A stretch of DNA of 64,000 nucleotides from a virus (lineage: Duplodnaviria; Caudoviricetes). Shown here in pieces: positions 1 through 64,000 of this stretch; position 1 is the stretch's first letter, and each line of letters starts with the position of its first letter. The notes under the pieces were generated by a model. That model had not been told where the DNA came from. It did not search any database and worked only from the letters and a program-made list of their open reading frames with translations. The stretch lies in the IMG/VR virus record IMGVR_UViG_3300031994_000013, positions 103,251 to 167,250 of that record; one strand, 5' to 3'. The position numbers and the translations under genes are program-made.

Positions 1-366
1 TTAAGTTTGAAGCAAATGGAAGGCTCGCAACTTTTTATTATAGTAAAATTTATTAAAGAGAAGTATCAATTAAACGAAAGTCAAGTTTTTATGACTGATG
101 TAAAAAGAGTCGTGCGCGAAACTGTACTTGATTATTTGATAAGTTGCGACTATATTGAAAATGAGGTACGCCGTCTATTTGACGCGCAGAACTATATTGC
201 TGGTCTTGATAATTCCAACCTTTCTATACTTTGTAGATTCTTAGTGAATATACGGGTAAGAGATAAGGATGGCAACTATATAAATGACTTTGATGAAGAA
301 ATAGTAAAGAAATTTGAAGAGCGTAAATTTCATTTTAAAATTCCATTTCTTAAGAGGTAATAAGAT

Positions 367-585
367 ATGAACCGTACTGAATTAATTAATACCCTGGCTC
401 GGCGCGATAACATTACATTTGAAGAAGCATATCAAAGTGTAATGGAGTGCGCCGACATCATTAATGCTATATTGGAAGATAGCGATAATATACCCCCTTA
501 TCAACTTTATGAACTTGCTGTTGAAATTCTTGCTGATGAATTAGGATTAGAACCTGATTATCTAGATGCAGTATTAGATTTATGA
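367..585 (+). CDS. hypothetical phage protein
   Basis: 72 aa ORF, RBS-like GAGG upstream, coupled to next ORF. Confidence 0.6.
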   Translation: MNRTELINTLARRDNITFEEAYQSVMECADIINAILEDSDNIPPYQLYELAVEILADELGLEPDYLDAVLDL

Positions 586-824
586 CACATATTACATACT
601 ATATTGTAGATGCTTACAACAAGTATGAACGCAATAATAATGTAGTATATCGCTTTGAATATAATAGGCGTGAATGGTGTATAAGAAAAGTTGATAGCTT
701 TGAATGGGGTAAGCCACAATTTGATGAATTGCCGCTTGACAGTGAGTTTATAGAGTATAAGATTTATGACAATTTGGATGATGCAATTAAATATTGTAGA
801 AGTTTGAAAGGAGTAATTATATGA
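582..824 (+). CDS. hypothetical phage protein
   Basis: 80 aa ORF overlapping both neighbours by 4 nt. Confidence 0.6.
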   Translation: MTHITYYIVDAYNKYERNNNVVYRFEYNRREWCIRKVDSFEWGKPQFDELPLDSEFIEYKIYDNLDDAIKYCRSLKGVII

Positions 825-1363
825 GTAAAGTTCTTGTAGTTGTAGATGTACAAAATGATTTTATTACTGGTGCTCTAGCTAATCCTGCGGCAGAAAAAGC
901 GTTGCCGCAAGTAAAGAAGTTAGTGGAACAGGCGCGAGCCAATCAAGATGAAATTATTTTTACTATGGATACGCACGAAAAAAATTATTTAGAAACGCAC
1001 GAAGGCAAACTACTACCTATCCCTCATTGTATTAGTGGTAGTTGGGGTTGGAAGCTTGCAGATGGTTTGCGACGCAAGGATCTTATTTCTGATAAGGAGC
1101 GTGTAATTTTGAAGTGGCAATTTGGCGCAGAACCTGGAGACTTTTTTGCAAGAATTGATAGAGATGTAGAACAAATTGATATTTGTGGCTTTGTTTCCTC
1201 TATTTGCGTAGTTTCTAACGCTCTAATTTTGCGCGCACTTTATCCTGAAGCAGACATTGCCTTCCATGCCTACGCTTCCGCGGGACTAACCCCTGAAGAC
1301 CACGAAGCAGCTTGTAAAGTAATGGAATGCTGTCAGATTAAGGTTATCAGAGAAGCCGAATAA
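821..1363 (+). CDS. pncA: nicotinamidase (isochorismatase family)
   Basis: VVVDVQNDF, DTH, PHC, CGFVSSICV motifs. Confidence 0.9.
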   Translation: MSKVLVVVDVQNDFITGALANPAAEKALPQVKKLVEQARANQDEIIFTMDTHEKNYLETHEGKLLPIPHCISGSWGWKLADGLRRKDLISDKERVILKWQFGAEPGDFFARIDRDVEQIDICGFVSSICVVSNALILRALYPEADIAFHAYASAGLTPEDHEAACKVMECCQIKVIREAE

Positions 1364-1364
1364 T

Positions 1365-1393
1365 TTGACTTTTTTCTGAAATTATAGTATAAT
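1365..1393 (+). promoter_or_regulatory. sigma-A-type promoter
   Basis: TTGACT-17 nt-TATAAT upstream of pncB. Confidence 0.8.
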
Positions 1394-1421
1394 TTATATA
1401 TAAAAGAAAGGAAGTAAAATT

Positions 1422-2621
1422 ATGAAATACCAGAGAATCGTGCGAGGACTTACAGATACCGACCTATATAAGTTCAATATGCTACAGGTTATTTTTAATC
1501 GCCATACCGACCTCACGGGTGTTTATGAGTTTGTATGCCGCAATAAGGGTGTGAAATTCACTGACGCAATGGTGGATGAAATCGAGCAACAGGTCAATGC
1601 GCTGTGTAACCTGCGCTTTACTGACACAGAAATTGACTACCTACGCACAATTCGCTTTCTGAAGCCTGGCTTTGTTGAGTTCCTGCGTTTCTGGTATCCG
1701 CGCCGCGAGTATGTAGAAATTAGCCGAGATGCAGATTGCGGCTTGAAGATTGAGGTGCGCGGGCCCCTCTTCGCGGCGATGATGTTTGAAATTTACTTGC
1801 TTGAAATCGTTAGTGAAGTTTATTACCGTGAAACCTATGATTGGGAAAAGTTAAGTGCTGACTTTATGGCGCTAACTGATGAAAAGGTACAAAAGTTCCA
1901 GAATGGCATTTATACTTTTAAGTTTGCCGATTTTGGTTGCCGCCGCAGATTCTCTTATGACCTTGAAGAATACGCAGTTAATGAATATGCTAAATGCGGA
2001 GCACTAATTGGTACTTCCAATGTAATGCTCGCAATGAATTATAATTTGAAACCAATCGGCACAATGGCACACGAGATGTTCCAGATGTATCAAGGCATTC
2101 CCTCCATTCCCCTTGCTTATACCACTAAAGCTTGCCTTGATGAATGGTATGATGTGTATCAGGGTGATAACGGCGTGGCACTAACCGACACACTTACCAC
2201 AGACCTCTTCCTTCTTGATTTTGACCGTAAGATGGCGGCAACCTTTACTGGTGTAAGAAATGATAGCGGCGACCCCTACGAATGGGGCGAGCGCATGATT
2301 AAGCACTGGAAGACCCTAAATATTGACCCCAAGACAAAGACGCTATTGTTTTCTAACTCCCTTACTCTTGATGAAGCACAGGCTCTATATGAATATTTTA
2401 AAGATAAGGCAATGGTAGGCTTTGGTATTGGCGGTCACATCTGCACTGAGGCACCCGGCGTAACGCCGCTAAATATTGTTATCAAACTTCAGTATGTTGA
2501 TAATCAGCCTGTTGCGAAGATTTCGGACGATGAAGGCAAAACGCTTTGTCAGGATAAGGAATATATTGAATACTTGAAGAACGCAATTAACTTTAGATTG
2601 AATAGAGAAAGGAAACGGTAA
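1422..2621 (+). CDS. pncB: nicotinate phosphoribosyltransferase
   Basis: DTDLYKFNM, DFGCRRRFS, GTSNV, GTMAHE, DSGDP, KISDDEGK motifs. Confidence 0.95.
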   Translation: MKYQRIVRGLTDTDLYKFNMLQVIFNRHTDLTGVYEFVCRNKGVKFTDAMVDEIEQQVNALCNLRFTDTEIDYLRTIRFLKPGFVEFLRFWYPRREYVEISRDADCGLKIEVRGPLFAAMMFEIYLLEIVSEVYYRETYDWEKLSADFMALTDEKVQKFQNGIYTFKFADFGCRRRFSYDLEEYAVNEYAKCGALIGTSNVMLAMNYNLKPIGTMAHEMFQMYQGIPSIPLAYTTKACLDEWYDVYQGDNGVALTDTLTTDLFLLDFDRKMAATFTGVRNDSGDPYEWGERMIKHWKTLNIDPKTKTLLFSNSLTLDEAQALYEYFKDKAMVGFGIGGHICTEAPGVTPLNIVIKLQYVDNQPVAKISDDEGKTLCQDKEYIEYLKNAINFRLNRERKR

Positions 2622-2626
2622 TAGGT

Positions 2627-3982
2627 ATGAAAAGGATTGGCTATTTTGGTGGCACATTCGACCCCATTCATAACGGGCATTTGAAACTTGCTAAAACTGT
2701 TATGGATAAGATGTTTCTTGATGCTGTAGTATTCATTCCTTCCGGCGAATCGTATCAAAAAACTAATGTTACTCCTGCGATATATCGCGTTGAAATGGTA
2801 CAGAAAGCTATTGCTCCCTATTATGATTTTATCTGTGATACTATGGATGTTAATCGTGATGGTCCAACTTACACAGTTGATACAGTAAAGTATATCATGT
2901 ATAACTATATCCGTGATGATGAGATTACTCCATATTGGATTATGGGCGCAGACGCATTCTTAAATATTAAAACTTATAAAAATTATGAAAAGATTCTTAG
3001 TATGATTAATATTATTATCGTAGATCGCGGCGATAGATGGGAAGAGATTAAGAAACTTACAGACGAGTTACGCAGTGAGCGGTATTGCGAAGGATTTGAT
3101 TATGTGACCTTTAATGATAATACTTCTTCCACTGAAGTTCGAGAGCTAATTAATCAGGGCAGGATTGCGGAAGCCAACATTCCCACAAGCGTATATGACT
3201 ACATTCTTACTAACGGGCTATATAAATCTTTCAATGGCTGTGTCGCCGCCCAGTATGTTGTTAATTGGATTCGCAATAAAATGAATGGGTTTAACGAAAA
3301 TAGTAAGGCTGTTATTGGAATTAGTGGCGGCAAAGACAGCACGGTTATAGCAGCACTGTGTGTAAGGGCATTAGGTAAAGATAGAGTAATTGGTGTGCGA
3401 CTTCCTAATGGCATTCAGTCTGACCTTGCTGATGCCCATCGAGTATGCGATCTATTAGGTATTAGAAGTTTTGAGATGAATATCGAAAAAACTTATTATC
3501 ATACCATTTATGATATAGAAAGATATGTACCAGTTGATACAACAGAAGCCTGTAGAATTAATATCGCTCCTCGCCTTCGTATGACTTATCTCTATGCAGT
3601 TGCACAAACCATTGGTAATGCTTTTGTAATCAATACTTGTAATCTAAGTGAAGATTGGGTTGGTTATAGCACATGGCACGGTGACAGCGCAGGTGATTTC
3701 AGTCCTCTTGCTAAATATACTAGTGAAGAAGTAGTAGCTATTGGTGATGCTCTTGGGCTGCCTTACGACCTTACACATAAAACGCCTGCAGACGGTCTGT
3801 GCGGAAAAACAGATGAAGATAATCTTGGTTTTACCTATCACGAACTAAACGAATATATTCGCGGCCGTGAAGAACCCGCGCCCGAAATTAAGGCATTGAT
3901 TGACAAGAAGCATAAGGCGAATCTCTTTAAGCTTCAGCCGCTAGATACCTGCCCTTACTATAAAGGAGAAGAAAACCAATGA
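2627..3982 (+). CDS. nadD/nadE: NadD-NadE fusion (nicotinate-nucleotide adenylyltransferase + NH3-dependent NAD synthetase)
   Basis: N-term GGTFDPIHNGH, MGAD, SSTEVR; C-term GISGGKDS, NIAPRLRM, GYSTWHGD, DEDNLGFTY. Confidence 0.93.
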   Translation: MKRIGYFGGTFDPIHNGHLKLAKTVMDKMFLDAVVFIPSGESYQKTNVTPAIYRVEMVQKAIAPYYDFICDTMDVNRDGPTYTVDTVKYIMYNYIRDDEITPYWIMGADAFLNIKTYKNYEKILSMINIIIVDRGDRWEEIKKLTDELRSERYCEGFDYVTFNDNTSSTEVRELINQGRIAEANIPTSVYDYILTNGLYKSFNGCVAAQYVVNWIRNKMNGFNENSKAVIGISGGKDSTVIAALCVRALGKDRVIGVRLPNGIQSDLADAHRVCDLLGIRSFEMNIEKTYYHTIYDIERYVPVDTTEACRINIAPRLRMTYLYAVAQTIGNAFVINTCNLSEDWVGYSTWHGDSAGDFSPLAKYTSEEVVAIGDALGLPYDLTHKTPADGLCGKTDEDNLGFTYHELNEYIRGREEPAPEIKALIDKKHKANLFKLQPLDTCPYYKGEENQ

Positions 3983-4506
3983 AAATGAAAGATGTAAGGC
4001 CATATAGCGTATGGACTTATCCATACTCGCGCCGCTACTACTGGCGGCATCCTTGGGTCTTATTGAAAGATTTTTGGTGGAATCTTAAAGCAGCTTATTG
4101 GAGAAGCAAGTATGGTTTTGCACCACGAGATGTTTGGGAGCTTGGTTATACCTTTCTAGAGGTCATGCCACAGATGTTAAAATATTTGGCAGAAAATGGT
4201 AGCGGCTATCCCGGTGATGATGAATTTCCAACTCCTGAAAGTTGGTATAATCATCTAATGTCAATTGCTAATCTACTTGAAAATGCGCGTGATGCAGTTA
4301 GAGATGAGAAAAATGAATACTATCCCGCGTATAGAGATAAAATCAATGGCAACTGGCGTCCAGATAATGCAAAGACTTTTACTCCTGACGATATTGTAAA
4401 GCGCTATATCAATCGTGATAATGAACTTGCGCGCGAACAAGATATTATGATTGAGGAAGCATTAGAGCTTCTTAAAAAGACACAACTTAAAGCACTTTGG
4501 GATTAG
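3979..4506 (+). CDS. hypothetical Trp-rich phage protein
   Basis: 175 aa ORF coupled to nadD/E. Confidence 0.65.
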   Translation: MKMKDVRPYSVWTYPYSRRYYWRHPWVLLKDFWWNLKAAYWRSKYGFAPRDVWELGYTFLEVMPQMLKYLAENGSGYPGDDEFPTPESWYNHLMSIANLLENARDAVRDEKNEYYPAYRDKINGNWRPDNAKTFTPDDIVKRYINRDNELAREQDIMIEEALELLKKTQLKALWD

Positions 4507-4521
4507 AAATGGATAAATAAA

Positions 4522-4815
4522 ATGAGTTGGATTTATGAAAATATCGAATTTATTGCTGGCTTGCTAATTGGTCTTTGTACTACTATCCTTATTTGTTTGG
4601 GTGCTTCTCTATATATGTGGAAGCACGACCATACGGATATGTGCTTGGTAGAAGAAGTAGAAGAAAATAAGAATGTATATGAGTGTAAGTGTTGTGGCGC
4701 CAAGACTCTTCATGATGAAACCATTGCCTTCCCACGTTATTGTGCTGGTTGCGGCCGCGAGGTAGAATATATTTACAATAAAGACGAAGGAAAGCAGGTA
4801 ACATGGAACTCATAA
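4522..4815 (+). CDS. membrane-anchored Zn-ribbon protein
   Basis: N-term hydrophobic helix, CKCC...CAGC. Confidence 0.55.
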   Translation: MSWIYENIEFIAGLLIGLCTTILICLGASLYMWKHDHTDMCLVEEVEENKNVYECKCCGAKTLHDETIAFPRYCAGCGREVEYIYNKDEGKQVTWNS

Positions 4816-5097
4816 TTTATTGCTGTGTTATAAGTATAATAAAAGTTGGCGTTATTATTTGGTATCTAAAACAGCATAATGCACTTTAAGGAGAAAAAAT
4901 GGTTATTTATTCTGCTACCTACCCCGGCTGTATTAAAATTTGTGAAAATTGCGGCTGTCTTTTTGGTTTTAATCCTTCACAAGATATATATGAAGGAAAT
5001 GTAGTATATTGTCCGTTGTGCCACTACAAAATGAATAGCGGTATATATAATGCAGAATGGCGTTATGCAATCGAACACCGCGAGGAGGCACAACCAA

Positions 5098-5799
5098 ATG
5101 TTGAAGAAAACTCTAATAGTAATGGCGGTGCTGATTCTTCTTCTACTACTAGCCAGCAAGACGGGAGCAACGGAGCAGGAAATATATAGCTTCGGTAATT
5201 ACTGGCAGACTTATGAATTAGATGGCGAGAAATCGCCGCTTGAATGGCTCATTTTAGACGAAACAGATGATGCTTATCTTTTAATAACTAAATATAGCAT
5301 AGATGCTAATATTTTTAATCATAATAACGCATACACTACTTGGAGCAATAGTGCTATGCGTAAATTTTTGAATTCTTATTTCTATAATGAATGTTTTACA
5401 GAAGAAGAAAAAGAACGCATACTTTTAACAACTGTTGAACCCGATGTTAATGATGAATATAAAAAGGTGCAGCAGGGACCGACTACTAAGGATTATGTTT
5501 TTCTACTTAGTGCGCGCGAAGCAATACAATATTTTGCTACCAACGACAGTCGTGTAGCATATGCTACATCCTTCGCTACTATAGGTCATGCTCGTATTAT
5601 AGGTAATAAATGGGCGGGTGTATATACCAGCTTTGCTACTGGCGCGACCTGTTGGCGCTTGAGAACTATGGGTATGGATAATTATCATGCCTGCGCCGTG
5701 CATGAAAACGGCACAATTTCTATGGGCGGCGATATTCTTTTTGCGCCACATTATGCAGTGCGTCCATGCATTTGGATAAGAAAAGGTGAATTGCAATGA
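5098..5799 (+). CDS. secreted DUF6273-like protein
   Basis: signal peptide, FGNYWQ..PLEWLIL, DYVFLLSAREA, WRLRT, VRPCIWI. Confidence 0.7.
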   Translation: MLKKTLIVMAVLILLLLLASKTGATEQEIYSFGNYWQTYELDGEKSPLEWLILDETDDAYLLITKYSIDANIFNHNNAYTTWSNSAMRKFLNSYFYNECFTEEEKERILLTTVEPDVNDEYKKVQQGPTTKDYVFLLSAREAIQYFATNDSRVAYATSFATIGHARIIGNKWAGVYTSFATGATCWRLRTMGMDNYHACAVHENGTISMGGDILFAPHYAVRPCIWIRKGELQ

Positions 5800-6149
5800 T
5801 TGCCTTTATTTTCTTATTATGTGCTTGGTTTGGTATAGGCGCAATATACAATGTATATAAATTTTGTATCAAAGAGCATCAGGGATTCAGAGGATTATTA
5901 GACTGGTTTAAGGAGTCTTGGAAATAATGATTACATATATTGTAAGAAAGAATAATGAAATGCTATGCGGCAATTGCCGACTGCGGCTGCCACGCCTTTC
6001 GTCTATCTGTCCCTTTTGTGGCGGAATTTTTTCAAATTTTCAAATTATTTTAAGAGAACTTTTTCATGATTATGAAGTCGGACATTTGACTTACGATGAA
6101 ATTTGTGATATAATTTTATTAGAAGAAAGAGAGAGCGAGGAAATTTTAG

Positions 6150-6698
6150 ATGCTTCAGATAAGAAAGAATGTTTTTGAAACCAATTCATCTTCCTCCCAT
6201 TCACTTTGTGTTTTAAAGGAAAATAAGCCGCTTGGAGAAGTTGATTCAAATTGGCGTGTAGATGGCTATGGAATTTTACGCTTTTACAGTGAAGATAACC
6301 TCCAATTTGGTAGATGGCCTTTTTGTATTCTAGATAATTGGTATGACCGTCTATGTTACGCGCTTGCCAGCTATGCGGATGATAATCAAAAAAGAAAAGA
6401 AATTACTGAAATTTGTCGTAAGCATATTGAATTTTTCGTAGATTTTGAGTTCCCGAAAAATCCTTGGTGGAATGAAGATAAAGACCCAGCAGAAGAGAAA
6501 TATTTTTATGGCTGTATAGACCATCAATCTATGAGTTTATTGTCTAGTTTTCTTCAAACTCATAATATTTCTCTTGAAGATTTTATCTTCAATGATAGAT
6601 ATTTAGTTATTATTGATGGCGATGAGTATCATTACTTTGATAGATTACAAGCATTGCCCGTTTGGAACGCAAAAGCAGTGGAGGAAATTTATGATTAA
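6150..6698 (+). CDS. ETNSSS-motif phage protein 1
   Basis: QIRKNVFETNSSSSHS, IDHQS. Confidence 0.75.
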   Translation: MLQIRKNVFETNSSSSHSLCVLKENKPLGEVDSNWRVDGYGILRFYSEDNLQFGRWPFCILDNWYDRLCYALASYADDNQKRKEITEICRKHIEFFVDFEFPKNPWWNEDKDPAEEKYFYGCIDHQSMSLLSSFLQTHNISLEDFIFNDRYLVIIDGDEYHYFDRLQALPVWNAKAVEEIYD

Positions 6699-7083
6699 CA
6701 TTAGAACAGGTGTATGGGAAACTAATTCGTCAAGCGTTCATTCTCTTATTATGACAGATGAAGATACATATAAGAAGTTGGGGCGCGGCGACCTGCTAAT
6801 TGGTGGCTATAATACCGACTTTGAGGACGAATTTATTACTTACGAACAAGCATATCAGGCTTTAAAAGAGTTGTTTGAAAAGTATCCCGACTTTTATGCA
6901 AGGTATGATATTACAAATTTGGACGACTGTGATCGTGATTACATAGAAACAATCATGGGACAAGAAGATATTGCCTATACTCTAGAGACTTATGGCGGAA
7001 CCTATTATGAGAAGTTTGAAGATTTTTATACTACTCCAAAGGGCGAAAAGATAGTTGCATTCGGATATTACGGGCATGACTAA
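6691..7083 (+). CDS. ETNSSS-motif phage protein 2
   Basis: IRTGVWETNSSSVHS, ends AFGYYGHD; GGAGG RBS before 6691. Confidence 0.75.
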   Translation: MINIRTGVWETNSSSVHSLIMTDEDTYKKLGRGDLLIGGYNTDFEDEFITYEQAYQALKELFEKYPDFYARYDITNLDDCDRDYIETIMGQEDIAYTLETYGGTYYEKFEDFYTTPKGEKIVAFGYYGHD

Positions 7084-7238
7084 AATGGACTGTTGTGATA
7101 ACTGTAAATACTACGATTGGTATTATGATTGGTGCGATAAGTGGAAATGTAAAGTAGATACTAGAAAAATTCATAACTGCTTTGAAAAATACGATACTCC
7201 AATTTATGACATGATGGTTGGAGTAGAAAGGAAAGACA

Positions 7239-8132
7239 ATGATTGGAAGCAAGATAATTGGGAAATATAGGAACGGAAATTATAATTGCATTATTTGTGA
7301 TGATGGAACAAAAATTAGATACAATGATGCTGAATACTTCGCGCCTGAATTTCCCGAATCTATGGATGTGAAAATTTCTAATAAATGCGATATGGGTTGT
7401 CCTATGTGTCACGAGCGTTCTACGCCCGATGGTGATTTAGCTAATCTAAATCATCCTATTTTTGATTCATTGCCAAAATTTACCGAGCTCGCGCTCGGCG
7501 GCGGCAATGTACTAGAGCATCCAGACCTCGTACCATTCCTTGAGCGTATGCGCGAGCGCCATGTCATTTGTAATATGACGCTTCATCTCTCTCATTTCGA
7601 GCAGGCGGCCGCGAAAGTTAAGTTATGGCATGATAATGGTTTAGTTCATGGCGTAGGTATTTCCGTAAATACCGTTCCCACCGACTATCAGCTTACGCTT
7701 CTTCGTTCTAACTCTGACTTCGTAGTTCATGTAATTGCTGGTGTCGTGCCCGTTGAAGCTATGATGAAAATGTATGATTGCGGCCTTAAACTGCTTATTC
7801 TTGGCTATAAAAATTATGGTCGTGGTGAGCATTATCTTGAACTTCATCCTGAAACAATGGCTAGGATAGCACAATTTGAAGCGCTTATTCCTGAATTTAA
7901 AGAGCATTTTAAACTTCTTAGCTTTGATAATCTCGCTCTTTCTCAACTTCATATAAAGAAGTATGTATCCGAGGAAGAATGGAATACTTCCTATATGGGC
8001 GATGACGGTCAATTTACTATGTATCTTGATATGGTAAAGGAAGAATATGCCAAGTCCTCTATTTCAGACAGAAAGCCTATTTTTTCCAACGATATCCGTG
8101 ATTTGTTTTCTAAAGTAAGGAAAGAAATATGA
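7239..8132 (+). CDS. radical SAM protein
   Basis: CDMGCPMC (CxxxCxxC), ALGGG. Confidence 0.9.
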   Translation: MIGSKIIGKYRNGNYNCIICDDGTKIRYNDAEYFAPEFPESMDVKISNKCDMGCPMCHERSTPDGDLANLNHPIFDSLPKFTELALGGGNVLEHPDLVPFLERMRERHVICNMTLHLSHFEQAAAKVKLWHDNGLVHGVGISVNTVPTDYQLTLLRSNSDFVVHVIAGVVPVEAMMKMYDCGLKLLILGYKNYGRGEHYLELHPETMARIAQFEALIPEFKEHFKLLSFDNLALSQLHIKKYVSEEEWNTSYMGDDGQFTMYLDMVKEEYAKSSISDRKPIFSNDIRDLFSKVRKEI

Positions 8133-8375
8133 GTGTAATTAGTGATGTAAGTATTTTAGCCGCGGGATTAGAATACGACCATAAGAATGGTTGTCTTGCT
8201 AAATGTCATGAATGTCCTTATGGAATCGCGGCTAAAGTTGAAGTAGAAAATTTTGACGATTGTCCTATATGCAATGATATAATTGAAGCATTAAGAAATG
8301 CAGAAAACAACGATAATGGTAATAAGAAATTTTTTTCCGGTTATAGACTGGGAGCGTCATTAAAAAATTATTAAA

Positions 8376-8816
8376 TTGAAAGGATTGAAAGAAATGAGAA
8401 TTAATGTTAAGCCCGAAGATTGTAAGTTTGTTATTAATCCAGAGAAACGAAAGGTAGTTTGTATATACGAAGGAACGGCTTATGACGCTCTAGATTATAT
8501 TGCAGAGCATATTGATAATATCGTAATGCTTACTCCAAAAACGCAACATTTGCAGATGCCTGGTCGTTTTGTAGGAATTGCTACATGTTCGGAAGAAGAT
8601 ACTTGGAATGAAGAGTTCGGCCGCAAGGTTGCATTTACGAAGATGCGAAAGAAGTATTATACTAGCTTCTTTAAGAAATTAAACTCTTTTATTGATTATG
8701 TAGATAAGCGTATTGCAACTTTTGTAGAAGATACAAATAAGTTTGGTGATAAGGTAGGCTACAATATCGCTAATGAAACAGAATATATTGAAAATTATCT
8801 AAAGGAGCACAATTAA
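8376..8816 (+). CDS. hypothetical phage protein
   Basis: GIATCSEEDTWNEEFGRKVA motif typical of small phage proteins. Confidence 0.6.
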   Translation: MKGLKEMRINVKPEDCKFVINPEKRKVVCIYEGTAYDALDYIAEHIDNIVMLTPKTQHLQMPGRFVGIATCSEEDTWNEEFGRKVAFTKMRKKYYTSFFKKLNSFIDYVDKRIATFVEDTNKFGDKVGYNIANETEYIENYLKEHN

Positions 8817-8945
8817 GTGCTCTTTTTTTATTTGGAGGAATAAAAATGCTGTTTAAGGAAAAGCAAGAAATTGAGTTAGAAGCGCTCGTCCCTTCAATTG
8901 AAGAAACTTATATGCTTATAAATGGCGAATTAAAGATACAGGAGG

Positions 8946-9914
8946 TTGAAAACAATGACAGAAATATTGATAAAGGGAATGACAAATAAAGAAGTTGCCA
9001 TACTAAAATATCTAATTGGTTTCTCTGAAATAAAACAGGCTACTGAAATTTTCGATGACGATTTTGACGCAGCCGTAAGGAAATTTCAAAGTGAGAATAA
9101 TTTGGCCGTAGATGGAAAGATTGGTAAACAAACAAAGAAGGCTATTGCATTAAAGGCGCCAACAACCTCTATATTAAGAAATAGAAAAAGCCGTGAAGCT
9201 TGTGCTTTACAGCTTTTTTTTAATTTAACCGTAGATGGTATTTATGGTTCTAAAACAAAGGCCGCGGTAAAAGCTTATCAAGCAGAGAAGGGTCTAAAAG
9301 CAGATGGCGTCTGCGGCCCCAAGACTTGGTTAATGATTCTTACAAACGAACAAGAAGCCTCTATCCCAAGCGGTGATTTAAATCCTGGAGCAATTAAACC
9401 AGTTGATTATAAGCAAGGGGATAAGCGTTGGGGTAAAAAGATGTATAGTAACCATGGTGATAAAAGTCAGACAATGGCGAGTTCTGCTTGCGGCCCTACC
9501 TCGATGGCAGATATTGTTGCTACTTGGTGGGATGAAAAGGTTACTCCTTACGATTTAGCATTAAAGTCTATGAGTTGGGGCACCCGTACTTATAACAGCG
9601 GCACATCAGCTACTTTTTTCCGCAGATGTGCTGAATTGTATAAAGCATCTAAATATAGCACTACTGCTAATATCGACAATGCAATTAAGTGTCTAAATGA
9701 AGGCGGATATGTTATTGTGTGCTTTGGCGTTGGCACAAAAGGTAAGAGTTCTTATAAAAAATGGACCGCAGGCGGGCACTATTGCTGTATATGGAAGTGG
9801 GATGGTAAATATTTTTATATTAATGACCCCGCTAGTAGCAAAGCCGCCCGCGCGAAGGGCACCTATGATGAAGTAAAAGATGCTCGTAAGGGCTTCTATT
9901 GCTTCTGGAAATAA
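8946..9914 (+). CDS. cell-wall hydrolase: peptidoglycan-binding repeats + C39-like Cys peptidase
   Basis: three DGxxG PG-binding repeats; YKQGD..W, ACGPTSMA, GGHY, INDP. Confidence 0.85.
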   Translation: MKTMTEILIKGMTNKEVAILKYLIGFSEIKQATEIFDDDFDAAVRKFQSENNLAVDGKIGKQTKKAIALKAPTTSILRNRKSREACALQLFFNLTVDGIYGSKTKAAVKAYQAEKGLKADGVCGPKTWLMILTNEQEASIPSGDLNPGAIKPVDYKQGDKRWGKKMYSNHGDKSQTMASSACGPTSMADIVATWWDEKVTPYDLALKSMSWGTRTYNSGTSATFFRRCAELYKASKYSTTANIDNAIKCLNEGGYVIVCFGVGTKGKSSYKKWTAGGHYCCIWKWDGKYFYINDPASSKAARAKGTYDEVKDARKGFYCFWK

Positions 9915-9920
9915 AAATAA

Positions 9921-9943
9921 GCCGATAGCCATAGGCTATCGGC
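9921..9943. terminator. hairpin between convergent genes
   Basis: GCCGATAGCC-ATA-GGCTATCGGC perfect 10-bp stem. Confidence 0.7.
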
Positions 9944-9944
9944 G

Positions 9945-10358
9945 CTATTTAAAACGCTCTTCAACATAACTGTCGTTACCAGTATAGCAAACAACTTTTA
10001 CTCCTAAATCACGCAACAATTTTTCACAACCTTCACAAGGTTTAGAAATCGCGCGCGTTCCATCTTTTAGCTCTCGATAAATATAAACAACTACATCTTT
10101 AAAGTCTATATCTAAATATCGAATTTTGCGAAACAATTGAGTTTCTGCATGACTGCGAGGCGGCTTAAGCATAATATCACTCTTGCCTTTTATTCTATAA
10201 CGATTATAAAAATACTGTGTAGGATTAGTTTTATCTGTATTATGCGCGCGGGCTAGTATAAATTTATTCTTATAAACTGCTACTGCACCCAGGTGCGCGC
10301 CATCGTAATCAGACAAATAACTTTCTTTTTTGGCTTCTTCAAAAAATCTATCTTTCAT
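9945..10358 (-). CDS. cytidine/dCMP deaminase-like Zn protein
   Basis: HAE ... SKPCEGC. Confidence 0.8.
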   Translation of the reverse strand: MKDRFFEEAKKESYLSDYDGAHLGAVAVYKNKFILARAHNTDKTNPTQYFYNRYRIKGKSDIMLKPPRSHAETQLFRKIRYLDIDFKDVVVYIYRELKDGTRAISKPCEGCEKLLRDLGVKVVCYTGNDSYVEERFK

Positions 10359-10450
10359 TATATTACCTCACTTTATAAATATATTATAACATAAATTTTA
10401 GAAAAAGTCAAAAAAAATAGAGGACACTGTAAAGTGTCCTCTTTATTTTT

Positions 10451-10861
10451 TTATTCTTGAACAAGACGCCATCCCGCGGGATAGGCTTCTGGCGACCAAA
10501 TATTATTAGCAATTGTGCTTTCATAAATTTGACCGTTATATCTAACTTTGTCACCGATTTGATATGCATTAGTTGAATCGGGTTGTTTCCATTCAGGAAT
10601 AACCGTTGGGTCTGGTATCAAAACTTTAGCAAATAAACTGGGTGCATCTTTTGGCGTCCAATTAGGTTGTGAGGTATGGTCTTGTAATACTCTATATAGC
10701 GTATTATCATATTTAACTCTATAATCTTTTTGATAAGCAATTCCATTACCATCCCAAGTAGGATAAAGGGTGATAGCTTCTAACGCATCCTTATCGTCTA
10801 AAAATTCTACGCTTTTTTCAATTAAAGGGCGTAATTTGTTAGCCAATTCAATTAATGTCAT
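10451..10861 (-). CDS. tandem CBM5/12-like (chitin-binding-type) protein, copy 1
   Basis: YRVLQDHTSQPNWTP, WKQP...AYQIGDKVRYNG. Confidence 0.75.
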   Translation of the reverse strand: MTLIELANKLRPLIEKSVEFLDDKDALEAITLYPTWDGNGIAYQKDYRVKYDNTLYRVLQDHTSQPNWTPKDAPSLFAKVLIPDPTVIPEWKQPDSTNAYQIGDKVRYNGQIYESTIANNIWSPEAYPAGWRLVQE

Positions 10862-10862
10862 G

Positions 10863-11108
10863 TTAATCTACCCCCAAGATAATTTTGGTGGCGGCAAGCT
10901 CTTCTTCTAATTCTTTACTACGCTGCGCTAAAAGCAATATATATTCATCTTTGCTATAACTTTTATAATTATATTTAAATCCAGTTATTTCTTTTCCTTC
11001 ATACTGCTGTGTGAAAGGTTGAATTTCATCAGCAACAAAAACCATACTGTCGGTCATTTGAATCGTGGGAGGTACAACCTTCCCATAAATAACTCCGTAA
11101 TTAGTCAT
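10863..11108 (-). CDS. small fibre-associated protein
   Basis: ends KIILGVD, precedes CBM gene like other cassettes. Confidence 0.55.
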   Translation of the reverse strand: MTNYGVIYGKVVPPTIQMTDSMVFVADEIQPFTQQYEGKEITGFKYNYKSYSKDEYILLLAQRSKELEEELAATKIILGVD

Positions 11109-11112
11109 TGTG

Positions 11113-13002
11113 TTATTCCCCCATAATATTTTCCCAAGATTGGATATTAGAACGATAAGTGCTATTTACAGTAGGAATATACATTAAGCGTGCAGATAAA
11201 GAACGATAAGTTTGTGTTATTGGTTGGTCAAAGCCATAATAAAACATTCCATTGTTTTGTTCATAATACCACAAGCCGCCAGCAATTGCTAGATTGGTGC
11301 CATTAAGTCTAGCGGTAGTCCATAAGTTATCACCAACGGGCACAGCACTATTCGCGCCGGTGCATTGTATTGGGATATAAACCCAATCAAATTCCTCCGT
11401 GCCTTTGCCAAAAGCAGAAATCCAATCAGAAGTAGAGGGGACAGGGAAACCTATGGCCTTATAATTGTTTGCGTCGATTGTAGCACTATAATTGAAACTA
11501 GTGCAAATATATGGAACGCCGCCATTATACTCACCATTACCTACGACATCTACGCCGCCTATCATACGCCAGATATTGCCCCAAGGATTTTCTACTCCAC
11601 GGTAAGAAATTGCTCTTTTCCCTTCTTCGCTATAAGAAGTTCCATTATTAATTGTGCTATTTGCAGCGCCTGTAATATTGCCAAGACTTGCAGTAGAACC
11701 AGTGATAGAAGCACAGTTTTCGCCATTACGATTAGGAATTGTGCTAATACCTTCTTCCAATGCGGCTTGTCCATTGAGCATGCCATACTCAACTAATTGT
11801 AACATTTGCATTGCACTTTCATAAGCCAAGTTAGTAATATGCCAATCGGCGCCACGATTCTGTGCGATTTGTTCAGCATCAAAGACTGTAAAGTTTTTAC
11901 CTGCACCACTGACTGGTTTAACATTAGCAATAGAAGATAATTTAGAACTATTAACAGCAAAAGTCTCATCATTTTCTAAATAACTATTGCCAACCTGCGC
12001 GCTGCCTTCATAAGCAGAAATTAAAACATAATCTAGCTCGGTGCCATCGGGGCGCTTAAATAAGGGGTGAAGTTTAAAGCCAGGGGTGGCGGTATAAGAT
12101 AATAAAAGTGTTTCTTTATTTATTATGTTGTCAGTTACATCATTAAAACTTCTTAAGTAATAAAATTTAGGTTGATAGACCATAACTTGGCCATTGCTGC
12201 CATCATCTTTATAATTATTGTCTCCATACCAAGCAACGATTTGACCGCTGTCATTAACATTACACCTGCGGCGGCCGCCATACATTTTATATTCATCAAA
12301 GTCAGTGCCCTGACTTTTATTTTTAGCATCTTGCACTCGTATAAAAGTCCTATTGGGGTAATCAATTTCCAAGCCTACTACATCCTGTAAATGATAATCA
12401 CCGCTTTTAATAAGTGCAGACACGATATCTTCTTCCTTAACAGACCCATTGGTAACATAACCATCATTTCCAACTACTACAATTTGTCCAGCATATTGTG
12501 TGCCAATATAACTAGCACTTTCGCCGCTAGTTTCCTCTTTAATTTCATCAATTTGAGATTGTAAATCTCCTATTGTGTCCGTAAAAGATTGTTCGATTGT
12601 ATTAAAGTTATCAGTAATAGCTTTTTGTGTCATACTGCCATCTTCAGCATTACCAATGTCTTTATAATATTTAGTAATATTAGCAATCTCACTAATGCTA
12701 TTATCAGGATAAGTGGTCTTAAGCGAAATGGTTGAACTATCATTACCCGTATCTACAACTTTATCAATCGTTAGCTTTTTTATTTCTGTGTCGGCGGTCG
12801 CAGTTATATCATTTAAAGCGGCAGTAACATTATTAAGTGCGGCGATTGAATTTTGATTATTGGTATTGGTTTGTTCTGTAATAGTTTCAATGTTCTCGGC
12901 CGCGGTAGTAGCAATTTGGGTGGCTTCTTGTGCCTGTGCTACATATGCCGCCAACTGTTGTGGAGTCAATGATTTTGCTAATATAATATCAATTATATCC
13001 AT
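11113..13002 (-). CDS. putative tail fibre/virion protein
   Basis: GQVMVYQPKFYY, HPLF, YRGVENPWGNIW motifs seen in phage fibre-like proteins. Confidence 0.65.
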   Translation of the reverse strand: MDIIDIILAKSLTPQQLAAYVAQAQEATQIATTAAENIETITEQTNTNNQNSIAALNNVTAALNDITATADTEIKKLTIDKVVDTGNDSSTISLKTTYPDNSISEIANITKYYKDIGNAEDGSMTQKAITDNFNTIEQSFTDTIGDLQSQIDEIKEETSGESASYIGTQYAGQIVVVGNDGYVTNGSVKEEDIVSALIKSGDYHLQDVVGLEIDYPNRTFIRVQDAKNKSQGTDFDEYKMYGGRRRCNVNDSGQIVAWYGDNNYKDDGSNGQVMVYQPKFYYLRSFNDVTDNIINKETLLLSYTATPGFKLHPLFKRPDGTELDYVLISAYEGSAQVGNSYLENDETFAVNSSKLSSIANVKPVSGAGKNFTVFDAEQIAQNRGADWHITNLAYESAMQMLQLVEYGMLNGQAALEEGISTIPNRNGENCASITGSTASLGNITGAANSTINNGTSYSEEGKRAISYRGVENPWGNIWRMIGGVDVVGNGEYNGGVPYICTSFNYSATIDANNYKAIGFPVPSTSDWISAFGKGTEEFDWVYIPIQCTGANSAVPVGDNLWTTARLNGTNLAIAGGLWYYEQNNGMFYYGFDQPITQTYRSLSARLMYIPTVNSTYRSNIQSWENIMGE

Positions 13003-13004
13003 TA

Positions 13005-13421
13005 TTATACCTCCATATTCCAGCCATATACATCTGGTGCCCAGATATTGTTATCCATATTACTTACATATATATGTCCTTCTTTATCTGGATAATACAC
13101 TTTATCACCAGTTTGGTATGCGTCATGTGCTCCTGCGGGCTGTTTCCATACTGGAATTACACCAGGTAATGCGACTTCTGTATATAGAGATGTCGCTATA
13201 TCGGGCGTCCAATCTGCCTGAGAAGCATGAGATTGTATAACTTTATATAGTTTATTTAAATAACTAATGCGTTCTCCCGCCTCATATTCCTTACGCGGTT
13301 TCCACACAGGAAATAATTCAATGCCACTTAAGGCTTGTTCGTCTGATAGGGCGGCCGCAGCTTCTTCAATAAGCGCTCGCAGCTGTCTTGCTTTAGCTAA
13401 ATTAATCATTATTCTCACCAC
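13005..13421 (-). CDS. tandem CBM5/12-like protein, copy 2
   Basis: paralogue of 10451-10861. Confidence 0.75.
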   Translation of the reverse strand: MVRIMINLAKARQLRALIEEAAAALSDEQALSGIELFPVWKPRKEYEAGERISYLNKLYKVIQSHASQADWTPDIATSLYTEVALPGVIPVWKQPAGAHDAYQTGDKVYYPDKEGHIYVSNMDNNIWAPDVYGWNMEV

Positions 13422-13635
13422 CTAAAAGTATGGTTAAGATTTCTTCTGCTGTATGATTTTCTTCAGGAATGGGCTCTCCTTCGATATATGTTCTACCAGA
13501 ATTTATTGGGTCATATGCTTCAATATAGTTTTGCCTATCTCTAGTAACATAATATCCAGCATCAGAAAAAGTGTGTGTAAATTCACGCCCATTAATTGTT
13601 ACATTTTCAACTTGTATCATTTTTTTATCCTCCAT
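13402..13635 (-). CDS. small fibre-associated protein
   Basis: paralogue of 19372-19635 (IQxEN..ING...SDAG..EAYDP..SGR). Confidence 0.65.
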   Translation of the reverse strand: MEDKKMIQVENVTINGREFTHTFSDAGYYVTRDRQNYIEAYDPINSGRTYIEGEPIPEENHTAEEILTILLGGENND

Positions 13636-15253
13636 ATTCTACCATTTTATCAGCATAAAGCGTCCAGTTTGTTGCGTTTTGATAAGCATTTAGTATGGAG
13701 TGGTCTGAACTATAAGGAACATAAATAATAAAATCATTTAAATATTCTGTTCTAAAAGAGTTAGCTTGTGCGGTTGGAGGTTGAGAACTTTCACAGACAA
13801 AAGCAGCAATACAATGGTCGCTAGAGAAACTAGGAAGTGATGTAGTAGTAGAATTAAAAATGAATTTATCAAGTTGTAACAGAGAAAAAGTTCCAATGCC
13901 CGCATTCGTCAAATCGCAATAAAAATCTTTATTCCAAGTATATGATTTAAATGAAGATAAGAAATTACCTGCTATAGTAGTAACACTACTTGGTATAACA
14001 ATTATCTCAAAAATTCCGGCAGTTGTAAAAGCATTTACTCCTAAAGTAGTGCATCTATCTGGTATTAAACAGTGCGTAAGATTGCGGCAACCGTTAAATG
14101 TATTTTGTTCTATGGAGGTTAAATCCTGCGGCAACACTATATATAAAGCATCTCTACAATAATAAAAAGAATTTCTTGGTATGCTCGTTATCGTTTTAGG
14201 TAAAACTACACATTTTAAGCTATGGCAATATGCAAAGTATTCTATTGAAGAGTTATTACCAGACTCAAAACTGACAGTAGTTGGTAATGAGATTTGTTGT
14301 AAATCTGGAAATTTATAAAAAACTTTACCATATAATTTTGTAAAATTACCAATATTAACACGCCTTATTAACTCTTTTTCAGTTATACTTTCGTAACCAA
14401 TATAAATAACTGTATTATTAACAGAAAGTATTTTAACCGTATATTCCCCTGCGGCCGCATAAGTATGCGTATATGTATTAGAAATATTTACTGCACTACT
14501 TGTGCCTGTTTCTGTTGTGGAATCGCCCCAATCAATAGAAATAGAGCCTTGGAACCATAGTTTTAAGGTTAAATTAGTGTTTGGCTGTTCCGTCACAACA
14601 AGAAGTTCTGTTGCTCCTGAACTTGTAGTATAGCTTTGCCCAATGTCTAGATGTTCGTACTTCTGCACGTAGGCTTTTGCTCTATCTAAATCCCAGTTCC
14701 ATCCTTGTGCGATTAAGTTAGAGTGAGTTGGATTGGCGGGCATAGCATTTAAAGCTAAAAATTCATCCTTATCATAACTATATACTACAGTGCCATCATA
14801 ATCTATAAAATTAACTTGTTTAGTATCAGATACAGTTATAGGAACAGTTACATCATTCTGATACCAGCCGCCGCTTACGGTGACGGTCTGCCCATTACTA
14901 TTAATATCTGATGCACTTCTTTGAGGAATTGCTCCTGTAATTGGTAATCCTTGAGAATTATGTGCGGTATATCCCTCAATCATATGTAAAGCATCGATTG
15001 TATCTTGTGATAAATCTATATCAATTGAGCCGCCACCAGACCCGGCAGTCAATAAAATCCATTCATGATTTGAATTTGCCATATATACTTCAAGGCCGCC
15101 GCTTTCACCTACTAAAACAATTGCGGTTGAGCCTAAAGTTGATTGGTCGTAAGGAATACTTGCTAAATCTGCGGTGGAGTCACATATATGCTCGTAAGTA
15201 ATAACATTATCTTGTTGCCCTTGTTTAGTCATTATATGAGCCATTTTTTTCAC
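13625..15253 (-). CDS. PKD-like + BspA-type leucine-rich repeat protein
   Basis: IDWGD/HTYAAAGEY; LPKTITSI..F repeats. Confidence 0.8.
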   Translation of the reverse strand: MKKMAHIMTKQGQQDNVITYEHICDSTADLASIPYDQSTLGSTAIVLVGESGGLEVYMANSNHEWILLTAGSGGGSIDIDLSQDTIDALHMIEGYTAHNSQGLPITGAIPQRSASDINSNGQTVTVSGGWYQNDVTVPITVSDTKQVNFIDYDGTVVYSYDKDEFLALNAMPANPTHSNLIAQGWNWDLDRAKAYVQKYEHLDIGQSYTTSSGATELLVVTEQPNTNLTLKLWFQGSISIDWGDSTTETGTSSAVNISNTYTHTYAAAGEYTVKILSVNNTVIYIGYESITEKELIRRVNIGNFTKLYGKVFYKFPDLQQISLPTTVSFESGNNSSIEYFAYCHSLKCVVLPKTITSIPRNSFYYCRDALYIVLPQDLTSIEQNTFNGCRNLTHCLIPDRCTTLGVNAFTTAGIFEIIVIPSSVTTIAGNFLSSFKSYTWNKDFYCDLTNAGIGTFSLLQLDKFIFNSTTTSLPSFSSDHCIAAFVCESSQPPTAQANSFRTEYLNDFIIYVPYSSDHSILNAYQNATNWTLYADKMVEYGG

Positions 15254-15390
15254 CTCTTATGATTTATTATTTCAAAATACGGAAAAAAGGGGTGAAGCCA
15301 TTATGATGACTTCACCCCTAACGGACAGAAGTTTCTGACATATCATATTTCAATACCATGTCATCCTTTCAGTCAATATCTTCCGCAGTA

Positions 15391-15783
15391 TTAAGGGTTT
15401 GTATCTTCAATAAGTAAGCTACGAATTGGAAGATATACATCGGAAAAATAATAGAGAATTCCTGTTTCTCGGTCAAGATATAAATAATCTTCTTGGCCGT
15501 TCTCTGGAAAAGTAGCAATAGTGCCGACGATTATTTCCTTTTCATTTGAGTCATTGCTAAATTTCTTTAAGAAATTTTCTTCCGTCCCCGAAAAACCATT
15601 TTGTAACGCTATTTCATATAGTTGATGTGATAAAATAGATAATGTAACATTTTCCCAAGGATAAACTGCTGGTAGCGCGGCACCTCCGCTATAAGGATGC
15701 GGCGGCATAATAGAAAAATCATAGCCTAAAAGCCTATCTCTAGTGCGCCATCTCTCTTTATTCCAATTTGGAATTAAGCTCAT
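15391..15783 (-). CDS. hypothetical virion-associated protein
   Basis: YEIALQNGFSGTEENFL motif of phage fibre linkers. Confidence 0.55.
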   Translation of the reverse strand: MSLIPNWNKERWRTRDRLLGYDFSIMPPHPYSGGAALPAVYPWENVTLSILSHQLYEIALQNGFSGTEENFLKKFSNDSNEKEIIVGTIATFPENGQEDYLYLDRETGILYYFSDVYLPIRSLLIEDTNP

Positions 15784-15784
15784 T

Positions 15785-16195
15785 TTATCCCTCCTTTAGA
15801 ACCCAGAGATTACTTGTTCCAGGAGCCCATACATTATTATCAATAGTGCTTTCCCAAACTTGCCCGTTATAGCGGACTAGGTCGCCAGTATTATACGCGT
15901 CTTGCGCGCCGGTAGGCTGCCGCCACTCGGGAATCTCGCCGGGCTTAGCAATTTCAGTGAATAGCGCGGGCACCTTATCTGGTTCCCAGCCTTCTTGACT
16001 TATATGTGCTTGGACTACACGATATAGTTTATTTAAATAGCGTAGCCGTTGGCCGACTTCATACGCTTTATTTGGACTCCATTTTTCAAATAGGGCAACT
16101 ACGGCAGTTGCATCTTCATCTGCTATGTTATTTAAACTATCGTTGATTTCTTTAAGCCTTGCATCTAATGCTATACGCAATTCTTCTTTCGTCAT
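15785..16195 (-). CDS. tandem CBM5/12-like protein, copy 3
   Basis: paralogue; WRQPTGAQDAY. Confidence 0.75.
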   Translation of the reverse strand: MTKEELRIALDARLKEINDSLNNIADEDATAVVALFEKWSPNKAYEVGQRLRYLNKLYRVVQAHISQEGWEPDKVPALFTEIAKPGEIPEWRQPTGAQDAYNTGDLVRYNGQVWESTIDNNVWAPGTSNLWVLKEG

Positions 16196-16668
16196 ATACT
16201 CACCCCAAGTTCAGTAAGAGCAGCTTCATAATCCGCGGCCGTAGCTTCTTCAGAAATTGGTAAATCTTGTGCTTCACCATTGGTTAGAGCAATTCCGCTA
16301 TAAAAGCTTTCAAAAACATCCTTTGATAGGCTATATTTGCCGCGGTCGGGATTACAGATTACTACCTTGTCATCCTCATCTATTCCACAAAAAACACAGA
16401 AGTGTTCCCATTTCCACCAAATAATTGCTGGTCTATCTTGCTTATATAGGCTGTCCGCGGTTTCTTTGTAAGCGCGCATATCTAAGCCATATTTTCTTCC
16501 TACTGTAAGTATATCTTTTGCAGAGCAGCCAATTAAACGGGTGTTACATTCTTCTATTAGAGTTTGTAAATCTGCTTCTATGTTATAAAAATCGCACAAC
16601 ATTTTAAGGCAGGTCGCGCCGCAATCTGTCGGCTTAACAGAAGTAATTGGAGTTATATTATATACCAT
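16192..16668 (-). CDS. stand-alone C39 cysteine peptidase
   Basis: DCGATCLKM, HFCV, ICNPDRG. Confidence 0.85.
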   Translation of the reverse strand: MVYNITPITSVKPTDCGATCLKMLCDFYNIEADLQTLIEECNTRLIGCSAKDILTVGRKYGLDMRAYKETADSLYKQDRPAIIWWKWEHFCVFCGIDEDDKVVICNPDRGKYSLSKDVFESFYSGIALTNGEAQDLPISEEATAADYEAALTELGVSI

Positions 16669-16837
16669 AATTATCCTCCTTAACGCAATGGGTCACTAGG
16701 CGTATCTGCTATGTCAAAGGTAAAACGCTTGCCAGATGCCAACATAGAACCTTCTTTATCCAGATTAAGTAGTGATTCATTTGCTAATTCTTTTTCTTTT
16801 TGAATCATAATTTGTGACATTACCATCAAGTCTCTTT

Positions 16838-17245
16838 TTAATTCCATCCCGCTATTACGCCTCCTGCATCATCAATTTGGACAATTTTGTCGGCTGTATA
16901 TAATCCCATTGTTTCCATTAGTTCTTCTAATGTCATTTGCTCGGATGATTTATCAGAAATATGGAATTCATCTTCAATGGTGTATTCATCAATTTGTTTA
17001 AGAGTGGTGAATAAATTTTGAGTTTGTGGATTATAATCGGGAAATTTTTCTTTAATTTCTTTAGCATCGTATTTAATATGTTTTGTCCATCCTAAGCGAT
17101 GGGCTTCTTCTGGGTTTTCGTCAAAATATAATTTAAGACCCATTATAATTTTACCAGTAATTTTACCGTCAAAATCATGCGCGGGAAGATACTTGATTTT
17201 CCCGTTTTCATCTAATTTTTCATAATCCCATCTCATAATTAACAT
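16838..17245 (-). CDS. hypothetical protein
   Basis: 135 aa ORF with AAGGAG RBS. Confidence 0.6.
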   Translation of the reverse strand: MLIMRWDYEKLDENGKIKYLPAHDFDGKITGKIIMGLKLYFDENPEEAHRLGWTKHIKYDAKEIKEKFPDYNPQTQNLFTTLKQIDEYTIEDEFHISDKSSEQMTLEELMETMGLYTADKIVQIDDAGGVIAGWN

Positions 17246-17253
17246 CTCCTTCG

Positions 17254-18336
17254 TCAGGCAGGAATAGTGCTATGAGTGTTAAGGAAACGCCATAGTTTTA
17301 CGCCATCTATATTATTATAGTGTAAATCAATTGTATTAAAGCCCGCGGTTTCAGCTTGTGTATGTTCTGTTGCCACTTTGACTCCCGCGGGTGGTGTTAA
17401 AGTCATACTATACGCGCCCGCATGTCTAAACCTCATTTCAAACCAGCAGCCATGTGTTTCATCTTCAATTTCGGGAAGAATGAATTCCATCGGGCAATCT
17501 ATAATGGTATCTAGTTTATAAGTTACATTTCTGGCCGCTCCTTGGATTATAATTTTAGAATGGTTATAATAGGTGTTTTCGGGGATTGCTTCGCCCACTG
17601 TTACTTCCGCTAGATTGTAACTGCCGTCAGATAGAGTATAGTAATTTTTATTGGCGGCAAAAGTAGTATCAGAAGTTAATGCATATTCCCAAGTAACGAA
17701 CTCATCCAGGTCATAAACATAGAAAGTAGTTCTATAGTCTAAATTGCGTATTGCCAAATCAGTTGCTTTAAATACAAATGATTCTGTTACTTGTGAATTC
17801 CATTTAATTGTAACAACTCGTGATGTCGCCGCGACATCAAATTGAATTGCCAAATCAACATAGGTATCTCCAATATGAGCGATATAATTTGCTCCAGTTA
17901 CTTGCGTTTCGGCGGAGACTCCATATAAATTTTCAATGCGTGCAAAAGCATACCAGCCAGTTTCTGTAATTCCATAATTGGAATATTTATTTATATTATC
18001 TACATATTCTGGAATACCAACAATTTCAATAATATTGCCTTGTGCGAAAGCGGTATTATCTAAAGAAGAAACCGTAGAAACATGGTTATTAGAGCTCCCA
18101 CTGCCGCTATCGCTATTGCCGGCGCCGGAGAGCAATAGCCATTGTTTTAAGCTATTGGCCATATATACTTCTAGGCTACCGCTTGCCCCGTACAGCACAG
18201 TGCAAACAGAGCCAAGTGTTATATATTTTGGGTCAATCGCTCTCATATCTGCAATGGTATCACAAACATGTTCGTATGCTACTATATTATCATGGCTACC
18301 TTTTTTTGTCATTATTGTTGCCATATAGAATTTCAC
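17254..18336 (-). CDS. putative virion/fibre protein
   Basis: N-terminus paralogous to 13625-15253. Confidence 0.65.
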   Translation of the reverse strand: MKFYMATIMTKKGSHDNIVAYEHVCDTIADMRAIDPKYITLGSVCTVLYGASGSLEVYMANSLKQWLLLSGAGNSDSGSGSSNNHVSTVSSLDNTAFAQGNIIEIVGIPEYVDNINKYSNYGITETGWYAFARIENLYGVSAETQVTGANYIAHIGDTYVDLAIQFDVAATSRVVTIKWNSQVTESFVFKATDLAIRNLDYRTTFYVYDLDEFVTWEYALTSDTTFAANKNYYTLSDGSYNLAEVTVGEAIPENTYYNHSKIIIQGAARNVTYKLDTIIDCPMEFILPEIEDETHGCWFEMRFRHAGAYSMTLTPPAGVKVATEHTQAETAGFNTIDLHYNNIDGVKLWRFLNTHSTIPA

Positions 18337-18375
18337 CTCATTAAAGGAGGGCTTAAAAAGCCCTCCTTATATTAT

Positions 18376-18642
18376 TTATGCCTGCTCTTCAGGCTCATCT
18401 GGCTCGGTAGGTGCAATTGCGTGTTTATAGCATTGATTCATAATTGCACGGCCATCAGCAGTCAGCAAGGTTGCTGCATGAGATTGAAGTTCAGATACGG
18501 CTGCGGCGGCAAGAACTTCGTGATATTTAGATTCAGCCTTTAGACGAGCTTTAGCCGCATCTTCGTCATAAGCAAAATGAACGATATGGCCGTATTCGCC
18601 GTTTGCATATTGTTGGATTTCGATAATGTAATATTGGTTCAT
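18376..18642 (-). CDS. small fibre-associated protein
   Basis: related to 24024-24398; acidic Pro/Glu tail. Confidence 0.6.
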   Translation of the reverse strand: MNQYYIIEIQQYANGEYGHIVHFAYDEDAAKARLKAESKYHEVLAAAAVSELQSHAATLLTADGRAIMNQCYKHAIAPTEPDEPEEQA

Positions 18643-18964
18643 AATGAGTTCCTCCTTTTAATGTTTCCAGTAAGCAATTTTAGTATTATCTCCACCGTTA
18701 TTACTTATTGGACTAACAGACATTACTATATTTCCATCAGTAGTTTCTTTGTATATCATCAATAAATCTCCTTATCTGTTTCTAACATCTTGAAAAACTG
18801 CCGGGTGGTTTGCACAGTATTGTCATACTGTATTTGCATGAACTGTTCGACATTTATTATTTCAAGATTTTGGGTTTTTCCCCAGATTCTTTCGACTATT
18901 TCGTCACTTTTTCGATCTTAGGTGTTATGTCGAGGAATGCGCAAAATTTGCGTCCAGTTATTAT

Positions 18965-19375
18965 TCATTCTATTTCCCATCCATATACTCCCGGTTGCCA
19001 TACATTGTTATCTACCGTACTGCGATAAATCGGATCAGTTATTGTCGGAAAATGTACCTTGTCGCCTGTCATGTAAGCATCCTGCGCGCCTGTTGGCTGT
19101 TTCCAGACCGGGATTTCACCCGGTTTTGCGATTTCGGTAAACAGTGCAGGCGTGTTGGCGGGTCTCCAGTTTGACTGGCTGTGATGAGACTGCACAACTC
19201 GGTAGAGCCTGTCGCCGTTCTTGAGCCGCTGTCCTGCCGTGTAGTCGCGGTCGGGTTGCCATTGCTCAAAGAGCACGGTCACATCTACGGCAGTTTCGTC
19301 CGTGAGCTTTGCCAAAGCGTTTCTACGCTCGGAAATCCATGCTTCCACGGCGCGTTTGAGCTGTTCCTTAGTCAT
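18965..19375 (-). CDS. tandem CBM5/12-like protein, copy 4
   Basis: paralogue; PALFTEIAKPGEIP shared with copy 3. Confidence 0.75.
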   Translation of the reverse strand: MTKEQLKRAVEAWISERRNALAKLTDETAVDVTVLFEQWQPDRDYTAGQRLKNGDRLYRVVQSHHSQSNWRPANTPALFTEIAKPGEIPVWKQPTGAQDAYMTGDKVHFPTITDPIYRSTVDNNVWQPGVYGWEIE

Positions 19376-19635
19376 ACGCTCACCCCCAATTCGGAAAGCG
19401 CGGCAGCGTAGTCTTCGGGGGTCGCTTCATCCGATGGCGATATAGGAATGCTGCTTTCTTCATACACCCGCCCGCTGTCTGCGGGGTCAATCGCTTCATC
19501 GTACATGATGCCGTCACGAATGATCTTCATGCCTGCGTTGCTATAGGTGCGCGTATAGGTATTGCCGTTTATCTCAATGTTTTCTGTTTGTATCATGGCT
19601 CCGCCTCCTGTATCATGCTTGACAGCGCCGACCAA
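19372..19635 (-). CDS. small fibre-associated protein
   Basis: paralogue of 13402-13635; true start probably MIQTEN. Confidence 0.6.
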   Translation of the reverse strand: MVGAVKHDTGGGAMIQTENIEINGNTYTRTYSNAGMKIIRDGIMYDEAIDPADSGRVYEESSIPISPSDEATPEDYAAALSELGVSV

Positions 19636-20918
19636 TTTGTCGCCGTTTTATATGCATTCAGAATGCTGTGATCTGCTGAATACGGCACTTCAATTACTGC
19701 GCCGGATTTACCATTTCCAAATGCGTTTGAGTTATCCAGCGTTGGCGGGGTAGTTGGCAGCAGAACGAATTTCGGGCAACCGCGCATGAAATAGAATGCC
19801 TGTGCGCCGATATGCGTGACGGTTGCAGGTATCATCATTTCACTGAGCGCCCAGCAGGAATTAAATGCGCTTTGACCAATAGACGTAATACCGCTTGGGA
19901 TGACAACTTGCTGCAATATGTCGCATCCAAGACATGTAGCATTTGGTATGGCACTCATTTGCTCAGGCAGACAAATGCGTTTTATAAGTGTATTATTGTG
20001 CATAAAATTAGTCCCCGTTATGTCCGTGAGTGTTTCCGGAATGCAGATTGCTTTTCTTGGACTATTCATAAAATTATTAATACTTATGTTTGTTATTCCA
20101 TATGGCAATATCGCAGCACTAAGGTTTAATGAGTTCGCCAAACCAGTATTGATGTTTGTCAAACCTCGCGGGAAGGTAATTTCTTGAAGCGCACGTCCAA
20201 CGCTAAATGTAGGGCCAATGTTTGTTTCTATATTTTTTCCGTAATTGACAGCAGTAATCTTGTTAGCCCACATATAATTAGTGTTGCCAGCACCCCAAAT
20301 TGCATAATTTCCACTATTGCCAAACGAAAATGTGCAGTCGTCATCTGGCATAAGCGATATGACATAATTGCCCTTTACAGCATAAATATGTTCAAGATAT
20401 TTGACGCCAGTTCCTGCACTGCTGACGGTTTCTATTGTACTTCCATCGCCCCAACTTACTTTTACGCCATCTGCTTTGTCCTGCGTCCAGTAAATGCGCA
20501 TGGACAAATCGCCGTCCGTGAGAAAACTGACGGTTATGCGGGTTGCGCCATCATCTGTAATATATGTTTGTCCGATGTCCAGTATGCCATATTTTGTGAC
20601 ATACGCTTTTGCGCCTTGAAGCGTCCAGTTCCAGCCCTGAGAAATAAAGCCGTCATGAGTGGGATTTTCCGGCAGCTCGTCCAGCGTGAGAAATTCTGCT
20701 TTGCTGTAGCTGTAGACGATGGTTCCGTCCTTATCGTAGAAGTTCACATCATTGAACGGCGCGGGTTCTCTGCCTGTAGATATTGCCACAACTGCGTCCA
20801 CAAACCCCTGTGGAAAGCTCAACTCTGCGCTTGTGCCGCCCTTTGTGCGTATTGCGTTGGCAACACTGGTGAGGTCTGCGTCAAGCTGCGCGCTGTCAAC
20901 CAGTTTATCAACTGCCAT
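19593..20918 (-). CDS. BspA-type LRR protein
   Basis: IPSGITSIGQSAF repeats; VPYS.DHSILNAY shared with 13625-15253. Confidence 0.8.
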   Translation of the reverse strand: MAVDKLVDSAQLDADLTSVANAIRTKGGTSAELSFPQGFVDAVVAISTGREPAPFNDVNFYDKDGTIVYSYSKAEFLTLDELPENPTHDGFISQGWNWTLQGAKAYVTKYGILDIGQTYITDDGATRITVSFLTDGDLSMRIYWTQDKADGVKVSWGDGSTIETVSSAGTGVKYLEHIYAVKGNYVISLMPDDDCTFSFGNSGNYAIWGAGNTNYMWANKITAVNYGKNIETNIGPTFSVGRALQEITFPRGLTNINTGLANSLNLSAAILPYGITNISINNFMNSPRKAICIPETLTDITGTNFMHNNTLIKRICLPEQMSAIPNATCLGCDILQQVVIPSGITSIGQSAFNSCWALSEMMIPATVTHIGAQAFYFMRGCPKFVLLPTTPPTLDNSNAFGNGKSGAVIEVPYSADHSILNAYKTATNWSALSSMIQEAEP

Positions 20919-21784
20919 CAGTAGTTACCCCCTTGCCATGTACTGAGCGTCTGCGCCACCCACGCTGAGCCATTATAAACAAGGAATGCACCTGTCGCCG
21001 GGGAGGATGGAGCTGTTATCGCGCCAACTGATGCGGCGTTTGTAGGAACGGAGACATTTGCGACCCCATTCGTCACAACGCTTACTCCATTAACTTGTAC
21101 ATCATGCGGAAATCCCTCACTAACGCTCGTCTCAATCGCATTCGCCCCACTAATAGTCTCACCCTCATTCTGCAAAACAATAGCTTCATCCGCGGCAATT
21201 GCCGCAGTTGCCTTGTAGAGTTTGCCGTTGGCCGTAAATATGTCACCGACTGCGTAAGCCTTTGACGCGACAAGTGAGTTTTCCGCGGTCGCGATTAGGT
21301 CGGAAACACCAAGCATTTGTTGGATGGCGGATTTTTGTTCATCAGGATAAGTACCAACAGTTGTATTGGCAATATTTTTCATATCTGCACCAGCAACTTT
21401 AGCAAGGCCAAAGAATGTTGCCCTATCTACACACTCTGGCACAATAGGTCTATACAAATCTGTTCCAGCTTTAATTTGAAATTCATAAGCTCTGTTAATG
21501 TTAATATTGCCATTAGTTCCTATAATCAACCCGTCAGAACCGGATGCCGATGTTTTTACAAGCCCAAGACTATTTCCTGATGCAATCGGCACATTCGCCA
21601 CACCATCACTACTTACACTCGTCCCCGCCACTCTAACATCCGTAACCGGCTCCGCCTGCGGCGTAACGTAAATATCATTCTCATCGTATGTAACGGTGAC
21701 ACCATTAACGGTTATGGTGCCATTGACTATAAGTTCGGCGTATTGCGCCTGAGATAAGTAAACTATTTGCTTTGAATTAGGCAT
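20918..21784 (-). CDS. fibre-like protein
   Basis: DVQVNGVSV..GVANV repeats. Confidence 0.65.
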   Translation of the reverse strand: MPNSKQIVYLSQAQYAELIVNGTITVNGVTVTYDENDIYVTPQAEPVTDVRVAGTSVSSDGVANVPIASGNSLGLVKTSASGSDGLIIGTNGNININRAYEFQIKAGTDLYRPIVPECVDRATFFGLAKVAGADMKNIANTTVGTYPDEQKSAIQQMLGVSDLIATAENSLVASKAYAVGDIFTANGKLYKATAAIAADEAIVLQNEGETISGANAIETSVSEGFPHDVQVNGVSVVTNGVANVSVPTNAASVGAITAPSSPATGAFLVYNGSAWVAQTLSTWQGGNY

Positions 21785-21799
21785 TAGGTGTCACCTCCT

Positions 21800-22303
21800 T
21801 TAATCCCAAGCTATCCAATGATAGGGGATATTATATTTAAAATCATAGTCACCTTGCGAGGTGGTAAAATAACGTAATCTTAAAGTTTTAGTAGTTTCAT
21901 TAAAAAGATAAATTCCTCTACCAGAATCATTTAATCCAGTTCTTGCTTGGGGATAACCTGCACCAGTACCATTTCCCCAATTTATTACATAACAGTTTAC
22001 GCCAGATAAAATAGTCCATCCATTAGTTTGATTTAAATTTTCTGCGTCGGCCGGTCTTATATACATTGTAGCAAAAGCCCCAAGTAACGGTTTTTCACTT
22101 TTTGCATCAAGGCAGTTAAGTGAATGAGTAAAAACAATAATTCCTTGTGGTTTTGTTATTGTCGATAATTGTATATCATATTCCCCATTTGCAGTAATAT
22201 TATCTTTAGTGGCTATAAAGGAACCACTTTCTAAATTATTAAAAAAAGATGGTAAAGGCGTATTATTTACTAAACCAACCGCCTTATCTCCCAAATACAT
22301 CAT
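21800..22303 (-). CDS. hypothetical protein
   Basis: 167 aa ORF in fibre cluster. Confidence 0.55.
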   Translation of the reverse strand: MMYLGDKAVGLVNNTPLPSFFNNLESGSFIATKDNITANGEYDIQLSTITKPQGIIVFTHSLNCLDAKSEKPLLGAFATMYIRPADAENLNQTNGWTILSGVNCYVINWGNGTGAGYPQARTGLNDSGRGIYLFNETTKTLRLRYFTTSQGDYDFKYNIPYHWIAWD

Positions 22304-23976
22304 ATCAACCTCACCACCTTTAATCCATCTTGCACGCCAAGCATAGACTTGATGGCGGCCTTAGAAGTTTCTGGATATGTGCCAAGAGTTACTGTTTCAT
22401 TGGCAAGGTCTACGCCTGCGACTTTAGATAGGCCATAAAAGACTGAGGTATGCTGTACAGATGGTGTTATTGCTTTTGAAATAACTGTTCCACGCTTAAC
22501 ATCATTATTTGATATTAACGTAAGTGTCAATGCACCATTTGAAAGTATATCTATACCTAATGCGTTTATTATTTTAACAACGCCAAAATCAAATCCTCCA
22601 GCAACTGGAATATTTGCAACCCCATTCTCTACAATACTTACACTATTTACCTGCACATCATTCACCGGCACTTCAATCGCCGCGATATCGTCTACTGTGG
22701 CTACCTTTGTGCCGCCGCTACTGTCGGCGTTCGCGCCAACATATACATCACCCATGTAATGGCCGTTGCCATCCCAATCGAGGGCGTAGGCATTAGAGCG
22801 GGCAGCATCAGACGCACCATTACCAATAATCCGTGCGTAGTTTATATAATCATCAGCTGTCCATTTTGAAGCGGTAAAAGTTGTATCATTATTGGCAGTT
22901 TTACATATATATCCTTTGACAACAGTTTCATTATTTTCTACTGTTGTAACTTTTACTTTATCTCCTACCGTATAAGAAGTTTCCGATACCCATTCTGGCC
23001 AATTATCATAAGAATCTGCAATGTTATATTTGCCACCAGCATGAGAATCTTTAGCATTAGCTATTGTATTTAATCCTTCAGCGTGACTATGTACTCCATT
23101 AGCATTTGTCTTCCAGCCTTCGCTGTGAGATGACATTCCGTTTGCTTTTGTTGCACAGCCTTCAGCATGAGAACTCATACCCGAAGCAATTGTTTCAAAT
23201 CCAACTGCGTTTATTCCATTTTCTGCATGAGAACACAGACCTGAAGCAATGCTGCCAAAACCTTCGGCATGAGAAACAGGACCACTTGCTTTAGTGCCTT
23301 GCCCTTCTGCATGAGCACTAAAACCGTTTGCAAGAGTACTACTACCTTCAGCATGGGCGCAATCAGAGCTAGCTTCTACTTCATTACCAAAAGCAAAGCT
23401 TCTTTCACCGACTATGCTACCTTCTTTTCTTCCCCTACTCAAAGTAGTCTCAAGCACCGTATCCGCCTTCGTCGCATACCCGCTCAAATCAATAACCTGC
23501 GCGCCAAATCTCTCCCACGCACCATTTGCATAAAGCCACTCTGTATAAGCATTCGATGCGCCCGAATCTTCATTTGGCACCAAGTAAAAAGTGCGCGAAT
23601 CAGGGTTTTGAATTGTTGGCACGCGAGTTGTACTATCATATTCTCCTTGCGCGCAAATATGTAAATCAATTGAAGCACCATTTGTAACTTGGAAGGTGCT
23701 AATTGTATTATCGTCAAAAGTAATTGTATATGTATCTACTAAACCACTTGTGTTCGTCTTTTCTACAGACCGAATCCCAACGCCCTGCGCGCCGCGAATC
23801 GAATTGATTGTGGTAGAAGTTCCGTCTGTAAATGTTATGGTAAGGGTATAATCATTATTTAACTCTACCGATGATATACCCCTACCTGGATTGCCCGAAA
23901 TGCCGATAATATCAATGTAGTTACCGGTATTTGGGTCTTTATATTTCATCGGAGATGAATAGAGTTGAATTGACAT
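22300..23976 (-). CDS. fibre/adhesin with YadA-head-like repeats
   Basis: about 8 S/AHAEG 14-aa repeats. Confidence 0.75.
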   Translation of the reverse strand: MSIQLYSSPMKYKDPNTGNYIDIIGISGNPGRGISSVELNNDYTLTITFTDGTSTTINSIRGAQGVGIRSVEKTNTSGLVDTYTITFDDNTISTFQVTNGASIDLHICAQGEYDSTTRVPTIQNPDSRTFYLVPNEDSGASNAYTEWLYANGAWERFGAQVIDLSGYATKADTVLETTLSRGRKEGSIVGERSFAFGNEVEASSDCAHAEGSSTLANGFSAHAEGQGTKASGPVSHAEGFGSIASGLCSHAENGINAVGFETIASGMSSHAEGCATKANGMSSHSEGWKTNANGVHSHAEGLNTIANAKDSHAGGKYNIADSYDNWPEWVSETSYTVGDKVKVTTVENNETVVKGYICKTANNDTTFTASKWTADDYINYARIIGNGASDAARSNAYALDWDGNGHYMGDVYVGANADSSGGTKVATVDDIAAIEVPVNDVQVNSVSIVENGVANIPVAGGFDFGVVKIINALGIDILSNGALTLTLISNNDVKRGTVISKAITPSVQHTSVFYGLSKVAGVDLANETVTLGTYPETSKAAIKSMLGVQDGLKVVRLI

Positions 23977-24023
23977 GTGTATTCATCCTCCATTTTTGGT
24001 TTTAAATTAAGTAATGATGATTA

Positions 24024-24398
24024 TCATTTGTTCTCACCCTGTTCCTCGCTCGATTCTTCGGGTTCTTCAGGTTCAGGTTCAGGTTGCGGTGCGGGTGTCA
24101 TATCTGGGAACGCGCCGAAAGACTTGCGCTCCACCAGCACGCCGTCTGCGCGGGTCAGGGTAACAGCCCACATCACGCGGTTGTGCGCAAGGGAAATCTG
24201 CTTGACTACATCAGCAAAGTCTGCCTGCGCTACGATGAGCGCAATCTCGGCGTTGCCGTTGGGGTTCTCGGCAGTCGCTTCATAGTCGCGGCTGTCGAAG
24301 GTCTTGGGATAATTGGTGACGTTGCTGTAAACACCTTGAGGGTTGGATTCAGATGTTACCACCTGAGTTGCAGTTACGATGTAGAGTTGTCTGAGCAT
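24024..24398 (-). CDS. small fibre-associated protein
   Basis: 124 aa, PEPEPEE tail. Confidence 0.6.
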   Translation of the reverse strand: MLRQLYIVTATQVVTSESNPQGVYSNVTNYPKTFDSRDYEATAENPNGNAEIALIVAQADFADVVKQISLAHNRVMWAVTLTRADGVLVERKSFGAFPDMTPAPQPEPEPEEPEESSEEQGENK

Positions 24399-24779
24399 GG
24401 TAAACTCCTTTCTAACTGTTCATGTCAATCATAAGAATTACAGTGTCGGTCGGTGCAAGCTGTAAATCGTAAGTTACCGTCCAGTAACTCAAAGAAAAAG
24501 AATTATTGGTTTGAGCAGCTGTGCTGCTATTGGCCCTTGTCCATTGCGAATTATCAAATCCGTAGTACCAAACAGCGCTCAAAAACTGCCGTGCAACCGA
24601 TGGGTATCCGGCACTGAAGTCAGTGTCAAGAATGGCAAAGGCGCGTTTGTGCGTTCCAATATAAGGTTCAAAGAACGCTTTAACTTGACCCGCGTTTGTA
24701 CATTGTGACGCGGGATTTATCGTGAATTTTTTCCAGTTGTTACTTGCCATCTGTGCCATCAGCCCCCTTCTTAAATTCA

Positions 24780-27700
24780 TCAACTCCATGCTCCAGCCAC
24801 CCCCAAACATTTAGTCCCGACCATTTTGATGTTAAGTTCGTACAGCGTGTCGGCTTCCAGCGAAGTGCTGTCAAACCCATTCGCCCATTCCACGGTCATG
24901 CCTGTCGGCGGTGTGACGGTCAGCACGGCGGGCGTACTGCCGCTCGTAAACACCACGTCCACGATGCCGCTTTCTGGAAGCGTGATGTCCAGCGTGACGA
25001 CCTCGCCGCAAACATACTGGATGCCCGAAAGCGCGGTGATGGTCGGGGTCGTGCCGGAGACGGAGACGGGAGCGGAGAGCATTTCGGAGATTTTGGACTT
25101 GGCGGTTTCGGTGTAATTGCCGACCGCGTTGCTGCTTGCGGATTGCGTGGTGTCGCCTGCGGCTTTGGCCATGCCATAGAAGGCAGATGCGTGCTGTTTT
25201 GATGGGGTTATAGCTCTCGCACTCGCCGTACCGGTCTTTACCTCGCCATCAGTTGAAGCAGTAAGTTTAAGAACCCCGGTTGATGAAACGCTTATACCAA
25301 ACAGGCTTGATACCTTCACTACACCGAGACTTGATTCTCCGCCTATCGGCACATTCGCCACCCCATCTTGCAGCACGGAAACGCCGTTAACCTGCACATC
25401 CGTCACGCCGCCAGCCGTCGCATTATCAATATATGTCTTTGTATCAGCTATATATTCATCAATACTCACCGTACCTACATCAGAAGTAAATACATTCACG
25501 CCAGCCAAACTTGTAACATAATGCTTCTGTATTACATAAGTTTCTCTGTCTGCTTCCGCCAGTTCATATACTACAAGTGCGCCTGTAGTTGGGGTGGTTC
25601 CTGGCGCATATTCATCTCTATCACTTATCCATACGCCAGGTAATGTTTCACCATTATAAGACCTAATACACTTATGAGTTTTTGTAAGCGCTGTATTACC
25701 ATCTGTATCTATGGTAAAAATACCACCAAAGAAAGCCTTGTTTTCAACTGTTATAAGGTGGAGGTTTTCATCCATCGACATACTTTCGCCATATACATCT
25801 TTGGCTTCTTCTGGAATATTTAAATACTGACGGTCAGTTTCAATAAGCGATAGATTACTAATGGTAAATTGAACATTCTGCACATCATTTCTAAAGCTTA
25901 TTGGGCTAAATGAAAATACATTACCGCTATAAAGCTGTTGCGCATTTGTATTAAAATCAATAGTATAATGCCCGTTATTTTCATTAATTTTGGTAGCTAT
26001 ACTACTAGTTCCACTAGTAGGCATTGTATTTCCAATATATACGCGTGGTCGATTTGTTTCCGTAGTCCCGCTTATTTCAAGATCGAATTCAAGCCTATAA
26101 TGCTTATCTGCAACTAACTCGGCTCTTGAAATACGATATGCTTCAAGTGACTGGAAAGGAGAAAGAGCAACAAATTTTGCCGCGGTTGTACCAATACCAC
26201 CAGTAAAGGGGTCTGTGCTTAATGCGGTATGATTTTCGCCATTTCCACGCCAAAGATAAACCTCTTGATACCCTGTAATTGTGCGGATATTAGAGGCAGA
26301 TGGTGTTCCGCTACCTGCTTGTGTTGGTTTAAGTTCAATTGTACAAGCAACTGGGCGTCCCTCTACGCCATCAGTGAATGTATTGTTTGAAGTAGCTACA
26401 TGAATTGCTGGTGCATAGTCGATTGCCGCGAGTTCTTCTTTAGTTACAGAACCAAGCATATTGTTTATCGCGGTTTTAGCTTCATCCGTATAACTACCAA
26501 CAGAATTAGAACTTTGACTTTGTGTTGTGTCACCCGCGGCTTTAGCGAGGGCGTAGAAAGCAGATTCGTGTTGATTAAAAGGCACTATGGGAGTGAATTT
26601 TTCATTACCATCTTTTATATAGCCAGAAGATGCTTTGGCAATTCCGATTATGCCATTGCCATCAACCACAATACCATAACGAAAGTCGGGTTTTACAACA
26701 CCAGCTGTATCCTTGCTACCAATCGGCACATTTGCCACTCCATCATTAACAATAGATGTTCCATTTACTTGCACATCCTGTATCGGAACATCAATGGCCG
26801 CGATTGCTTCGTTCATTTCCTGTACCGTTGGCACTGCCTGTACTACGCCCTGATTCGTCGGTATCCATAATTTATTTGTATTCTGCGTTGGCTGGTTAGC
26901 TTGAACTAACACAGTATATTCATCACCATCTTCACCGTTAGTTACAGTAAAGGTAGTAGTAGTATCATTAGTATAGCTAATAGTATAGGTATCAACCAAA
27001 CCGCTTGTGCTGGTTTTTTGAATCCCCGCTATGCTAACTCCTTCAATACCACTCGCACCAGACATATCAACTACAAAAGTATAAGCTTCATTGCCCTTTA
27101 CATAAATTTTAGCATTATCTGGGTCTTCTACGGTAGAAGTAATCATAACAAAATCGCCAATTCTAATATTACTATTATTATAATCGGCGTTCATTTCAGC
27201 AATAGAAGCATAAGTCTTTACTATATGGAAAGAATCGCCTTGCGGTAAGCCTAAAGTCAAAACGCCAGTTTCAGCATCATAAGAAGCAGTTGCGCTCGCG
27301 CCCGCAGGCAAAGTCTGTGCTTCAGTAGTCAAACCAGTAAGTTGTCCCGCGTACTCTTGTGCCTGTGCGGCGCTAGCGGCCGCACTTGTCGCGGCAGCTT
27401 GTGCTTCATTTCTAGATGTATTCGCGGCCGCCTCGCTTTGTGCGGCGGCATTTTTACTAGCGGTGGCGGTCGCAGCACTTCGCTCTGCTGTTAGTGAATT
27501 CATATACGCTTCTCCAGCTTTTGAGCTTGCCGTATTCGCACTAATGCTTGCATTGTTCTCACTTGTTGCCGCGTTTGTTGCCGCAGTTTGTGCCTGCTCT
27601 TTGCTTATATTAGCTTCATTAGCAGATTGCGCGCTTGCTTCTGCCGATTGTCTCGCCGCAATCGCACTTTGTGAAGCATCATCTGCTGACATCTGCGCGC

Positions 27701-28496
27701 TATTCTTTGCAGTAGTCGCCTCAGTAGCACTTCCAGCCGCGTTTGTAGCACTGCTTCCTGCTGCATCTGCACTTCCCTCTGCCGCATTAGCCGCGTTTTC
27801 AGCCCTAATGGCACTTTGCTCTGCTTCCTGAGCCTTGTTGCCAGCAATTGTCGCACTTTGAGCAGCAGCATTAGCACTAGCAAGTGCATCATTTTTAGAA
27901 GCTGCCGCGCTATTCGCACTAGCCGCCGCATCGGTGGCCGATTGTGCCGCGTTTTCTGCCTGCTCTGCCGCACTTCTAGCACTAGCATCTGCTTCATCCG
28001 CACTTGTGGCGGCTTCAGCAGCCTTATTCTGTGCCTCTATTTTAGCATTAGAAGCTTCAGTAATTGCTGCTGTAATAATATCTAGTTGTTCTGGCGTAAG
28101 CTCTCCTTGTGCGGCGTCGGGTGAGATTAATAAATCGTCTCCCGTTTCTCGTATTTCGCATTCTGGTAAGCTATAGCCAGCATAATATGAATCTATTTCT
28201 TCCCCGTTAATAAGCTCTTCATCGGCATATACTGGGTTTTTATAAAATTTAATATCCCATACATAATGTCCAGGAACTAAATTAACGGTCTCATTATGAT
28301 TAAATTCAACCTTTAATTGCGCCCCATCAACCGCAATTCTTTTTTGAAATGCCTTAGTGCGAGTAAGTCTATCAAAAATAGTGAAAACGGCGACATCTGA
28401 AGCAGATGCCGCCGCGATTGCGGGAATAGTAAAAGAGCCAGTGTCTCCACGGGGAATGATTAGTTTCCGCTGTAATAATCTAATCATTCTTTTCAC
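24780..28496 (-). CDS. long tail-fibre-like protein
   Basis: N-term RGDTG baseplate-like domain, Ala/Ser-rich coiled coil, DVQVNG repeats. Confidence 0.75.
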   Translation of the reverse strand: MKRMIRLLQRKLIIPRGDTGSFTIPAIAAASASDVAVFTIFDRLTRTKAFQKRIAVDGAQLKVEFNHNETVNLVPGHYVWDIKFYKNPVYADEELINGEEIDSYYAGYSLPECEIRETGDDLLISPDAAQGELTPEQLDIITAAITEASNAKIEAQNKAAEAATSADEADASARSAAEQAENAAQSATDAAASANSAAASKNDALASANAAAQSATIAGNKAQEAEQSAIRAENAANAAEGSADAAGSSATNAAGSATEATTAKNSAQMSADDASQSAIAARQSAEASAQSANEANISKEQAQTAATNAATSENNASISANTASSKAGEAYMNSLTAERSAATATASKNAAAQSEAAANTSRNEAQAAATSAAASAAQAQEYAGQLTGLTTEAQTLPAGASATASYDAETGVLTLGLPQGDSFHIVKTYASIAEMNADYNNSNIRIGDFVMITSTVEDPDNAKIYVKGNEAYTFVVDMSGASGIEGVSIAGIQKTSTSGLVDTYTISYTNDTTTTFTVTNGEDGDEYTVLVQANQPTQNTNKLWIPTNQGVVQAVPTVQEMNEAIAAIDVPIQDVQVNGTSIVNDGVANVPIGSKDTAGVVKPDFRYGIVVDGNGIIGIAKASSGYIKDGNEKFTPIVPFNQHESAFYALAKAAGDTTQSQSSNSVGSYTDEAKTAINNMLGSVTKEELAAIDYAPAIHVATSNNTFTDGVEGRPVACTIELKPTQAGSGTPSASNIRTITGYQEVYLWRGNGENHTALSTDPFTGGIGTTAAKFVALSPFQSLEAYRISRAELVADKHYRLEFDLEISGTTETNRPRVYIGNTMPTSGTSSIATKINENNGHYTIDFNTNAQQLYSGNVFSFSPISFRNDVQNVQFTISNLSLIETDRQYLNIPEEAKDVYGESMSMDENLHLITVENKAFFGGIFTIDTDGNTALTKTHKCIRSYNGETLPGVWISDRDEYAPGTTPTTGALVVYELAEADRETYVIQKHYVTSLAGVNVFTSDVGTVSIDEYIADTKTYIDNATAGGVTDVQVNGVSVLQDGVANVPIGGESSLGVVKVSSLFGISVSSTGVLKLTASTDGEVKTGTASARAITPSKQHASAFYGMAKAAGDTTQSASSNAVGNYTETAKSKISEMLSAPVSVSGTTPTITALSGIQYVCGEVVTLDITLPESGIVDVVFTSGSTPAVLTVTPPTGMTVEWANGFDSTSLEADTLYELNIKMVGTKCLGVAGAWS

Positions 28497-28501
28497 CTAC
28501 T

Positions 28502-29272
28502 TTAATAATTGTTTCGGCGGTAATACCTTTTATATGTATAATCCTCTTCATCGTCATCTTCATCATCAATCAAATTATAATTTGAATAATTGCCTTCTCC
28601 GCGACGACGGAATTGAGAATCTTTTTCGTTTAATTCACGAATTTTCTTTGCATATTTTTTCTTTAGTGGTTCTTGCTGCTGCAATACATAATTCATATCA
28701 TACCCAGTACTTTCAAGATTCATCATCTTATCTTCAGCTTCACTAATTTCTTTTTCGACATGCTCTATAAGATAATCGAGTTTTTTAGCAGCTTCTCTCT
28801 CATTCATTTGTTCTAATTTTTGTGCCATCTGGGATAGATATTTTTTTGTATCTTGTTCGTAATCTAGCCATTTTTTAAAGCCATCTTTAATAGACTGCCT
28901 TTTAGTGCTTGCATCTACATCATAGCGAGTATGCGTATACCAACCAGTAGGAATAACATTATTGGCATAATTTTTCATTCCATTATTATTATTCATCATA
29001 GAATTATTGCCATTATTATTCCCCATATTGGTAAGGCCGCCATTATTCATATAAGCCGGCTGTACTAGTTGGTTATACTCTTTCATATACATATCTTTTG
29101 CTTTGCGATAAGTAAGTAATTCACAAAGCATCTGATATTCATGACACTTTTGATAGCCAGGTAGATTTAAAAAAGCGTAGTAGTCTGCAAGCTGTTCGTG
29201 CATATCTACGCCTTGCTTCATTCTATTTATTAACTCAGAATAGAGGCTTTGTAATTCTTGATTATTTGCCAT
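28502..29272 (-). CDS. ferritin-like helical protein
   Basis: MHEQLADYY..LPGYQKCHEYQ, WLDYEQDT; Asn-rich insert. Confidence 0.6.
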   Translation of the reverse strand: MANNQELQSLYSELINRMKQGVDMHEQLADYYAFLNLPGYQKCHEYQMLCELLTYRKAKDMYMKEYNQLVQPAYMNNGGLTNMGNNNGNNSMMNNNNGMKNYANNVIPTGWYTHTRYDVDASTKRQSIKDGFKKWLDYEQDTKKYLSQMAQKLEQMNEREAAKKLDYLIEHVEKEISEAEDKMMNLESTGYDMNYVLQQQEPLKKKYAKKIRELNEKDSQFRRRGEGNYSNYNLIDDEDDDEEDYTYKRYYRRNNY

Positions 29273-29287
29273 TACATATTTCCTCCA

Positions 29288-29701
29288 TTAAACTAATTTT
29301 GTAACAATTACATTAATATGTGCGTCAGTCACTTCTTCCGTGCTCGCATTAATGACGCCAATTGTTACAGCAGAAGAAGTCCAATTGCAGGGGCAATCGC
29401 TTTCTTCTACAATCACTAAAGCCTTAAAAGAACCGGTAGATTCACCAGCCGCAGCAACAGCAGAGGTGCTAATTGCTTGAGGGAGCGGAACGCCATTACG
29501 GGTTAATTGAATAGAATAATCACCCGCGGCCGCAAGTGTTCCAAAACCATCTACTTCAACAGAATAAATGCCCCTTTTAGTTAAGGCGACGCCGCCAGCT
29601 CCAGCGGGGATAGCAGTATTACCTTTAAGAAATACTACATTGTTTAAGGGATATGTGCCACCAGCGGCTACAGTCAATCCATCACTATATACTTGAATCA
29701 T
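29288..29701 (-). CDS. beta-sandwich (BclA C-terminal-like) protein
   Basis: GIYSVEV..., ends INVIVTKLV; start after GGAGG RBS (MIQVYS). Confidence 0.55.
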   Translation of the reverse strand: MIQVYSDGLTVAAGGTYPLNNVVFLKGNTAIPAGAGGVALTKRGIYSVEVDGFGTLAAAGDYSIQLTRNGVPLPQAISTSAVAAAGESTGSFKALVIVEESDCPCNWTSSAVTIGVINASTEEVTDAHINVIVTKLV

Positions 29702-29789
29702 TTCTTTTCCTCCATAAAAAAGAAAGGTGGCACACGATAAGTGTGCCACCTATATTAAACTAGACACACTAAATGTGTTCGGTGTTTAA

Positions 29790-30497
29790 TTACATCCCCA
29801 TGCCGCAGCCACAGCCACAGCCACCATTATTGCAAAAAGGATTGTTGCCTGCGTTATAAGTCCAGCCATTTGGATAGCGTACTACGCCAGCAAGCTGACT
29901 TTGAAGTTGTAGTGCCTGTACCTGGTCACGAAGGTCCTGAATGGTGTTGCCAGTCATCATGTCGATAATACGCTGGGTTTGTGCAGTTGTATTAGCATTG
30001 ATAGCAGCGGTATTCATAGCATTGTCATAGCGAGCCTGCGCGATTGCAGCATTTACGCTATTGAAACCGTCACATAGGGCCTGTTTGGTGGAACAACAGC
30101 AGTCATTCTGATTAGCTAGTAATTGCATTTGATTGGCTTTTACATCACCAATCTGAGAAATAATAGTGCTTTGAATATCTTTTGCAACCGCGACACTCTC
30201 ATATTCGGCTTCTTTCGCAGCAGAAACCGCAGAAGCAGTGCCATTAGTAATTGCTGTTAAGATATCTCTGTTCTGATTTTGTAAATCAGAGAAGTTCATA
30301 CCGGCTTGCACAAAATCTTGTGTTGCATACTGAGGACGATAGCCACCGTTGCCAAATCCACCGTTGAAGCCGCCGCCCATAAGTGCAAGGATAGCAAATA
30401 GCCAAATCATGCCGCCCCAGCCGCCACCGAGATTACCATTGTTGTTGCCTGTTAGGAGAGCAACATCAGAAGCAGTTAGTCCATTACTTTCATTCAT
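29790..30497 (-). CDS. Gly-rich membrane-anchored coiled-coil protein with Cys clusters
   Basis: GGGWGGMIWLFAIL, DCCC, CGCGC tail. Confidence 0.7.
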   Translation of the reverse strand: MNESNGLTASDVALLTGNNNGNLGGGWGGMIWLFAILALMGGGFNGGFGNGGYRPQYATQDFVQAGMNFSDLQNQNRDILTAITNGTASAVSAAKEAEYESVAVAKDIQSTIISQIGDVKANQMQLLANQNDCCCSTKQALCDGFNSVNAAIAQARYDNAMNTAAINANTTAQTQRIIDMMTGNTIQDLRDQVQALQLQSQLAGVVRYPNGWTYNAGNNPFCNNGGCGCGCGMGM

Positions 30498-30543
30498 AAG
30501 TAATTACCTCGCCTATTTATATATTTATAAAATGAAGTTACCT

Positions 30544-30822
30544 TCATTTTAATGCGTTAAGAACTGTTTCCGGATTTACATTCATTTGCTTTGCTAAATT
30601 ATAAAAAGCGGTTTGAGGATTCCCGCCATTTTGCTGAATAAAACTCATAGCATTTGCTAATTGTGGATTAGACATCATAAATTGATTTAAAGCCAACTGT
30701 GGATTCGTGGCATATTGCATTTGTTGCATAACGCCTTTAATTTGCTGTATCCACGCTGGGTTCATTATTGGACTGCTGTTGTTGTTTCTTAGATTGTCTA
30801 TTATTGGATTGCTGTTTGCCAT
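30544..30822 (-). CDS. Asn/Gln/Met-rich small protein
   Basis: NPQ repeats; AFYNLAKQ. Confidence 0.6.
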   Translation of the reverse strand: MANSNPIIDNLRNNNSSPIMNPAWIQQIKGVMQQMQYATNPQLALNQFMMSNPQLANAMSFIQQNGGNPQTAFYNLAKQMNVNPETVLNALK

Positions 30823-31147
30823 TACTCAATAATTCCTCCAAATGTTTAACTCGTTGTTCAAGACTATTTACATCTATCTGAGGAGCATTTTTGTGCGGTG
30901 TAACATCATATGGGATTTTAACACTTTTATATCCCGCGCCATCAGTTCGGACCAACCAGATAATGGGTGCGGTTTGGTCAGCTAGTAGAATACTACTATT
31001 TGGCCCCATTGGAAAGGCATCAACCCCATTTTCTCCGCTAACCTGAATAATTTCATATTGAGGATATAAATTCATTCTCATATTGGGGTTCCAATTATTA
31101 GAATTCATATGATTTACAGAAAGATTATCGTTCCATAAATTATTCAT
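30737..31147 (-). CDS. hypothetical protein, first gene of conserved module
   Basis: VSGENG..PNSSILL..PIIWLVRTDGAG. Confidence 0.65.
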   Translation of the reverse strand: MNNLWNDNLSVNHMNSNNWNPNMRMNLYPQYEIIQVSGENGVDAFPMGPNSSILLADQTAPIIWLVRTDGAGYKSVKIPYDVTPHKNAPQIDVNSLEQRVKHLEELLSNGKQQSNNRQSKKQQQQSNNEPSVDTAN

Positions 31148-31312
31148 TTTATCCTTTTTCCTCCCTATTTTTTATGTAAAAACACCAGCTATATTTACTA
31201 GTATTTTGAAAATATTATTTAGCTGATATAAACCATTTTGTATTACGAGATTTTACAATTACGACAGAATAATGCTGACCTGTTCGTATATCAATAACAT
31301 CATATAAAGTTA

Positions 31313-33319
31313 TCATGATTGAGCCTCCCAACTATATGTAGGCGTACCATTTGATACAATGCATTTAAGGATATAGGTGCCATTTTGACTAGGCGCGGCG
31401 GGTAGAGGACTTGATGTGAGCGTCATCTGACCGTTAGCCTGTTTGACCATGTATAAGCCATCTGAATCAGCAAGGTCAGGCAGATGTTGAAGCTTGTCAC
31501 GAAGGTTAGACATATACTTCGTGCTATGACCGACCGGAATTGCGACCGCGCGCGTATCCACGAATCGCTCGGTTCCGAAATCATCGACGATTTGCACTTC
31601 TGGATAGGATGCGGCCTGCTCGGTTGTTGGAGTAGCAAGTTCATAGACCAGCATCACACCGGACATGGCAGTTTTGAAGGCGGCGGCAGTAGTATAAGTG
31701 GTATCCATAACTCTTAAAATCGGATCTGACTTAGAGTTTGTAACTGATATATATCCATTCGGCAAGGTTGAATATTCATATGCACCACTTTGATACTTAG
31801 TGCATAATAGATTGCCATGATACAGCATCTCATATACAGTCGGACAGCTAAACTGATTTGCTGTAGTTGTTTCTATCCAATCCAATGTTCCCAAATCTAC
31901 CACACCGTATCGTCTTGTTACCGTTCCATCGGCTTCATATGTATCACCGTCATAGTAAATATGATTGTTCGCATCTAGCTTCGGGACGCCACGAAGGGTA
32001 AGATTTTCTTGTAACGCATAAGTATGTTTGGAATATGGCTCATACTCTCCGTTGCGATAGCCAGTCCAGGAGAGGTTAAGGCAAATATCATTCTTATATG
32101 TATTGCCATATGATTGAGTCATATAGAAACGAATGTAATGGGCGTTCAGCGGCATCGTAAATGTGCGTGTGCTTATACCAACGCAATGCCCAGATGACAG
32201 CCAGCTTGCTGCGCCATCTAGTTCCGGTGGATCAACAATATTTCTATTTTCGTCCAAAAACATCGTCCATGCAACCCCAATTGGCATACTAAACCAATAC
32301 TTTGCGCCCGGAATAACAGGAATCAGGTTCTTAGAACGAATTTGGTCGGTCCTTGAAATGTTCGCGCCAGTCGATGTGCTAAATGTGCCTTGCTCCCACT
32401 CTTCATCCCACTGGTTGAATCCAACAGTCTCATGCTGGGTGGTTTGGACACTCATCAACTCGCCGGGATTGTAGGCATAGTGGGTCAATGGAAACAGACT
32501 TTTAAATAATTCAGCCCCGGCATTAGATAATGCTCCCTGCATAGAGTAAATGTAGTCAGCCACAGTATTTCCAAACATCATTGTTAAATCACAGTATTGC
32601 GGCCAGAAAGTAATCGGCTCATTGATTATGGTGCCAGATGCGATAGAAAGAGTGAAGCCAGAATATCCAAGATAATCAGGAGCAACATCAATTCGTTTAT
32701 AAACGCCATAATTTTTATTGTTTAGATGCCAGCCGCTCCAGTTATCCATAATGCAAATACCTTTTTCAATTTGCGCGCCACCGCGAAAATATACATGATT
32801 ACCAATACGGAATAAATTCGCGCGAAGCGACAGCGTAAAATCAGCGCTCGCGCCCTCAGATGTCGTTGAAACAGTATAGCTTCCATCACGATGATCCACA
32901 ACAGTAACATTATCTCTTGTTGTAGAAGCATCGGTATCTCCCTGTTTATACAACTGATTCCACACAATCGTTCCGCCAACAATTTTTTCAAGCTTACGAT
33001 TGCCGACATCAAGTGAGCCACCAGTTTTACGATAAACATAAGGCACACTATCCTCTGTGAATTTAGAGGAAAGCAATTGTTCGGTACTACCAGAAGTAAG
33101 CTCTTCGTAATAGCCATCAACATTGGCTTTTATATTTAATTGTTCTCCAACTGCCTTTGCTTCCGCAGCATCGCCTTCTTGCGTTAAGGTTGTATCTAAA
33201 GAAACTAAATTATTATCAATCAGTTCTATTCCTTCTTCTATATGATTCATTAAAGCAGCAGTAATCGTATCACCGCTTTCCCAGGTATTTTTTACATATG
33301 TTGCCATAAATACCTCCAT
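31313..33319 (-). CDS. putative tail fibre/minor structural protein
   Basis: YVKNTWESGDTITAALMNHIEEGI; VYELATPT. Confidence 0.7.
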   Translation of the reverse strand: MEVFMATYVKNTWESGDTITAALMNHIEEGIELIDNNLVSLDTTLTQEGDAAEAKAVGEQLNIKANVDGYYEELTSGSTEQLLSSKFTEDSVPYVYRKTGGSLDVGNRKLEKIVGGTIVWNQLYKQGDTDASTTRDNVTVVDHRDGSYTVSTTSEGASADFTLSLRANLFRIGNHVYFRGGAQIEKGICIMDNWSGWHLNNKNYGVYKRIDVAPDYLGYSGFTLSIASGTIINEPITFWPQYCDLTMMFGNTVADYIYSMQGALSNAGAELFKSLFPLTHYAYNPGELMSVQTTQHETVGFNQWDEEWEQGTFSTSTGANISRTDQIRSKNLIPVIPGAKYWFSMPIGVAWTMFLDENRNIVDPPELDGAASWLSSGHCVGISTRTFTMPLNAHYIRFYMTQSYGNTYKNDICLNLSWTGYRNGEYEPYSKHTYALQENLTLRGVPKLDANNHIYYDGDTYEADGTVTRRYGVVDLGTLDWIETTTANQFSCPTVYEMLYHGNLLCTKYQSGAYEYSTLPNGYISVTNSKSDPILRVMDTTYTTAAAFKTAMSGVMLVYELATPTTEQAASYPEVQIVDDFGTERFVDTRAVAIPVGHSTKYMSNLRDKLQHLPDLADSDGLYMVKQANGQMTLTSSPLPAAPSQNGTYILKCIVSNGTPTYSWEAQS

Positions 33320-33405
33320 AGTTTTGACCTTTTTTTCATTTTAATAGTATGATTATTATCTATTTTTAACTTCTTTTTATTTTATTTTTTTTATTACATA
33401 AATAC

Positions 33406-33434
33406 TTGACTTTTTTCAAATTTTATGATATAAT
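33406..33434 (+). promoter_or_regulatory. sigma-A-type promoter, extended -10
   Basis: TTGACT-17-TATAAT with TG. Confidence 0.8.
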
Positions 33435-33510
33435 TATTATGTTGAAAGGGGAAAGGAACCCAATCAACGAAATATAAATTGCGGGTAGGGAACCGCAAGG
33501 AGACTATATT

Positions 33511-33846
33511 ATGGCTATTAAAATTTATTCAGACAAAACTAATAAGTATTATGATACCGTTCAGGCGGCAGAAGATGCGGAATTTAAGCTAAAGGAGCAA
33601 GAAAACCGCGATAAGATTCTCGCTGAGCGTAAAGCGGCTGAACTAAAGGAAAAGAAGGAGCAGGAAGCTGCCGAGCGTAAGGCTGCGGCCGACAAAGTTG
33701 AAAGCGCGCGTAAGGCGATGGTTGAAGCTCAGAGGAAGTATCGTGAGGAACTTGAGGCTTTTATTAAACAATATAAGACCTATCACTATTCTTCTAATAA
33801 GGTTGAAGACATTCCTATTCTCTTTGATTTATTTGATTGGCTATAA
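33511..33846 (+). CDS. charged coiled-coil protein
   Basis: strong RBS, biased codons. Confidence 0.7.
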   Translation: MAIKIYSDKTNKYYDTVQAAEDAEFKLKEQENRDKILAERKAAELKEKKEQEAAERKAAADKVESARKAMVEAQRKYREELEAFIKQYKTYHYSSNKVEDIPILFDLFDWL

Positions 33847-33872
33847 TAATTAGGCGGCATAACCGCCTATAT

Positions 33873-33943
33873 GCACCATTGATGTAGTGGTAACATTGCT
33901 GCCCTCCAAGCAGCCTTCGCCCGTTCAAATCGGGTATGGTGCT
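33873..33943 (+). tRNA. tRNA-Gly(TCC), C33 variant
   Basis: acceptor GCACCAT/ATGGTGC, U73, loop CCTCCAA. Confidence 0.85.
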
Positions 33944-33944
33944 C

Positions 33945-34290
33945 GCGCCATTTCTTCAAATCTGTATGGTGCAAAAACAGATTTGACGTTGGGGCTATGG
34001 AGCAAAACGCTAGAAGAAATTGCTACCGTGGTTTGCGATAATAACCGCCAAGAGCTTATCTTGCCTTGTAGGTCATTTCCGGAGTGACATAAGATTCTTC
34101 TCTATCTACTATGCCGATAGCATGAAGGTATAGGCGTGTATCACAGCGCGAAATGAATCGTGGAGAATACGGCATTGATAATCCGCTCGGCTTGCCTTCG
34201 AGATAGGCAACGCGTACTTGACCCGCGAATCAAGAACGCAGCCGTTTATAATTTGAGTAGAACTGACAATCCTATAAAAATTATAAACGG
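33945..34290 (+). ncRNA. putative structured ncRNA
   Basis: several nested stems, no credible ORF. Confidence 0.5.
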
Positions 34291-34395
34291 TTTTTATTTG
34301 ACTTTTGATAGAAATTATAATATAATATTATTTAGAAAATGACAAAAGATTATGTAGAGATAATACACAATTAGTAAGGTTGCTTGTAAAAATAT

Positions 34396-34424
34396 TTGAC
34401 TTTTAATAAAAATTATGTTATAAT
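34396..34424 (+). promoter_or_regulatory. sigma-A promoter, duplicated at 34583-34611
   Basis: identical ATTTGACTTTTAATAAAAATTATGTTATAATAAATAT twice. Confidence 0.85.
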
Positions 34425-34625
34425 AAATATACAAAAGAAAGGAATGGAAAATATGCTAATTGAACAAGATAATGAAAAAGAAAATCTTTATAAAATTATT
34501 GATTTTCTAATGGAAGAAATCAAAAATTTACGAAGGGAAAATGCTCGATTAGTAGAACTTCTTGAAAAGAAAGAATAACCATTTGACTTTTAATAAAAAT
34601 TATGTTATAATAAATATGTTGTTAA

Positions 34626-34696
34626 GGGGATTTAGTTTAACGGTAAAATAGATGCTTTGCAAGCATTTGTCATCAGTTCGATTCTGATAGTCTCCA
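34626..34696 (+). tRNA. tRNA-Ala(TGC)
   Basis: cloverleaf, G3:U70. Confidence 0.9.
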
Positions 34697-34697
34697 T

Positions 34698-34770
34698 TGC
34701 GGGATGGCCAAGTGGTTAAGGCAATTGGCTCATAACCAATAGACCGTGGGTTCAAATCCCACTCCCGCTA
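34698..34770 (+). tRNA. tRNA-Met(CAT), initiator-like
   Basis: loop CTCATAA; 1:72 mismatch; lacks the three G-C anticodon-stem pairs. Confidence 0.85.
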
Positions 34771-34775
34771 TTTAG

Positions 34776-35396
34776 TTGTCGGTATTCTTCTGTAAAAACC
34801 GTCACTGCTGGTCAGTTCTACGATGCAGAAAGCAGTATAAACACGGGGCTGTAGAAAAGATAAAGCGAAAAGGTAGAGGCACTGCCTGGGTTCGAGTCCC
34901 AGCGGGTGGCGTGGAGCGTAGAGCCAAAACCCTGATGCACTTAGAGTCTAGCTTCGCTTGAGGGCGGCCACCCAAGAGCGCATACTGAGCCCATAGAGAG
35001 TGGGCGGTGGGGCACGCCACCTTAAACTTAAAGGTGCATCCGCATATCGTTTGCGGTATATAACCATTCTTTGAAATGGTAATCTAGAGGCTATGGTAAG
35101 AGGACCAGATAAGTAGTTGATAGTGAAACAATAACCTTGGCTGAAAAAGAGGATGGAAGGAAAAGGCCCGATTCCTTACCAAATAGCGCTAAAAATTGGT
35201 AAAGCGATGCGGTTCAATCGCACCTCTCACACAGTGTAGGCCACATTGCCTTTGGTGGGTTTGTATTTGGGTAAGACACCTGAATATTGGCAAAGGCGCA
35301 AATGCGTCGGAAAGCCCAATTTCCCAACATACTTTCATGCGTGGGTGGAATAACAAGAGAAAGCGCAGCTTTCGGTCTGTGGTTAATAAAACCGAA
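34776..35396 (+). ncRNA. putative large ornate ncRNA
   Basis: about 620 nt, GC-richer than flanks, many hairpins, embedded T-arm. Confidence 0.6.
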
Positions 35397-35456
35397 TAGG
35401 CGGTAGCAGCAATACTTATAGAAAATTTTGGGAATTAAAATTTTTTATGCCGCCTA
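35397..35456 (+). ncRNA. CAGCAA/Y-like RNA 1
   Basis: TAGGCGGTA/TGCCGCCTA stem + CAGCAA. Confidence 0.65.
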
Positions 35457-35463
35457 GTTATGT

Positions 35464-35535
35464 GGCGTGTTAGTCAAGTGGTAAAGATAACTGGTTTTCA
35501 CCCAGTTGGCTGGAGTTCGACTCTCCAACACGCTA
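35464..35535 (+). tRNA. tRNA-Glu(TTC)
   Basis: cloverleaf, loop TTTTCAC. Confidence 0.9.
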
Positions 35536-35854
35536 TATTGGCAACGTCCGTTACAATTGCTAGCGCGAGCGAGTATGAAAAGACTACGCTTGGGGCGACC
35601 TCTGAGCTAATCCGGAAAGGAAAGCGTGCGGCGGCTAGGCGTCGTAGAAAGTCCAAACTTTCTATGGTAAGGAAAAACTTATTTAATATTGCCACCCAAT
35701 GGGAGCCTCTAAATAAGTCAAGAGTAGAAAAACCCTAGTATTTTTATTGGAATAGAGGGTAATCTTTTGCGGAGATTACGGAAAATGAAAACCGCTCCCG
35801 CCGAACTGCCGGTAGTAGCAAACACCTATTCGTAGGTAAAGGCAGCAGTTTTAA

Positions 35855-35927
35855 CAAGGTGTATCGTAGTAGCTAACGGGCGTCACTTGGGATGACGAAA
35901 TCGGGAGTGCAAATCTCTCCACCTTGA
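35855..35927 (+). tRNA. tRNA-Pro(TGG)
   Basis: cloverleaf, loop CTTGGGA. Confidence 0.88.
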
Positions 35928-36210
35928 TTTCTGCTTGTGTTTAATGAGCACGAGCCTTGTAAAAGAAAATATAGTTCAGCGGGATACTGGCTTATACTAG
36001 TTGACATTTTCTTTAATACAATCTCCAGCGTGAGTAAAAACCGCCTTGGACTGGGTGAGATGCCTATCGTTGCGGCCGCCAACGAAGTAACGTAAACAGT
36101 TATGAGCGGTTATAATTACCTTGCTATCAGGTCTTAATTTAGGATAGCTACTTATAGGTAAGACTATACGGGTGCGGCGTTCGTCAGCTCAGAGATAGCA
36201 TGCCGAATTT

Positions 36211-36351
36211 GCCCGGTTAGCTCAGTCGGTAGAGCATGCGGCTGTGACAGAGAGATGATTTGGTAATCATGTGAGGGACGCCCACGTTGCGAGTTCAATT
36301 CTCGCCTCTGTATTAACCGCAGTGTCGGGGGTTCGAGCCCCTCACCGGGCG
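36211..36351 (+). tRNA. tRNA-Asn(GTT) interrupted by tRNA-like insert 36246-36313
   Basis: TGCGG CTGT|TAA CCGCA after removal. Confidence 0.9.
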
Positions 36352-36450
36352 GTCAAGTTGGAGGATAGAACAGGCAGCTATCGCCCATTGTTAGGAGATG
36401 CGGGAGTGTCGCCCCGCCCAGCATTAATTTTATAAGAATGAGGTAAATTT

Positions 36451-36999
36451 ATGGCTCTAAAAATTCTCAGCCCATGGCAGGTTTGGTATGCTGATGTAAA
36501 GGCAATGTTTCAGGAAGATAATGAAATTGGTGTAATATTTGATAATGATACATTAGAGCTTACTGTGTATGTAGAGAATGCAGATAAGGCTGATGCCCTA
36601 GGACAGCTTCTACCTACTGAAAAGCATTTTGGTAATCAGGTTGTAAAGGTTAGCGTCATTCCCGCGAATGTACCTAAGACCGCATTAAAGCTAAATCGTG
36701 CGAATCTTTATGAAAGGGCATTTGCTGATAATCCTGCACTAGAAAAGGTAGTGACAATTGAAGGCGTTATGTCTAATACACTAACTTATGTTGTCTTTAA
36801 GAAACAAGTAGTACAGTATTATATTGATGACCTTGGCGATATCTATGGTAATAGAACTACTTTGTATCAAGAGATTGCAAAGAATATATTTGAAGCAGCG
36901 GAAGGCGTGTTTTTCTGTACGGCAAATGAAACAGAATTTAAGTTAAATATGACTAATCATGGTTGGATTACAACTACTTGTTGTAGTTCAAGTAATTGA
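36451..36999 (+). CDS. hypothetical phage protein
   Basis: 182 aa, VFKKQVVQYY.DDLGD. Confidence 0.7.
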   Translation: MALKILSPWQVWYADVKAMFQEDNEIGVIFDNDTLELTVYVENADKADALGQLLPTEKHFGNQVVKVSVIPANVPKTALKLNRANLYERAFADNPALEKVVTIEGVMSNTLTYVVFKKQVVQYYIDDLGDIYGNRTTLYQEIAKNIFEAAEGVFFCTANETEFKLNMTNHGWITTTCCSSSN

Positions 37000-37058
37000 C
37001 TTTTTTCTAAATTTATGCTATAATAAATATATCAAAAGGGAACGAAAGTTCCCAATAT

Positions 37059-37130
37059 GGCCCTATGGTCTAATGGCTATGATACGTGACTGTCTATCAC
37101 GAGGTTGCAGTTCAATTCTGCGTAGGGTCG
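37059..37130 (+). tRNA. tRNA-Asp(GTC)
   Basis: cloverleaf, G73. Confidence 0.9.
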
Positions 37131-37138
37131 TTGCCTTA

Positions 37139-37258
37139 AAGACGGTTCAGCAATTATTTTGAAAATTTATGCAGTATAATAAAGGGGCGGGTTCGAATCC
37201 CGCAGCATAAGGTGGGCACTTATGTTTGGTGTAGCGGTAGCATTCATTTCGCCGTCTT
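37139..37258 (+). ncRNA. CAGCAA/Y-like RNA 2 with permuted tRNA domain
   Basis: AAGACGG/CCGTCTT; T-arm, closed acceptor, D-arm order. Confidence 0.8.
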
Positions 37259-37264
37259 GATTTT

Positions 37265-37352
37265 CCTACTCAAGCATAATTGGTACATGCCACGGCCTTA
37301 TAAGCCGGAGACCCTCACAAGGTTAGTCCACGTTCAAGTCGTGGGAGTAGGA
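37265..37352 (+). tRNA. tRNA-Ile(TAT) with long variable region
   Basis: CCTACTC/GAGTAGG, loop CTTATAA, A73. Confidence 0.8.
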
Positions 37353-37355
37353 TTT

Positions 37356-37472
37356 TAGACCTGTCAGCAATTATTTCTTTTGCATGTGGAGCACGTATGT
37401 GATGGTTCGAATCCATCTTTGGGCCGATGCGCCCAAATAGCTCAATGGTAGAGCGCGTAATAAGTGGGTCTA
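37356..37472 (+). ncRNA. CAGCAA/Y-like RNA 3 with permuted tRNA domain
   Basis: TAGACC/GGTCTA; GATGGTTCGAATCCATC, TTTGGGC/GCCCAAA, TAGCTCAATGGTAGAGC. Confidence 0.8.
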
Positions 37473-37551
37473 GTTTTTATATGGAACTAATCTATCCTGA
37501 GTTCCTGCGGTTCAAGGATAGGGCGGTGGCTGCCCAAAGTCGCAATTATAT

Positions 37552-37669
37552 GGCCCCTTAGCCCAATTGGCAGAGGCAATAGACCATCAATAGCCAGAGC
37601 GAAATGAGGTCATCACTCATATTGATGTTCAAAATCTATCAAGTATCAGTTCGAATCTGATAGGGGCTA
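37552..37669 (+). tRNA. tRNA-Leu(CAA) interrupted by mini-tRNA insert 37585-37628
   Basis: ATAGA C|TCAAAA TCTAT after removal. Confidence 0.85.
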
Positions 37670-37748
37670 TTAAAAAAATCGCGGGACGCGAAGAAAAAAG
37701 AGTAATGCGTCTGCTTATATAATACTATTTATGTAGGAGGCGATAATT

Positions 37749-38354
37749 ATGAAAAAATGGGAAAAATTCTCTGAAAAAGAGTTGCTTGAGATTATTCAAA
37801 ATAGTCGAAGTTATAGAGAAGTCGCTCAAAAATTAGGTTATAATCCTGATAGTGGTAGTGGTATGAAAGCTATTAAGGATATGATAGAGACGAAACAATT
37901 TGATATATCGCATTTTTTAGGGCAGGGTTGGAATAAAAATAATTTTGATTATTCGCGTTTCCAGTATGGGAAAAATATTAAAGCCGTATTAATGTTAGAT
38001 GCTTTAATTAATTTACGCGGCAGAAAATGTGAAAAATGCGGTTTAACAAAATGGGAAAATTTTCCTATTCCACTAGAAGTACATCATATTGATGGAGACC
38101 ATTTGAATAATACATTAGATAATTTACAAATTCTTTGCTGCAATTGTCATGCTTTAACAGCGAATTTTAAAGGACGAAATCAGCTTAGCGTAGAACGACA
38201 AAATGAAAAAGTATCTGAAGAACAATTAGTAGAAGCATTAAAGACAACTTCTAATGTTCGTCAAGCTCTTTTAAAAGTTGGCTTGACTAGTCGTGGGCAC
38301 AATTATGATAGAGCATATGATTTGATATATAAATATCAAATAAAACAACAATAA
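37749..38354 (+). CDS. HNH homing endonuclease
   Basis: CEKC, LEVHHIDGDHLNN..NLQILCCNCH. Confidence 0.9.
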   Translation: MKKWEKFSEKELLEIIQNSRSYREVAQKLGYNPDSGSGMKAIKDMIETKQFDISHFLGQGWNKNNFDYSRFQYGKNIKAVLMLDALINLRGRKCEKCGLTKWENFPIPLEVHHIDGDHLNNTLDNLQILCCNCHALTANFKGRNQLSVERQNEKVSEEQLVEALKTTSNVRQALLKVGLTSRGHNYDRAYDLIYKYQIKQQ

Positions 38355-38359
38355 TATTA

Positions 38360-38462
38360 TAGGCGTTTTCAGCAATTACCTTTATAGGTTATGGGTTCGA
38401 GTCCCATTTTGCAATCCTTTTTGCGAATCGTCCAATAGGTAGGACAATAAATAAGACGCCTA
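38360..38462 (+). ncRNA. CAGCAA/Y-like RNA 4 with permuted tRNA domain
   Basis: TAGGCGTTT/AGACGCCTA; ATGGGTTCGAGTCCCAT, TTTGCAA/TTGCGAA, GTCCAATAGGTAGGAC. Confidence 0.8.
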
Positions 38463-38791
38463 GTATTTTAAAGATGGATTTTTTCCATCTTATTTTTATA
38501 ATTGACTTTTCTCTAAAATTATGATATAATTTTTTTAGAAAAAAGGAAATGAGGAAATAATATGGATAAGGAAACTCTAAGTAGCACTGCGACAAAAAGT
38601 CAATTTATTGATTCTATTTATAATTGGTTAATGCGCACGCTCGATGAGAAGGGCAACGGACAATATAAGGAATGTTTTCAAAAAGAGGGCTCAAGTATAA
38701 TTTGTTCTCTTCCAGATAATTATTTTAATAGTTATACTATTCCTCATGGCACTAAAATTGAAATGAAATTTATTAGTAAAAAGGGATAATA

Positions 38792-39226
38792 ATGAAAATT
38801 TATACTTCTTATTTCGCGCAAATGCGTAATTTTCCTAAAAATCTTGTTTCGCTTTCAACCGCAGTTTGGAATCCTAAATGGTTGCCGCTTGGGCGCGATA
38901 AGCAAGGTCATATTTGGCTAGATATTCCGCCGCTAAAGCCAGGATATAATTGTAATGGCTTATGTAATGGAAAATGTAATCCAAAGCATCCACAGGATTG
39001 TGCTTTTCTTCAAGAATATCGCAAACAGTTGAACGGTATAGATATTCATAATATTCTAAATGAATTACAAGTTTTAAAAAATGATATTGAAGTTGCGGAG
39101 AGCCTAGAGAATGTAGAGTTTGTGCTATTATTTTTTGAGACTCCGGATAATCCTTGTAGTGAGCGGCAAGTCGTTATTGAATGGCTTAAAGAAAATAATA
39201 TCGAAACTGAGGAATGGAGAAAATGA
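38792..39226 (+). CDS. DUF488-like protein
   Basis: MKIYTSYF, LLFFETP..CSER..W. Confidence 0.6.
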   Translation: MKIYTSYFAQMRNFPKNLVSLSTAVWNPKWLPLGRDKQGHIWLDIPPLKPGYNCNGLCNGKCNPKHPQDCAFLQEYRKQLNGIDIHNILNELQVLKNDIEVAESLENVEFVLLFFETPDNPCSERQVVIEWLKENNIETEEWRK

Positions 39227-39719
39227 TAAAAATTATTAAGCATGGGCACGCGCAATATCATATGACATGTAAATTTTGTGATTGTTTATTCTCTTTTGAA
39301 GACAGTGATATAAAATTTTCTGGTAATCAGCGAGATTGGATAGAATATATCGAATGCCCAGAATGCGGGCATGAGATTGATATTGTTAATCGTGCGTTCT
39401 ATAAGTTTAAGGAGAGTAAAGACTAATATAATGAAAGATAGGAAAATTTTTTTTATAGCAGTGTTAATTGCTATATTACTTTTTATAGGCGTAGTATTTT
39501 TACAAGAATCGTCCTGTAACATAGTATATAATAATGGCATTTGTACAAGATGCGGAGGACACTATATTTTTCAGCAGGCGGTAGGACATCGATATAATAT
39601 TCGATATATTTACCAATGTGATAAATGTGGCAAGTTAATTGAAATTAATTCTATTCGTTAATTATTTGACTTCTTTCTAAATTTATGCTATAATTATTAT
39701 AGAAAGTGAGGGAAAGAAA

Positions 39720-40067
39720 ATGAAGGAATACAGTATGAAATCTCATAATCGCCGCGCTCATCAGCGTTGGCTTAATAAGTTTTGCCGCGATGTTAATAAA
39801 TCTATTTATGATGATAATCTGTGGCGCGGGCGCTTTGTTGTAGAACAGGTTTCTACTCAGATGGATTGGTTTGAGGATAAAAGCGGTGGTATCCTTCGTT
39901 GTGTTCTTCGCTTTCGTGATAAGAAAACTGGCTGTACTAAGCTTTGTTATACCGATTGTCTTGAAGTTGCTTGGAATATGTTTTTTCAGATGAATGACTT
40001 TATTGTAAAAGATTGTGCTGTTTGGGATAAGGAAGACCCTTATAAGGAGATTGAATCATGGAGATAA
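39720..40067 (+). CDS. hypothetical phage protein
   Basis: promoter and RBS upstream; DNLWRGRF. Confidence 0.65.
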   Translation: MKEYSMKSHNRRAHQRWLNKFCRDVNKSIYDDNLWRGRFVVEQVSTQMDWFEDKSGGILRCVLRFRDKKTGCTKLCYTDCLEVAWNMFFQMNDFIVKDCAVWDKEDPYKEIESWR

Positions 40068-40265
40068 AGAGACCCGTTACTGTAGAGTTTAATTATTATA
40101 ATGATAATAACGAATTTGATGACGATGTTAATTTAACTTTTAGAACTACGCCAGATATGACTATTGGGCAATTACACGCTTTTTGTAAGCGTTTTGCTAT
40201 TGCACTTAGTTTTTCACCAAAGCAGGTTGAAGAAGCTTTTGGTGAAGATATAGAAGATAGAATTT

Positions 40266-40350
40266 AGAAGGGTGCCTGAGTGGTCAATAGGAGCGGTTTG
40301 CTAAATCGTCGTAGGGTAACCTACCGCAAGTTCGAATCTTGTCCCTTCTG
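40266..40350 (+). tRNA. tRNA-Ser(GCT)
   Basis: class II cloverleaf, G73. Confidence 0.9.
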
Positions 40351-40431
40351 TTCGCCAATTTAACTGGTTGGCGCGCCAGCTATGGATTAAATAGCGACCC
40401 AGCTCGCGGGCATTCTAAATAGCGAGCACGT

Positions 40432-40503
40432 ACCCTTCTAGGCTAACGGAAAGACCATACGGCTACGAACCGTAAAATGAAAGTTCGATTCTTTCGGAGG
40501 GTG
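40432..40503 (+). tRNA. tRNA-Arg(ACG)
   Basis: TACGG CTACGAA CCGTA; imperfect D stem. Confidence 0.8.
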
Positions 40504-40511
40504 TCAATTAT

Positions 40512-40621
40512 GCGGTGGTATCCAAGCAGACAAAGGGGCCAACCGGTAAGTTTGGTGCCTACGCCGGTATGCTAGCTAGAACCGTGGGCTTCGCAGGTGC
40601 AAATCCTGACCCGCCGCACCA
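40512..40621 (+). tRNA. aberrant Tyr-like tRNA with enlarged variable arm
   Basis: GCGGTGG/CCGCCGC-ACCA; loop CGGTAAG. Confidence 0.5.
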
Positions 40622-40629
40622 TTTATTAT

Positions 40630-40713
40630 GCGTCAGTGTGACTAGTAGCGAGGTCAGGTGACTGTAAATCACCCACATTAGAAACATCGGTGGTGCAATT
40701 CCATCCTGGCGCA
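40630..40713 (+). tRNA. tRNA-Tyr(GTA)
   Basis: GGTGA CTGTAAA TCACC. Confidence 0.85.
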
Positions 40714-40720
40714 TTAGCCG

Positions 40721-40792
40721 AGACCAGTCAGCAATAATTGTATTTTTTGCTAGAAATGCAGCGGGTCGGCTCCGCCTAAGATGAACTGGTCT
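40721..40792 (+). ncRNA. CAGCAA/Y-like RNA 5
   Basis: AGACCAGT/ACTGGTCT + CAGCAA. Confidence 0.7.
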
Positions 40793-40798
40793 AGTTTT

Positions 40799-40946
40799 GT
40801 GCCCGTAGCTCAGTTGGTAGAGCACTTGACTTTGGGGTAGTAATGTAAAGAGCATACTATTAGAGACGTCTAATAGAGGACAAGGTGCAATACCTTGATA
40901 CTCCACCATAATCAAGGGGTCGCGAGTTCGAGCCTCGCCGGGCACA
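40799..40946 (+). tRNA. tRNA-Lys(TTT) interrupted by tRNA-like insert 40834-40908
   Basis: CTTGA CTTT|TAA TCAAG after removal. Confidence 0.9.
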
Positions 40947-40950
40947 TTAT

Positions 40951-41022
40951 AGGAGCTTAGGACAATGGCTAGTCTTTCTGTCTCCAAAACAGACGATGGG
41001 CGTTCAAATCGCTCAGCTCCTG
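40951..41022 (+). tRNA. tRNA-Trp(CCA)
   Basis: cloverleaf, loop CTCCAAA. Confidence 0.9.
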
Positions 41023-41038
41023 TCACTTATGAAAAAAT

Positions 41039-41114
41039 GCGTCTGAACCCTGACGGTCGGGGGAGGGCCTGCAAAACCCTTTTTTATTAGTTGGTTCAAC
41101 TCCAACCAGGCGCT
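41039..41114 (+). tRNA. tRNA-Cys(GCA)
   Basis: loop CTGCAAA, U73. Confidence 0.85.
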
Positions 41115-41842
41115 TAAAGGAGAGATAATATTATGAATGAACTTAAAAGATTAGTTAACCAAAAGACTGACCGCCCCGTAACACCTACGACTACAACAAC
41201 CGTGCCAGTCTCACAGTCTGTAACAGCCACTTCCCTTCAATATGGTTGGATTTGTCCTAAATGTGGCTCTGTGATGGCACCAAATCAAACAAGTTGTATT
41301 TTCTGCATTCCAACTTTTAATGTTACGACTGCGACGCCAAATATGTCACCTGTAGTAATTTGTACTAGTAAAGGTTATAGTCGGGACTGAAATATTTGAC
41401 TTTTATTCAAATTTGTGCTATAATATATACATAAAGAATGAAAGAAAGGATTGATAACAGTATGCGTAAGTTGGTTTTTTCTTCTTCTTGGAGTAGGGTT
41501 AAGCAAGCGAAGATGCTAGATGACCCTCAGTAACTGGCGCTTTATCATCAGTAGGTGATACGAAATTACGGTAAGTCGTTATACGGCGCCACCGTTTTTT
41601 TAAAAAAAGAAAGGTAGAATAAGTTATGTTTAGTTATGTAGTTACTTTTTTCGACAATGAAATTAGAGCAACCACGACCGAAAAGGGCATTGTGGCGGCG
41701 GAAACCTATGGCAAAGCCGCGGATAGGCTTGTGAGCTTTTATGGAAAATCTTTTCTAATGACTATGGCTCTTACTGAACTTAATGACATTCTAACCGAAG
41801 AAGAAATTACAGAAGAGTTTGAAACTCAGGGAGAAGATTAAA

Positions 41843-42088
41843 ATGTATCATCGTACTCATATTCGTTTAATTACACAAACCGATGCAGCAAATTTCGTAG
41901 CGAGTCTTAATCGTGATGGCACGACTGACCACTATGTGCTTGAAACAGTAGATGGTAAGGTCCGTGTTAGTGCCCGTTCATTACTTGGCGTGCTTTATTT
42001 TGTTTCAGAGCATAATAAGGAAACTTATTTAGTTAATGAAACTAATGATGGAGTGATTCCAAGCGGTATCGACCAGTATCGTATTTAA
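41843..42088 (+). CDS. HPr-like protein
   Basis: AANFV...VSARSLLGVL (Ser46-like motif). Confidence 0.6.
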   Translation: MYHRTHIRLITQTDAANFVASLNRDGTTDHYVLETVDGKVRVSARSLLGVLYFVSEHNKETYLVNETNDGVIPSGIDQYRI

Positions 42089-42101
42089 TGCGATACTTTG
42101 A

Positions 42102-42232
42102 TGGCGTGTAGCCAAGTGGTTAAGGCACAGGACTTTCAGGCAATAGCATAAGTAATGCCATAGAATAATAGTTCAAATCTATTTTGCCTGTGACTCCTGT
42201 ATTCGTAGGTTCGACCCCTACCACGCCAGCCA
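42102..42232 (+). tRNA. tRNA-Gln(TTG) interrupted by tRNA-like insert 42137-42191
   Basis: CAGGA CTTT|GAC TCCTG after removal; encoded CCA. Confidence 0.92.
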
Positions 42233-42237
42233 TTTAT

Positions 42238-42299
42238 TAGGCTTTGTCAGCAACTATTACAAAAATTTGACTTGAAATCAAAGGAACAAAGAAAGCCTA
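42238..42299 (+). ncRNA. CAGCAA/Y-like RNA 6
   Basis: TAGGCTTT/AAAGCCTA; internal TTTGA CTTGAAA TCAAA. Confidence 0.75.
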
Positions 42300-42309
42300 G
42301 AAATTTTTA

Positions 42310-42409
42310 TAGACCAGCACAGCCATTTATTTTAACAATGGATAAATTATTTTTTTCTCAATAAAAAAAATATAGAAGGTTCAAATCCTTCAAAATTAAA
42401 ACTGGTCTA
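42310..42409 (+). ncRNA. CAGCCA/Y-like RNA 7
   Basis: TAGACCAG/CTGGTCTA; CTCAATA loop + T-arm GAAGGTTCAAATCCTTC. Confidence 0.7.
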
Positions 42410-42764
42410 GTTTTTATTACAAGAAAGGACGCAAAATAATGGAAGTAATGTATCATCGTAAGAACGGTAAGCGCTATGAAGTTTATGATTATATAACAGA
42501 TAAGCATACCATTGCTATTTGTTACGATACGGCACAGGCGGGGCAGTGCGGCCAGGGTTGGTGTAGAATTCCTTTGAAAGAATTGGTTCCAGAATGTCAT
42601 GCAAATAAGACTACAGGGCAATTTGAGTCTAACACTATTAAAAATGCCATTAAACGAAATTTACAACCAGTAGCTTGGCGTTGTACTGATGGTACAGTAT
42701 TTGACCATTCTAAGATTGATGAAGCAATTGAATATCAAAGAACACTTATGACGACGGAGCAAGA

Positions 42765-43205
42765 ATGAGACAGTTAATAATCGCGCGAAAAGATTTACAG
42801 ATGAGCCCTGGTAAATTGGCGGCACAAGTAGCACATGCAAGTTGGGCATTTTTATCGCAGCAAATTCGCAGCTGTACTATTAACGAACAAGATACTCAAA
42901 ATACGTGGATTAAATTATGTATTAATACTGATACGTATAATGAATGGTTTTGTGGTATCTTTACAAAAACTGTTTGCGAAGCTAAAAATTATAATCAACT
43001 GATGAAAGCAGTTGACTATGCACGCGAATTGGGGTTAGAAGAGGGAGTAGATTTTTTCCTCATTAAAGATGCTTGTCTCACGGAGCTTACTCCCGAAGAA
43101 ACTGATGAAAATGGTGTTGGACGCACATTAACTTGTATTGGTTTTCGTCCATTACCTGACGAAATCGCCCATGCGATTTCAAAGCATTATCAACTTTATA
43201 AGTAA
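42765..43205 (+). CDS. pth2: peptidyl-tRNA hydrolase Pth2 family
   Basis: RKDLQMSPGKLAAQVAHA, IKDACLTE, TCIGFRP. Confidence 0.9.
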   Translation: MRQLIIARKDLQMSPGKLAAQVAHASWAFLSQQIRSCTINEQDTQNTWIKLCINTDTYNEWFCGIFTKTVCEAKNYNQLMKAVDYARELGLEEGVDFFLIKDACLTELTPEETDENGVGRTLTCIGFRPLPDEIAHAISKHYQLYK

Positions 43206-43208
43206 ATA

Positions 43209-43338
43209 ATTGTGGTGGCGGAATAGGTAGACGCTAGACGGTTTGAACCCGTGCATCAAGGAAGACTTGGCTTGGCTATGAGGTCATAGATTTTACTCAG
43301 AAGGAAATCATGTAAGGTGCAAATCCTTACCCACAATT
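43209..43338 (+). ncRNA. tRNA-like RNA (Leu-type D/T arms, no normal anticodon arm)
   Basis: ATTGTGG/CCACAAT, GGCGGAATAGGTAGACGC, GTAAGGTGCAAATCCTTAC. Confidence 0.7.
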
Positions 43339-43427
43339 TAGAATGTAACGGCTGATTACATATACATTTTCGCAATCTATATAGATACAATCAAGTTACC
43401 CCATGCGATGCAAGGTAACATCAGCCA

Positions 43428-43513
43428 TCGGCCTACACAGCAATTAATTTCAAGAAAATTCTATCTGTTGAAGAAAGCATATTCTAGCGGGTTGAAAACC
43501 CGTAATAGGCCGA
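43428..43513 (+). ncRNA. CAGCAA/Y-like RNA 8
   Basis: TCGGCCTA/TAGGCCGA; GCGGG TTGAAAA CCCGT. Confidence 0.75.
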
Positions 43514-43518
43514 GTTAT

Positions 43519-43708
43519 GCTCTTGTAGCTCAATGGTAGAGCAGCGCACTTGTCGAGTTAGTTTAAAGTAAAACACCCGAATCACAGGGAAAAGACCGTA
43601 TGATAAACTAATTGATTGACGAATCAATTAGGCGAAGATATGTGAGTTCGTAACTCACACTCGGCTCCAGTAATGCGCAGGTTGTAGGTTCAAGTCCTAT
43701 CGGGAGCT
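43519..43708 (+). tRNA. tRNA-Thr(TGT) interrupted by tRNA-like insert 43552-43669
   Basis: GCGCA CTT|GTAA TGCGC after removal. Confidence 0.9.
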
Positions 43709-44526
43709 TTTAACTGTCATCTTAGGAAGTGTTATTTATGAGGACGACGGCAGAAAAACGACATAATGATTATACGAAAGCAATCCGTAAGCGTAGGATT
43801 GACCGCGAGACACAGCCCAGTGGATATGACTGGTACAATAATCTTCATCAATATAGTAAAAATAAGATTCATTGTTCTTGTCCAATGTGTTCTGTGAAAA
43901 CTAATAATCGCGGCAATAATGGTTGGAAACCCAATACCTTATGGCGTATCACCGATCAAAAGAAGTTGGATGCTTTACAATATAACGAGGAAGATGAATA
44001 ATCTTCCTCGTTTTTTATTTGACTATTTCTTAAAATTATGATATAATTTATATACAATATTGGATAGGCGAAATATTAATCAAGAAAAGAGGGAGCCATA
44101 ATGGAAAAGAAAGAATTAGTTGCAGGTAAGCGCTATCAATGGCCAGATGTAACTCCTGGCGGCCGCATGATTAATGGTCTTTTTACTGGAAAATACGAAA
44201 AGAACGGTAACGCTTTATTACAGTGTCGTAATGGCGACATCTGGTCTGTTTCACCACAAAATTGTGAGCCAATGCCAAGAAAGGAAAAATGATATGAAGA
44301 ATTTTATTAAATTAACTAATACTGATGGGACTGCACTTTATATTAATTATAAAATTATTGAAAGTTTATCTCAACATAAAGATAAAGATTATACTTATAC
44401 TATCCTAGCCACAATTGGGTCAGAAGATGGTTTTTATAGAGTAAAAGAATCACCAGAAGCAATTCTAGCATTAATTGATGTTTTGACAAATTAAAAAAAA
44501 TATAGTATAATGAAAGGAATGATAGT

Positions 44527-45012
44527 ATGCGAAAGCCTATTCTTTATATACTCTGCGGTTGTCCAGGATGCGGAAAAACATATTGGGCAAATAAATTTAT
44601 GTATAATCTTATTAATACAAAGTATGTTTCGCGCGATGAAATTCGCCTTTCTTTACTTAATAATGATGAAGAATATTTTTCACACGAAGAAGAAGTGTTT
44701 ACTAAATTTGTAGCTATGATAAGAGCTAATTTAGTGGATGGATATGATTGTATTGCAGACGCCACTCATTTAAATGTAAAATCTCGCAAAAAGCTTATCC
44801 ATGCTCTTGATTTTTATGGTAAATTAGATTGTCAAATTATTTTTGTATATTTCAACGCTCCTTTGGAAGTATGTCTTGGCCGCAACGAACAGCGTGAAGG
44901 TCGTGCTCGTGTTCCTGTAAATGTAATTCAATCTATGCGAGAACGCTTTCAAAAGCCAGCTATGACAGAGGATGAAAGATGTATTGGACTTATGCTAATG
45001 AAAGGATATTAA
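44527..45012 (+). CDS. polynucleotide kinase-like P-loop protein (AAA_33)
   Basis: GCPGCGKT, SRDEIR, DATH, RNEQR. Confidence 0.85.
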   Translation: MRKPILYILCGCPGCGKTYWANKFMYNLINTKYVSRDEIRLSLLNNDEEYFSHEEEVFTKFVAMIRANLVDGYDCIADATHLNVKSRKKLIHALDFYGKLDCQIIFVYFNAPLEVCLGRNEQREGRARVPVNVIQSMRERFQKPAMTEDERCIGLMLMKGY

Positions 45013-45080
45013 ATCTAAAATTTTGGAATAAATTGCCATAATTTTTGGATAATATAAATACATATAATATGGTGAGATAA

Positions 45081-45281
45081 ATGACTATAAAAGAAAAACT
45101 TCAATTTTTTGCTAATAATGGTATGTCTGTTAGTTATATTGCAAAACGAATGGGCGTAAATGTATCTACATTAACAAAGTGGCTTAATGGGCAAAAAGGT
45201 ATTACGCACAAAAATGAAGAAAAACTTATATGTATTTTACAAGAAATTATTCAAGAAATGAAAACCGTTTTAGACGGATAG
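45081..45281 (+). CDS. XRE-like HTH protein
   Basis: IAKRMGVNVSTLTKWLNG. Confidence 0.75.
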   Translation: MTIKEKLQFFANNGMSVSYIAKRMGVNVSTLTKWLNGQKGITHKNEEKLICILQEIIQEMKTVLDG

Positions 45282-45290
45282 GAGGCAATT

Positions 45291-45956
45291 ATGGGAAAGA
45301 TTTATAAAGTTACAAATAAAATTAATGGTAATATTTATATTGGCCAAACACGACAACCAATTAATACTCGTTGGTTAAAGCACTGTTATTCAGCAGAAAC
45401 CTCTAATGATAAAGATTATTTTTGTCCTCTACATAATGCTATTCGTAAATATGGACGAGATAGTTTTCTAATAGAAGAAATTGAAGACTGTGATAATGAT
45501 TTATTAAATGAACGTGAACGTTATTGGATTCAATTTTATGATAGTTATAATAATGGTTATAATGCCGCTTTGGGTGGAGAAGGGCATACTAAATATGACT
45601 ATGATAAAATTATAGATTATTTTTTAAAACATGGCAATAATCTTTTAGCTACTTGTCAAGAATTTAATATTTATGACCAAGTGGTGTATACAGCTTTACA
45701 ATCTAAAAATATTGATTATAAAGCATTAAAAAATATAAATCCAAAATGTAAATATGATAAATGGATTCTATTAGTAGAACACAATCTTATTTTCAAACAC
45801 ATAACGGACATTGACCTTTATTTACATAAAAATAATGCACATGGAAATATACGACGATGCCTAAATGGAATTACAGAAAAAGCTTATGGCTATCATTGGA
45901 AGGAGATAGAAAAAGATGGAAATCTTTTTAACCTCGGATACTCATTTTTCACATAA
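45291..45956 (+). CDS. GIY-YIG homing endonuclease
   Basis: KIYKVTN..YIGQT, RW..H, E..WI, GYN; NUMOD1-like AYGYHW tail. Confidence 0.9.
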   Translation: MGKIYKVTNKINGNIYIGQTRQPINTRWLKHCYSAETSNDKDYFCPLHNAIRKYGRDSFLIEEIEDCDNDLLNERERYWIQFYDSYNNGYNAALGGEGHTKYDYDKIIDYFLKHGNNLLATCQEFNIYDQVVYTALQSKNIDYKALKNINPKCKYDKWILLVEHNLIFKHITDIDLYLHKNNAHGNIRRCLNGITEKAYGYHWKEIEKDGNLFNLGYSFFT

Positions 45957-46509
45957 TCAACAATTTATATATGAGTCCCGTGGTTTTACAAATGTTCAAG
46001 ACATGAATGAGACAATAATGGAAAATTGGAATAAAATTGTACCATATGACGCACTTATTTATCATCTTGGAGATATGGCATTAAATAATTTAGATGATGC
46101 AATTAAATATATTAAAAATTTAAATGGTAAAATTATTTGGCTTCGGGGTAATCATTGTACTGATAATAAAATTACTAAAATTCTTGAAAACTGTCCAAAT
46201 GTAACAATGCCAAATGAAATGTATGCCACTGTACTGAAATATAGGAAACTAACTTGTTATCTTTCACACTATCCTACCTTGACAGCCAATTACGATGATA
46301 AACATTTCAGCCAGCATGTAGTGAATTTTCACGGTCATACTCATCAGCAAACTAACTGGCTTAATCCAACGAATCCATTTATGTATCACGTGGGAATGGA
46401 TTCTCATAATTGCACACCAATCCATATTGAAGAGGCAATAAGTGACATTCGCAACAGATGGAATGAAATCGGTCAGCTTCCAGTTTCTATGCAGCCAGAA
46501 GATATATGA
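45916..46509 (+). CDS. calcineurin-like metallophosphoesterase
   Basis: SDTH, HLGD, GNH, SHYP, HGHTH. Confidence 0.9.
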   Translation: MEIFLTSDTHFSHNQQFIYESRGFTNVQDMNETIMENWNKIVPYDALIYHLGDMALNNLDDAIKYIKNLNGKIIWLRGNHCTDNKITKILENCPNVTMPNEMYATVLKYRKLTCYLSHYPTLTANYDDKHFSQHVVNFHGHTHQQTNWLNPTNPFMYHVGMDSHNCTPIHIEEAISDIRNRWNEIGQLPVSMQPEDI

Positions 46510-46521
46510 GGTAAAATTAAA

Positions 46522-48228
46522 ATGAAATATGCATGTTATGCAGGTACGCGTAACATATATCAAGATATGTTGCCTTCTGCAAAATCTCTTTTAATACATT
46601 CGGATGTAGATAAAATATATTTTTTAATCGAGGATGATGAATTTCCTTATGATTTGCCGCCCGAAATTGAATGTATAAATGTAAGTAATCAAGAATGGTT
46701 TGATAAAGATGGACCAAATTACAATAATTCATGGTCTTATATGATATTGTTAAAGGCCGCATTAACAAAAATTTTCCCGCAACTTGATAAAATTTTAATG
46801 CTTGATGTAGATACTATAGTAAATGAAAATATATCAAATTTATGGGATTTAGACTTAACTAATTATTATTTCGCGGCAACTCGTGAATCACATAAATCTA
46901 CTAAAAAATTCTTATATACAAATATAGGCATAGCATTATTTAATTTAAAAAAATTGCGTGAGGATTGTAAGGATGATGAATTAATTCATTCGCTCAATAT
47001 GTATCATTACGCTTTTCCAGAACAAGATTGCTTTAACAATTTATGTCAAGGTTATATCTATCAGCTCCCTTCAGATTATAATATTAGTAATTATAGCCTT
47101 GATGCAAAGCATCGCAAAATTATACATTATGCAGCACTTAAAAATTGGCAGCATGAGCCATTAGTTGAAAAGTATAAAGATATAAAAATTAAACGTAATA
47201 TACCTGATAAATATGGATTAGATATTATTATTCCTACATATAAAAATATAAAAGATTTAGAAGTAACAATTAAATCTGTATATGATGAAGAAATTTTTGC
47301 ATTAGGAAAAATGTATAATTTTCCCGTTACTATTACTGTAGTCGATGATTGTTCTGATATTGACTATTCAGAAATTAATACAAAATATCCAAAAGTTAAT
47401 TTCATTATGAAATCACGTAATGAAGGGCCGGGAATGGCACGCCAAGATGGTATAAATGCTACAAATGGTTCTCATATTTTATTTATAGATACTGGAGATT
47501 ATATTTTATCTAAATATGCTATATTGCAAGTAATACTTACTATTCTTTCAGATACTACGCCTTATCTATATTTATGGCGTTGGTTGAATGCGGAATGGAA
47601 TAGCTATTCTGGTAATACATTACATTGTTTGCATGGAGCAGTTTATGAAAGAGAATTTCTGGAATTATATAATATTCATTTTTGCCCTGAATCTTCTTAT
47701 GCTAACGAAGATGTCGGATTTAATCGTGCATGTATGCTTGTAATTAAACAATTAAATTTATATGATAATACAATTAAATTACATTTTTATGGTACGCCTA
47801 TATATATGTATACATATGATAAAAATTCTATTACTCATATTAATAATAAGGAATATATGTATACAAAACAATTAAAAGGATTATTGTTAAATGAGCGGCA
47901 TGTAATTAAAATTGCCAAGAAAAATAAAATTAATTCTTTCTTTATATGGGAGGATATTAGTTTTGTAATGGTACGCTTGTGGTATGATTTTTGGTATCTT
48001 ATGAAATATGCGCCAGAAACAGGACAAGAGCATTGGAATCTTTTACGCGAATTTTATCGTGATTTATATAAAGTATATCAGCATAATGATACTACAACGC
48101 AGCAACATGCTATTGGAATTTATACAAAACAATTGCAAAAAATTGGCGTAGCTCATATAAATTTTTCACGCTTTCTAACCGATCTTGAAAATGCAGAATA
48201 TATACCAGCTTTATACTTTGACTTTTAA
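46522..48228 (+). CDS. GT8 + GT2 glycosyltransferase fusion
   Basis: LDVD, PEQD, IIHYA then IIIPTY, VVDDCS, GPGMARQ, FIDTGD, NED. Confidence 0.85.
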   Translation: MKYACYAGTRNIYQDMLPSAKSLLIHSDVDKIYFLIEDDEFPYDLPPEIECINVSNQEWFDKDGPNYNNSWSYMILLKAALTKIFPQLDKILMLDVDTIVNENISNLWDLDLTNYYFAATRESHKSTKKFLYTNIGIALFNLKKLREDCKDDELIHSLNMYHYAFPEQDCFNNLCQGYIYQLPSDYNISNYSLDAKHRKIIHYAALKNWQHEPLVEKYKDIKIKRNIPDKYGLDIIIPTYKNIKDLEVTIKSVYDEEIFALGKMYNFPVTITVVDDCSDIDYSEINTKYPKVNFIMKSRNEGPGMARQDGINATNGSHILFIDTGDYILSKYAILQVILTILSDTTPYLYLWRWLNAEWNSYSGNTLHCLHGAVYEREFLELYNIHFCPESSYANEDVGFNRACMLVIKQLNLYDNTIKLHFYGTPIYMYTYDKNSITHINNKEYMYTKQLKGLLLNERHVIKIAKKNKINSFFIWEDISFVMVRLWYDFWYLMKYAPETGQEHWNLLREFYRDLYKVYQHNDTTTQQHAIGIYTKQLQKIGVAHINFSRFLTDLENAEYIPALYFDF

Positions 48229-48307
48229 TCAAAATTATGTTATAATAAATACATAAAGAAAAAACCTGCGGTCTTGACAAAAGACTAAGATGAAAAGGAG
48301 AAAAAAT

Positions 48308-49834
48308 ATGGCTAATACTTTTATGAACGCGATGAAGTCCCAGAATAATTTTAAGCTTACAGAGAATCAAGCAGTAGCTAAGAAGTCAACCATGTCTAAG
48401 CTTTATGACCTATTTGCTCTTGGCGGAGCTTACCGTACCCGTAGTGAGAGTGATTGTGTGCTTCTCTTTAAGGAAGCCTATATGGAGAGCCCTCGATATG
48501 CGATGAAGTGCCTGACGTACCTCAGAGATATTTTGGAGGGTCAAGGCGAGCGTCGTTTCTTCCGTGTATGCCTGCATTGGCTTGGTAATAACTATCCTGA
48601 AGCCGCCCGCCAGAATCTGCGTGAGTGGGTAGATGGTAACTTTATCCGTTGGGACGACCTGTTTGTACTCTTCGATACTCCTGTTGAGCGTGAAGTAATG
48701 GCACTCATTCGTCATCAGCTAACCCGCGATATGGCTATTTATAATGATGATCCTCGGGCATCGGTATCTCTTTGCGCGAAGTGGATGCCTTCCGAGAATA
48801 CATCTAGTGCTACTACTCGTCATAACGCTCGCCGCGTTATGGCTGCTCTTGAGCTTACTCCTCGTGAGTATCGTAAGATGCTCTCTATGCTGCGTGAGCG
48901 TATTAAGGTAGTAGAGCGTCTTATGTCTCAGAACCGTTGGGAAGAAATTGACTTCTCTAAGCTTCCTTCTCGCGCTGGTCTTATCTATCGTAATGTGTTT
49001 AAAAGTAAGGGCCTGATTGCCGAAAAGTACAAGGCTTTTGCACAGGATAAGACTACTAAGGTCAATGCTGGTACTCTATATCCTTATGATGTAGTGGCGG
49101 CCGCCCTTAAGTGTATGGGTAATGGTTACGGTGAGCCTGCCCTGAACGATACCGAGCGCCTTATGGTAAACAAGTATTGGGACAACCTTACTGATTACTT
49201 TAAGGGCGCAACTCTCAACGCTATGGTAGTTTGCGATACCTCTGGGTCGATGACTTGGAGCGGCAATGGCACCGTAAAGCCTATTGACGTTGCTGTATCT
49301 CTTGCACTCTATACCGCAGAGCGTGCTAAGGGGCCTTTTGCAAATCACTATATCTCCTTCAGCCATACTGCTCGTCTAGTTGAGACTAAGGGTGTGGATT
49401 TTTGCGATAAGGTAGCACGCATCGTAAGTACCAATCTTTGTGAGAATACTAATCTACAAAGCGTATTTGACCTAGTGCTAAATACTGCGATGCAGAATAA
49501 TGTTGATCCAGAAGATATGCCTAAGACTCTTATCGTCGTAAGTGATATGGAAGTTGATTCAGCAACTGGGCACTATGGTTATCAAAAGACGGACTTTATG
49601 TCTTCTATTCGTCAGAAGTGGGAAGCTAGGTGCGGCGGCTGGTATGATTTTCCCAACCTTGTGTATTGGGATGTCAATGCTCGCAATAACACCTTCCTTG
49701 AGGATTCTAAGACTGGCGTAACCTTCGTAAGCGGTTGTTCTCCTGTACTATACGAGCAAATTATGTCTGGTAAGACGTCTATAGATCTAATGCTTGAAAA
49801 ACTAAATAGTGAGAGATATAACGCTATTCACTAA
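48308..49834 (+). CDS. DUF2828 / TROVE(Ro60)-like protein with vWA domain
   Basis: RDI..GQGERR, RWDDL, AKWMPSE, LYPYD, VCDTSGSM, SDME, SGCSP. Confidence 0.85.
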   Translation: MANTFMNAMKSQNNFKLTENQAVAKKSTMSKLYDLFALGGAYRTRSESDCVLLFKEAYMESPRYAMKCLTYLRDILEGQGERRFFRVCLHWLGNNYPEAARQNLREWVDGNFIRWDDLFVLFDTPVEREVMALIRHQLTRDMAIYNDDPRASVSLCAKWMPSENTSSATTRHNARRVMAALELTPREYRKMLSMLRERIKVVERLMSQNRWEEIDFSKLPSRAGLIYRNVFKSKGLIAEKYKAFAQDKTTKVNAGTLYPYDVVAAALKCMGNGYGEPALNDTERLMVNKYWDNLTDYFKGATLNAMVVCDTSGSMTWSGNGTVKPIDVAVSLALYTAERAKGPFANHYISFSHTARLVETKGVDFCDKVARIVSTNLCENTNLQSVFDLVLNTAMQNNVDPEDMPKTLIVVSDMEVDSATGHYGYQKTDFMSSIRQKWEARCGGWYDFPNLVYWDVNARNNTFLEDSKTGVTFVSGCSPVLYEQIMSGKTSIDLMLEKLNSERYNAIH

Positions 49835-49904
49835 ACTTTTCTATCATTATGGAAGAAAATATAAATAAATATCGTTATAATTACCACTTATCTAATGGAG
49901 GTGA

Positions 49905-50825
49905 GTGGTAATTATGGTTACTCTTATAGATTTAACAGGAAAGAAAATAGATAAATTATTAGTATTAGAAAAAGCTTTGCCGCATAATAATCACGTTTGG
50001 TGGAAATGTCAATGTGATTGTGGAAATATATGTGAAAAAAGTAGCGAATATTTACGTTCTAGCACTCGACCGCGGGATTGTGGATGCTCTAAATTGAAAA
50101 ATATTAAAAAGAAAAAAGCAGAAGAACGTTATAATAAACTAGTGGGACAACGATTTGGAAGATTATTAGTAGTTTCTCGTACAGAAAGAACTGCGGGAGA
50201 AAAGAAAATTCCAATTTGGCTTTGTAAATGTGATTGTGGTAACTATAAAGAAGTTCCAAGTTATAGCCTTTTAAAAGGTCATACTCAATCTTGTGGCTGT
50301 CTTATTATAGATAATAAATGGGTTGATATTACAGGGCAAACTTTTGGAAGATGGACTGTTCTTAAACGAGATCCTAATAATCATAAAAAATGGATTTGTA
50401 AATGCGAATGTGGAACTGAAAAATCGGTGGATGGATATAACTTAAGAATTGGTCAAACACAATCTTGTGGTTGTATTAATTACTCTATCGGAGAATATAA
50501 TATAACCCAATTATTAAAGACTAATAATATAAAATTTATTAAAGAATATACTAATTCAGAATTACAGTTAAAACGTTTCGATTTTGCTATTTTGAACGAA
50601 CAAGAACAAATTGTTCGTTTAATTGAATTTGATGGTGAACAGCATTATACAGAACGTAATCGTTGGAATAATAGTGATTCTTTAAAAACGATTCAACAGC
50701 GCGACAAAGAAAAAAATCAATATGCACTTTCTCATAATATTCCGCTAGTCCGTATTCCCTATTGGGAACGAGACAAGATTACTTTAGAAATGATTATGGG
50801 AGATCAATATTTAGTCAAAGAATAA
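49905..50825 (+). CDS. putative homing endonuclease (Cys-repeat DNA-binding units + PD-(D/E)xK-like domain)
   Basis: 3x GQ.FG..W.CxCxCG..SCGC; RFDF..IEFDGEQHY..RD..K. Confidence 0.8.
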   Translation: MVIMVTLIDLTGKKIDKLLVLEKALPHNNHVWWKCQCDCGNICEKSSEYLRSSTRPRDCGCSKLKNIKKKKAEERYNKLVGQRFGRLLVVSRTERTAGEKKIPIWLCKCDCGNYKEVPSYSLLKGHTQSCGCLIIDNKWVDITGQTFGRWTVLKRDPNNHKKWICKCECGTEKSVDGYNLRIGQTQSCGCINYSIGEYNITQLLKTNNIKFIKEYTNSELQLKRFDFAILNEQEQIVRLIEFDGEQHYTERNRWNNSDSLKTIQQRDKEKNQYALSHNIPLVRIPYWERDKITLEMIMGDQYLVKE

Positions 50826-51112
50826 ATGGCGCGAAAGCGCCCTTCTTTTTTTTTGACTTTTTTTCAAATTTATGGTATAATATATTTACTAAAGGGAAAG
50901 GAAAAAAAGTAATGATTACCCCTTATATAAGTTTGATACTTTATTTATTTATGGGCTTATTGATAATAATCGCTTGTCATAAAGATATTAAAAATAAAGA
51001 AACATCCAAAACCTTTGATTCAATTCTTGATGGCTTACAATTCGCTACTATGTTTAGCTTATTTGGCATATTAATTGAACTTTTTATAAGATATAGATAA
51101 AGGAGAATAAAA

Positions 51113-51907
51113 ATGAACGACTGGATGAAAGCCGTTGAATACCATCACTCGTATGTAAAGGCGATGGCAGACGAACACAATGATTATCAGGTAATTTGGA
51201 CTTCTTTAATCGGGAGTCAAAATTATAACTTAGAAAATGAAAATAGTGACTGCGATACGTTTTCTATCGTTCTCCCGAATTATTTTGATTTCATCTCTAA
51301 TACTAATCTTATTAGTTTTGAAACCGAAATTGGCGATGGCAAATGCGTGGTTAAGGATTTTCGTCTTATGATGAATTTGCTTCGTAAAACTTCTCCTAAC
51401 AGTATCGAAGTATTTTCCTCAAAATATAAAGTTTTTGAGCCCGAGTATAAGGAAATTGAAAAGCAATTTTTCTCTGATTCAGAAACTATGTTTTATCTTA
51501 TTCACGCCAACTATAAGAATATGCTTAACGCAATCGCCGGTATGTGTTATCAGCTTCACGGTCGCAACATGTCAGATGGTAAGCGTTATTCACACGCCCT
51601 GCATCTCGATGATATGCGCCAGCTTTTTACTAAAACTCGTGAAGGTGATATTCTTTCTTTTCGGCATAAAGCAATTAACGAACTCGCACTTATTGCAAAA
51701 TTTCAACCTGCAACAGAACAAGAAAATATTTTTTATCGTGAAGAAACTATGAAAATTGCTGATGTTTTAAAAGCTTATAGCAATAAGTTTGAATACACTG
51801 ATGCTGAAAAAAGAGTAGAATATTTAGCTAATAATTTAATTAATCGACTTCAGTTTGAAGTTACCAAAATTTATCTAGAACAAAATAATTTTAGTTATAA
51901 GGAGTAA
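51113..51907 (+). CDS. putative nucleotidyltransferase
   Basis: GSQNYNL..ENSDCD (GS-x-DxD), PNSIE. Confidence 0.7.
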   Translation: MNDWMKAVEYHHSYVKAMADEHNDYQVIWTSLIGSQNYNLENENSDCDTFSIVLPNYFDFISNTNLISFETEIGDGKCVVKDFRLMMNLLRKTSPNSIEVFSSKYKVFEPEYKEIEKQFFSDSETMFYLIHANYKNMLNAIAGMCYQLHGRNMSDGKRYSHALHLDDMRQLFTKTREGDILSFRHKAINELALIAKFQPATEQENIFYREETMKIADVLKAYSNKFEYTDAEKRVEYLANNLINRLQFEVTKIYLEQNNFSYKE

Positions 51908-54900
51908 AATGGAAAATCTTAATATGTATGGCGGTCAGCACGTTCTTTGTAAAGAAAATGGAAAGTGGGTTGCTGGCAACCTAAAGCTTGATGGCGCGCA
52001 CCTTACGGAAAAGGGACTATTTTTTGATGTAGAGACTTCTATAGGCACAACTGTTACGGTGGGATTTGAAGATTTATTTCTTCATGCTCGCAAACTGGAA
52101 GATTGGGAATTAGACCCAGAATATGGCACATTAGTAAGTAAGGCAGATTTTATCGAAGACATCAAAGAAGAGCGTGTTATCGCAGCCGAAGGTACTGCCT
52201 ATATGTCTGACGGTGAATATCAATATTATAGTGTTCCGCGGTTAAATGAGAATTGGCTTAATAAGCAACCTTTTGACTATATTGTGTGGATTAGTTAAAA
52301 TGAATAAGGACTCTGGTTTTAGTCTCGATTTTGATATAAGTCAAGTGCCAGAAGATATAAAAGAAAAGATACGCACGAATATTGATAAATGGAAGCAAGC
52401 GTATGAAAAGTTATACCAGGCACGCATTCAGGAACTACAAGAACGGATTGGCCAATTAGAACTTGAATTACGGCATAACCAAAATTGGGAAAATTATAGA
52501 AACGGATTGTATAATTTTCAGACATATTATACAAATTATCTCTCAGAAATACGTCAAATATCACAATATAAGGATGAAATTTATGAAATTAAATGAACCA
52601 CAAAGTTGTGGAGAATGCTTTTTTAAAAATGAAGAATTTGGCTCACCTTTTTGCGCGTATCAATTGCAAACAACGCAATCAGAAATAAGTGCCTACCTTA
52701 ATGTTACTATTGATTTAACTTCTGTCCCCGATTGGTGCCCAATTAGAAAAACTAATAGAATGATTGAAGAGCTTCCAGTTGAAAAGCAAAGAGCCCTTGA
52801 TAGCATAGGTAATGGATTACAAATACTATTTGGATTAGAAAGAACAAATAAGTGAATTGGGTAAAACTAAAATGATGAAAATTTATTGTGATCGTTGTGG
52901 TATAGAAATTCTAAAAGAGTATGGTTGGCTAACTAGTGCAAAAATCTATACCAAAGAAGAAAAATATCCACCATCAAAATACAACGACTCTTGGAAAAGT
53001 AATAATTATCTTTGTCCAAGTTGCACAAAATCCTATATTCATTGGCTTTCAAACTCAAAGCAAAAGAAAAAGTTAGCGCATAATTTAGGAATTACACGTT
53101 GTAGTAATTGTAATCATGAAATTGACAAATATGAAGATATAAAATATTGCTCATGGTGCGGAAAGGAGGTAAAGTGGAATGACTGATTCAGAAATCATGG
53201 CCCAGGTATTCGCCGCGCAAACACGCGCATTATTATATAATTTACAGCCTGATGTAATTGCAGATAGAAAAGCAAGAGAACAGAAGATTGAAAATTGCCA
53301 ATATGTAGAATGGGAGCAAGATATGGGGCGAAAAATTCCTTTTTGCAAAATAACGGGTGAATATTGCAGTGGTCAATGCAAATAAAAGGAGGTAAAGTGA
53401 AAATGGGTTTGACCGAAAGACATTGGTTTGAAGATGAAGAGCCAGAATTAACTGAGAATCAGCTGGAGGACATACTTTGGGAAAATAAAAAGATATTTGA
53501 AAGAGGATATCAAAAAGGATTTTCTGATGGACAATCAGTTCTGTTCCAGGGGCAAGAACCCGTTGAGCCGAAAGAACTCAAAACGTATCTGCGTGGAATC
53601 TACATTTGCGGCTTTTGCGGGCACGCCGCTGTTGGGTCGAATGACTATCGCGCAAACTTCTGTCCGCAATGTGGGAAGGCGGTAAAATGGGATGGCTGAC
53701 ATGGAGAGGGTTGTCAAAGGACTTGAGTATTGTATTGGCTGTCATCCGTGTCCTAACTGTGTATATTACGATCCAGACGATTTGCGGTGTCAAAAACATT
53801 TGATGCGTGATGCGCTGGAAGTACTAAAAGAACAACCCACCACTAATACTGCGCATGGGCGGTGGGTGAAGATGACAGGAATGATGCCTCCTGAATATCA
53901 TGGACATTATGAATGCTCTAAATGTCAGTGGCATATGAAAGGACTCAGGAACAGTTGGACGAGAGAAGAAGAACTATCATATTGTCCCAACTGCGGTGCG
54001 AAAATGGATTTGGAGAATAAAAACAATGTGGGAAGATAAGTTTCAAGTTTATGAACGCCACGGTGACGGTGCATTTGATTTATTGGCAAGCGATATGCGT
54101 ATCGATGATGCGATACTGTTTATAAAAGCTCTATTTCAAGAAGCCTATACAGAAACAAGATTGAGGATTGAGATACGCCGTCAGCCAAAGGAGGATAAGG
54201 TGTGAACTGGTTAAAAGTGATTATTTCAATCGCGGCGATAGGCATTATTGAAAGCATAGCACCAAAGGAATATCGCGGTCCTACTATAGTTTCAGAATTA
54301 TCTGAAATTGCATTGTGTATTTTATTTGGTGCTTGGATTATTAGTAATGGGTGGTAAATAAATGACTAAAATAAAAAAGATACTACTTGCTTCAATATTA
54401 ATACTAATTCTTGTTATTACATTAACAGGCTGCGGGATGAAAGAAGAAAGTCCTAGTACAGGTTATGATACAGGTTTTCGTGTAATTGAAAAATTTGATA
54501 GTGGCTCCTTAATTTGGATAATTTATGATAAAACTACTGGTGTGATGTATATTATGAATTATCATGGTAGCGTCACGCCAATAATTAATGCAGATGGAAC
54601 ACCTAGAATATGGAGCGGTCAGCGATGAAAAAGACGACAGCACAAAAACATAAGCGCGCAAGATTAGAAATGCGCGAAAAAATTAAAGAATCGCTTGATG
54701 CTTGGAATAAACGATTATCTACACAAAAAATAGAATTTACGCGAGTTGAAAGACCAATTAGTAGATATACAGTAGAGTATGTTGCTAATGCGCGCATGTT
54801 GCCTAATATTTCATATATACAAGATTATATGGTTAATGAACTGGCTCATAGACTTATTAAAGATAAAATTATTCCCATTTCATACCATCAAGATATGTAT

Positions 54901-55616
54901 AATCCCAATGAAATTAGATATAGAGCTACTATAGAAATAGTAGTACCTAAGACGGAGTAAAAAAATGACTAAAACATTTTGCGATAGATGTGGTAAAGAA
55001 ATCAATGACTCAGAAGGTCTTTATGCTTGGATAACTCATACCTGCTATTATGCAAAGTTGCGTATGATAGGTAGTAGTTCTAAAACAAGTTGGAAATCAG
55101 ATGATAAATATATTTGTCCCGAGTGCGAGGAATCATATATTCATTGGTTTATGAATCCAGACAAAACTTGACTTTCTTTTAAAATTATGATATAATATTT
55201 ATATCAAATGAAAGGAACTAAATTATGAAACTGTATTTTGAAAATTCTTATGGCGAGCGGCGACTTATCGCTCAGCCGCGGGAACAGACCGAAGTCGGTC
55301 TGGAAATACGCCGATTTATTGATGAGTGTAATGAGGGTAAGCCGGAAGATAAGAAATTTCATAGTTATTATACACGCATTTGGAAAAATGAAGAGGGTCT
55401 TATTGTATACGACGTAGGCAGCCACGTAGAACTATTTCTTTTGGAGGATTAAAATGGTAGTAAAAGATGATGCCGCTATTGATAACGAGACTCTAAAATA
55501 TTATTATGATAAAGGATATGCTGAGGGCTATGGTGCCGCCCGCACGGAGGGTGAGCGCACTATTAACTGGTGGCGTGATATAGTTGAACAGCTTCGTTCT
55601 GATAATGACGAATTGC

Positions 55617-56270
55617 GCACAGAACTTCAGCAGGCTAGGCGTGGCGTTTATGGATATGAGTAAATTTTTTAATCATTGGAAAACCGTGCGCACCCATCGT
55701 AAATGGGTACGTCACTATTGCTTTCTTGCTGGTATTCCGTGGCGTGGGCTAACACACGATTTGAGTAAATACTCGCCTACTGAATTTTTGGAGTCCGCGC
55801 GCTATTGGACCGGAACGAGCTCTCCTATTAATGAGGCAAAGAAGGACATCGGAATGTCAAAGGCTTGGCTCCATCACCGTGGGCGCAATCGTCATCATTG
55901 GGCTTACTGGACTGATAATTATAGTGAAGGCTTTACAGCATATCTAATGCCTCCTATTGATTTTGTAGAAATGGTATGTGATTTTCTCGGCGCTGGACGA
56001 GCTTATAATGGCGAACATTTTTTTACTTATTCTGGTGAGTATAAATGGTGGCTTACGGAAAGAGATAAAAGTTGTAAGGCAATGAATCCATTGAATAAAG
56101 AAATGCTTGATGAAATTTTTAAGCGTTTAAAAATTGCTGAAAATCCACTTATCATACATGCGAAGCGTTGTGAAGTCCCCACTCCAGAAGTAATGATAAA
56201 AAATGGATTAATTTTAGAAATGTATTATATGGTTTTAGCTAAACACGAGGGAATAAAAGAAGATGAGTAA
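55617..56270 (+). CDS. DUF5662-like HD-related protein
   Basis: HDLSKYSPTEF, AWLHH..RNRHH, EMVCD; start uncertain. Confidence 0.7.
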   Translation, partial: AQNFSRLGVAFMDMSKFFNHWKTVRTHRKWVRHYCFLAGIPWRGLTHDLSKYSPTEFLESARYWTGTSSPINEAKKDIGMSKAWLHHRGRNRHHWAYWTDNYSEGFTAYLMPPIDFVEMVCDFLGAGRAYNGEHFFTYSGEYKWWLTERDKSCKAMNPLNKEMLDEIFKRLKIAENPLIIHAKRCEVPTPEVMIKNGLILEMYYMVLAKHEGIKEDE

Positions 56271-57021
56271 TTACCAATTAAATAACAAGCAAATAGAATT
56301 AATGAATTCTTGGCTTGATGAAGCTTATAGACAAGGATATGTAGCGGGTCAAAAAGCCTCAGAAAATGAAGAGGAATTTTATTATCCAATTCATAATTGT
56401 ATCCCTGACCTTTCTGTTTATCAAAAGAATCCTGACTTTGATAAGATTTGCAATGAATGCGATTTTGTCATTTTGCGTGCGCGCGTATGCAATAAAAATG
56501 ATACCGTATTTGAGGAACGCGCGAAAGAACTTGTTAAGCGCAATATGCCTTTCGCAGTTTATGATTATGTTACTCTTATGAGTAATGCTAATGCTATCGC
56601 ACAGGCAGAAGCATTTTATAAAATTGCTTCTCCCTATAATCCACGTATTTGGTATATTGATACAGAACAGCTTGGTACAGGTGTATCTTATGGCGCAGAA
56701 AGAGAGTATATTAAGACTTATGTTGCTCGCTTGCGCGAACTCGGCGCTAAAGTAGTTGGACAATATACTGGCGACTGGAAGTATTCTACTTATTACTGGC
56801 AGATACAGGATTTATTTGATACTTTATGGATTGCTAGTTATGGTAAGAATACTGGCACTTATGATGGGGTTACATTGAAATCTGCGGCAAAAACTAATAA
56901 AATTGATTTACATCAATTTACTGATAAGGGTGTAATTCCCGGTGTTGCTACTAAAGGCGATTTAAGTCGTCTGACTGGTAGCAAGCCGTTAGAGTTTTTT
57001 ACGGGAAGGAAATATCTATAA
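56263..57021 (+). CDS. GH25 lysozyme/endolysin
   Basis: DLSVYQ, FVILRA, IDTE, LWIASY, HQFT. Confidence 0.85.
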   Translation: MSNYQLNNKQIELMNSWLDEAYRQGYVAGQKASENEEEFYYPIHNCIPDLSVYQKNPDFDKICNECDFVILRARVCNKNDTVFEERAKELVKRNMPFAVYDYVTLMSNANAIAQAEAFYKIASPYNPRIWYIDTEQLGTGVSYGAEREYIKTYVARLRELGAKVVGQYTGDWKYSTYYWQIQDLFDTLWIASYGKNTGTYDGVTLKSAAKTNKIDLHQFTDKGVIPGVATKGDLSRLTGSKPLEFFTGRKYL

Positions 57022-57432
57022 AATGGAATGGATCTTTTATATATTACTCGTCGTAAATGTTGCTGTAACCATAAATCAAATTATAGATATTTTTGATAGT
57101 TTATATTTGGAAGATTATTTTATTTGGAAATCTATACCTATATATGTATTAAATGTTTGGGAAGATATGGAAGATAACTATAATCTTGCTGGTCGTATTA
57201 TAGTGGCCGTACTACTTTCTATCATTACACTACCAGCGATGATAGTAACATCCGTATTTACATTTATTATTCTTATTATTGTAGTTCTACCAGTGACAAT
57301 ATTTAATCTTTTGTTTAAGAAAAAATAATTTATATCCCTCAGTTCTCACGAACCGAGGGTCTTTTTTATTTGACTTATTTCTAAATTTATGTTATAATTT
57401 TTATGTAAGAAAAGGAAAGGAAGATTGAAAAA

Positions 57433-58761
57433 ATGTCTTATTATGGTTATGTAGTAAAGGTGGAGCATCTGCGCCCGCACTCTAATGCTGATAGGCTTCA
57501 GGTGGCTACTTTCTTCGGAAACGATACTATCGTTAGCCTTGATACTCAGCTTGGCGAGATGGGTATTTACTTTCCTGTAGACGGTCAGCTTTCTGAGCGT
57601 TATTGCGCAGTAAATGATCTGGTGCGCCGTAAGGATGAGAACGGTAACTACTGCGGTGGTTATCTTGACCCTGACAAGCGCAACATCAAGGCTATCAAGC
57701 TTCGTGGCGAGAAGTCTGATGGTTTGTTTATGCCTATCACTTCACTGGCCGATTTCTGCACTATCTCCGATCTTAAGGTGGGTGACCGCATTGATGTTCT
57801 GAATGGTGAGGAAATTTGCCACAAGTATATTCCTCATAGCAATGCATCCGTGCAATATCATGGCGCGAAGGCACCTCGCAAGGCAAAGGCTAACATTGCT
57901 CCTACCTTCTACGAGCACGTAGATACCGAGCAGCTTGCTTATAACCTCGATAAGTTTAAGGTCGGCGATACTGTACAATTGACCCTGAAGATGCACGGCA
58001 CTTCTGGCCGTACTGGCTATCTGCCTCTACTTCAGAAGCGTTCTATCTGGGATAAGATTTTCCATCCTCACAAGGAGATTTATGAGTATGGTTATATAAC
58101 CGGAACTCGTCGTGTAGTTCTTGCGGGCGACCGCAAGGGCGGTTACTACGAGTCTGATGACTTCCGTCGCGCGATGGCGGCTAAGTTTGAGGGCAAGCTT
58201 CGTAAGGGCGAGGTAGTGTATTACGAAATCGTGGGCTTCCAGGGCTACGAGGGCGCACCTATCATGTCTGAGGTTCAGAACTCTAAGGTGAAGGACCCTG
58301 AGTTCTCTAAGCAGTATGGTAAGACCACCATATTCTCTTATGGTTGCGCGGTTGAAGGTGGATATACTGACGACCAGCCTTGCTGCGAAGTATATGTCTA
58401 TCGTATGACTATGGTAAACGCCGATGGTGATGTGGTAGAGTATTCTCCCGCACAAATTAAGGAGCGCTGCGAGCAGATGGGCGTTCATACTGTAATGAAG
58501 TTCGAGACCTTCGTAATTCCTGAGAATATAAATCCCGGCGAGTATGTTCTCCGTAAGGTAGAACAGTACTTTGATGGTCCTGACCCTATCGGTAAGACCC
58601 ATGTGCGCGAAGGTGTAGTGGCGCGTATCCTTAACCGTCCTAACTTCGCAGTTTATAAGCATAAGAATTTTAGTTTCAAGGTTCTTGAAGGCATCGCTAA
58701 GGATGAGGCCGTTGCGCCGGATATTGAGGAGGCTCAGGAACTAATTGAAGAAGGAGAATAA
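57433..58761 (+). CDS. ATP-dependent RNA ligase (Rnl2/DRB0094-like) with N-terminal OB-like domain
   Basis: HSNADRL, KLRGEKSDG; motif I KMHGTS, YEIVG, REGVV, KHKN..F. Confidence 0.88.
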   Translation: MSYYGYVVKVEHLRPHSNADRLQVATFFGNDTIVSLDTQLGEMGIYFPVDGQLSERYCAVNDLVRRKDENGNYCGGYLDPDKRNIKAIKLRGEKSDGLFMPITSLADFCTISDLKVGDRIDVLNGEEICHKYIPHSNASVQYHGAKAPRKAKANIAPTFYEHVDTEQLAYNLDKFKVGDTVQLTLKMHGTSGRTGYLPLLQKRSIWDKIFHPHKEIYEYGYITGTRRVVLAGDRKGGYYESDDFRRAMAAKFEGKLRKGEVVYYEIVGFQGYEGAPIMSEVQNSKVKDPEFSKQYGKTTIFSYGCAVEGGYTDDQPCCEVYVYRMTMVNADGDVVEYSPAQIKERCEQMGVHTVMKFETFVIPENINPGEYVLRKVEQYFDGPDPIGKTHVREGVVARILNRPNFAVYKHKNFSFKVLEGIAKDEAVAPDIEEAQELIEEGE

Positions 58762-59232
58762 AAATGACTAGGGAAATTCGTATTCTGCAACTAAAGGCTC
58801 GGCGCGCAGTCCTACTCTCACGCGACCGTGAAAATCGTAATATTGTAAAGAAAATTGAACGTGAAATTAAAGCCCTTGAAGCCGCTTAATGCGGCTTTTT
58901 TATTTGACTATTCTTAAAATTTATGATATAATACTTATAGAAAGTGAGGGAAAAGAATGATTACTAAAGCCGCAGTTAAAATTTTTGATATTAGGCAAAA
59001 TAAGGAAGTTATTCTGCCTGTCCATCACCACGCAGATGCCTTCGAGATTCTATATAATCTTGGCTATAAAAGGAATATTGATTATATCGAAATCGCTCAA
59101 GGCTTTTTAGATGAAGATGGCGTGTTTCTTAATAGGCATCTGGCTTGGCTAGATGCGATTTATAGCAAACAAATTCCCGCAGACTGTGATTATATGATAA
59201 AGGAACTTTATAGTGAAGATATTTATTGAGGA

Positions 59233-60132
59233 GTGGTAATAATGCGAGATATATATGTCATGGCAGATTTGCATGGATGCTATGAACTTTATAGCGCTAT
59301 GATAGATTGGTGTTTCGCACAAGATAACGAATGTACTGTTGTGTTTTTAGGCGATGCATGTGATAGAGGCCCATATGGTTACAAAATTATGCGCGAACTA
59401 CTTGATAATCCACAAGTTATCTATCTAAAAGGCAATCATGAGGATATGTTTGTCCAAGCCGCGCATGAAATTATAGGTTTTTGTGCTCAATCTGATGAAT
59501 TGTATAATCAACTTAAATCTAAAAATAGGCAATTTGCTCAAGAATTTTGTCGTAATAGCACAAATATTACTATGCCAGCTCTTTCTCTTTGCTTATATAA
59601 TGGCGGCGCTGAAACTATACAAGATTGGATTGCAGATGGCTCAGATGAAAATTTCGTAGATGCCATTGAGAACCTTCCGCTCACTTTCTCTTATGAAAAT
59701 TTCGACTTTTGCCACGCTGGTTCAACTTATGAATATTTTAAGCGGGCATCTGATGCGGAATACAATAAAACCACAGTAGATGGTAATGTGAAGCAACAAA
59801 TGCTTTGGGATAGAAAGTTGTTGGCACTTGGTTGGGAAACTGGACGCATTGGCGTCTTCGGGCATACCCCCACAGTATCACTCCCCAAGGGAATCTATGG
59901 GAACGATCAAAGCCTTAAAAATGCACATCCGTGTGTATGGCATGATAAAATGGGTGAGTGGTCAAAGAGTGATAAGCGCCAAGGCTTAAAAATTGATATG
60001 GATACCGGCGCTGTGTGGTCGTATCGCGCGTATGTTCTTAACTGTTTAACTGGTAAAATATTTGGATTCTATGAAGAAACCCATGAAGATGGTTCCATTA
60101 TAAAAATTATAGATGAACAAAAAGTTGTATAA
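59233..60132 (+). CDS. Ser/Thr phosphatase-like metallophosphoesterase
   Basis: DLHG, GDACDRG, GNHE, HAG, GHTP, DTG. Confidence 0.9.
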   Translation: MVIMRDIYVMADLHGCYELYSAMIDWCFAQDNECTVVFLGDACDRGPYGYKIMRELLDNPQVIYLKGNHEDMFVQAAHEIIGFCAQSDELYNQLKSKNRQFAQEFCRNSTNITMPALSLCLYNGGAETIQDWIADGSDENFVDAIENLPLTFSYENFDFCHAGSTYEYFKRASDAEYNKTTVDGNVKQQMLWDRKLLALGWETGRIGVFGHTPTVSLPKGIYGNDQSLKNAHPCVWHDKMGEWSKSDKRQGLKIDMDTGAVWSYRAYVLNCLTGKIFGFYEETHEDGSIIKIIDEQKVV

Positions 60133-60606
60133 TAAAAGCACTTAATTAAAGTTATCGAGAAATAAATAAAATATTATAAAAAAAAGTTTAATAAACAACT
60201 TATTTATAGGGAAAGAAAAAATTTATACGGTTATATAATAATAAATTATTTTATTTTTTAATAATACAGGTAATCATATGCAAGATGAAGTATTAAATTT
60301 TATTCGTCGTCGCTTTATTCAAGACGACCTATGGTTAAATGGTAATTGTTATTACTTTGCAATTATTTTACATGAACGTTTCCCAACCAGTACAATTTGG
60401 TATGATTGTGTTGTTGGACATTTTGTAATTTTTTATCACGGCAATTTCTATGATTGGCATGGTATTTATAAGCCAGAAAAAATAGAATATATGATGCAAT
60501 GGGACAGTATAAAAGAAACCGACCCCTCGTATTATAAAAAAATAGTACGAGATGTAATTTATTAATCCGCACTTGCGGATTTTTTATTTTAAAGATGGAG
60601 GAATAA

Positions 60607-62643
60607 ATGAAAGAAAATAGATTAACAGCAGTCACTGATTTTATTCCAGATTTCGATTTAGCAAATCGTTTTTGTTATTTTTTAGATTTAAACAACACAG
60701 CAAATAATCATGGCAGTCTTGCCAGACAAAAAACAAAAGTTTTCTCTAATGCCATAAATAATTTAATGATTCCTTTCAAAAATGCTACTCAAATTAAAAA
60801 AGGACAAACTTCCGAAGATATTGAAAATGCAATTAAATTTTTAAGAAGCGTCGCGCAAAGTGAACGTATAAAAGAAATGAAAACTTTATATCAATATAAA
60901 GCAAATTTTAAAAATAGTCCATTGCTCCAGAACAAAGACGTGGATGAAATTTTTCAAGATATGGAGCAATATTTAACTAACCCAGGCGAAAAAAATCCTA
61001 AAACTTTTTACATTCAACTTACCACATTGTTAAATGCCGCAAGGCAGGCAGCTGAAAGCTATCGTATGCGCTTAGCTCAACTAACTGATAAAAACCGTAA
61101 AACTACACAACAAATACGCGCGGACTTTACGCCAGCTAGGATGACATCAGATTTAGATACATTACTTAAAACTGCTATGGGTACAGTTAGGCGAAAAGAT
61201 GAAGAAAGTATGTCTTCCAAAGTTGTCGACCGAGTTATTGATTTTGCTACCACAGAATTACGAGATAATCCTGCCTTCTTAGAGCATCCATATGAAGTTT
61301 TAGCTGGACTTTTAATGGACTTTGAGGTATTTTTACAAGAAGTATATAATAAAGAAAATAATCGGAATAAAAATATTGAAGATTTAGATATCAATGCGAT
61401 TTTCAATGAATATAAAATAACAATAACTTATTTTAGACAATTATTACAAAATAATAACGCGGAATTAAACGATCTATTAGCAGATATTAAAAGCACCTTA
61501 GGAATTAAACGTCTTACAGTAAGAGATAATCAATATAGCGATTATCAAGAACGATTAGAGAAAAATTATGCATCTAAAAGCGGAGAAAAACGCCTTCGAG
61601 GAATGAAAAAAATAAAAGATATTTTTGAGCAAATGGACAGAAAGGCTCCAAAAATACGCTGGGAATTATCCGCAAAAAGTAACAAACATGGCACTATAGC
61701 AGAAGTTTTACAATCAATTCTTTATCGTGAAGCTCGACATATAGGTCAACATAGTACCGCAGCGGACGTTATCTTAGTAAAATTATATCAATTAAAAATG
61801 AACTTTCCTGAAGATAAACGCTGGCTTGATGAAAAAGAAAGAGAACTTTTGCGACTAATTAAAAGCATAGGAACTACAGAACGGCAAGATGCTTTACACG
61901 ACCTCGCAGAAAATCAAAAAACAATAAATGATGATATAAAAAAAATAGATAAAGAATTAGAAGCTTTTTTAAACAACCACCAAATTCCAGAAGATATATT
62001 TATTTATCATGAATCATTAAAATTTTATTTACAGGCCGAGCAGGGTATAAAAAAAGATTTTCATGGTAGAGAATTAAAAATAATGAATTTATTAGATACT
62101 TTATATTCCGCCAATAATGTTAGTGACTTACAATTAATTGAACCAAATATTATGTATGGTATTGTTACCAATCTTGCCGAAGGAGCTATTGGTAACTCTG
62201 TTGAAGGAAATGTAGAAAAATATTTATCAATTTTTGCAGGTCTTTTGATGTTCGACGATGTAAAAAACATTGCAGAGGATGTTACTAAAAAAGCCATTCT
62301 TCAAACCAATAGTAACGGTGGCGATGTTTATCATATCCATCTATATTTAATAAATCAAATCTATATTCCTGGTTCAATTCTTTTATCAAATTTAGCATTT
62401 GCTTTGAATAAAGGCTATGAACAAATGAGTTTTGATGATGCTAGAATTGAAATTACTACTGGCTCGATGGCAAAAGATATACAATATTATGTAGATAATA
62501 GAACTGATAAGAATGGAAATACTATTAGTAAAACCATGTGGGGGGATTATCGAGAAAAAGCAGCTAATCAAACTACTGCACGTATCTACTTTTTAAAGTC
62601 TTTTTTAGACTTTATTAGTGATTTACAAAAATATATAAATTAA
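60607..62643 (+). CDS. large hypothetical helical protein
   Basis: 678 aa ORF with GGAGG RBS; no motif recognised. Confidence 0.7.
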   Translation: MKENRLTAVTDFIPDFDLANRFCYFLDLNNTANNHGSLARQKTKVFSNAINNLMIPFKNATQIKKGQTSEDIENAIKFLRSVAQSERIKEMKTLYQYKANFKNSPLLQNKDVDEIFQDMEQYLTNPGEKNPKTFYIQLTTLLNAARQAAESYRMRLAQLTDKNRKTTQQIRADFTPARMTSDLDTLLKTAMGTVRRKDEESMSSKVVDRVIDFATTELRDNPAFLEHPYEVLAGLLMDFEVFLQEVYNKENNRNKNIEDLDINAIFNEYKITITYFRQLLQNNNAELNDLLADIKSTLGIKRLTVRDNQYSDYQERLEKNYASKSGEKRLRGMKKIKDIFEQMDRKAPKIRWELSAKSNKHGTIAEVLQSILYREARHIGQHSTAADVILVKLYQLKMNFPEDKRWLDEKERELLRLIKSIGTTERQDALHDLAENQKTINDDIKKIDKELEAFLNNHQIPEDIFIYHESLKFYLQAEQGIKKDFHGRELKIMNLLDTLYSANNVSDLQLIEPNIMYGIVTNLAEGAIGNSVEGNVEKYLSIFAGLLMFDDVKNIAEDVTKKAILQTNSNGGDVYHIHLYLINQIYIPGSILLSNLAFALNKGYEQMSFDDARIEITTGSMAKDIQYYVDNRTDKNGNTISKTMWGDYREKAANQTTARIYFLKSFLDFISDLQKYIN

Positions 62644-62658
62644 TGGAGGAATAAAAAT

Positions 62659-63054
62659 ATGGGAAAAATAGTTGCTTGGATTACAAAAATTGTAAATCAA
62701 GCTATGAAATCTATTACAATAGACATTAAACAAGAACTTATGGAATTAAAACTTGCTATTAAAGAGCAAGATAAAAAAATTGACCAAAATGAAAAAGATA
62801 GAATTCGATATGAAATTCTAGATTTTGCTAATTCATGTCATAATGGTCGCAATCATACAAGGGATGAATTTGAACATATTATCGCGCTCAATGATAAATA
62901 TAAAATTTTATTAGAACGAACTCATGATGAAAATGGAGTTTTCAATATAGAATATAAATATATTGATAAACTCTATAGTGAAAAAAAAGAAAATAAAACT
63001 TTTTTAGCAGAAGAGCTTCAATACCAACAGGAGGGAAATACAAAAGATGAGTAA
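62659..63054 (+). CDS. lysis-region protein
   Basis: RIRYEILDFA..H..DEF..Y..NG; directly upstream of holin. Confidence 0.6.
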   Translation: MGKIVAWITKIVNQAMKSITIDIKQELMELKLAIKEQDKKIDQNEKDRIRYEILDFANSCHNGRNHTRDEFEHIIALNDKYKILLERTHDENGVFNIEYKYIDKLYSEKKENKTFLAEELQYQQEGNTKDE

Positions 63055-63256
63055 TTTTAAAAATTGGATTAAAGCCGCGGGTATCCGCGCAATTAAAACT
63101 GTCGCTCAGACAGCTGTAGCTACCATTGGAACTTCTATAGTTTTTTCTGAAGTTAATTGGGTAGCAGTAGTATCCGCATCTTTATTAGCCGGAATTCTAA
63201 GTCTCTTAACCAGTGTTGCTGGCTTGCCAGAGTTAAAAGAAGAGCAACAGCAGTAA
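63047..63256 (+). CDS. holin (r1t-like)
   Basis: WIKAAGIRAIKTVAQTA..SLLTSVAGLPE. Confidence 0.9.
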   Translation: MSNFKNWIKAAGIRAIKTVAQTAVATIGTSIVFSEVNWVAVVSASLLAGILSLLTSVAGLPELKEEQQQ

Positions 63257-63312
63257 TTTGACTTTTTTCTTATTTTATGCTATAATTAAAAAAAAGAAAA
63301 GGGAGAAGTATA

Positions 63313-63834
63313 ATGAATAATACTGAACGCCGAAGTAAAGAAAAAATTATAAATATAGAAATTTATACTGACGGGTCATGTAAAAAGGTTGGAAAAGAAA
63401 TGACTTTCGGTGGTTGGGGCTATTTAGTTATACTTGATGGAAAAGAAATTTATGAGGCGTCTGGTGGTGAATATAAAACTACAAACCAGCGTATGGAACT
63501 TACTGCGGTTTCGGAGGCTTTAAAATATATTCAAACTATTAGACGCCCCAGCGAAAAAGTTATTATTTATAGCGATTCTGCTTATGTTATAAATTGTTAT
63601 ACGCAAAATTGGTACATAAATTGGATGCATAACGGCTGGGTAAATACAAAACAAGAACCAGTCGCTAATCAAGATTTATGGTGGAATATTATACCATTTT
63701 TTGACAATTTTTGGTATACCTTTAGAAAAGTAAAAGGGCATGCTGACAATTTTTGGAACAATAAGTGTGATGAATTAGTCCAAAAAGAAGCAGAAAATTT
63801 AAAGCGCAATTGGCGTGGAGAGCAAAAAATATGA
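63313..63834 (+). CDS. rnhA: ribonuclease HI
   Basis: YTDGS, TNQRMEL, SDSAY, NQDLW, KVKGH, N.CD. Confidence 0.93.
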   Translation: MNNTERRSKEKIINIEIYTDGSCKKVGKEMTFGGWGYLVILDGKEIYEASGGEYKTTNQRMELTAVSEALKYIQTIRRPSEKVIIYSDSAYVINCYTQNWYINWMHNGWVNTKQEPVANQDLWWNIIPFFDNFWYTFRKVKGHADNFWNNKCDELVQKEAENLKRNWRGEQKI

Positions 63835-64000
63835 TTGAAAATGTTTATGAAGTAGAGCGTGAAGATTATAAAGGCTTTTTAGACCAGATTAATAAAAACG
63901 CTAAAATTATCAAAGAAGAACAAAACGAAGGAATAAAATGGACAAAAGTATATAGTAAAACTAATAATAAATTACTTTGTACGAAAGAAACTTTTTTTAC

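Follow-up and report, generated by a model that had tools for sequence, protein, structure and literature searches.

The window analysed here, a 64,000-nt stretch of viral DNA (IMGVR_UViG_3300031994_000013:103251-167250), contains eight repeated elements that are probably genes for small, stable RNAs resembling YrlA and YrlB, whose stem and adjoining motif would dock onto a Ro60-like ring protein of the phage. We propose that these RNAs and the protein, a member of the DUF2828/DUF7788 branch, constitute a new and widespread variant of the Y RNA/Ro60 system, for which both binding and function are putative. The ends of each RNA would pair over 7–10 bp (5ʹ N-A-G-R-C..., 3ʹ ...G-Y-C-U-Nʹ, then an unpaired G), leaving a single-stranded (A)CAGCAA directly beyond the 5ʹ strand. 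Stem and motif together would be the docking site for the ring protein encoded at 48290-49834, in analogy to the GNCGAA stem and Ro60/Rsr. The interior would be an exchangeable module: a permuted tRNA elbow, a lone mimic of an anticodon stem-loop, or a simple hairpin.

Table 1. Elements and neighbouring features in the window
Feature	Position	Strand	Basis
c1: minimal form with 9-bp closing stem, CAGCAA, a single long A/U hairpin and 3ʹ G	35397..35457	+	R1 32.8 bits, E 3e-5; fold
Promoter-like site before tRNA-Asp, c2, tRNA-Ile, c3, c4	36996..37024	+	consensus scan
c2: YrlA-type cargo (T arm, acceptor-like hairpin, D arm)	37139..37259	+	R1 24.2 bits; fold; RNAalifold consensus
c3: YrlA-type cargo	37356..37473	+	Rfam YrlA; R1 14.8 bits, E 0.54; fold
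c4: YrlA-type cargo	38360..38463	+	Rfam YrlA; R1 26.2 bits
c5: two-hairpin short form	40720..40794	+	R1 14.4 bits, E 0.66; fold
c6: short form with anticodon-stem-loop-like hairpin	42238..42300	+	R1 46.3 bits (training-set member); script
c7: CAGCCA variant with T-arm-like hairpin	42310..42411	+	R1 21.3 bits (match at 42310-42410); fold
Peptidyl-tRNA hydrolase PTH2, between c7 and c8	42765..43205	+	Pfam PTH2 2.4e-20
c8: stem UCGGCCUA/UAGGCCGA with degenerate T-arm-like hairpin	43428..43514	+	R1 18.5 bits; fold
P-loop kinase, AAA_33/polynucleotide-kinase type	44527..45012	+	Pfam AAA_33 1.6e-20
Calcineurin-like phosphoesterase	45916..46509	+	Pfam Metallophos_2 7.8e-8
Near-consensus sigma-70-type promoter (TTGACT, 17 nt, TG, TATAAT) just 5ʹ of the Ro-like gene	48218..48246	+	11 of 12 positions in consensus scan; consensus match only
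Ro60-like protein gene, 514 aa, proposed RNA partner	48290..49834	+	Pfam, AlphaFold, Foldseek
Possible RNA ligase (weak match)	57433..58761	+	Pfam RNA_ligase 22.3 bits

Eight elements share a covarying RNA structure

The first-pass annotation had listed eight copies interspersed with tRNAs; all eight are real, all lie among tRNAs, and the starts it gave are right to within 1 nt. Our covariance model, R1, was built mostly from related phages: among its 24 short training members, only c1 and c6 come from the window. With filters off and both strands scanned, the eight best R1 matches in the whole window were exactly c1–c8 (E 1.9e-8 to 0.66). The ninth was on the minus strand (E 1.1), and the remainder of the 167-kb genome gave a single weak additional match (63634-63712, E 0.31). 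None of the eight intervals is called as a tRNA by ARAGORN or by Rfam RF00005. Genes for HNH and GIY-YIG homing endonucleases also lie near the copies.

In each copy, a closing stem of 7–10 bp (NAGRC...GYCUNʹ) is followed 0–3 nt later by CAGCMA, and the 3ʹ G is unpaired. We predict that this stem is the protein-binding site. The minimum-free-energy fold is closed by the 5ʹ/3ʹ stem in 8/8 copies, so that paired ends, a general criterion for Y RNAs, are found throughout, with covariation. Fold z-scores range from -0.87 to -4.81; since the value does not go below -1.4 in three copies, folding energy alone is not decisive. The stem sequence varies among copies while pairing is kept, as had been described. 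CAGC(A/C)A begins at position 10 or 11 in every copy, CAGCCA being the form in c7. The description of the 3ʹ end held only in part. (C)TAG is present in six copies but is replaced by CTTG in c2 and CGAG in c8. At least four T within 10 nt follow six of the window copies. In the family as a whole, a T-run follows only 61 of 373 members, and so is a local trait of the window and no feature of the family. None of the 18 terminator-like sites in our scan coincides with a closing stem.

The covariation extends beyond this genome to related phages. All 166 stem cells are paired in a MAFFT alignment of the 24 short members, with double changes at 5/7 pairs (36 cells, versus 9.1 in shuffles). Among 101 distinct model-aligned members, 98.4% of cells are paired and double changes occur at all seven pairs. 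We also used a test that does not select for pairing, in which the search pattern fixed only five of the seven stem pairs; it gave 103 matches in 79 analysed loci, 92 of which pair at both free positions, where ~14% would be expected by chance. RNAalifold, applied to 12 members from 10 phages, recovered the closing stem, T arm, acceptor-like hairpin and D arm, with compensatory changes in 19 of 24 pairs. These data bear on the idea that the repeats represent small mobile elements bounded by terminal inverted repeats, or else cargo carried by the neighbouring homing endonucleases, as their copy number, their inverted termini (TAG...CTA) and the nearby HNH and GIY-YIG genes might suggest. We give that idea almost no credence: the stems covary instead of conserving a sequence, orientation is fixed (126 to 1), and the interiors are unrelated among copies.

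The copies are likely to be co-transcribed with the phage tRNAs, judging from promoter-like sequences. Besides the site ahead of c2–c4 (Table 1), the units holding c1, c5 and c6–c8 have comparable sites in front of them, at 34583, 39666 and 41396, and a terminator scan placed a terminator-like hairpin at 38471-38491, after c4. Metatranscriptome contigs match most of the region at 100% identity, in a form that is blind to RNA ends and may include DNA carry-over.

The Ro-like gene and its coupling to the RNAs

In its AlphaFold model (pLDDT 79.5), the protein encoded at 48290-49834 has the Ro60 fold: helical repeats form a ring, and a vWA domain bearing a MIDAS motif comes after it. Pfam assigns it to DUF7788 (2.7e-39) and DUF2828 (9.5e-29); Pfam TROVE (PF05731) has no match genome-wide, nor any for this protein at E <= 10. 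In a Foldseek search of the PDB, the 13 best matches are all Ro60/TROVE structures aligned over the full length (E 1.6e-8 to 7.3e-6; TM about 0.4–0.57), including those of Xenopus, human, Deinococcus and Thermus-phage Ro60, and from rank 14 onward only vWA domains are matched. The MIDAS residues D316, S318 and S320 do not vary among 18 homologues. Compared as profiles, the window protein and Bxz1 Ro aligned only over the MIDAS region, with a probability of 10%.

The RNA signature tracks this gene across distant phages, and the genomic coupling is tight. The two occur together in Bacillus, Mycobacterium, Staphylococcus, Listeria, Campylobacter and Felixounavirus phages, and in rumen and gut viral contigs. 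All 124 R1 matches at E <= 1, from 846 kb scanned on both strands, are on the strand of the Ro-like gene, and a strict script found 126 instances on that strand versus one on the opposite strand. Of 35 gene loci flanked upstream by at least 5 kb of sequence, 30 carry one RNA instance or more; of 115 instances, 110 are upstream of the gene. The association also holds in reverse. When contigs were chosen by the RNA pattern alone, 33/61 had the gene within 10 kb, always on the RNA strand (33/33) and within 209 nt in 17; in 14 of 15 further pattern contigs the gene is elsewhere in the record (11/11 among records at least 90% complete). It is absent from 10/10 contigs that have only unpaired, chance-like pattern matches. 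Because many of the compared loci belong to related phages, the co-occurrence partly reflects shared ancestry.

Copies adjoin the gene in Bacillus phage Tsamsa, Mycobacterium phage Silverleaf, Staphylococcus phage SEP9, Listeria phages LP-048 and cka15, Salmonella phage Mushroom and Campylobacter phage PC14. In whole-genome scans, every R1 match is beside the gene (five in Tsamsa, three each in Mushroom and SEP9). The distance between RNA and gene in other phages is 2–900 nt; in the window the copies are 4.8–12.8 kb upstream of the gene, on the common strand. Could the elements be leaders or operators of the Ro-like mRNA, acting in cis as, for example, autoregulatory binding sites, rather than free-standing RNAs? 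Ten copies in the pattern-derived contigs end 2–62 nt upstream of the gene, and those of Listeria, Campylobacter and Bacillus phages lie between promoter and gene. However, the nearest copy in the window is 4.8 kb away from a gene with its own near-consensus promoter, and copies are downstream of the gene in SEP9, Silverleaf and Mushroom. Copies are also scattered among tRNAs, up to eight per genome, with differing cargo, and their tRNA-like modules match those of YrlA, a known trans-acting RNA. Moreover, excision from the rsr transcript is also how canonical YrlA and YrlB arise (Chen et al. 2014, PMC4201824). We therefore consider a leader function improbable.

Another explanation is that the elements punctuate tRNA operons, as processing sites or weak terminators, and are unrelated to the Ro-like protein. 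All eight window copies are amid tRNAs, six of them with a T-run, and copies occupy inter-tRNA gaps in Tsamsa and Mushroom. Nonetheless, only a minority of family members have the T-run, and tandem copies in SEP9 and Silverleaf adjoin the gene with no tRNA array around them. The T4 and T5 genomes, which we scanned, have tRNA arrays but neither the RNA nor the Ro-like gene. A conserved single-stranded heptamer and tRNA-like cargo also exceed what a processing hairpin needs. We regard punctuation as quite improbable, and favour RNAs that act with the Ro-like protein.

Relation to known Y RNAs

The YrlA matches, the gene for a Ro60-fold protein and the genomic coupling support the earlier suggestion of a Y RNA-like layout, with a conserved stem and a variable module. 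As in YrlA and YrlB, the ends pair, a conserved motif lies at or after the 5ʹ strand, and several RNAs occur per locus, on the strand of a Ro60-fold gene and with RNA-repair genes as the surroundings. Long forms enclose a permuted tRNA mimic, as YrlA does (V, T arm, closed acceptor hairpin, D arm). The YrlA criterion of a T arm, acceptor-like stem-loop and D arm, plus V, applies to c2, c3 and c4 (3/8); the other five copies resemble short YrlB-like forms, that is, siblings without the permuted mimic. The Rfam comparison that had been suggested indicates kinship for c4 (YrlA, RF02553; 36.1 bits across the entire model, positions 1-114) and for the tRNA-like core of c3 (30.4 bits at 37393-37461), but neither reaches the 69-bit gathering threshold, and the other six copies have no YrlA match at E <= 10.

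There are also clear differences. GNCGAA, from the criterion GNCGAAN0-1G of Chen et al. 2014, is present in none of the eight copies, which bears out the first-pass view that their motif differs from the canonical Ro60 site; the family has (A)CAGCAA instead, and rarely CAGCGAA (3 of 373 members). A helix inside the closing stem of the YrlA model is unmatched by c4, and scores are about half the Rfam threshold. The putative partner is of the DUF2828/DUF7788 branch and not of Pfam TROVE. Up to eight copies are spread over 8 kb of tRNA array, and the cargo includes non-permuted D-anticodon-T bodies and lone anticodon-loop mimics. Finally, Chen et al. are reported to place a Y RNA no more than about 4 kb from its Ro60 orthologue (PMC4201824); the window copies lie outside that limit but agree in strand.

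Y RNAs have been described in Bxz1-type mycobacteriophages, Bacillus phage G, CcrColossus and, as Yrl1 and Yrl2, in Thermus phage phiLo (PMC12135203). These are likewise phage-encoded and adjoin a phage Ro60 homologue, with a 5ʹ/3ʹ stem flanking a motif-bearing internal loop, and phiLo Ro60 (9kop) is the top structural match of the window protein. In contrast to our CAGCMA, they carry GNCGA(A). All 22 phages in Table S2 of Chen et al. were picked by TROVE annotation. Y RNAs of the GNCGA type are found in Bxz1 and ET08, whose Ro is canonical TROVE by that selection, and in phiLo; an R1 scan of Bxz1 gave no match. This division suggests cognate pairing between RNA type and Ro branch. The T4 species 1 and 2 RNAs (rnaC, rnaD) are likewise annotated as small, stable RNAs of unknown role encoded with phage tRNAs, but T4 has no R1 match or Ro-like gene.

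Ro-like proteins of the present branch have already been noticed as LeBron gp53 (PMC13148394), cka15 CKA15_055 (PMC12282133) and Bas63 gp130 (PMC11482910). By tblastn, the LeBron and Listeria phage proteins belong to the family of the window protein; genus and gene position suggest that Bas63 gp130 does too. A conjecture in the Bas63 preprint is that Y RNAs are among the annotated tRNAs, and the cka15 paper suggests highly transcribed regions as possible Y RNAs. In the accessible text of the three papers, the RNAs, their motif and their structure are undefined. The copies in cka15 are at 25,289-25,552, away from the one highly transcribed non-coding region for which that text gives coordinates (26,236-26,727).

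Cargo and possible functions

What might the variable interior do? The cargo had been described as derived from tRNA, which is exact for c2, c3 and c4, where a T arm is followed by a closed acceptor hairpin and then a D arm. The description is partly true of c7 and less so of c5 and c8, which have a T-arm-like hairpin only. In c6 there is a hairpin shaped like an anticodon stem-loop (5-bp stem, 7-nt loop CUUGAAA), and c1 has no such element. Across the family, T-arm-like hairpins are enriched (103/374 cargos versus 58/7480 shuffled cargos), as are anticodon-stem-loop-like hairpins (107/374 versus 343/7480), whose commonest anticodon-like triplets are UUU and GUU (14 and 12 of the 107 members). 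In 200 of 374 members no tRNA-like hairpin is present, although the stem and motif are retained.

This enrichment would suit free decoys or sponges for host enzymes that cut or modify tRNAs, independent of the Ro-like protein, with the stem and motif serving stability or processing. Produced on its own, from a plasmid or from T7, the related Bas63 gp130 counters the Ppl defence (PMC11482910); at least the anti-Ppl activity needs no RNAs, which speaks for decoys and against the reading we favour. Decoys would, however, explain neither the near-obligate coupling to the Ro-like gene on a common strand nor the many members with stem and motif but no tRNA-like hairpin. We think it quite unlikely that the RNAs act in this way.

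If the RNAs instead load a Ro-like particle, the module could set which tRNA-recognising enzyme or RNA the particle meets, and during infection the particle may serve RNA surveillance, RNA repair or counter-defence. Nearby genes encode PTH2, a kinase, a phosphoesterase and possibly an RNA ligase. The kinase gene, located between the RNA copies and the Ro-like gene, may function in RNA repair; for the ligase candidate, both the PHA02142 OB-fold (23.9 bits) and RNA_ligase (22.3 bits) matches are under the curated cut-off of 27. A more specific idea, which we offer as possible but doubtful, is a modular display of tRNA parts. The closing stem and ACAGCAA would be a constant handle that loads the ring, and the cargo would present a tRNA elbow or a bare anticodon stem-loop whose 7-nt loop is near-canonical. 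Such cargo could be bait or a sensor for host defence nucleases that cut tRNAs, or an adaptor that delivers cleaved tRNAs to the kinase, phosphoesterase and ligase of the phage. If true, phages of Firmicutes, Actinobacteria and Proteobacteria would widely possess an RNA-guided particle for counter-defence. The RNA–protein pair itself occurs in many well-known phages, in which the RNA had stayed undefined.

Structure and cargo of the RNA family

All eight of the small-RNA elements (c1–c8) reported in the first-pass annotation are present on the plus strand, in an array of tRNA genes interspersed with small ORFs and other structured RNAs; several of the tRNAs found only by Rfam have long anticodon-loop insertions. 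The viral record is complete at 167,250 bp and has direct terminal repeats; the window is its final 64 kb, and the sequencing runs that contain the window carry the label sheep or goat gut. Both ends pair in the fold of each copy, as had been proposed, and the stem sequences vary from copy to copy with pairing kept, in agreement with the covariation described earlier. The closing stem pairs 5ʹ N-A-G-R-C-N-N with 3ʹ N-N-G-Y-C-U-N'. It is followed by a linker of 0–3 nt. In the wider family the last linker base is A in 310 of the 373 members; in the window it is T in five of the eight copies. The predicted CAGC(A/C)A comes next, at position 10 or 11 in all copies (CAGCAA; CAGCCA in c7), then an A/U-rich stretch and a variable cargo, and the RNA ends with the 3ʹ strand of the stem and an unpaired G. 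Lengths in the family are bimodal, ~60–70 nt and 110–120 nt.

Features of the window and their coordinates
Feature	Position	Strand	Description
c1–c8 (starts)	35397, 37139, 37356, 38360, 40720, 42238, 42310, 43428	+	Small-RNA elements
tRNA gene array	33.8–43.7 kb	+	10 tRNAs by ARAGORN, more by Rfam
Promoters (starts)	33406, 34396, 34583, 36996, 38502, 39666, 41396, 44019, 48218; 34298 without TG	+	Near-consensus: TTGACT, 17 nt, TG, TATAAT
tRNAs with ~45–120-nt anticodon-loop insertions	40799–40946, 43519–43708, 37552–37669; weaker 36218–36305, 42102–42190		
Skipping-rope RNA	36354–36425		51 bits, above Rfam gathering 36.7; inside tRNA array
Cow-rumen-3 match	35932–36076		66.3 bits, below gathering 86.7; inside tRNA array
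Cow-rumen-4 match	33439–33497		41.8 bits, below gathering 48.5
Run X5 RNA contig	33455–33834		Overlaps cow-rumen-4 match and ORF 33511–33846
ORF-free stretch	34772–35396 (especially 34787–35106)		~620 nt between tRNA-Met and c1; no ORF, no Rfam match
Non-coding stretch	41550–41595		After ORF 41133–41390, just ahead of a T-run
NAD salvage genes	1422–3982		Nicotinate phosphoribosyltransferase; NMN adenylyltransferase-type cytidylyltransferase-like/NAD synthase fusion
HNH-like endonuclease gene	37749–38354		Inside tRNA/Y-like RNA array
GIY-YIG-like endonuclease gene	45291–45956		Inside tRNA/Y-like RNA array
Ro-like ORF	48290–49834	+	514 aa; matches DUF2828 and DUF7788; own near-consensus promoter

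Aligning the eight complete copies with MAFFT mis-registered the stems, since the linkers differ in length, and these alignments were rejected as the basis of a covariance model. The model (R1) was therefore trained on 24 short family members from several phages, with only c1 and c6 from the window. In an unfiltered search of the entire window, plus and minus strands, R1 ranks the eight elements as the top eight; the ninth match has an E of 1.1, and the remainder of the 167,250-bp genome gives a single weak additional match. A megablast search of positions 35000–44000 against named phages gave no match.

The cargo had been described as tRNA-derived, and this holds for some copies only. In c2, c3 and c4 the modules stand in permuted order: first a T arm (GGUUCGAnUCC), then a closed acceptor-like hairpin of 7 bp, and last a D arm containing GG, the order that Chen et al. 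2014 give for the bacterial Y RNA YrlA (PMC4201824). The resemblance is partial in c7, which keeps a T-arm-like hairpin, and weaker in c5 and c8; c6 has a hairpin of anticodon stem-loop shape, and c1 has a long A/U hairpin only. The Rfam YrlA model aligns end to end with c4 at 36.1 bits, but its gathering score is 69; with c3 it aligns in the tRNA-like core only, far below gathering (30.4 bits). No other Rfam 15 family overlaps c1–c8 above chance level.

Similar modules recur across the family. A T-arm-like hairpin is found in 103 of 374 distinct instances from a strict script versus 58 of 7480 shuffled cargos, and a stem of at least 5 bp with a 7-nt loop Y-U-NNN-R-N in 107 of 374 versus 343 of 7480; 200 of the 374 have neither. 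In some members the cargo holds an entire tRNA body in permuted order, anticodon arm included; in others it holds a non-permuted D-anticodon-T body. For 12 long members from 10 phages, RNAalifold recovered the closing stem, T arm, acceptor-like hairpin and D arm, with compensatory changes in 19 of 24 pairs. UUU (14) and GUU (12) are the commonest anticodon-like triplets; as related phages share many of these sequences by homology, the counts serve as a lead only.

Several neighbouring features deserve mention in their own right. A typical group I intron is expected to be longer than the anticodon-loop insertions of the array tRNAs. The kinase, the phosphoesterase and the possible ligase of the phage might bear on these insertions. 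The HNH-like and GIY-YIG-like genes recall segB, which likewise sits within the tRNA cluster of T4. The window also has genes for NAD salvage.

The Ro-like protein and its genomic coupling to the RNAs

The Ro-like gene is predicted to encode a divergent Ro60-like protein, since a fold search reaches Ro60 where sequence methods fail. Modelled by AlphaFold from 18 homologues (pLDDT 79.5, pTM 0.75), the protein has Ro60/TROVE chains as all of its best 13 PDB matches, aligned over the full length and including Ro60 from Thermus phage phiLo, Xenopus and human, and Deinococcus Rsr; from rank 14 onward the matches are vWA domains only. The MIDAS residues D316, S318 and S320 are invariant among the 18 homologues. 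A phmmer search against PDB sequences gave chance-level matches only, and a sequence profile aligned with Bxz1 Ro in the MIDAS region alone, at a probability of 10%; the link to Ro60 comes from the fold search. There is no Pfam TROVE domain anywhere in the 167,250-bp genome, and the absence of a TROVE match from the Ro-like protein itself counts against a Y RNA-like reading of c1–c8. Genes for PTH2, a polynucleotide-kinase-type P-loop kinase, a GIY-YIG endonuclease, a phosphoesterase and a glycosyltransferase lie between the RNAs and the Ro-like gene, and further on past it is a weak RNA-ligase match, below the Pfam cut-off.

Coupling was assessed in both directions. Starting from the gene, we used protein relatives with 38–68% identity from 45 viral contigs. 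A search of both strands of 846 kb (Tsamsa, Silverleaf and the window in addition to these contigs) with R1 gave 124 matches with E ≤ 1, all 124 on the strand of the Ro-like gene. The strict script found 126 instances on the gene strand versus one on the opposite strand; this rule was adopted after looser scripts returned many chance stems (e.g. 31 on the wrong strand; 653 “instances” in another). Where the upstream flank is at least 5 kb long, 30 of 35 loci hold one or more instances; none of the 10 loci with a shorter flank does. Of 115 instances, 110 are upstream of the Ro-like gene. That the RNAs are mobile elements is very unlikely: the several copies per genome would fit, and the uniform orientation relative to one gene speaks against it. 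A cis-acting leader of the Ro-like gene is another improbable reading. The copies in the window are 4.8–12.8 kb from the gene, a distance that also counts against a Y RNA-like reading.

Starting from the RNA, we searched the viral collection with a sequence-only pattern (AAGAC, 4 N, ACAGCAA, 30–60 N, GTCTTG). At least 122 stretches matched, and 79 of 121 loci, those with full flanks, were analyzed. At the 79 loci, 92 of 103 matches pair at both stem positions left free, versus ~14% by chance. Among 61 contigs in which a match is fully paired, 33 have a Ro-like gene within 10 kb, on the same strand in all 33 and no more than 209 nt away in 17; the gene is found in 0 of 10 contigs with only unpaired matches. 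For 15 further contigs with no gene nearby, the gene is elsewhere in the record in 14, including 11 of 11 records at least 90% complete; the one without it is a fragment of 80% completeness. An improbable reading is that the RNAs are protein-independent decoys; the tRNA-like cargo speaks for it, and the presence of the gene alongside paired matches speaks against it.

Phage lineages and the relation to canonical Y RNAs

By tblastn, 705 named phage records match the protein; among them are Felixounavirus, P100/A511-type Listeria phages, Staphylococcus, Enterococcus and Campylobacter phages and cluster L mycobacteriophages. Counting R1 matches together with copies read by eye, the Bacillus phage Tsamsa has five R1 matches and a sixth copy, with CAGCGAA, seen by eye, among and after tRNAs and before the gene; the Listeria phages LP-048 and cka15 have three copies between promoter and gene; and the Campylobacter phage PC14 has two before the gene, seen by eye, that keep ACAGCAA with a different stem start. 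R1 missed both PC14 copies, in which the AGRC stem start is absent. The three copies in the Mycobacterium phage Silverleaf are directly downstream of the gene; the second of the three scores 39.8 bits with Rfam YrlA and carries CAGCAAUUA. Three tandem copies immediately follow the gene in the Staphylococcus phage SEP9. At least three copies lie among tRNAs after the gene in Mushroom (Salmonella, Felixounavirus). Positions among tRNAs would fit punctuation of the tRNA operon, an improbable reading. In whole-genome scans every match was beside a Ro-like gene, and T4 and T5, which have tRNA arrays without that gene, gave no match. In record G005 (the source of stretch L086), the Ro-like gene match at 133860–136462 is in two pieces ~1.1 kb apart (residues 6–84 and 83–513), and the gene may be interrupted by an insertion or intron.

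Y RNAs beside phage Ro genes were already known, as was the annotation of this branch as “Ro-like RNA binding protein”. All 22 phages of Chen et al. 2014 were picked by TROVE annotation (Table S2, PMC4201824): 20 Bxz1-type mycobacteriophages, Bacillus phage G and CcrColossus. GGCCGA-type motifs are present in the RNAs of these phages and in the three RNAs upstream of Bxz1 Ro; R1 found nothing at the Bxz1 locus. In phiLo, Yrl1 and Yrl2 have CGAA (PMC12135203). The first-pass annotation had called the motif non-canonical, and the window copies indeed have CAGCAA (CAGCCA in c7) in place of GNCGAA. The missing GNCGAA motif and the Rfam YrlA scores below gathering, the two formal marks of YrlA, both count against a Y RNA-like reading of c1–c8. 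Bxz1 and ET08, with canonical TROVE, and phiLo have GNCGAA, whereas phages with a DUF2828-type Ro-like protein have ACAGCAA. Given this split by phage group, there appear to be two cognate RNA-protein pairs, GNCGAA in phages with earlier-described Y RNAs and ACAGCAA with the DUF2828-type protein. A rare variant, CAGCGAA (3 of 373 family members), is a hint of a possible relationship between the two motifs. No Rfam 15 model covers the ACAGCAA family. In the openly available text of the literature on Y RNA and Ro-like phage genes, two papers, on Listeria cka15 and on Bas63, guess at Y RNAs close to such genes and neither defines them. Within this literature, we rate the family as a new, widespread version of the phage Y RNA/Ro system.

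Transcription and proposed function

RNA-library runs X3, X5 and X24, and run X4, were compared with positions 33000–50000. RNA-library contigs span most of the array; they carry neither RNA ends nor strand, so this coverage is not proof of discrete RNAs, and parts of the array with no contig are uninformative on expression. Splicing at the joints 40824/40917 and ~43235/43308 was considered and rejected: there are other letters between the two sides, and we read these contigs as other organisms' tRNAs. A copy of the near-consensus promoter stands at the start of every small transcription unit in the array and ahead of the Ro-like gene. The copies at 36996, 38502, 39666 and 41396, read directly, have a common conserved spacer of the form TTTnTCTAAAnTTAT.

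Three stretches stand out in the RNA libraries. Bin 34701–35267 has a summed contig depth of 339, 58 and 142 in three RNA libraries versus 39 in a DNA run, with contigs at 34786/34789 that start right after sequencing-adapter letters; the ORF-free stretch upstream of c1 may be an abundant discrete structured RNA. The 424-nt X5 contig has adapter letters flanking both ends of a 380-nt stretch. The stretch beginning at 41550, also marked by adapter letters, has a depth of 194.6 in X24. In cka15, the highly transcribed region with published coordinates differs in position from the ACAGCAA copies, and the supplement of that paper has no coordinates for the other two. The region with coordinates, reported as the most transcribed of that phage (2737–3228, minus strand, of stretch L178; record 26,236–26,727), has its own TTGACA/TATAGT promoter and lacks the ACAGCAA signature; it is a different ~500-nt non-coding RNA, located ~0.7 kb ahead of the three Y-like copies.

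What might these RNAs do? The layout proposed in the first-pass annotation, a conserved stem with a variable module as in Y RNAs, is supported by RNA structure, protein fold and genomic coupling, and the ACAGCAA RNAs are probably Y RNA-like partners of the phage Ro-like protein. From these observations we infer that the RNAs accumulate and that the stem and ACAGCAA would be the handle bound by the protein; the cargo could serve as an adaptor or mimic for tRNA-recognizing factors, and the particle could act in RNA surveillance, repair or counter-defence. Counting against a Y RNA-like role, the related protein Bas63 gp130 is reported to counter the bacterial defence Ppl and to protect alone (PMC11482910).

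The Ro60/Y RNA pair is long-studied and functionally unclear. To our knowledge, a bacterial RNA partner has been known only for canonical TROVE proteins. A second, much commoner phage branch of Ro-like proteins now gains a testable RNA partner, with a motif, a structure and a covariance model. Rfam 15 lacks the family, so hundreds of sequenced phages carry these genes with no annotation. With its modular tRNA-like cargo, the family suggests that Ro-type RNA surveillance is linked to the phage–host conflict over tRNAs.

What the first reader, a model, noticed from the sequence alone, without database searches (positions are those of the whole stretch)
36211..43708. tRNA-in-tRNA introns: five tRNA genes whose anticodon loop holds a nested tRNA-shaped insert
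Seen: Asn(GTT), Leu(CAA), Lys(TTT), Gln(TTG) and Thr(TGT) have canonical bodies, but each anticodon loop is split by a 44-118 nt insert. Every insert has a 6-7 bp acceptor stem, a 5 bp/7 nt T-arm and a discriminator (plus CCA in two). Deleting exactly insert nt 1 to discriminator/CCA restores a 7-nt loop with an anticodon matching the body. The inserts differ in sequence and in position (32/33, 34/35, 35/36), and no intact copy of these five isoacceptors is in the window. They are too short for group I/II introns, and I see no bulge-helix-bulge. Established: RNase P cuts before nt 1 leaving a 3'-OH upstream; RNase Z cuts after the discriminator leaving a 5'-P downstream. Inference: host tRNA maturation enzymes act as the splicing endonuclease and an ATP-dependent ligase joins the halves, a tRNA splicing route I do not know to be described.
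Basis: partly seen in the sequence, partly recalled or inferred. Interest (0 to 1): 0.97.

Follow-up and report, generated by a model that had tools for sequence, protein, structure and literature searches.

The report
tRNA-shaped introns in phage tRNAs
Five transfer-RNA genes of a 167-kb sheep-rumen phage are each split in the anticodon loop by a small insert that is itself shaped like a tRNA, a little-known kind of phage intron whose edges sit where ordinary tRNA-trimming enzymes cut, although nobody has yet shown how it is removed.

Summary
ARAGORN with introns allowed finds exactly five interrupted tRNA genes (Asn, Leu, Lys, Gln, Thr) at the stated places. No intact copy of these isoacceptors exists in the whole 167,250-bp phage genome.

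Each insert (44-118 nt) has a 7-position acceptor stem stacked on a 5-bp/7-nt T-arm. One rule fits all: cut before acceptor base 1, and cut after the discriminator, or after CCA where CCA is encoded. It leaves a 7-nt loop in 14 of 14 genes (11 distinct inserts; window plus relatives). The loop's anticodon matches the tRNA body in all five window genes. Two relatives carry uninterrupted alleles with exactly the predicted loops.

The phage encodes an Rnl5-like nick-sealing RNA ligase, but no RtcB, RNase Z, RNase P RNA or splicing endonuclease.

The RNase P / RNase Z / ligase route is therefore well fitted by anatomy but unproven. The RNA runs served only contigs, and these showed no spliced form.

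The feature is not new as an observation. Lak megaphage "enigmatic" tRNA introns that "may encode a tRNA" were published in 2019, and this scan has noted the same design on other DNA (95 notes, at least 79 genomes). I found no mechanism in print.

The parts
36211..36351 (+). tRNA-Asn(GTT) gene; exons 36211-36245 and 36314-36351
   Evidence: ARAGORN -i. Spliced form called Asn gtt. Top body match is Asn gtt.
36246..36313 (+). 68-nt cloverleaf-like insert. Acceptor 6/7 (G1.A72), T-arm 5 bp/7 nt, discriminator T, no CCA. Leaves CTGT+TAA.
37552..37669 (+). tRNA-Leu(CAA) gene with short variable arm; exons 37552-37584 and 37629-37669
   Evidence: The seven best body matches are all Leu. Short 76-78-nt Leu(caa) genes are common in relatives.
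37585..37628 (+). 44-nt minihelix insert. Acceptor 7/7, T-arm 5 bp/7 nt (loop not canonical at position 58), discriminator T. Leaves C+TCAAAA.
   Evidence: CTCAAAA is a modal loop of intact Leu(caa) genes (12 of 26), against 1 of 26 for ARAGORN's alternative TTCAAAA.
40799..40946 (+). tRNA-Lys(TTT) gene; exons 40799-40833 and 40909-40946
   Evidence: Rfam 57 bits. Spliced form called Lys ttt. Top body matches are Lys ttt.
40834..40908 (+). 75-nt cloverleaf-like insert ending A-CCA. Acceptor 6/7, T-arm 5 bp/7 nt. Leaves CTTT+TAA.
   Evidence: Identical 75/75 in L036 and L037, whose exons differ at 3 positions.
42102..42232 (+). tRNA-Gln(TTG) gene ending in encoded G-CCA; exons 42102-42136 and 42192-42232
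   Evidence: The ten best body matches are all Gln ttg. The relative L020 has an uninterrupted Gln with loop CTTTGAC at the same site.
42137..42191 (+). 55-nt insert. Acceptor 7/7, small hairpin, T-arm 5 bp/7 nt (all A-U but one pair), discriminator T. Leaves CTTT+GAC.
   Evidence: The T-arm is not in the minimum-energy fold.
43519..43708 (+). tRNA-Thr(TGT) gene; exons 43519-43551 and 43670-43708
   Evidence: Rfam 49.3 bits. Top body matches are Thr tgt.
43552..43669 (+). 118-nt insert ending T-CCA. Acceptor 7/7 (one G.U), extra hairpins, T-arm 5 bp/7 nt. Leaves CTT+GTAA.
   Evidence: L036 has a different 67-nt tRNA-like insert at the same loop position of its Thr(TGT) gene.
57433..58761 (+). 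Rnl5-like ATP-dependent RNA ligase (N-terminal OB fold plus nucleotidyltransferase; candidate sealing enzyme). The only ligase-like gene in the genome.
   Evidence: PHROG 968 'RNA ligase' E 3.7e-69. Weak Pfam RNA_ligase and PHA02142 OB. Profile hit to Naegleria RNA ligase, E 0.0037. AF2 model pLDDT 74, Foldseek E 3e-17. Single PF09414 hit in the genome.
44527..45012 (+). P-loop kinase (AAA_33), a possible polynucleotide kinase. Relevant only to the heal-and-seal rival.
   Evidence: Pfam AAA_33 E 1.6e-20
59233..60132 (+). Calcineurin-like / NinI-like metallophosphoesterase two genes after the ligase. A possible 3'-end healing enzyme, relevant to the rival.
   Evidence: Pfam Metallophos E 9.6e-11; PHROG 246

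Best explanation
These are tRNA-shaped introns of the kind first noted in Lak megaphages. Each insert is a self-contained tRNA mimic (acceptor stem, T-arm, discriminator, sometimes CCA) nested in the anticodon loop of a functional phage tRNA.

Inferred mechanism. The host's tRNA end-processing enzymes read the inner mimic as a tRNA. RNase P cuts before its base 1. An RNase Z-type enzyme cuts after its discriminator, or after CCA where CCA is encoded. The two exon halves stay held together by the outer cloverleaf, with a 3'-OH/5'-phosphate nick in a restored 7-nt anticodon loop. The phage's Rnl5-like ATP-dependent RNA ligase seals that nick.

Shown here: the anatomy, the boundary rule, the intactness and uniqueness of the exons, uninterrupted alleles in relatives, and a ligase of matching chemistry.

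Inferred, not shown: that splicing happens at all, which nucleases cut, the end chemistry, and that this ligase seals.
For: 1. Boundary rule. Cutting from acceptor base 1 to the discriminator, or to CCA if encoded, leaves exactly 7 nt in 14 of 14 interrupted genes: 5 in the window and 9 in L036, L106, L108, L109, L110 and L132. These hold 11 distinct inserts.
2. Predicted loops. They are the commonest loops of intact tRNAs of the same anticodon in relatives: CTGTTAA 7/7, CTTTTAA 14/15, CTTTGAC 26/27, CTTGTAA 13/17, CTCAAAA 12/26.
3. Identity. The body, with the loop removed, has as top hit among 579 intact tRNAs one with the rule's anticodon in 9 of 11 cases, including all 5 window genes. This overrides ARAGORN's own placement for Lys and Gln.
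4. Empty sites. L108 has an uninterrupted tRNA-Glu that differs from L106's interrupted one by exactly the 44 nt from acceptor base 1 to the A of CCA, with no edge ambiguity. L020, with about 97% identical flanks, has an uninterrupted Gln with loop CTTTGAC where the window has the insert.
5. Shape kept, sequence not. Across the 11 inserts, 127 of 132 stem cells pair, against 52-64 of 124-132 with the partner slid by 1-3. G53-C61 and C56 are invariant (11/11) and each stem position shows 1 to 6 pair types. Two relatives' inserts score as tRNAs on their own in Rfam (47.6 and 47.8 bits).
6. Variable position. The insert sits at 32/33, 34/35 or 35/36, so what is recognised must lie in the insert, not in the outer tRNA.
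7. Exons under selection. These are the only copies of the isoacceptors in a complete genome. The window and L036 Lys exons differ by a compensatory 2:71 pair, and the L106 and L108 Glu genes by a compensatory anticodon-stem pair.
8. Enzymes. The phage has an Rnl5-like 3'-OH/5'-P nick-sealing ligase and no RtcB, T4 Rnl1 family, CCA-adding enzyme, RNase Z fold, RNase P RNA or EndA (the T4 Rnl1 search, also rang in none of its control genomes, so it is uninformative).
9. Precedent for the 3' rule. Methanomicrobial RNase Z enzymes cut just after the discriminator in CCA-less pre-tRNAs and just after CCA in CCA-containing ones (PMC7479834, abstract). T. maritima RNase Z cuts after CCA (PMC3161902, passage).
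Against: - No RNA evidence. The four runs laid were contigs only. RNA-run contigs carry the unspliced genes. Every joint at the tRNAs carried foreign letters between its two sides, or came from a diverged relative's contig.
- The ligase is conserved at the same place in 21 of the 137 related loci searched, most of which showed no such insert in the stretch I hold. It is therefore not specific to intron carriers.
- Solved Rnl5 enzymes are described as sealing nicks in duplex RNA (entry titles). A nick in an anticodon loop is a different substrate.
- B. subtilis RNase Z is strongly inhibited by CCA with Mg2+ (abstract). The host is unknown, and the precedents for cutting after CCA are archaeal or Thermotoga.
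- A kinase and a phosphoesterase in the window fit a different end chemistry.
- Two relatives (L109, L132) could not be assigned by body similarity. If L132 is Thr, as ARAGORN says, its cuts would be offset by one base from the rule. Devoto et al. also mention a one-base offset, in their case from the software-predicted intron.
- My structural test was lenient (acceptor at least 6/7, T-stem at least 4/5, G.U allowed), and the shuffles kept only mononucleotide content.
Confidence: 0.55

Rival explanations
1. The inserts are real introns, but another endonuclease (host or an unrecognised phage protein) removes them and leaves 2',3'-cyclic phosphate and 5'-OH ends. The ends are then healed by the phage P-loop kinase and metallophosphoesterase and sealed by the ligase, as in T4 Pnkp/Rnl1 repair of anticodon-loop breaks. 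On this reading the tRNA shape serves folding, stability or a second life of the excised RNA.
For: The window holds all three activities of a heal-and-seal kit: AAA_33 kinase at 44527-45012, metallophosphoesterase at 59233-60132 and ligase at 57433-58761. The ligase also occurs in relatives without detected inserts, as expected for a general repair kit.
Against: It does not explain why both edges coincide with the RNase P and RNase Z sites of the inner mimic in 14 of 14 genes, including the switch between discriminator and CCA. No candidate nuclease was identified. Positions in the outer loop vary, so a nuclease that reads the outer anticodon loop would not fit.
Confidence: 0.2
2. The genes are not spliced. 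Either tRNA-derived mobile inserts have inactivated them, or the whole nested RNA is the product: a non-decoding double tRNA mimic, comparable to the YrlA-like RNAs next to them, acting as decoy or scaffold.
For: No spliced RNA was seen. The region is full of non-decoding tRNA mimics (YrlA-like hits) and encodes a Ro-like RNA-binding protein (phrog_850). The Lys insert is identical in a phage that is otherwise about 72-90% identical, as for a recently spread mobile element. Homing-endonuclease genes sit nearby.
Against: A dead gene or a pure scaffold has no reason to keep exactly 7 loop bases outside the insert, with the anticodon that fits the body, in 14 of 14 genes. Nor would it keep compensatory changes in exon stems. 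These are the only genes for the five isoacceptors in the genome, whereas relatives keep intact ones at the same places.
Confidence: 0.12
3. The inserts splice or cleave themselves, as a miniature group I/II intron or as paired small self-cleaving ribozymes.
For: True group I introns do sit in tRNA anticodon loops of a relative: L132 7832-8044, 54.5 bits, above Rfam's cut-off of 50.
Against: At 44-118 nt the inserts are far below the size of the group I introns seen here (222-349 nt). The Rfam scan of 33500-44500 at E up to 1 lists 22 matches, none of them to an intron or self-cleaving ribozyme family. The five inserts share no sequence.
Confidence: 0.03
4. Archaeal or eukaryal-type splicing: a bulge-helix-bulge motif cut by a splicing endonuclease and joined by RtcB.
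For: The inserts lie in the anticodon loop, as most such introns do.
Against: The genome has no EndA domain and no RtcB. Positions are 32/33 to 35/36, not 37/38. The two cut sites are separated by a 7-bp helix, with the 5' cut flush at the helix end, rather than lying in two 3-nt bulges around a 4-bp helix (read).
Confidence: 0.01

Closest known systems
'Enigmatic' tRNA introns of Lak megaphages (Devoto et al. 2019, PMC6784885; restated for jumbo phages in PMC13037316, 2026)
   Same: Both are introns in phage tRNA anticodon loops. The Lak tRNA-Thr(TGT) intron 'itself may encode a tRNA'. The same intron is identical across genomes, and alleles with and without it exist (passages). Here I see all of these: tRNA-shaped inserts, a Lys insert identical in L036/L037, and uninterrupted alleles in L020 and L108.
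   Different: The published cases are about 540-kb Prevotella phages and jumbo phages with alternative genetic codes; this is a 167-kb rumen phage, and its frames listed are open under table 11 (no other code was tried). The papers give no removal mechanism and no boundary rule. I could not see their supplementary tables.
T4 Pnkp/Rnl1 repair of anticodon-loop breaks in host tRNA-Lys (recalled knowledge)
   Same: A phage-encoded ATP-dependent RNA ligase seals a break in a tRNA anticodon loop whose halves are held together by the cloverleaf.
   Different: There the break is damage made by a host anticodon nuclease and needs end healing. Here the break would be programmed, made by tRNA-processing enzymes, and would need no healing. 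The ligase here is Rnl5-like, not Rnl1 (no PF09511 hit in the genome, though that search also rang in none of its controls; fold match).
tRNA-like elements used as RNase P/RNase Z processing signals: MALAT1 mascRNA and mitochondrial tRNA punctuation (recalled knowledge)
   Same: A tRNA-shaped element inside a longer transcript is cut out at its 5' end by RNase P and at its 3' end by RNase Z.
   Different: In those cases the flanking RNAs are not rejoined. Here the flanks are the two halves of another tRNA and must be ligated.
Group I introns in tRNA anticodon loops (bacteria, plastids, phages)
   Same: Same host genes and the same loop. A relative of this phage (L132) has one.
   Different: Group I introns are self-splicing ribozymes of 200 nt or more with a conserved core. 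These inserts are 44-118 nt, have no Rfam match to that family, and are tRNA-shaped.
Archaeal and eukaryal BHB tRNA introns, and split or permuted tRNAs
   Same: All are protein-dependent tRNA splicing in which structure, not sequence, defines the cuts.
   Different: There is no BHB geometry, no EndA, no RtcB, and the setting is bacterial.

Membership tests
Lak-type tRNA-shaped phage tRNA introns | The insert interrupts the anticodon loop of a phage-encoded tRNA gene | tested here: met
   5 of 5 genes
Lak-type tRNA-shaped phage tRNA introns | The insert itself folds like, or is predicted as, a tRNA | tested here: met
   Acceptor plus T-arm in 5 of 5. At a lowered threshold ARAGORN of 5 inserts tRNA-like. 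Two relatives' inserts pass Rfam's tRNA cut-off on their own.
Lak-type tRNA-shaped phage tRNA introns | The same intron is nearly identical across genomes, and alleles with and without it exist | tested here: met
   Lys insert 75/75 identical in L036/L037. Uninterrupted alleles in L020 (Gln) and L108 (Glu).
Lak-type tRNA-shaped phage tRNA introns | Sequence homology to the published Lak introns | not tested
   I did not fetch Lak sequences, and the papers' supplements were closed. A blastn of 36100-43800 against 50,697 GenBank phage records gave only HNH-gene hits.
Group I intron | Conserved catalytic core detectable by Rfam RF00028; length of about 200 nt or more | tested here: not met
   No RF00028 match at E up to 1 in 33500-44500. 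Inserts are 44-118 nt. Positive control in the relative L132, 54.5 bits.
BHB (archaeal/eukaryal) tRNA intron | Bulge-helix-bulge at the splice sites, plus splicing endonuclease and RtcB-type ligase | tested here: not met
   A 7-bp helix lies between the cut sites and the 5' cut is flush with it. No PF01974 or PF01139 in the genome. The host genome could not be tested.
RNase P substrate (inner mimic) | Coaxial acceptor stem (7 bp) plus T-stem (5 bp) with a T-loop; cut before base 1 | tested here: met
   Geometry 7+5 with 0 nt between the stems in 11 of 11 distinct inserts; G53-C61 and C56 invariant. Actual cleavage is not testable with these tools.
RNase Z substrate (inner mimic) | Cut after the discriminator; in some enzymes after an encoded CCA | tested here: inconclusive
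   The 3' edges follow exactly this dual rule in 14 of 14 genes, and the rule has been measured for archaeal RNase Z (abstract). The host and its RNase Z type are unknown, and B. subtilis RNase Z is inhibited by CCA.
Rnl5-type nick-sealing RNA ligase (gene 57433-58761) | N-terminal OB domain plus nucleotidyltransferase domain with a motif I lysine | tested here: met
   Pfam PHA02142 OB (7-102) and RNA_ligase (180-417), both just below cut-off. Profile hit to the Naegleria ligase OB domain, E 0.0037. Full-length Foldseek match E 3e-17, TM 0.54/0.69, on a model of pLDDT 74. K186, H188 and G189 are invariant in 13 homologues; assigning them to motif I is my reading. Activity not tested.

The most novel reading that the evidence does not exclude
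Bacterial viruses use a third, ribozyme-free and endonuclease-free way of splicing tRNA. The intron is a tRNA mimic, so the cell's own RNase P and RNase Z excise it as if maturing a tRNA, and a phage Rnl5-type ligase rejoins the anticodon loop directly, because the ends are already 3'-OH and 5'-phosphate. The excised mimics, some CCA-ended and one carrying an alanine-type acceptor stem, may then act as small RNAs of their own. The introns spread between phage tRNA genes by recombination or homing.
Probability: 0.5. Interest if true: 0.9.

Novelty: new member of a known kind. Interest (0 to 1): 0.72.

Why it matters
If the inferred route is right, it would be a tRNA-splicing pathway distinct from both known ones: self-splicing group I introns, and the BHB endonuclease with RtcB or Trl1. 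It would be built entirely from enzymes that every bacterium already has, plus one phage ligase. It would also explain the "enigmatic" introns reported in Lak and other large phages since 2019.

This window is a good test bed:
- It has five introns in one complete 167-kb genome.
- Both 3'-end types are present (discriminator-ended and CCA-ended).
- The inserts sit at three loop positions.
- Sizes range from a bare 44-nt minihelix to a 118-nt elaborated form.
- Uninterrupted alleles exist in relatives.
- The candidate ligase lies in the same window.

The boundary rule gives exact, falsifiable junctions and end chemistries. It also bears on how phages keep their own tRNA supply, and perhaps on how they shield or time it.

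Tried and rejected
1. Laying public runs on 36100-43800. Three RNA runs and one DNA run were served as contigs only. RNA-run contigs cover the unspliced Asn, Leu and Gln genes. The joints at 40824/40917 carried foreign letters between the two sides, so they are other organisms' tRNAs. The joint at 43552/43670 came from a diverged relative's 3.9-kb contig. Loose ends at 40833 and 42191 continue into intact tRNAs, but with arms unlike the window's. This gives no verdict on splicing either way.

2. blastn of the region against 50,697 GenBank phage records found only HNH-gene matches.

3. A locus search with ORF 36451-36999 gave one distant locus of no use.

4. ARAGORN's interrupted tRNA-Tyr in L002/L031 (49-nt insert) does not look tRNA-shaped by eye. 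I left it out of the 14-gene count without running the test on it. I also left out L036 'Gly ccc' i27 and L072 'Stop' i190, and ARAGORN calls that contain the CAGCAA/Y-RNA-like stem (L113, L114, L117, L121, L123, L128, L134-L137, L140, L143, L145), the 222-349-nt inserts (L109 Leu, two in L132) and two 9-10-nt 'introns'. The 14 genes are those I judged by eye to be short and tRNA-like, so the '14 of 14' is conditional on that choice.

5. Co-occurrence of ligase and introns was not discriminating. The ligase is present in 21 of the 137 related loci searched, including many without inserts, and most loci do not reach the ligase position.

6. The single-sequence AlphaFold model of the ligase was useless (pLDDT 31). 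phmmer against PDB gave only chance hits. The 13-sequence alignment rescued both.

7. Literature searches for a described mechanism or for 'tRNA-like intron' and related phrases found nothing beyond the two papers named.

8. The odd tRNA-like genes folded gave no clear nested insert.

Full report
WHAT THE WINDOW IS. The window is bases 103251-167250 of a complete 167,250-bp virus record with direct terminal repeats. Near-identical DNA is held by sheep-gut metagenome runs. Bases 33.8-43.8 kb hold a tRNA array mixed with small ORFs and structured RNAs.

THE OBSERVATION. Default ARAGORN finds ten tRNA genes and none for Asn, Leu(CAA), Lys, Gln or Thr. With introns allowed it finds five more, at 36210-36352, 37551-37670, 40798-40947, 42102-42232 and 43519-43708. 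Their inserts are 68, 44, 75, 55 and 118 nt. Rfam's tRNA model also spans four of them across the insert. All 15 tRNA matches of the whole genome lie in the window, so no intact copy exists elsewhere.

ARAGORN calls two of the genes 'Gln' and 'Glu', but this comes from where it chooses to place the intron. With the loop removed, the best-matching bodies among 579 intact tRNAs of relatives carry those same anticodons for all five. For Asn the margin over a Val tRNA is one point.

Each insert has a 7-position acceptor stem (7/7 in Leu, Gln and Thr; 6/7 in Asn and Lys). It abuts a 5-bp T-stem with a 7-nt loop, followed by one discriminator base, and by CCA in Lys and Thr. Shuffled inter-stem stretches pass the same lenient test in 20-295 of 20,000 trials per gene. 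The five inserts share no sequence beyond 7-nt words.

RELATIVES. I fetched loci around homologues of the Pth2 gene (42765-43205) and of the Ro-like gene (48290-49834). This gave about 1.8 Mb from 137 loci, with 604 ARAGORN tRNA calls (205, 399).

I judged nine further interrupted genes to be of the same short, tRNA-like type:
- L036 Lys and Thr
- L106 Glu and Leu
- L109 Glu and one gene of uncertain identity
- L108 and L110 Asn
- L132, one gene of uncertain identity

The other ARAGORN 'intron' calls were Y-RNA-like stems, 222-349-nt inserts or oddities. I set them aside, and they are listed under Tried and rejected.

One rule fits every one of the 14 genes (11 distinct inserts). Remove from acceptor base 1 to the discriminator, or to CCA when CCA follows the discriminator, and exactly seven loop bases remain. 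The resulting loops are the commonest loops of intact tRNAs with that anticodon in these phages. For Leu, the rule's CTCAAAA occurs in 12 of 26 intact genes, against 1 of 26 for ARAGORN's alternative TTCAAAA.

Across the 11 inserts, 127 of 132 stem positions pair. With the partner slid by 1-3 bases, 52-64 of 124-132 pair. G53-C61 and C56, the signature of a T-loop, are invariant. Two relatives' inserts pass Rfam's tRNA threshold on their own.

EMPTY SITES AND SELECTION.
- L108 carries an uninterrupted tRNA-Glu. It differs from L106's interrupted gene by a compensatory anticodon-stem pair and by exactly the 44 nt from acceptor base 1 to the A of CCA. The edges are unambiguous.
- L020 has flanks about 97% identical to the window. 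It has an uninterrupted tRNA-Gln with loop CTTTGAC where the window has the 55-nt insert. The tRNA body there is much more diverged than the flanks, so the whole gene seems to have been exchanged.
- The 75-nt Lys insert is identical in L036 and L037, phages otherwise about 72-90% identical in DNA. The Lys exons differ at three positions, two of them a compensatory 2:71 pair.
- L036's tRNA-Thr(TGT) carries a different, 67-nt, CCA-less tRNA-like insert at the same loop position as the window's 118-nt CCA-ended one.

So the exons are kept functional, the shape of the insert is what is conserved, and inserts come and go.

MECHANISM. The insert position varies (32/33, 34/35, 35/36), so the cuts must be specified by the insert.

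The 5' edge is the RNase P site of the inner mimic. The 3' edge follows a dual rule: after the discriminator, or after an encoded CCA. This is what was measured for methanomicrobial RNase Z enzymes (PMC7479834, abstract) and, for CCA-containing precursors, for T. maritima RNase Z (PMC3161902, passage). By established enzymology (recalled), both enzymes leave 3'-OH and 5'-phosphate. The nicked tRNA would then be a direct substrate for an ATP-dependent RNA ligase.

The genome has one ligase-like gene, 57433-58761:
- PHROG 'RNA ligase', E 3.7e-69.
- A profile hit to the OB domain of the Naegleria nick-sealing ligase.
- A 13-sequence AlphaFold model (pLDDT 74) that matches that ligase over its whole length (E 3e-17).

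The genome has no RtcB, CCA-adding enzyme, RNase Z fold, RNase P RNA or splicing endonuclease. A search for the T4 Rnl1 family also found nothing, but it rang in none of its control genomes and so proves little. The nucleases would therefore be the host's.

WHAT SPEAKS AGAINST, OR IS OPEN.
- No spliced RNA was seen. Only contigs were served, and they show unspliced genes and other organisms' tRNAs.
- The ligase is conserved in 21 related loci, most without detected inserts.
- The window also encodes an AAA_33 kinase and a metallophosphoesterase. This fits a general heal-and-seal kit and a rival end chemistry.
- Rnl5 enzymes are known for duplex nicks.
- B. subtilis RNase Z is inhibited by CCA, and the host is unknown.
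- L109 and L132 could not be assigned by body similarity. If L132 is Thr, its cuts are offset by one base.

WHAT IS KNOWN. Devoto et al. 2019 reported tRNA introns in Lak megaphages. [quoted passage not shown] A 2026 survey repeats that such introns 'could encode another tRNA' (PMC13037316, passage). Six full-text searches found no described removal mechanism.

This scan's own notes hold the same design on other DNA: 95 notes in at least 79 genomes. These are unchecked AI notes, used here only as leads.

VERDICT. This is a further, unusually rich member of a published but unexplained kind.

Noticed in passing
window 40834-40908: The Lys insert's acceptor end reads G1-C72, G2-C71, G3.U70, G4-C69, A73, CCA. 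From recalled knowledge this is the identity set of alanine tRNA, so the excised insert might be chargeable with alanine or may derive from a tRNA-Ala gene.
   Followed up: no
window 43552-43669; L108 12402-12525; L132 4045-4192; L106 14445-14564: Four CCA-ended inserts begin with the same G1-C72 / U2.G71 pairs although the rest of their sequence differs. This may be a shared recognition element or common descent.
   Followed up: no
window 37132-37480, 38360-38465, 40715-40798, 42240-42420, 43400-43518: There are repeated Y-RNA-like (YrlA-like) tRNA mimics with a CAGCAA... / ...GGTCTAGTTTT closing stem (Rfam YrlA 36 and 30 bits, below cut-off). A Ro-like RNA-binding protein lies at 48290-49834 (DUF2828/DUF7788, phrog_850).
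   Followed up: partly
window 36354-36425 and 35932-36076: A skipping-rope RNA (51 bits, above cut-off) lies directly after tRNA-Asn. A cow-rumen-3-like RNA (66 bits, below the 86.7 cut-off) lies before it. L036 has a full cow-rumen-3 hit (99.9 bits).
   Followed up: no
window 43208-43335, 40513-40622, 41038-41114, 40630-40713: Several odd tRNA-like genes occur here. One is a Ser(UGA)-like gene with a variable region of about 58 nt, identical in L020. One is a 110-nt CCA-ended tRNA-like RNA. One is a 77-nt RNA that matches the Sec model at 33 bits. One is a Tyr-like Rfam hit that ARAGORN misses.
   Followed up: partly
window 37749-38354, 45291-45956, 49905-50825: Free-standing homing-endonuclease genes (HNH, GIY-YIG, HNH) lie among and just after the tRNA genes. 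They might drive the exchange of tRNA alleles.
   Followed up: no
window 44527-45012, 57433-58761, 59233-60132: The window has a kinase, a ligase and a phosphoesterase, the three activities of an RNA heal-and-seal kit, though the genes are not adjacent.
   Followed up: partly
L132 7832-8044 and 8571-8767; L109 18002-18427: The same phage group also has true group I introns in tRNA anticodon loops (54.5 bits in L132). L109's 349-nt insert was not tested at the permissive threshold.
   Followed up: partly
L106 18924-19492 and 13902-14013; L108 9029-9140: ROOL RNA (315 bits) and drum RNA (about 70 bits) lie beside the tRNA arrays of relatives.
   Followed up: no
L002, L003, L004, L010: Relatives carry a CTA-anticodon (amber suppressor) tRNA, which suggests TAG recoding in those phages. 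The window has none.
   Followed up: no
window 42765-43205: A Pth2-type peptidyl-tRNA hydrolase gene sits between tRNA-Gln and tRNA-Thr. It is conserved at that place in rumen relatives and is widespread in gut metagenomes (489 relatives).
   Followed up: no

Follow-up and report, generated by a model that had tools for sequence, protein, structure and literature searches.

A 44-nt tRNA-mimicking insert in the anticodon loop of a phage tRNA-Leu(CAA) gene suggests a protein-aided route of tRNA splicing

In a phage tRNA-Leu(CAA) gene, the anticodon loop is split between positions 32 and 33 by a 44-nt insert that mimics the top half of a tRNA and ends in one discriminator-like U. The insert, or guest, lies at 37585-37628 of the window (the whole 64-kb stretch of DNA that was analyzed; coordinates without another label are window positions, and all window features are on the plus strand). 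It is the smallest known member of a group of tRNA-mimicking guests found in the anticodon loops of phage tRNAs, and it has a defined anatomy, a family, exact boundaries and signs of selection on both the host tRNA and the guest. The preliminary description of this locus, which had reported a minihelix-type insert, was confirmed as an observation and supported in its structural reading: the insert is real and selected. Its removal, and the enzymes that would cut and seal the RNA, we infer from the material laid out below. Together, the split Leu gene and the related guests suggest that a protein-aided tRNA splicing route may operate in bacteria.

The window is the final 64 kb of an IMG/VR phage genome that is 167,250 bp long and has direct terminal repeats. 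The genome is of sheep-rumen origin, and the 7.6-kb stretch with all five split tRNA genes is present in sheep-gut metagenome runs. tRNA genes and other small RNAs form a dense cluster at 33.8-43.8 kb of the window, and the 15 matches that the Rfam tRNA model gives across the genome are all located in the window, where non-decoding tRNA-like RNAs (weak YrlA-like matches, repeated boxes) are also abundant. Encoded CCA is missing from 15 of the 16 phage tRNA genes and a T precedes the gene at position -1 in 15 of 16, and we therefore conclude that the phage relies on host tRNA end processing. The split genes are the sole copies that the phage has for their anticodons. Relatives of the candidate ligase described below were found in Clostridia genomes, and the phage host is probably a member of the Clostridia, though the pointer is a weak one. 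Searches of GenBank phages with the region and with the split Thr gene brought up only ordinary tRNA pieces and the HNH gene, and a search for related loci by way of neighboring proteins returned a single locus, which was without tRNAs.

With a score of 41.0 bits (cut-off 29, E 4e-6), 37552-37669 was matched by the Rfam tRNA model (RF00005), which assigned the extra bases to the anticodon loop. ARAGORN run without introns missed the gene and, with introns allowed, called a tRNA-Leu(caa) with a 44-nt intron. The 5´ exon recognized by both programs (37552-37584) consists of the acceptor 5´ strand, a 3-bp D stem with an 11-nt loop, the 5´ strand of the anticodon stem and C32. The 3´ exon (37629-37669) begins with U33, the anticodon CAA, A37, A38, the 3´ strand of the anticodon stem and a 5-nt variable loop, and continues with the T arm, the acceptor 3´ strand and a discriminator A, with no CCA encoded. 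The long variable arm of a canonical type II bacterial tRNA-Leu is lacking and, given the short 5-nt loop in its place, the gene is not a standard bacterial tRNA-Leu. The D-arm motif of the gene recurs in IMG/VR with at least 126 matches in at least 120 loci; among the matches listed, 118 of 126 are uninterrupted tRNAs of 73-78 nt, all with Leu anticodons (TAA, CAA, TAG, GAG, CAG, AAG). Using the D-arm motif (3-bp stem, 11-nt loop), a variable loop of 4-5 nt, a discriminator A and a Leu-box anticodon to define the family, we found all four features in the split gene (the motif, a variable loop of 5 nt, A73 and, after excision, CAA). To judge from these sequence features, the split gene is a member of a widespread phage family of short-variable-arm tRNA-Leu, and type II tRNA-Leu genes coexist with the short-arm form in relatives. 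An uninterrupted short tRNA-Leu(CAA) (L170, 9684-9759) has the loop CTCAAAA, the same as the loop predicted for the joined exons. The earlier assignment of the gene as tRNA-Leu(CAA) is thus upheld both by the D-arm family, all Leu among the matches listed, and by the loop of this uninterrupted gene. The placement of the insert at 32/33 gained support of its own, as a short tRNA-Leu(UAA) on an unrelated contig (L325) carries a similarly built 47-nt guest at 32/33.

The sequence parts given in the preliminary description, and the length of 44 nt, matched the re-read letters exactly. The guest starts with CATCAAT (37585-37591), the 5´ strand of an acceptor-like stem, which forms seven Watson-Crick pairs with ATTGATG (37621-37627). 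Between them lie a 12-nt linker (37592-37603) with a conserved 8-nt box, GCCAGAGC, and a T-arm mimic (37604-37620) composed of ATGAG (37604-37608), the 7-nt loop GTCATCA (37609-37615) and CTCAT (37616-37620). The 3´ strand of the acceptor-like stem is followed by the unpaired, discriminator-like U at 37628, so that 37621-37628 reads as a 3´ strand with a tail of one base. All of the 7+5 pairs are Watson-Crick, this 12/12 parse is the unique best one, and no nucleotide separates the 5-bp stem from the 3´ strand of the 7-bp stem, as is the case for the T stem and acceptor stem of a tRNA. The shape is that of a top-half minihelix, a 7-bp stem on an arm with a 5-bp stem and a 7-nt loop, then an unpaired U. 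The loop itself departs from the canonical T loop (U54 U55 C56 R57 A58), just as had been noted earlier: U55, C56 and R57 are present, while U54 and A58 are missing. The same loop is found in a homologous 48-nt insert of a related phage genome (G007), and all 11 guest T-loop sequences share a C in loop position 3 and a purine in loop position 4.

As a control for chance, 20,000 shuffled versions of the 51 nt that lie between the two anticodon-stem strands were generated, and for each the best score was taken from the 48 possible excisions leaving a 7-nt loop (tails of 0-5 nt). Perfect pairing (12/12) was seen in only one shuffle, and 11/12 or better in 19. Folding energy by itself gave weak, unremarkable support: the minimum-energy structure of the guest folded alone is the minihelix, but with z = -1.24, and the minimum-energy fold of the 118-nt precursor is not the nested cloverleaf (z = -2.08). 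One part of the preliminary description needs amending. It held that only removal of the insert together with the discriminator T gives a 7-nt loop. Removal of 37585-37628 does give such a loop, but so does ARAGORN's cut one base to the left (37584-37627 removed, loop TTCAAAA), and the word "only" was therefore too strong. The excision of 37585-37628 is favored because of the helix ends and because uninterrupted family members have C32.

Four sibling guests interrupt other tRNA genes of the window. A 68-nt guest with tail U lies between positions 35 and 36 of tRNA-Asn(GUU) (36246-36313, 11/12 pairs), a 75-nt guest with tail ACCA between 35 and 36 of tRNA-Lys(UUU) (40834-40908, 11/12 pairs) and a 55-nt guest with tail U and a D-arm-like hairpin between 35 and 36 of tRNA-Gln(UUG) (42137-42191, 12/12 pairs). 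The fourth, a 118-nt near-complete cloverleaf mimic with tail UCCA, lies between 34 and 35 of tRNA-Thr(UGU) (43552-43669) and shows compensatory changes in guest and host. Similar splits occur in at least five other phage lineages. ARAGORN with introns allowed was applied to the window and to 16 stretches of 11 related phage genomes, which were found via their RNA-ligase and tail-protein genes; the run yielded 297 uninterrupted tRNAs and 19 intron-bearing predictions that did not merely span neighboring tRNAs. Nine of the 19 (the five in the window, the Thr gene of G012, the Leu(UAA) and type II (UAU) genes of G007 and the Gln gene of G006) were parsed without prior assumptions by considering every excision that leaves 7 loop bases, with tails of 0-5 nt (48 excisions). 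Each of the nine has a single best excision, which forms 11-12 of the 12 pairs that the 7+5 arrangement allows. The tail is one base, U, in three cases (window Asn, Leu and Gln), NCCA in five (window Lys, window Thr, G012 Thr, G007 type II (UAU) and G006 Gln) and ACAA in one (G007 Leu(UAA)). In all nine, excision yields a loop with U33, with a purine at 37 and with an anticodon in agreement with the tRNA body (Asn GTT, Lys TTT, Gln TTG, Thr TGT, Leu). The parse also mended two ARAGORN labels, as the "Gln" called at the 40834-40908 locus is Lys and the "Glu" at the 42137-42191 locus is Gln. That all nine interrupted tRNAs hold 7+5-bp top-half mimics with one-base or NCCA-type tails agrees with the earlier assignment of the Leu insert to a minihelix type.

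The other ten predictions comprise three inserts of ~470 nt that consist almost entirely of an open reading frame for a PDDEXK_5 endonuclease, three introns in Leu genes that are, by size alone, group-I-sized, and four further predictions. Long matches to the tRNA model in G013, G014 and G019 turned out to be an anticodon-less tRNA-like RNA and an odd tRNA-Tyr and were rejected as such inserts. Further guest copies were found on other contigs, including a third variant of the Thr guest (L341), the Gln guest (L357 and L450) and the G012-type Thr gene (L408). The guests thus range from a bare top half (44-48 nt, with a 12-13-nt linker) to a near-complete cloverleaf with a D arm (118 nt). The four mini-guests could not be aligned in structural register by MAFFT and their pairs were therefore counted directly. 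A search with the pattern of linker box plus T arm found only three identical G007-type loci in IMG/VR and none in metagenome contigs; the T-arm 16-mer alone matched 24 loci, 21 of them chance matches in coding sequence.

An intron-free allele fixes the boundaries of one sibling guest, rather than those of the 44-nt guest of the Leu gene: when the uninterrupted type II tRNA (UAU) of the window is aligned with the interrupted copy of G007, there is a single 48-nt gap, and it equals the guest plus ACCA. In the three guest-bearing tRNA-Thr genes, 149 of the 150 cells of the nested structure pair, and in seven pairs (3 of the host tRNA, 4 of the guest) both partners have changed. This covariation was matched by 2 of 500 shuffles, and sliding the partners abolished the signal; the support is modest because there are only three sequences and because the structure was drawn from one of them. 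It modestly suggests that the host tRNA and the guest are both under structural selection after insertion. The homologue of the 44-nt guest, a 48-nt insert at 34/35 of the type II Leu(UAA) gene of G007, agrees with it letter for letter in the T arm (16 nt) and in the 8-nt linker box. Its acceptor-like stem differs in 6 of 7 pairs, all of which still pair, 4 by changes on both sides and 2 by a change on one. Guests with one common D arm are also present in both Thr and Gln tRNA genes. Since homologous guests thus occupy different tRNAs and different loop positions, guests move between tRNA genes. Collectively, the intron-free allele, the compensatory changes in host and guest and the 48-nt homologue support the view that these inserts are probably real, selected introns.

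Enzymes that could serve such introns are encoded in the same window. The candidate for sealing is a putative ATP-dependent RNA ligase of the DRB0094 (DraRnl) type (57433-58761) that combines an OB fold at the N terminus with a nucleotidyltransferase domain. It scored 23.9 bits with PF21189 and 22.3 bits with PF09414, both below the 27-bit cut-off, and 56 bits with TIGR02306 (E 2.7e-15), below the cut-off of 151; no relative was found by sequence among solved structures. End healing could be provided by a polynucleotide-kinase-like P-loop kinase (44527-45012; PF13671 74 bits, bacterial Pnkp kinase region E 1e-11) and by a calcineurin-like phosphoesterase (45916-46509; PF12850 32.9 bits), while a second calcineurin-like phosphoesterase (59233-60132; PF00149 42.9 bits) adjoins the ligase. 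A PF09414-type RNA ligase is present in all four near-complete intron-bearing phages, of one type in G000, G006 and G007 and of another in G012 (78 bits). Because guest-free relatives (G001, G002 and others) also have this ligase, guest and ligase do not specifically go together. No genes for EndA, RtcB, an RNase Z-like enzyme or a CCA-adding enzyme were found in the phage; for the EndA family (PF01974), the positive control matched in four archaea. A free-standing HNH endonuclease gene (37749-38354; PF01844 22.1 bits, cut-off 21.4) lies 80 nt downstream of the split Leu gene and is matched by annotated HNH homing endonucleases of other phages. It is possibly tied to the spread or immunity of the insert.

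RNase P cuts pre-tRNA at the 5´ end of the acceptor stem, and RNase P and RNase Z leave 3´-OH and 5´-phosphate ends that an ATP-dependent RNA ligase can join without healing. We propose, tentatively and with slightly less than an even chance of being right, that the tRNA-like ends of the guest are cut by RNase P of the host and by an enzyme of the RNase Z type and that a phage-encoded RNA ligase reseals the loop. The whole 118-nt RNA would be transcribed first. Because the guest resembles a tRNA top half, host RNase P would cut at its 5´ end (37584/37585) and leave C32 with a 3´-OH, and the RNase Z-type enzyme would cut after the discriminator U (37628/37629) and leave U33 with a 5´-phosphate. 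The tRNA halves would be kept together by the acceptor, D and anticodon stems while an ATP-dependent RNA ligase, most simply the DraRnl-type ligase of the phage, joined C32 to U33, with the phage kinase and phosphoesterases on hand should the ends need healing. The product would be a 7-nt loop reading CAA.

This proposal draws on the guest ends, which in nine of nine cases are +1 and the discriminator or CCA, the positions at which RNase P and RNase Z cut, and on the 12/12 top-half pairs that one shuffle in 20,000 equaled. It also draws on the intron-free allele, the matching L170 loop and the selection on both partners, on the homologues of the guest in other tRNAs and the status of the split genes as sole copies for their anticodons, on the reliance of the phage on host end processing, on the ligases in all four near-complete intron-bearing phages and on the lack of other routes (group I, self-cleaving ribozyme, EndA, RtcB). 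Archaeal RNase Z, according to the available text of one report, needs the acceptor stem but not the other arms of its substrate and cuts after the discriminator of CCA-less substrates or after the CCA of CCA-containing ones (PMC7479834). Several observations argue against the RNase P/RNase Z route. The guest T loop is without U54 and A58, and only C32 lies between +1 of the guest and the anticodon stem, which makes for a tight RNase P leader. The NCCA-tailed guests would need a cut after CCA, which is disfavored for the Bacillus enzyme; for Bacillus subtilis RNase Z with Mg2+, CCA is described as slowing the reaction about 1520-fold (PMC7479834). The ligase scores fall below the curated cut-offs and the ligase is present equally in guest-free relatives. 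The RNA contigs, finally, show the insert-bearing form only.

Among 24 sequencing runs that contain the region, 3 are RNA; the three RNA runs (X3, X5, X24) and one DNA run (X1) were examined, all of them as assembled contigs. An RNA-library contig from X3 (2085 nt, 0 differences) spans 36281-38365 in the insert-containing form. The joint 37584/37629 expected of spliced RNA was absent from the best 15 of the 46 joints listed for the assembled RNA and DNA contigs, a set in which assembly drops rare forms and to which DNA carry-over in the RNA libraries may contribute. Two other signals were rejected as splicing. At the Lys gene (40833), joints and loose ends lead on into uninterrupted tRNA-Lys genes of other organisms, and a 117-nt skip at the Thr gene was seen in a contig of a relative, with a 25-nt side.

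The insert might instead be kept, with the 118-nt RNA functional in its unspliced form, perhaps soaking up host anticodon nucleases or tRNA-binding defense proteins as a decoy or sponge, or serving as one more of the many tRNA-like RNAs of this phage. That the RNA-library contigs show the unspliced form alone would fit this, as would a window full of non-decoding tRNA-like RNAs, and targets of known anticodon nucleases are among the tRNAs that are split (Lys, Gln, Asn, Leu, Thr). A decoy, however, would have no need of the canonical 7-nt loops with body-matched anticodons that removal restores in nine of nine cases. In addition, an intron-free sibling allele exists and the split genes are the only ones that the phage has for those anticodons; we consider retention decidedly unlikely. 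Even less probable, in our estimate, is that these are dead tRNA genes hit by a selfish tRNA-like element, with boundaries that reflect how the guest came in (such as ligation of an RNA into a cut loop and reverse transcription) rather than how it leaves. Mobility is indeed evident from the same guest families in different tRNAs (the 44/48-nt guests at 32/33 and 34/35, the common D arm in Thr and Gln), and the tails match those in which tRNAs end when mature (NCCA) or cut by RNase Z (N). Dead genes, on the other hand, would not be expected to show exon helices that still evolve in a compensatory manner with the guest present (3 pairs in tRNA-Thr), exon features intact in five genes of one genome, or guests under structural selection.

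It is also conceivable, though unlikely, that the insert is removed and the tRNA used by way of other enzymes. The cuts might be made by an endonuclease, from phage or host, that gauges distance from the body of the tRNA, or by one that leaves 2´,3´-cyclic phosphate and 5´-OH ends, which would be healed by the kinase and phosphoesterase and sealed by the ligase; the tRNA shape of the guest would then serve folding, ligase recruitment, small-RNA life or mobility. An explanation of this kind has to account for boundaries that coincide with +1 and the discriminator or CCA of the mimic in nine of nine cases and for the compensatory upkeep of the guest stems, and it leaves both unexplained; moreover, no candidate endonuclease was found, and EndA is absent from the phage. 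It stays alive because the healing enzymes, of which the phage has a complete set (the kinase and two phosphoesterases), are superfluous for RNase P/Z ends. The ~470-nt PDDEXK_5 inserts in the anticodon loops of relatives, which are neither group I introns nor tRNA-shaped, likewise hint at a route that does not depend on the shape of the guest.

If cutting by RNase P and RNase Z is taken further, a third tRNA-splicing pathway of bacteria and phages can be imagined, in which introns disguised as tRNAs would be released by RNase P and RNase Z as splicing endonucleases and the exons sealed directly by a phage RNA-repair ligase, with the reverse chemistry spreading the guests. In that reverse reaction, a mature tRNA-like RNA would be ligated into an anticodon loop opened by a defense nuclease and then copied back into DNA. 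This would explain both the spread of guests between tRNA genes and ends that are exactly those of mature tRNAs; we hold the pathway as a whole to be possible but rather doubtful.

Known kinds of intron and several other elements were considered and rejected. At 44 nt the insert is too small for the P3-P8 core of a group I intron (about 200 nt or more), and Intron_gpI of Rfam gave no match at E up to 1 in 33000-42000 or up to 0.01 in 36000-44500. No self-cleaving ribozyme was matched in 33000-44500. A bulge-helix-bulge intron does not fit, as the junctions flank one helix end and EndA (PF01974) is absent from the phage. A terminator or attenuator would have a U run, and there is none; no target-site duplication is present at any of the five junctions, as an insertion of that kind would leave. 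RNase III-type excision can be set aside as well, since the cuts fall at and beyond the helix end and not inside a duplex.

Protein-dependent tRNA splicing is textbook knowledge for archaea and eukaryotes. In the tRNA genes of bacteria and phages, to our knowledge, only self-splicing group I introns are established, and we know of no EndA/RtcB-type intron-splicing machinery in bacteria. The closest functional parallel in a phage is tRNA repair by T4, in which polynucleotide kinase-phosphatase and RNA ligase 1 reseal anticodon loops cut by PrrC. As in T4, the phage studied here has a kinase, a phosphoesterase and an RNA ligase, and a broken anticodon loop would be held by the tRNA body. The break in T4, however, is made by a host defense nuclease, whereas here it would result from removal of an encoded insert, and the ligase here appears to be of the DRB0094 type rather than Rnl1 (an Rnl1 search had no match, but neither had its positive control). 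Archaeal and eukaryal tRNA introns are described as bulge-helix-bulge structures cut by EndA/Sen and joined by RtcB or Trl1 (PMC4090602, PMC3400036). They resemble the introns proposed here in enzymatic removal followed by ligation, and archaeal introns also occupy non-canonical positions, 32/33 among them. Unlike the bulge-helix-bulge, with its two 3-nt bulges 4 bp apart, the junctions here are at one helix end, at +1 and the discriminator. Group I introns are reported in the anticodon loops of bacterial and phage tRNAs, for example tRNA-Leu(UAA), and in the available text share with the guests the anticodon loop, a variable position and movement between tRNA genes (bioRxiv 10.1101/2020.01.27.920355). 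Group I introns self-splice, in contrast to the 44-nt insert, which has no group I core and would be cut in trans by proteins or RNPs. tRNA-like elements freed by RNase P and RNase Z are described for the MALAT1 mascRNA (PMC8457004) and for plant mitochondrial t-elements (PMC1920247). As outlined in those sources, an embedded tRNA mimic recruits end-processing enzymes that cut at its 5´ end and after the discriminator, as proposed here, with the difference that their flanks are merely separated, whereas here the flanks are tRNA halves that would need rejoining.

The nearest precedent is in Lak megaphages, whose tRNAs were described as having "enigmatic" introns, with a tRNA-Thr(TGT) intron that might itself code for a tRNA and alleles of this tRNA with and without the intron (Devoto 2019, PMC6784885). 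As here, the anticodon region of phage tRNAs is split by short, conserved, non-group-I inserts, a tRNA-like insert sits in tRNA-Thr(TGT), the same species as the host of the 118-nt guest, and the boundaries follow from a comparison of intron-bearing and intron-free alleles (PMC6784885). The available text of that paper offers no mechanism and does not contain "RNase P" or "RNA ligase", nor does that of its preprint contain "splic" (PMC6784885). The kind had therefore been seen already, in that the Lak tRNA-Thr(TGT) intron, compared by its published description only, appears to be the same phenomenon as the 118-nt Thr guest. In contrast to the account given in that text, we have an anatomical rule and a minimal form, a 44-nt top half in a tRNA-Leu of a 167-kb phage with the standard code. 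The literature searched yielded no introns of tRNA or minihelix shape that are removed by the enzymes of tRNA end processing, and the phrase "tRNA-like intron" did not occur in the set of papers in which it was looked for. The novel elements are the 44-nt minimal form, a short-arm tRNA-Leu as host, the boundary rule, the evidence for selection and mobility, and a testable mechanism.

Short "enigmatic" phage tRNA introns have been unexplained since 2019, and the genome studied here contains five. One anatomical rule fits all nine parsed cases: the insert begins at the 5´ end of a tRNA mimic and stops with the discriminator (or CCA) of that mimic. If the proposed splicing is true, phage RNA-repair ligases would have a housekeeping role in intron removal, RNase P and RNase Z would act as splicing endonucleases, and the guests would provide a compact natural cassette for conditional tRNA maturation. 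There is also a practical consequence. Since default tRNA finders miss or mislabel split genes (ARAGORN missed one and miscalled two here), phage tRNA inventories, and the inferences on codon usage drawn from them, are biased.

The anticodon loops of four further phage tRNA genes in the window are interrupted by tRNA-shaped guests: tRNA-Asn(GUU) at 36211-36350 with a guest of 68 nt, tRNA-Lys(UUU) at 40799-40946 with 75 nt, tRNA-Gln(UUG) at 42103-42229 with 55 nt and tRNA-Thr(UGU) at 43519-43708 with 118 nt. None of these four genes was found by ARAGORN run without introns, and when introns were allowed the program gave wrong labels, calling the Lys gene Gln and the Gln gene Glu. The guest of the tRNA-Lys gene (40834-40908) carries a G3-U70 wobble pair together with A73 and an encoded CCA, the identity set for minihelix charging by alanyl-tRNA synthetase. 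This alanine-type set may have arisen by chance, since the other guests do not have it.

Upstream of the split tRNA-Leu(CAA), at 37264-37353, we detected a type II tRNA with a long variable arm and the anticodon UAU, which corresponds to the isoleucine codon AUA. Bacterial type II tRNAs are normally specific for Leu, Ser or Tyr. The same type II UAU tRNA is present in another phage genome, G007, where it is split by a 48-nt guest (locus L183, 3225-3360, minus strand). The tRNA-Leu(CAA) itself belongs to a phage tRNA family that is widespread and is characterized by a length of 73-78 nt, a D arm of the Leu type and a variable loop that is short, with leucine anticodons only; leucine-anticodon members make up 118 of 126 among the matches listed (IMG/VR loci L212-L331).

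Anticodon-loop inserts of another kind, ~470 nt long and consisting almost entirely of an open reading frame, were observed in related phages, in two tRNA genes of L177 (3934-4484 and 14018-14561) and one of L181 (8439-8996), all on the minus strand. The encoded protein is a PD-(D/E)XK endonuclease (PF11645, 101-109 bits), and the non-coding RNA that remains is too small to leave room for a group I core.

The window also contains repeated tRNA-like RNAs without an anticodon (at about 37131-37260, 37353-37545, 38355-38470 and 40715-40800). In each, a box common to all of them (GTCAGCAAT-like) is followed by a T arm, the T arm by a closed acceptor-like hairpin, and this hairpin by a D arm, a permuted order like that of YrlA-type Y RNAs, with weak Rfam YrlA matches in the window (36.1 and 30.4 bits; cut-off 69). 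The gene at 48290-49834 encodes a DUF2828/DUF7788 protein, which may be Ro-like. In two other phage genomes, G013 and G019, the tRNA model matched stretches of 117-118 nt (L188 157-274 and L190 158-274). We rejected their reading as intron-bearing tRNAs; they are tRNA-shaped RNAs in which a conserved two-hairpin module stands in place of the anticodon arm, and this module has a box in common with the Y-like RNAs of the window.

Genes for RNA and tRNA care form a cluster in the window (six listed, 42765-60132), encoding a PTH2 peptidyl-tRNA hydrolase (42765-43205), a Pnkp-like kinase (44527-45012), a GIY-YIG endonuclease (45291-45956), a phosphoesterase (45916-46509) whose gene begins within that of the endonuclease, a candidate DRB0094-type RNA ligase (57433-58761) and a second phosphoesterase (59233-60132). 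Among other structured RNAs, cow-rumen-3 (35932-36076; 66.3 vs 86.7), cow-rumen-4 (33439-33497; 41.8 vs 48.5) and tRNA-Sec-like (41038-41114; 33.3 vs 47) matches scored below their cut-offs, while a skipping-rope RNA at 36354-36425 exceeded its own (51 bits vs 36.7).
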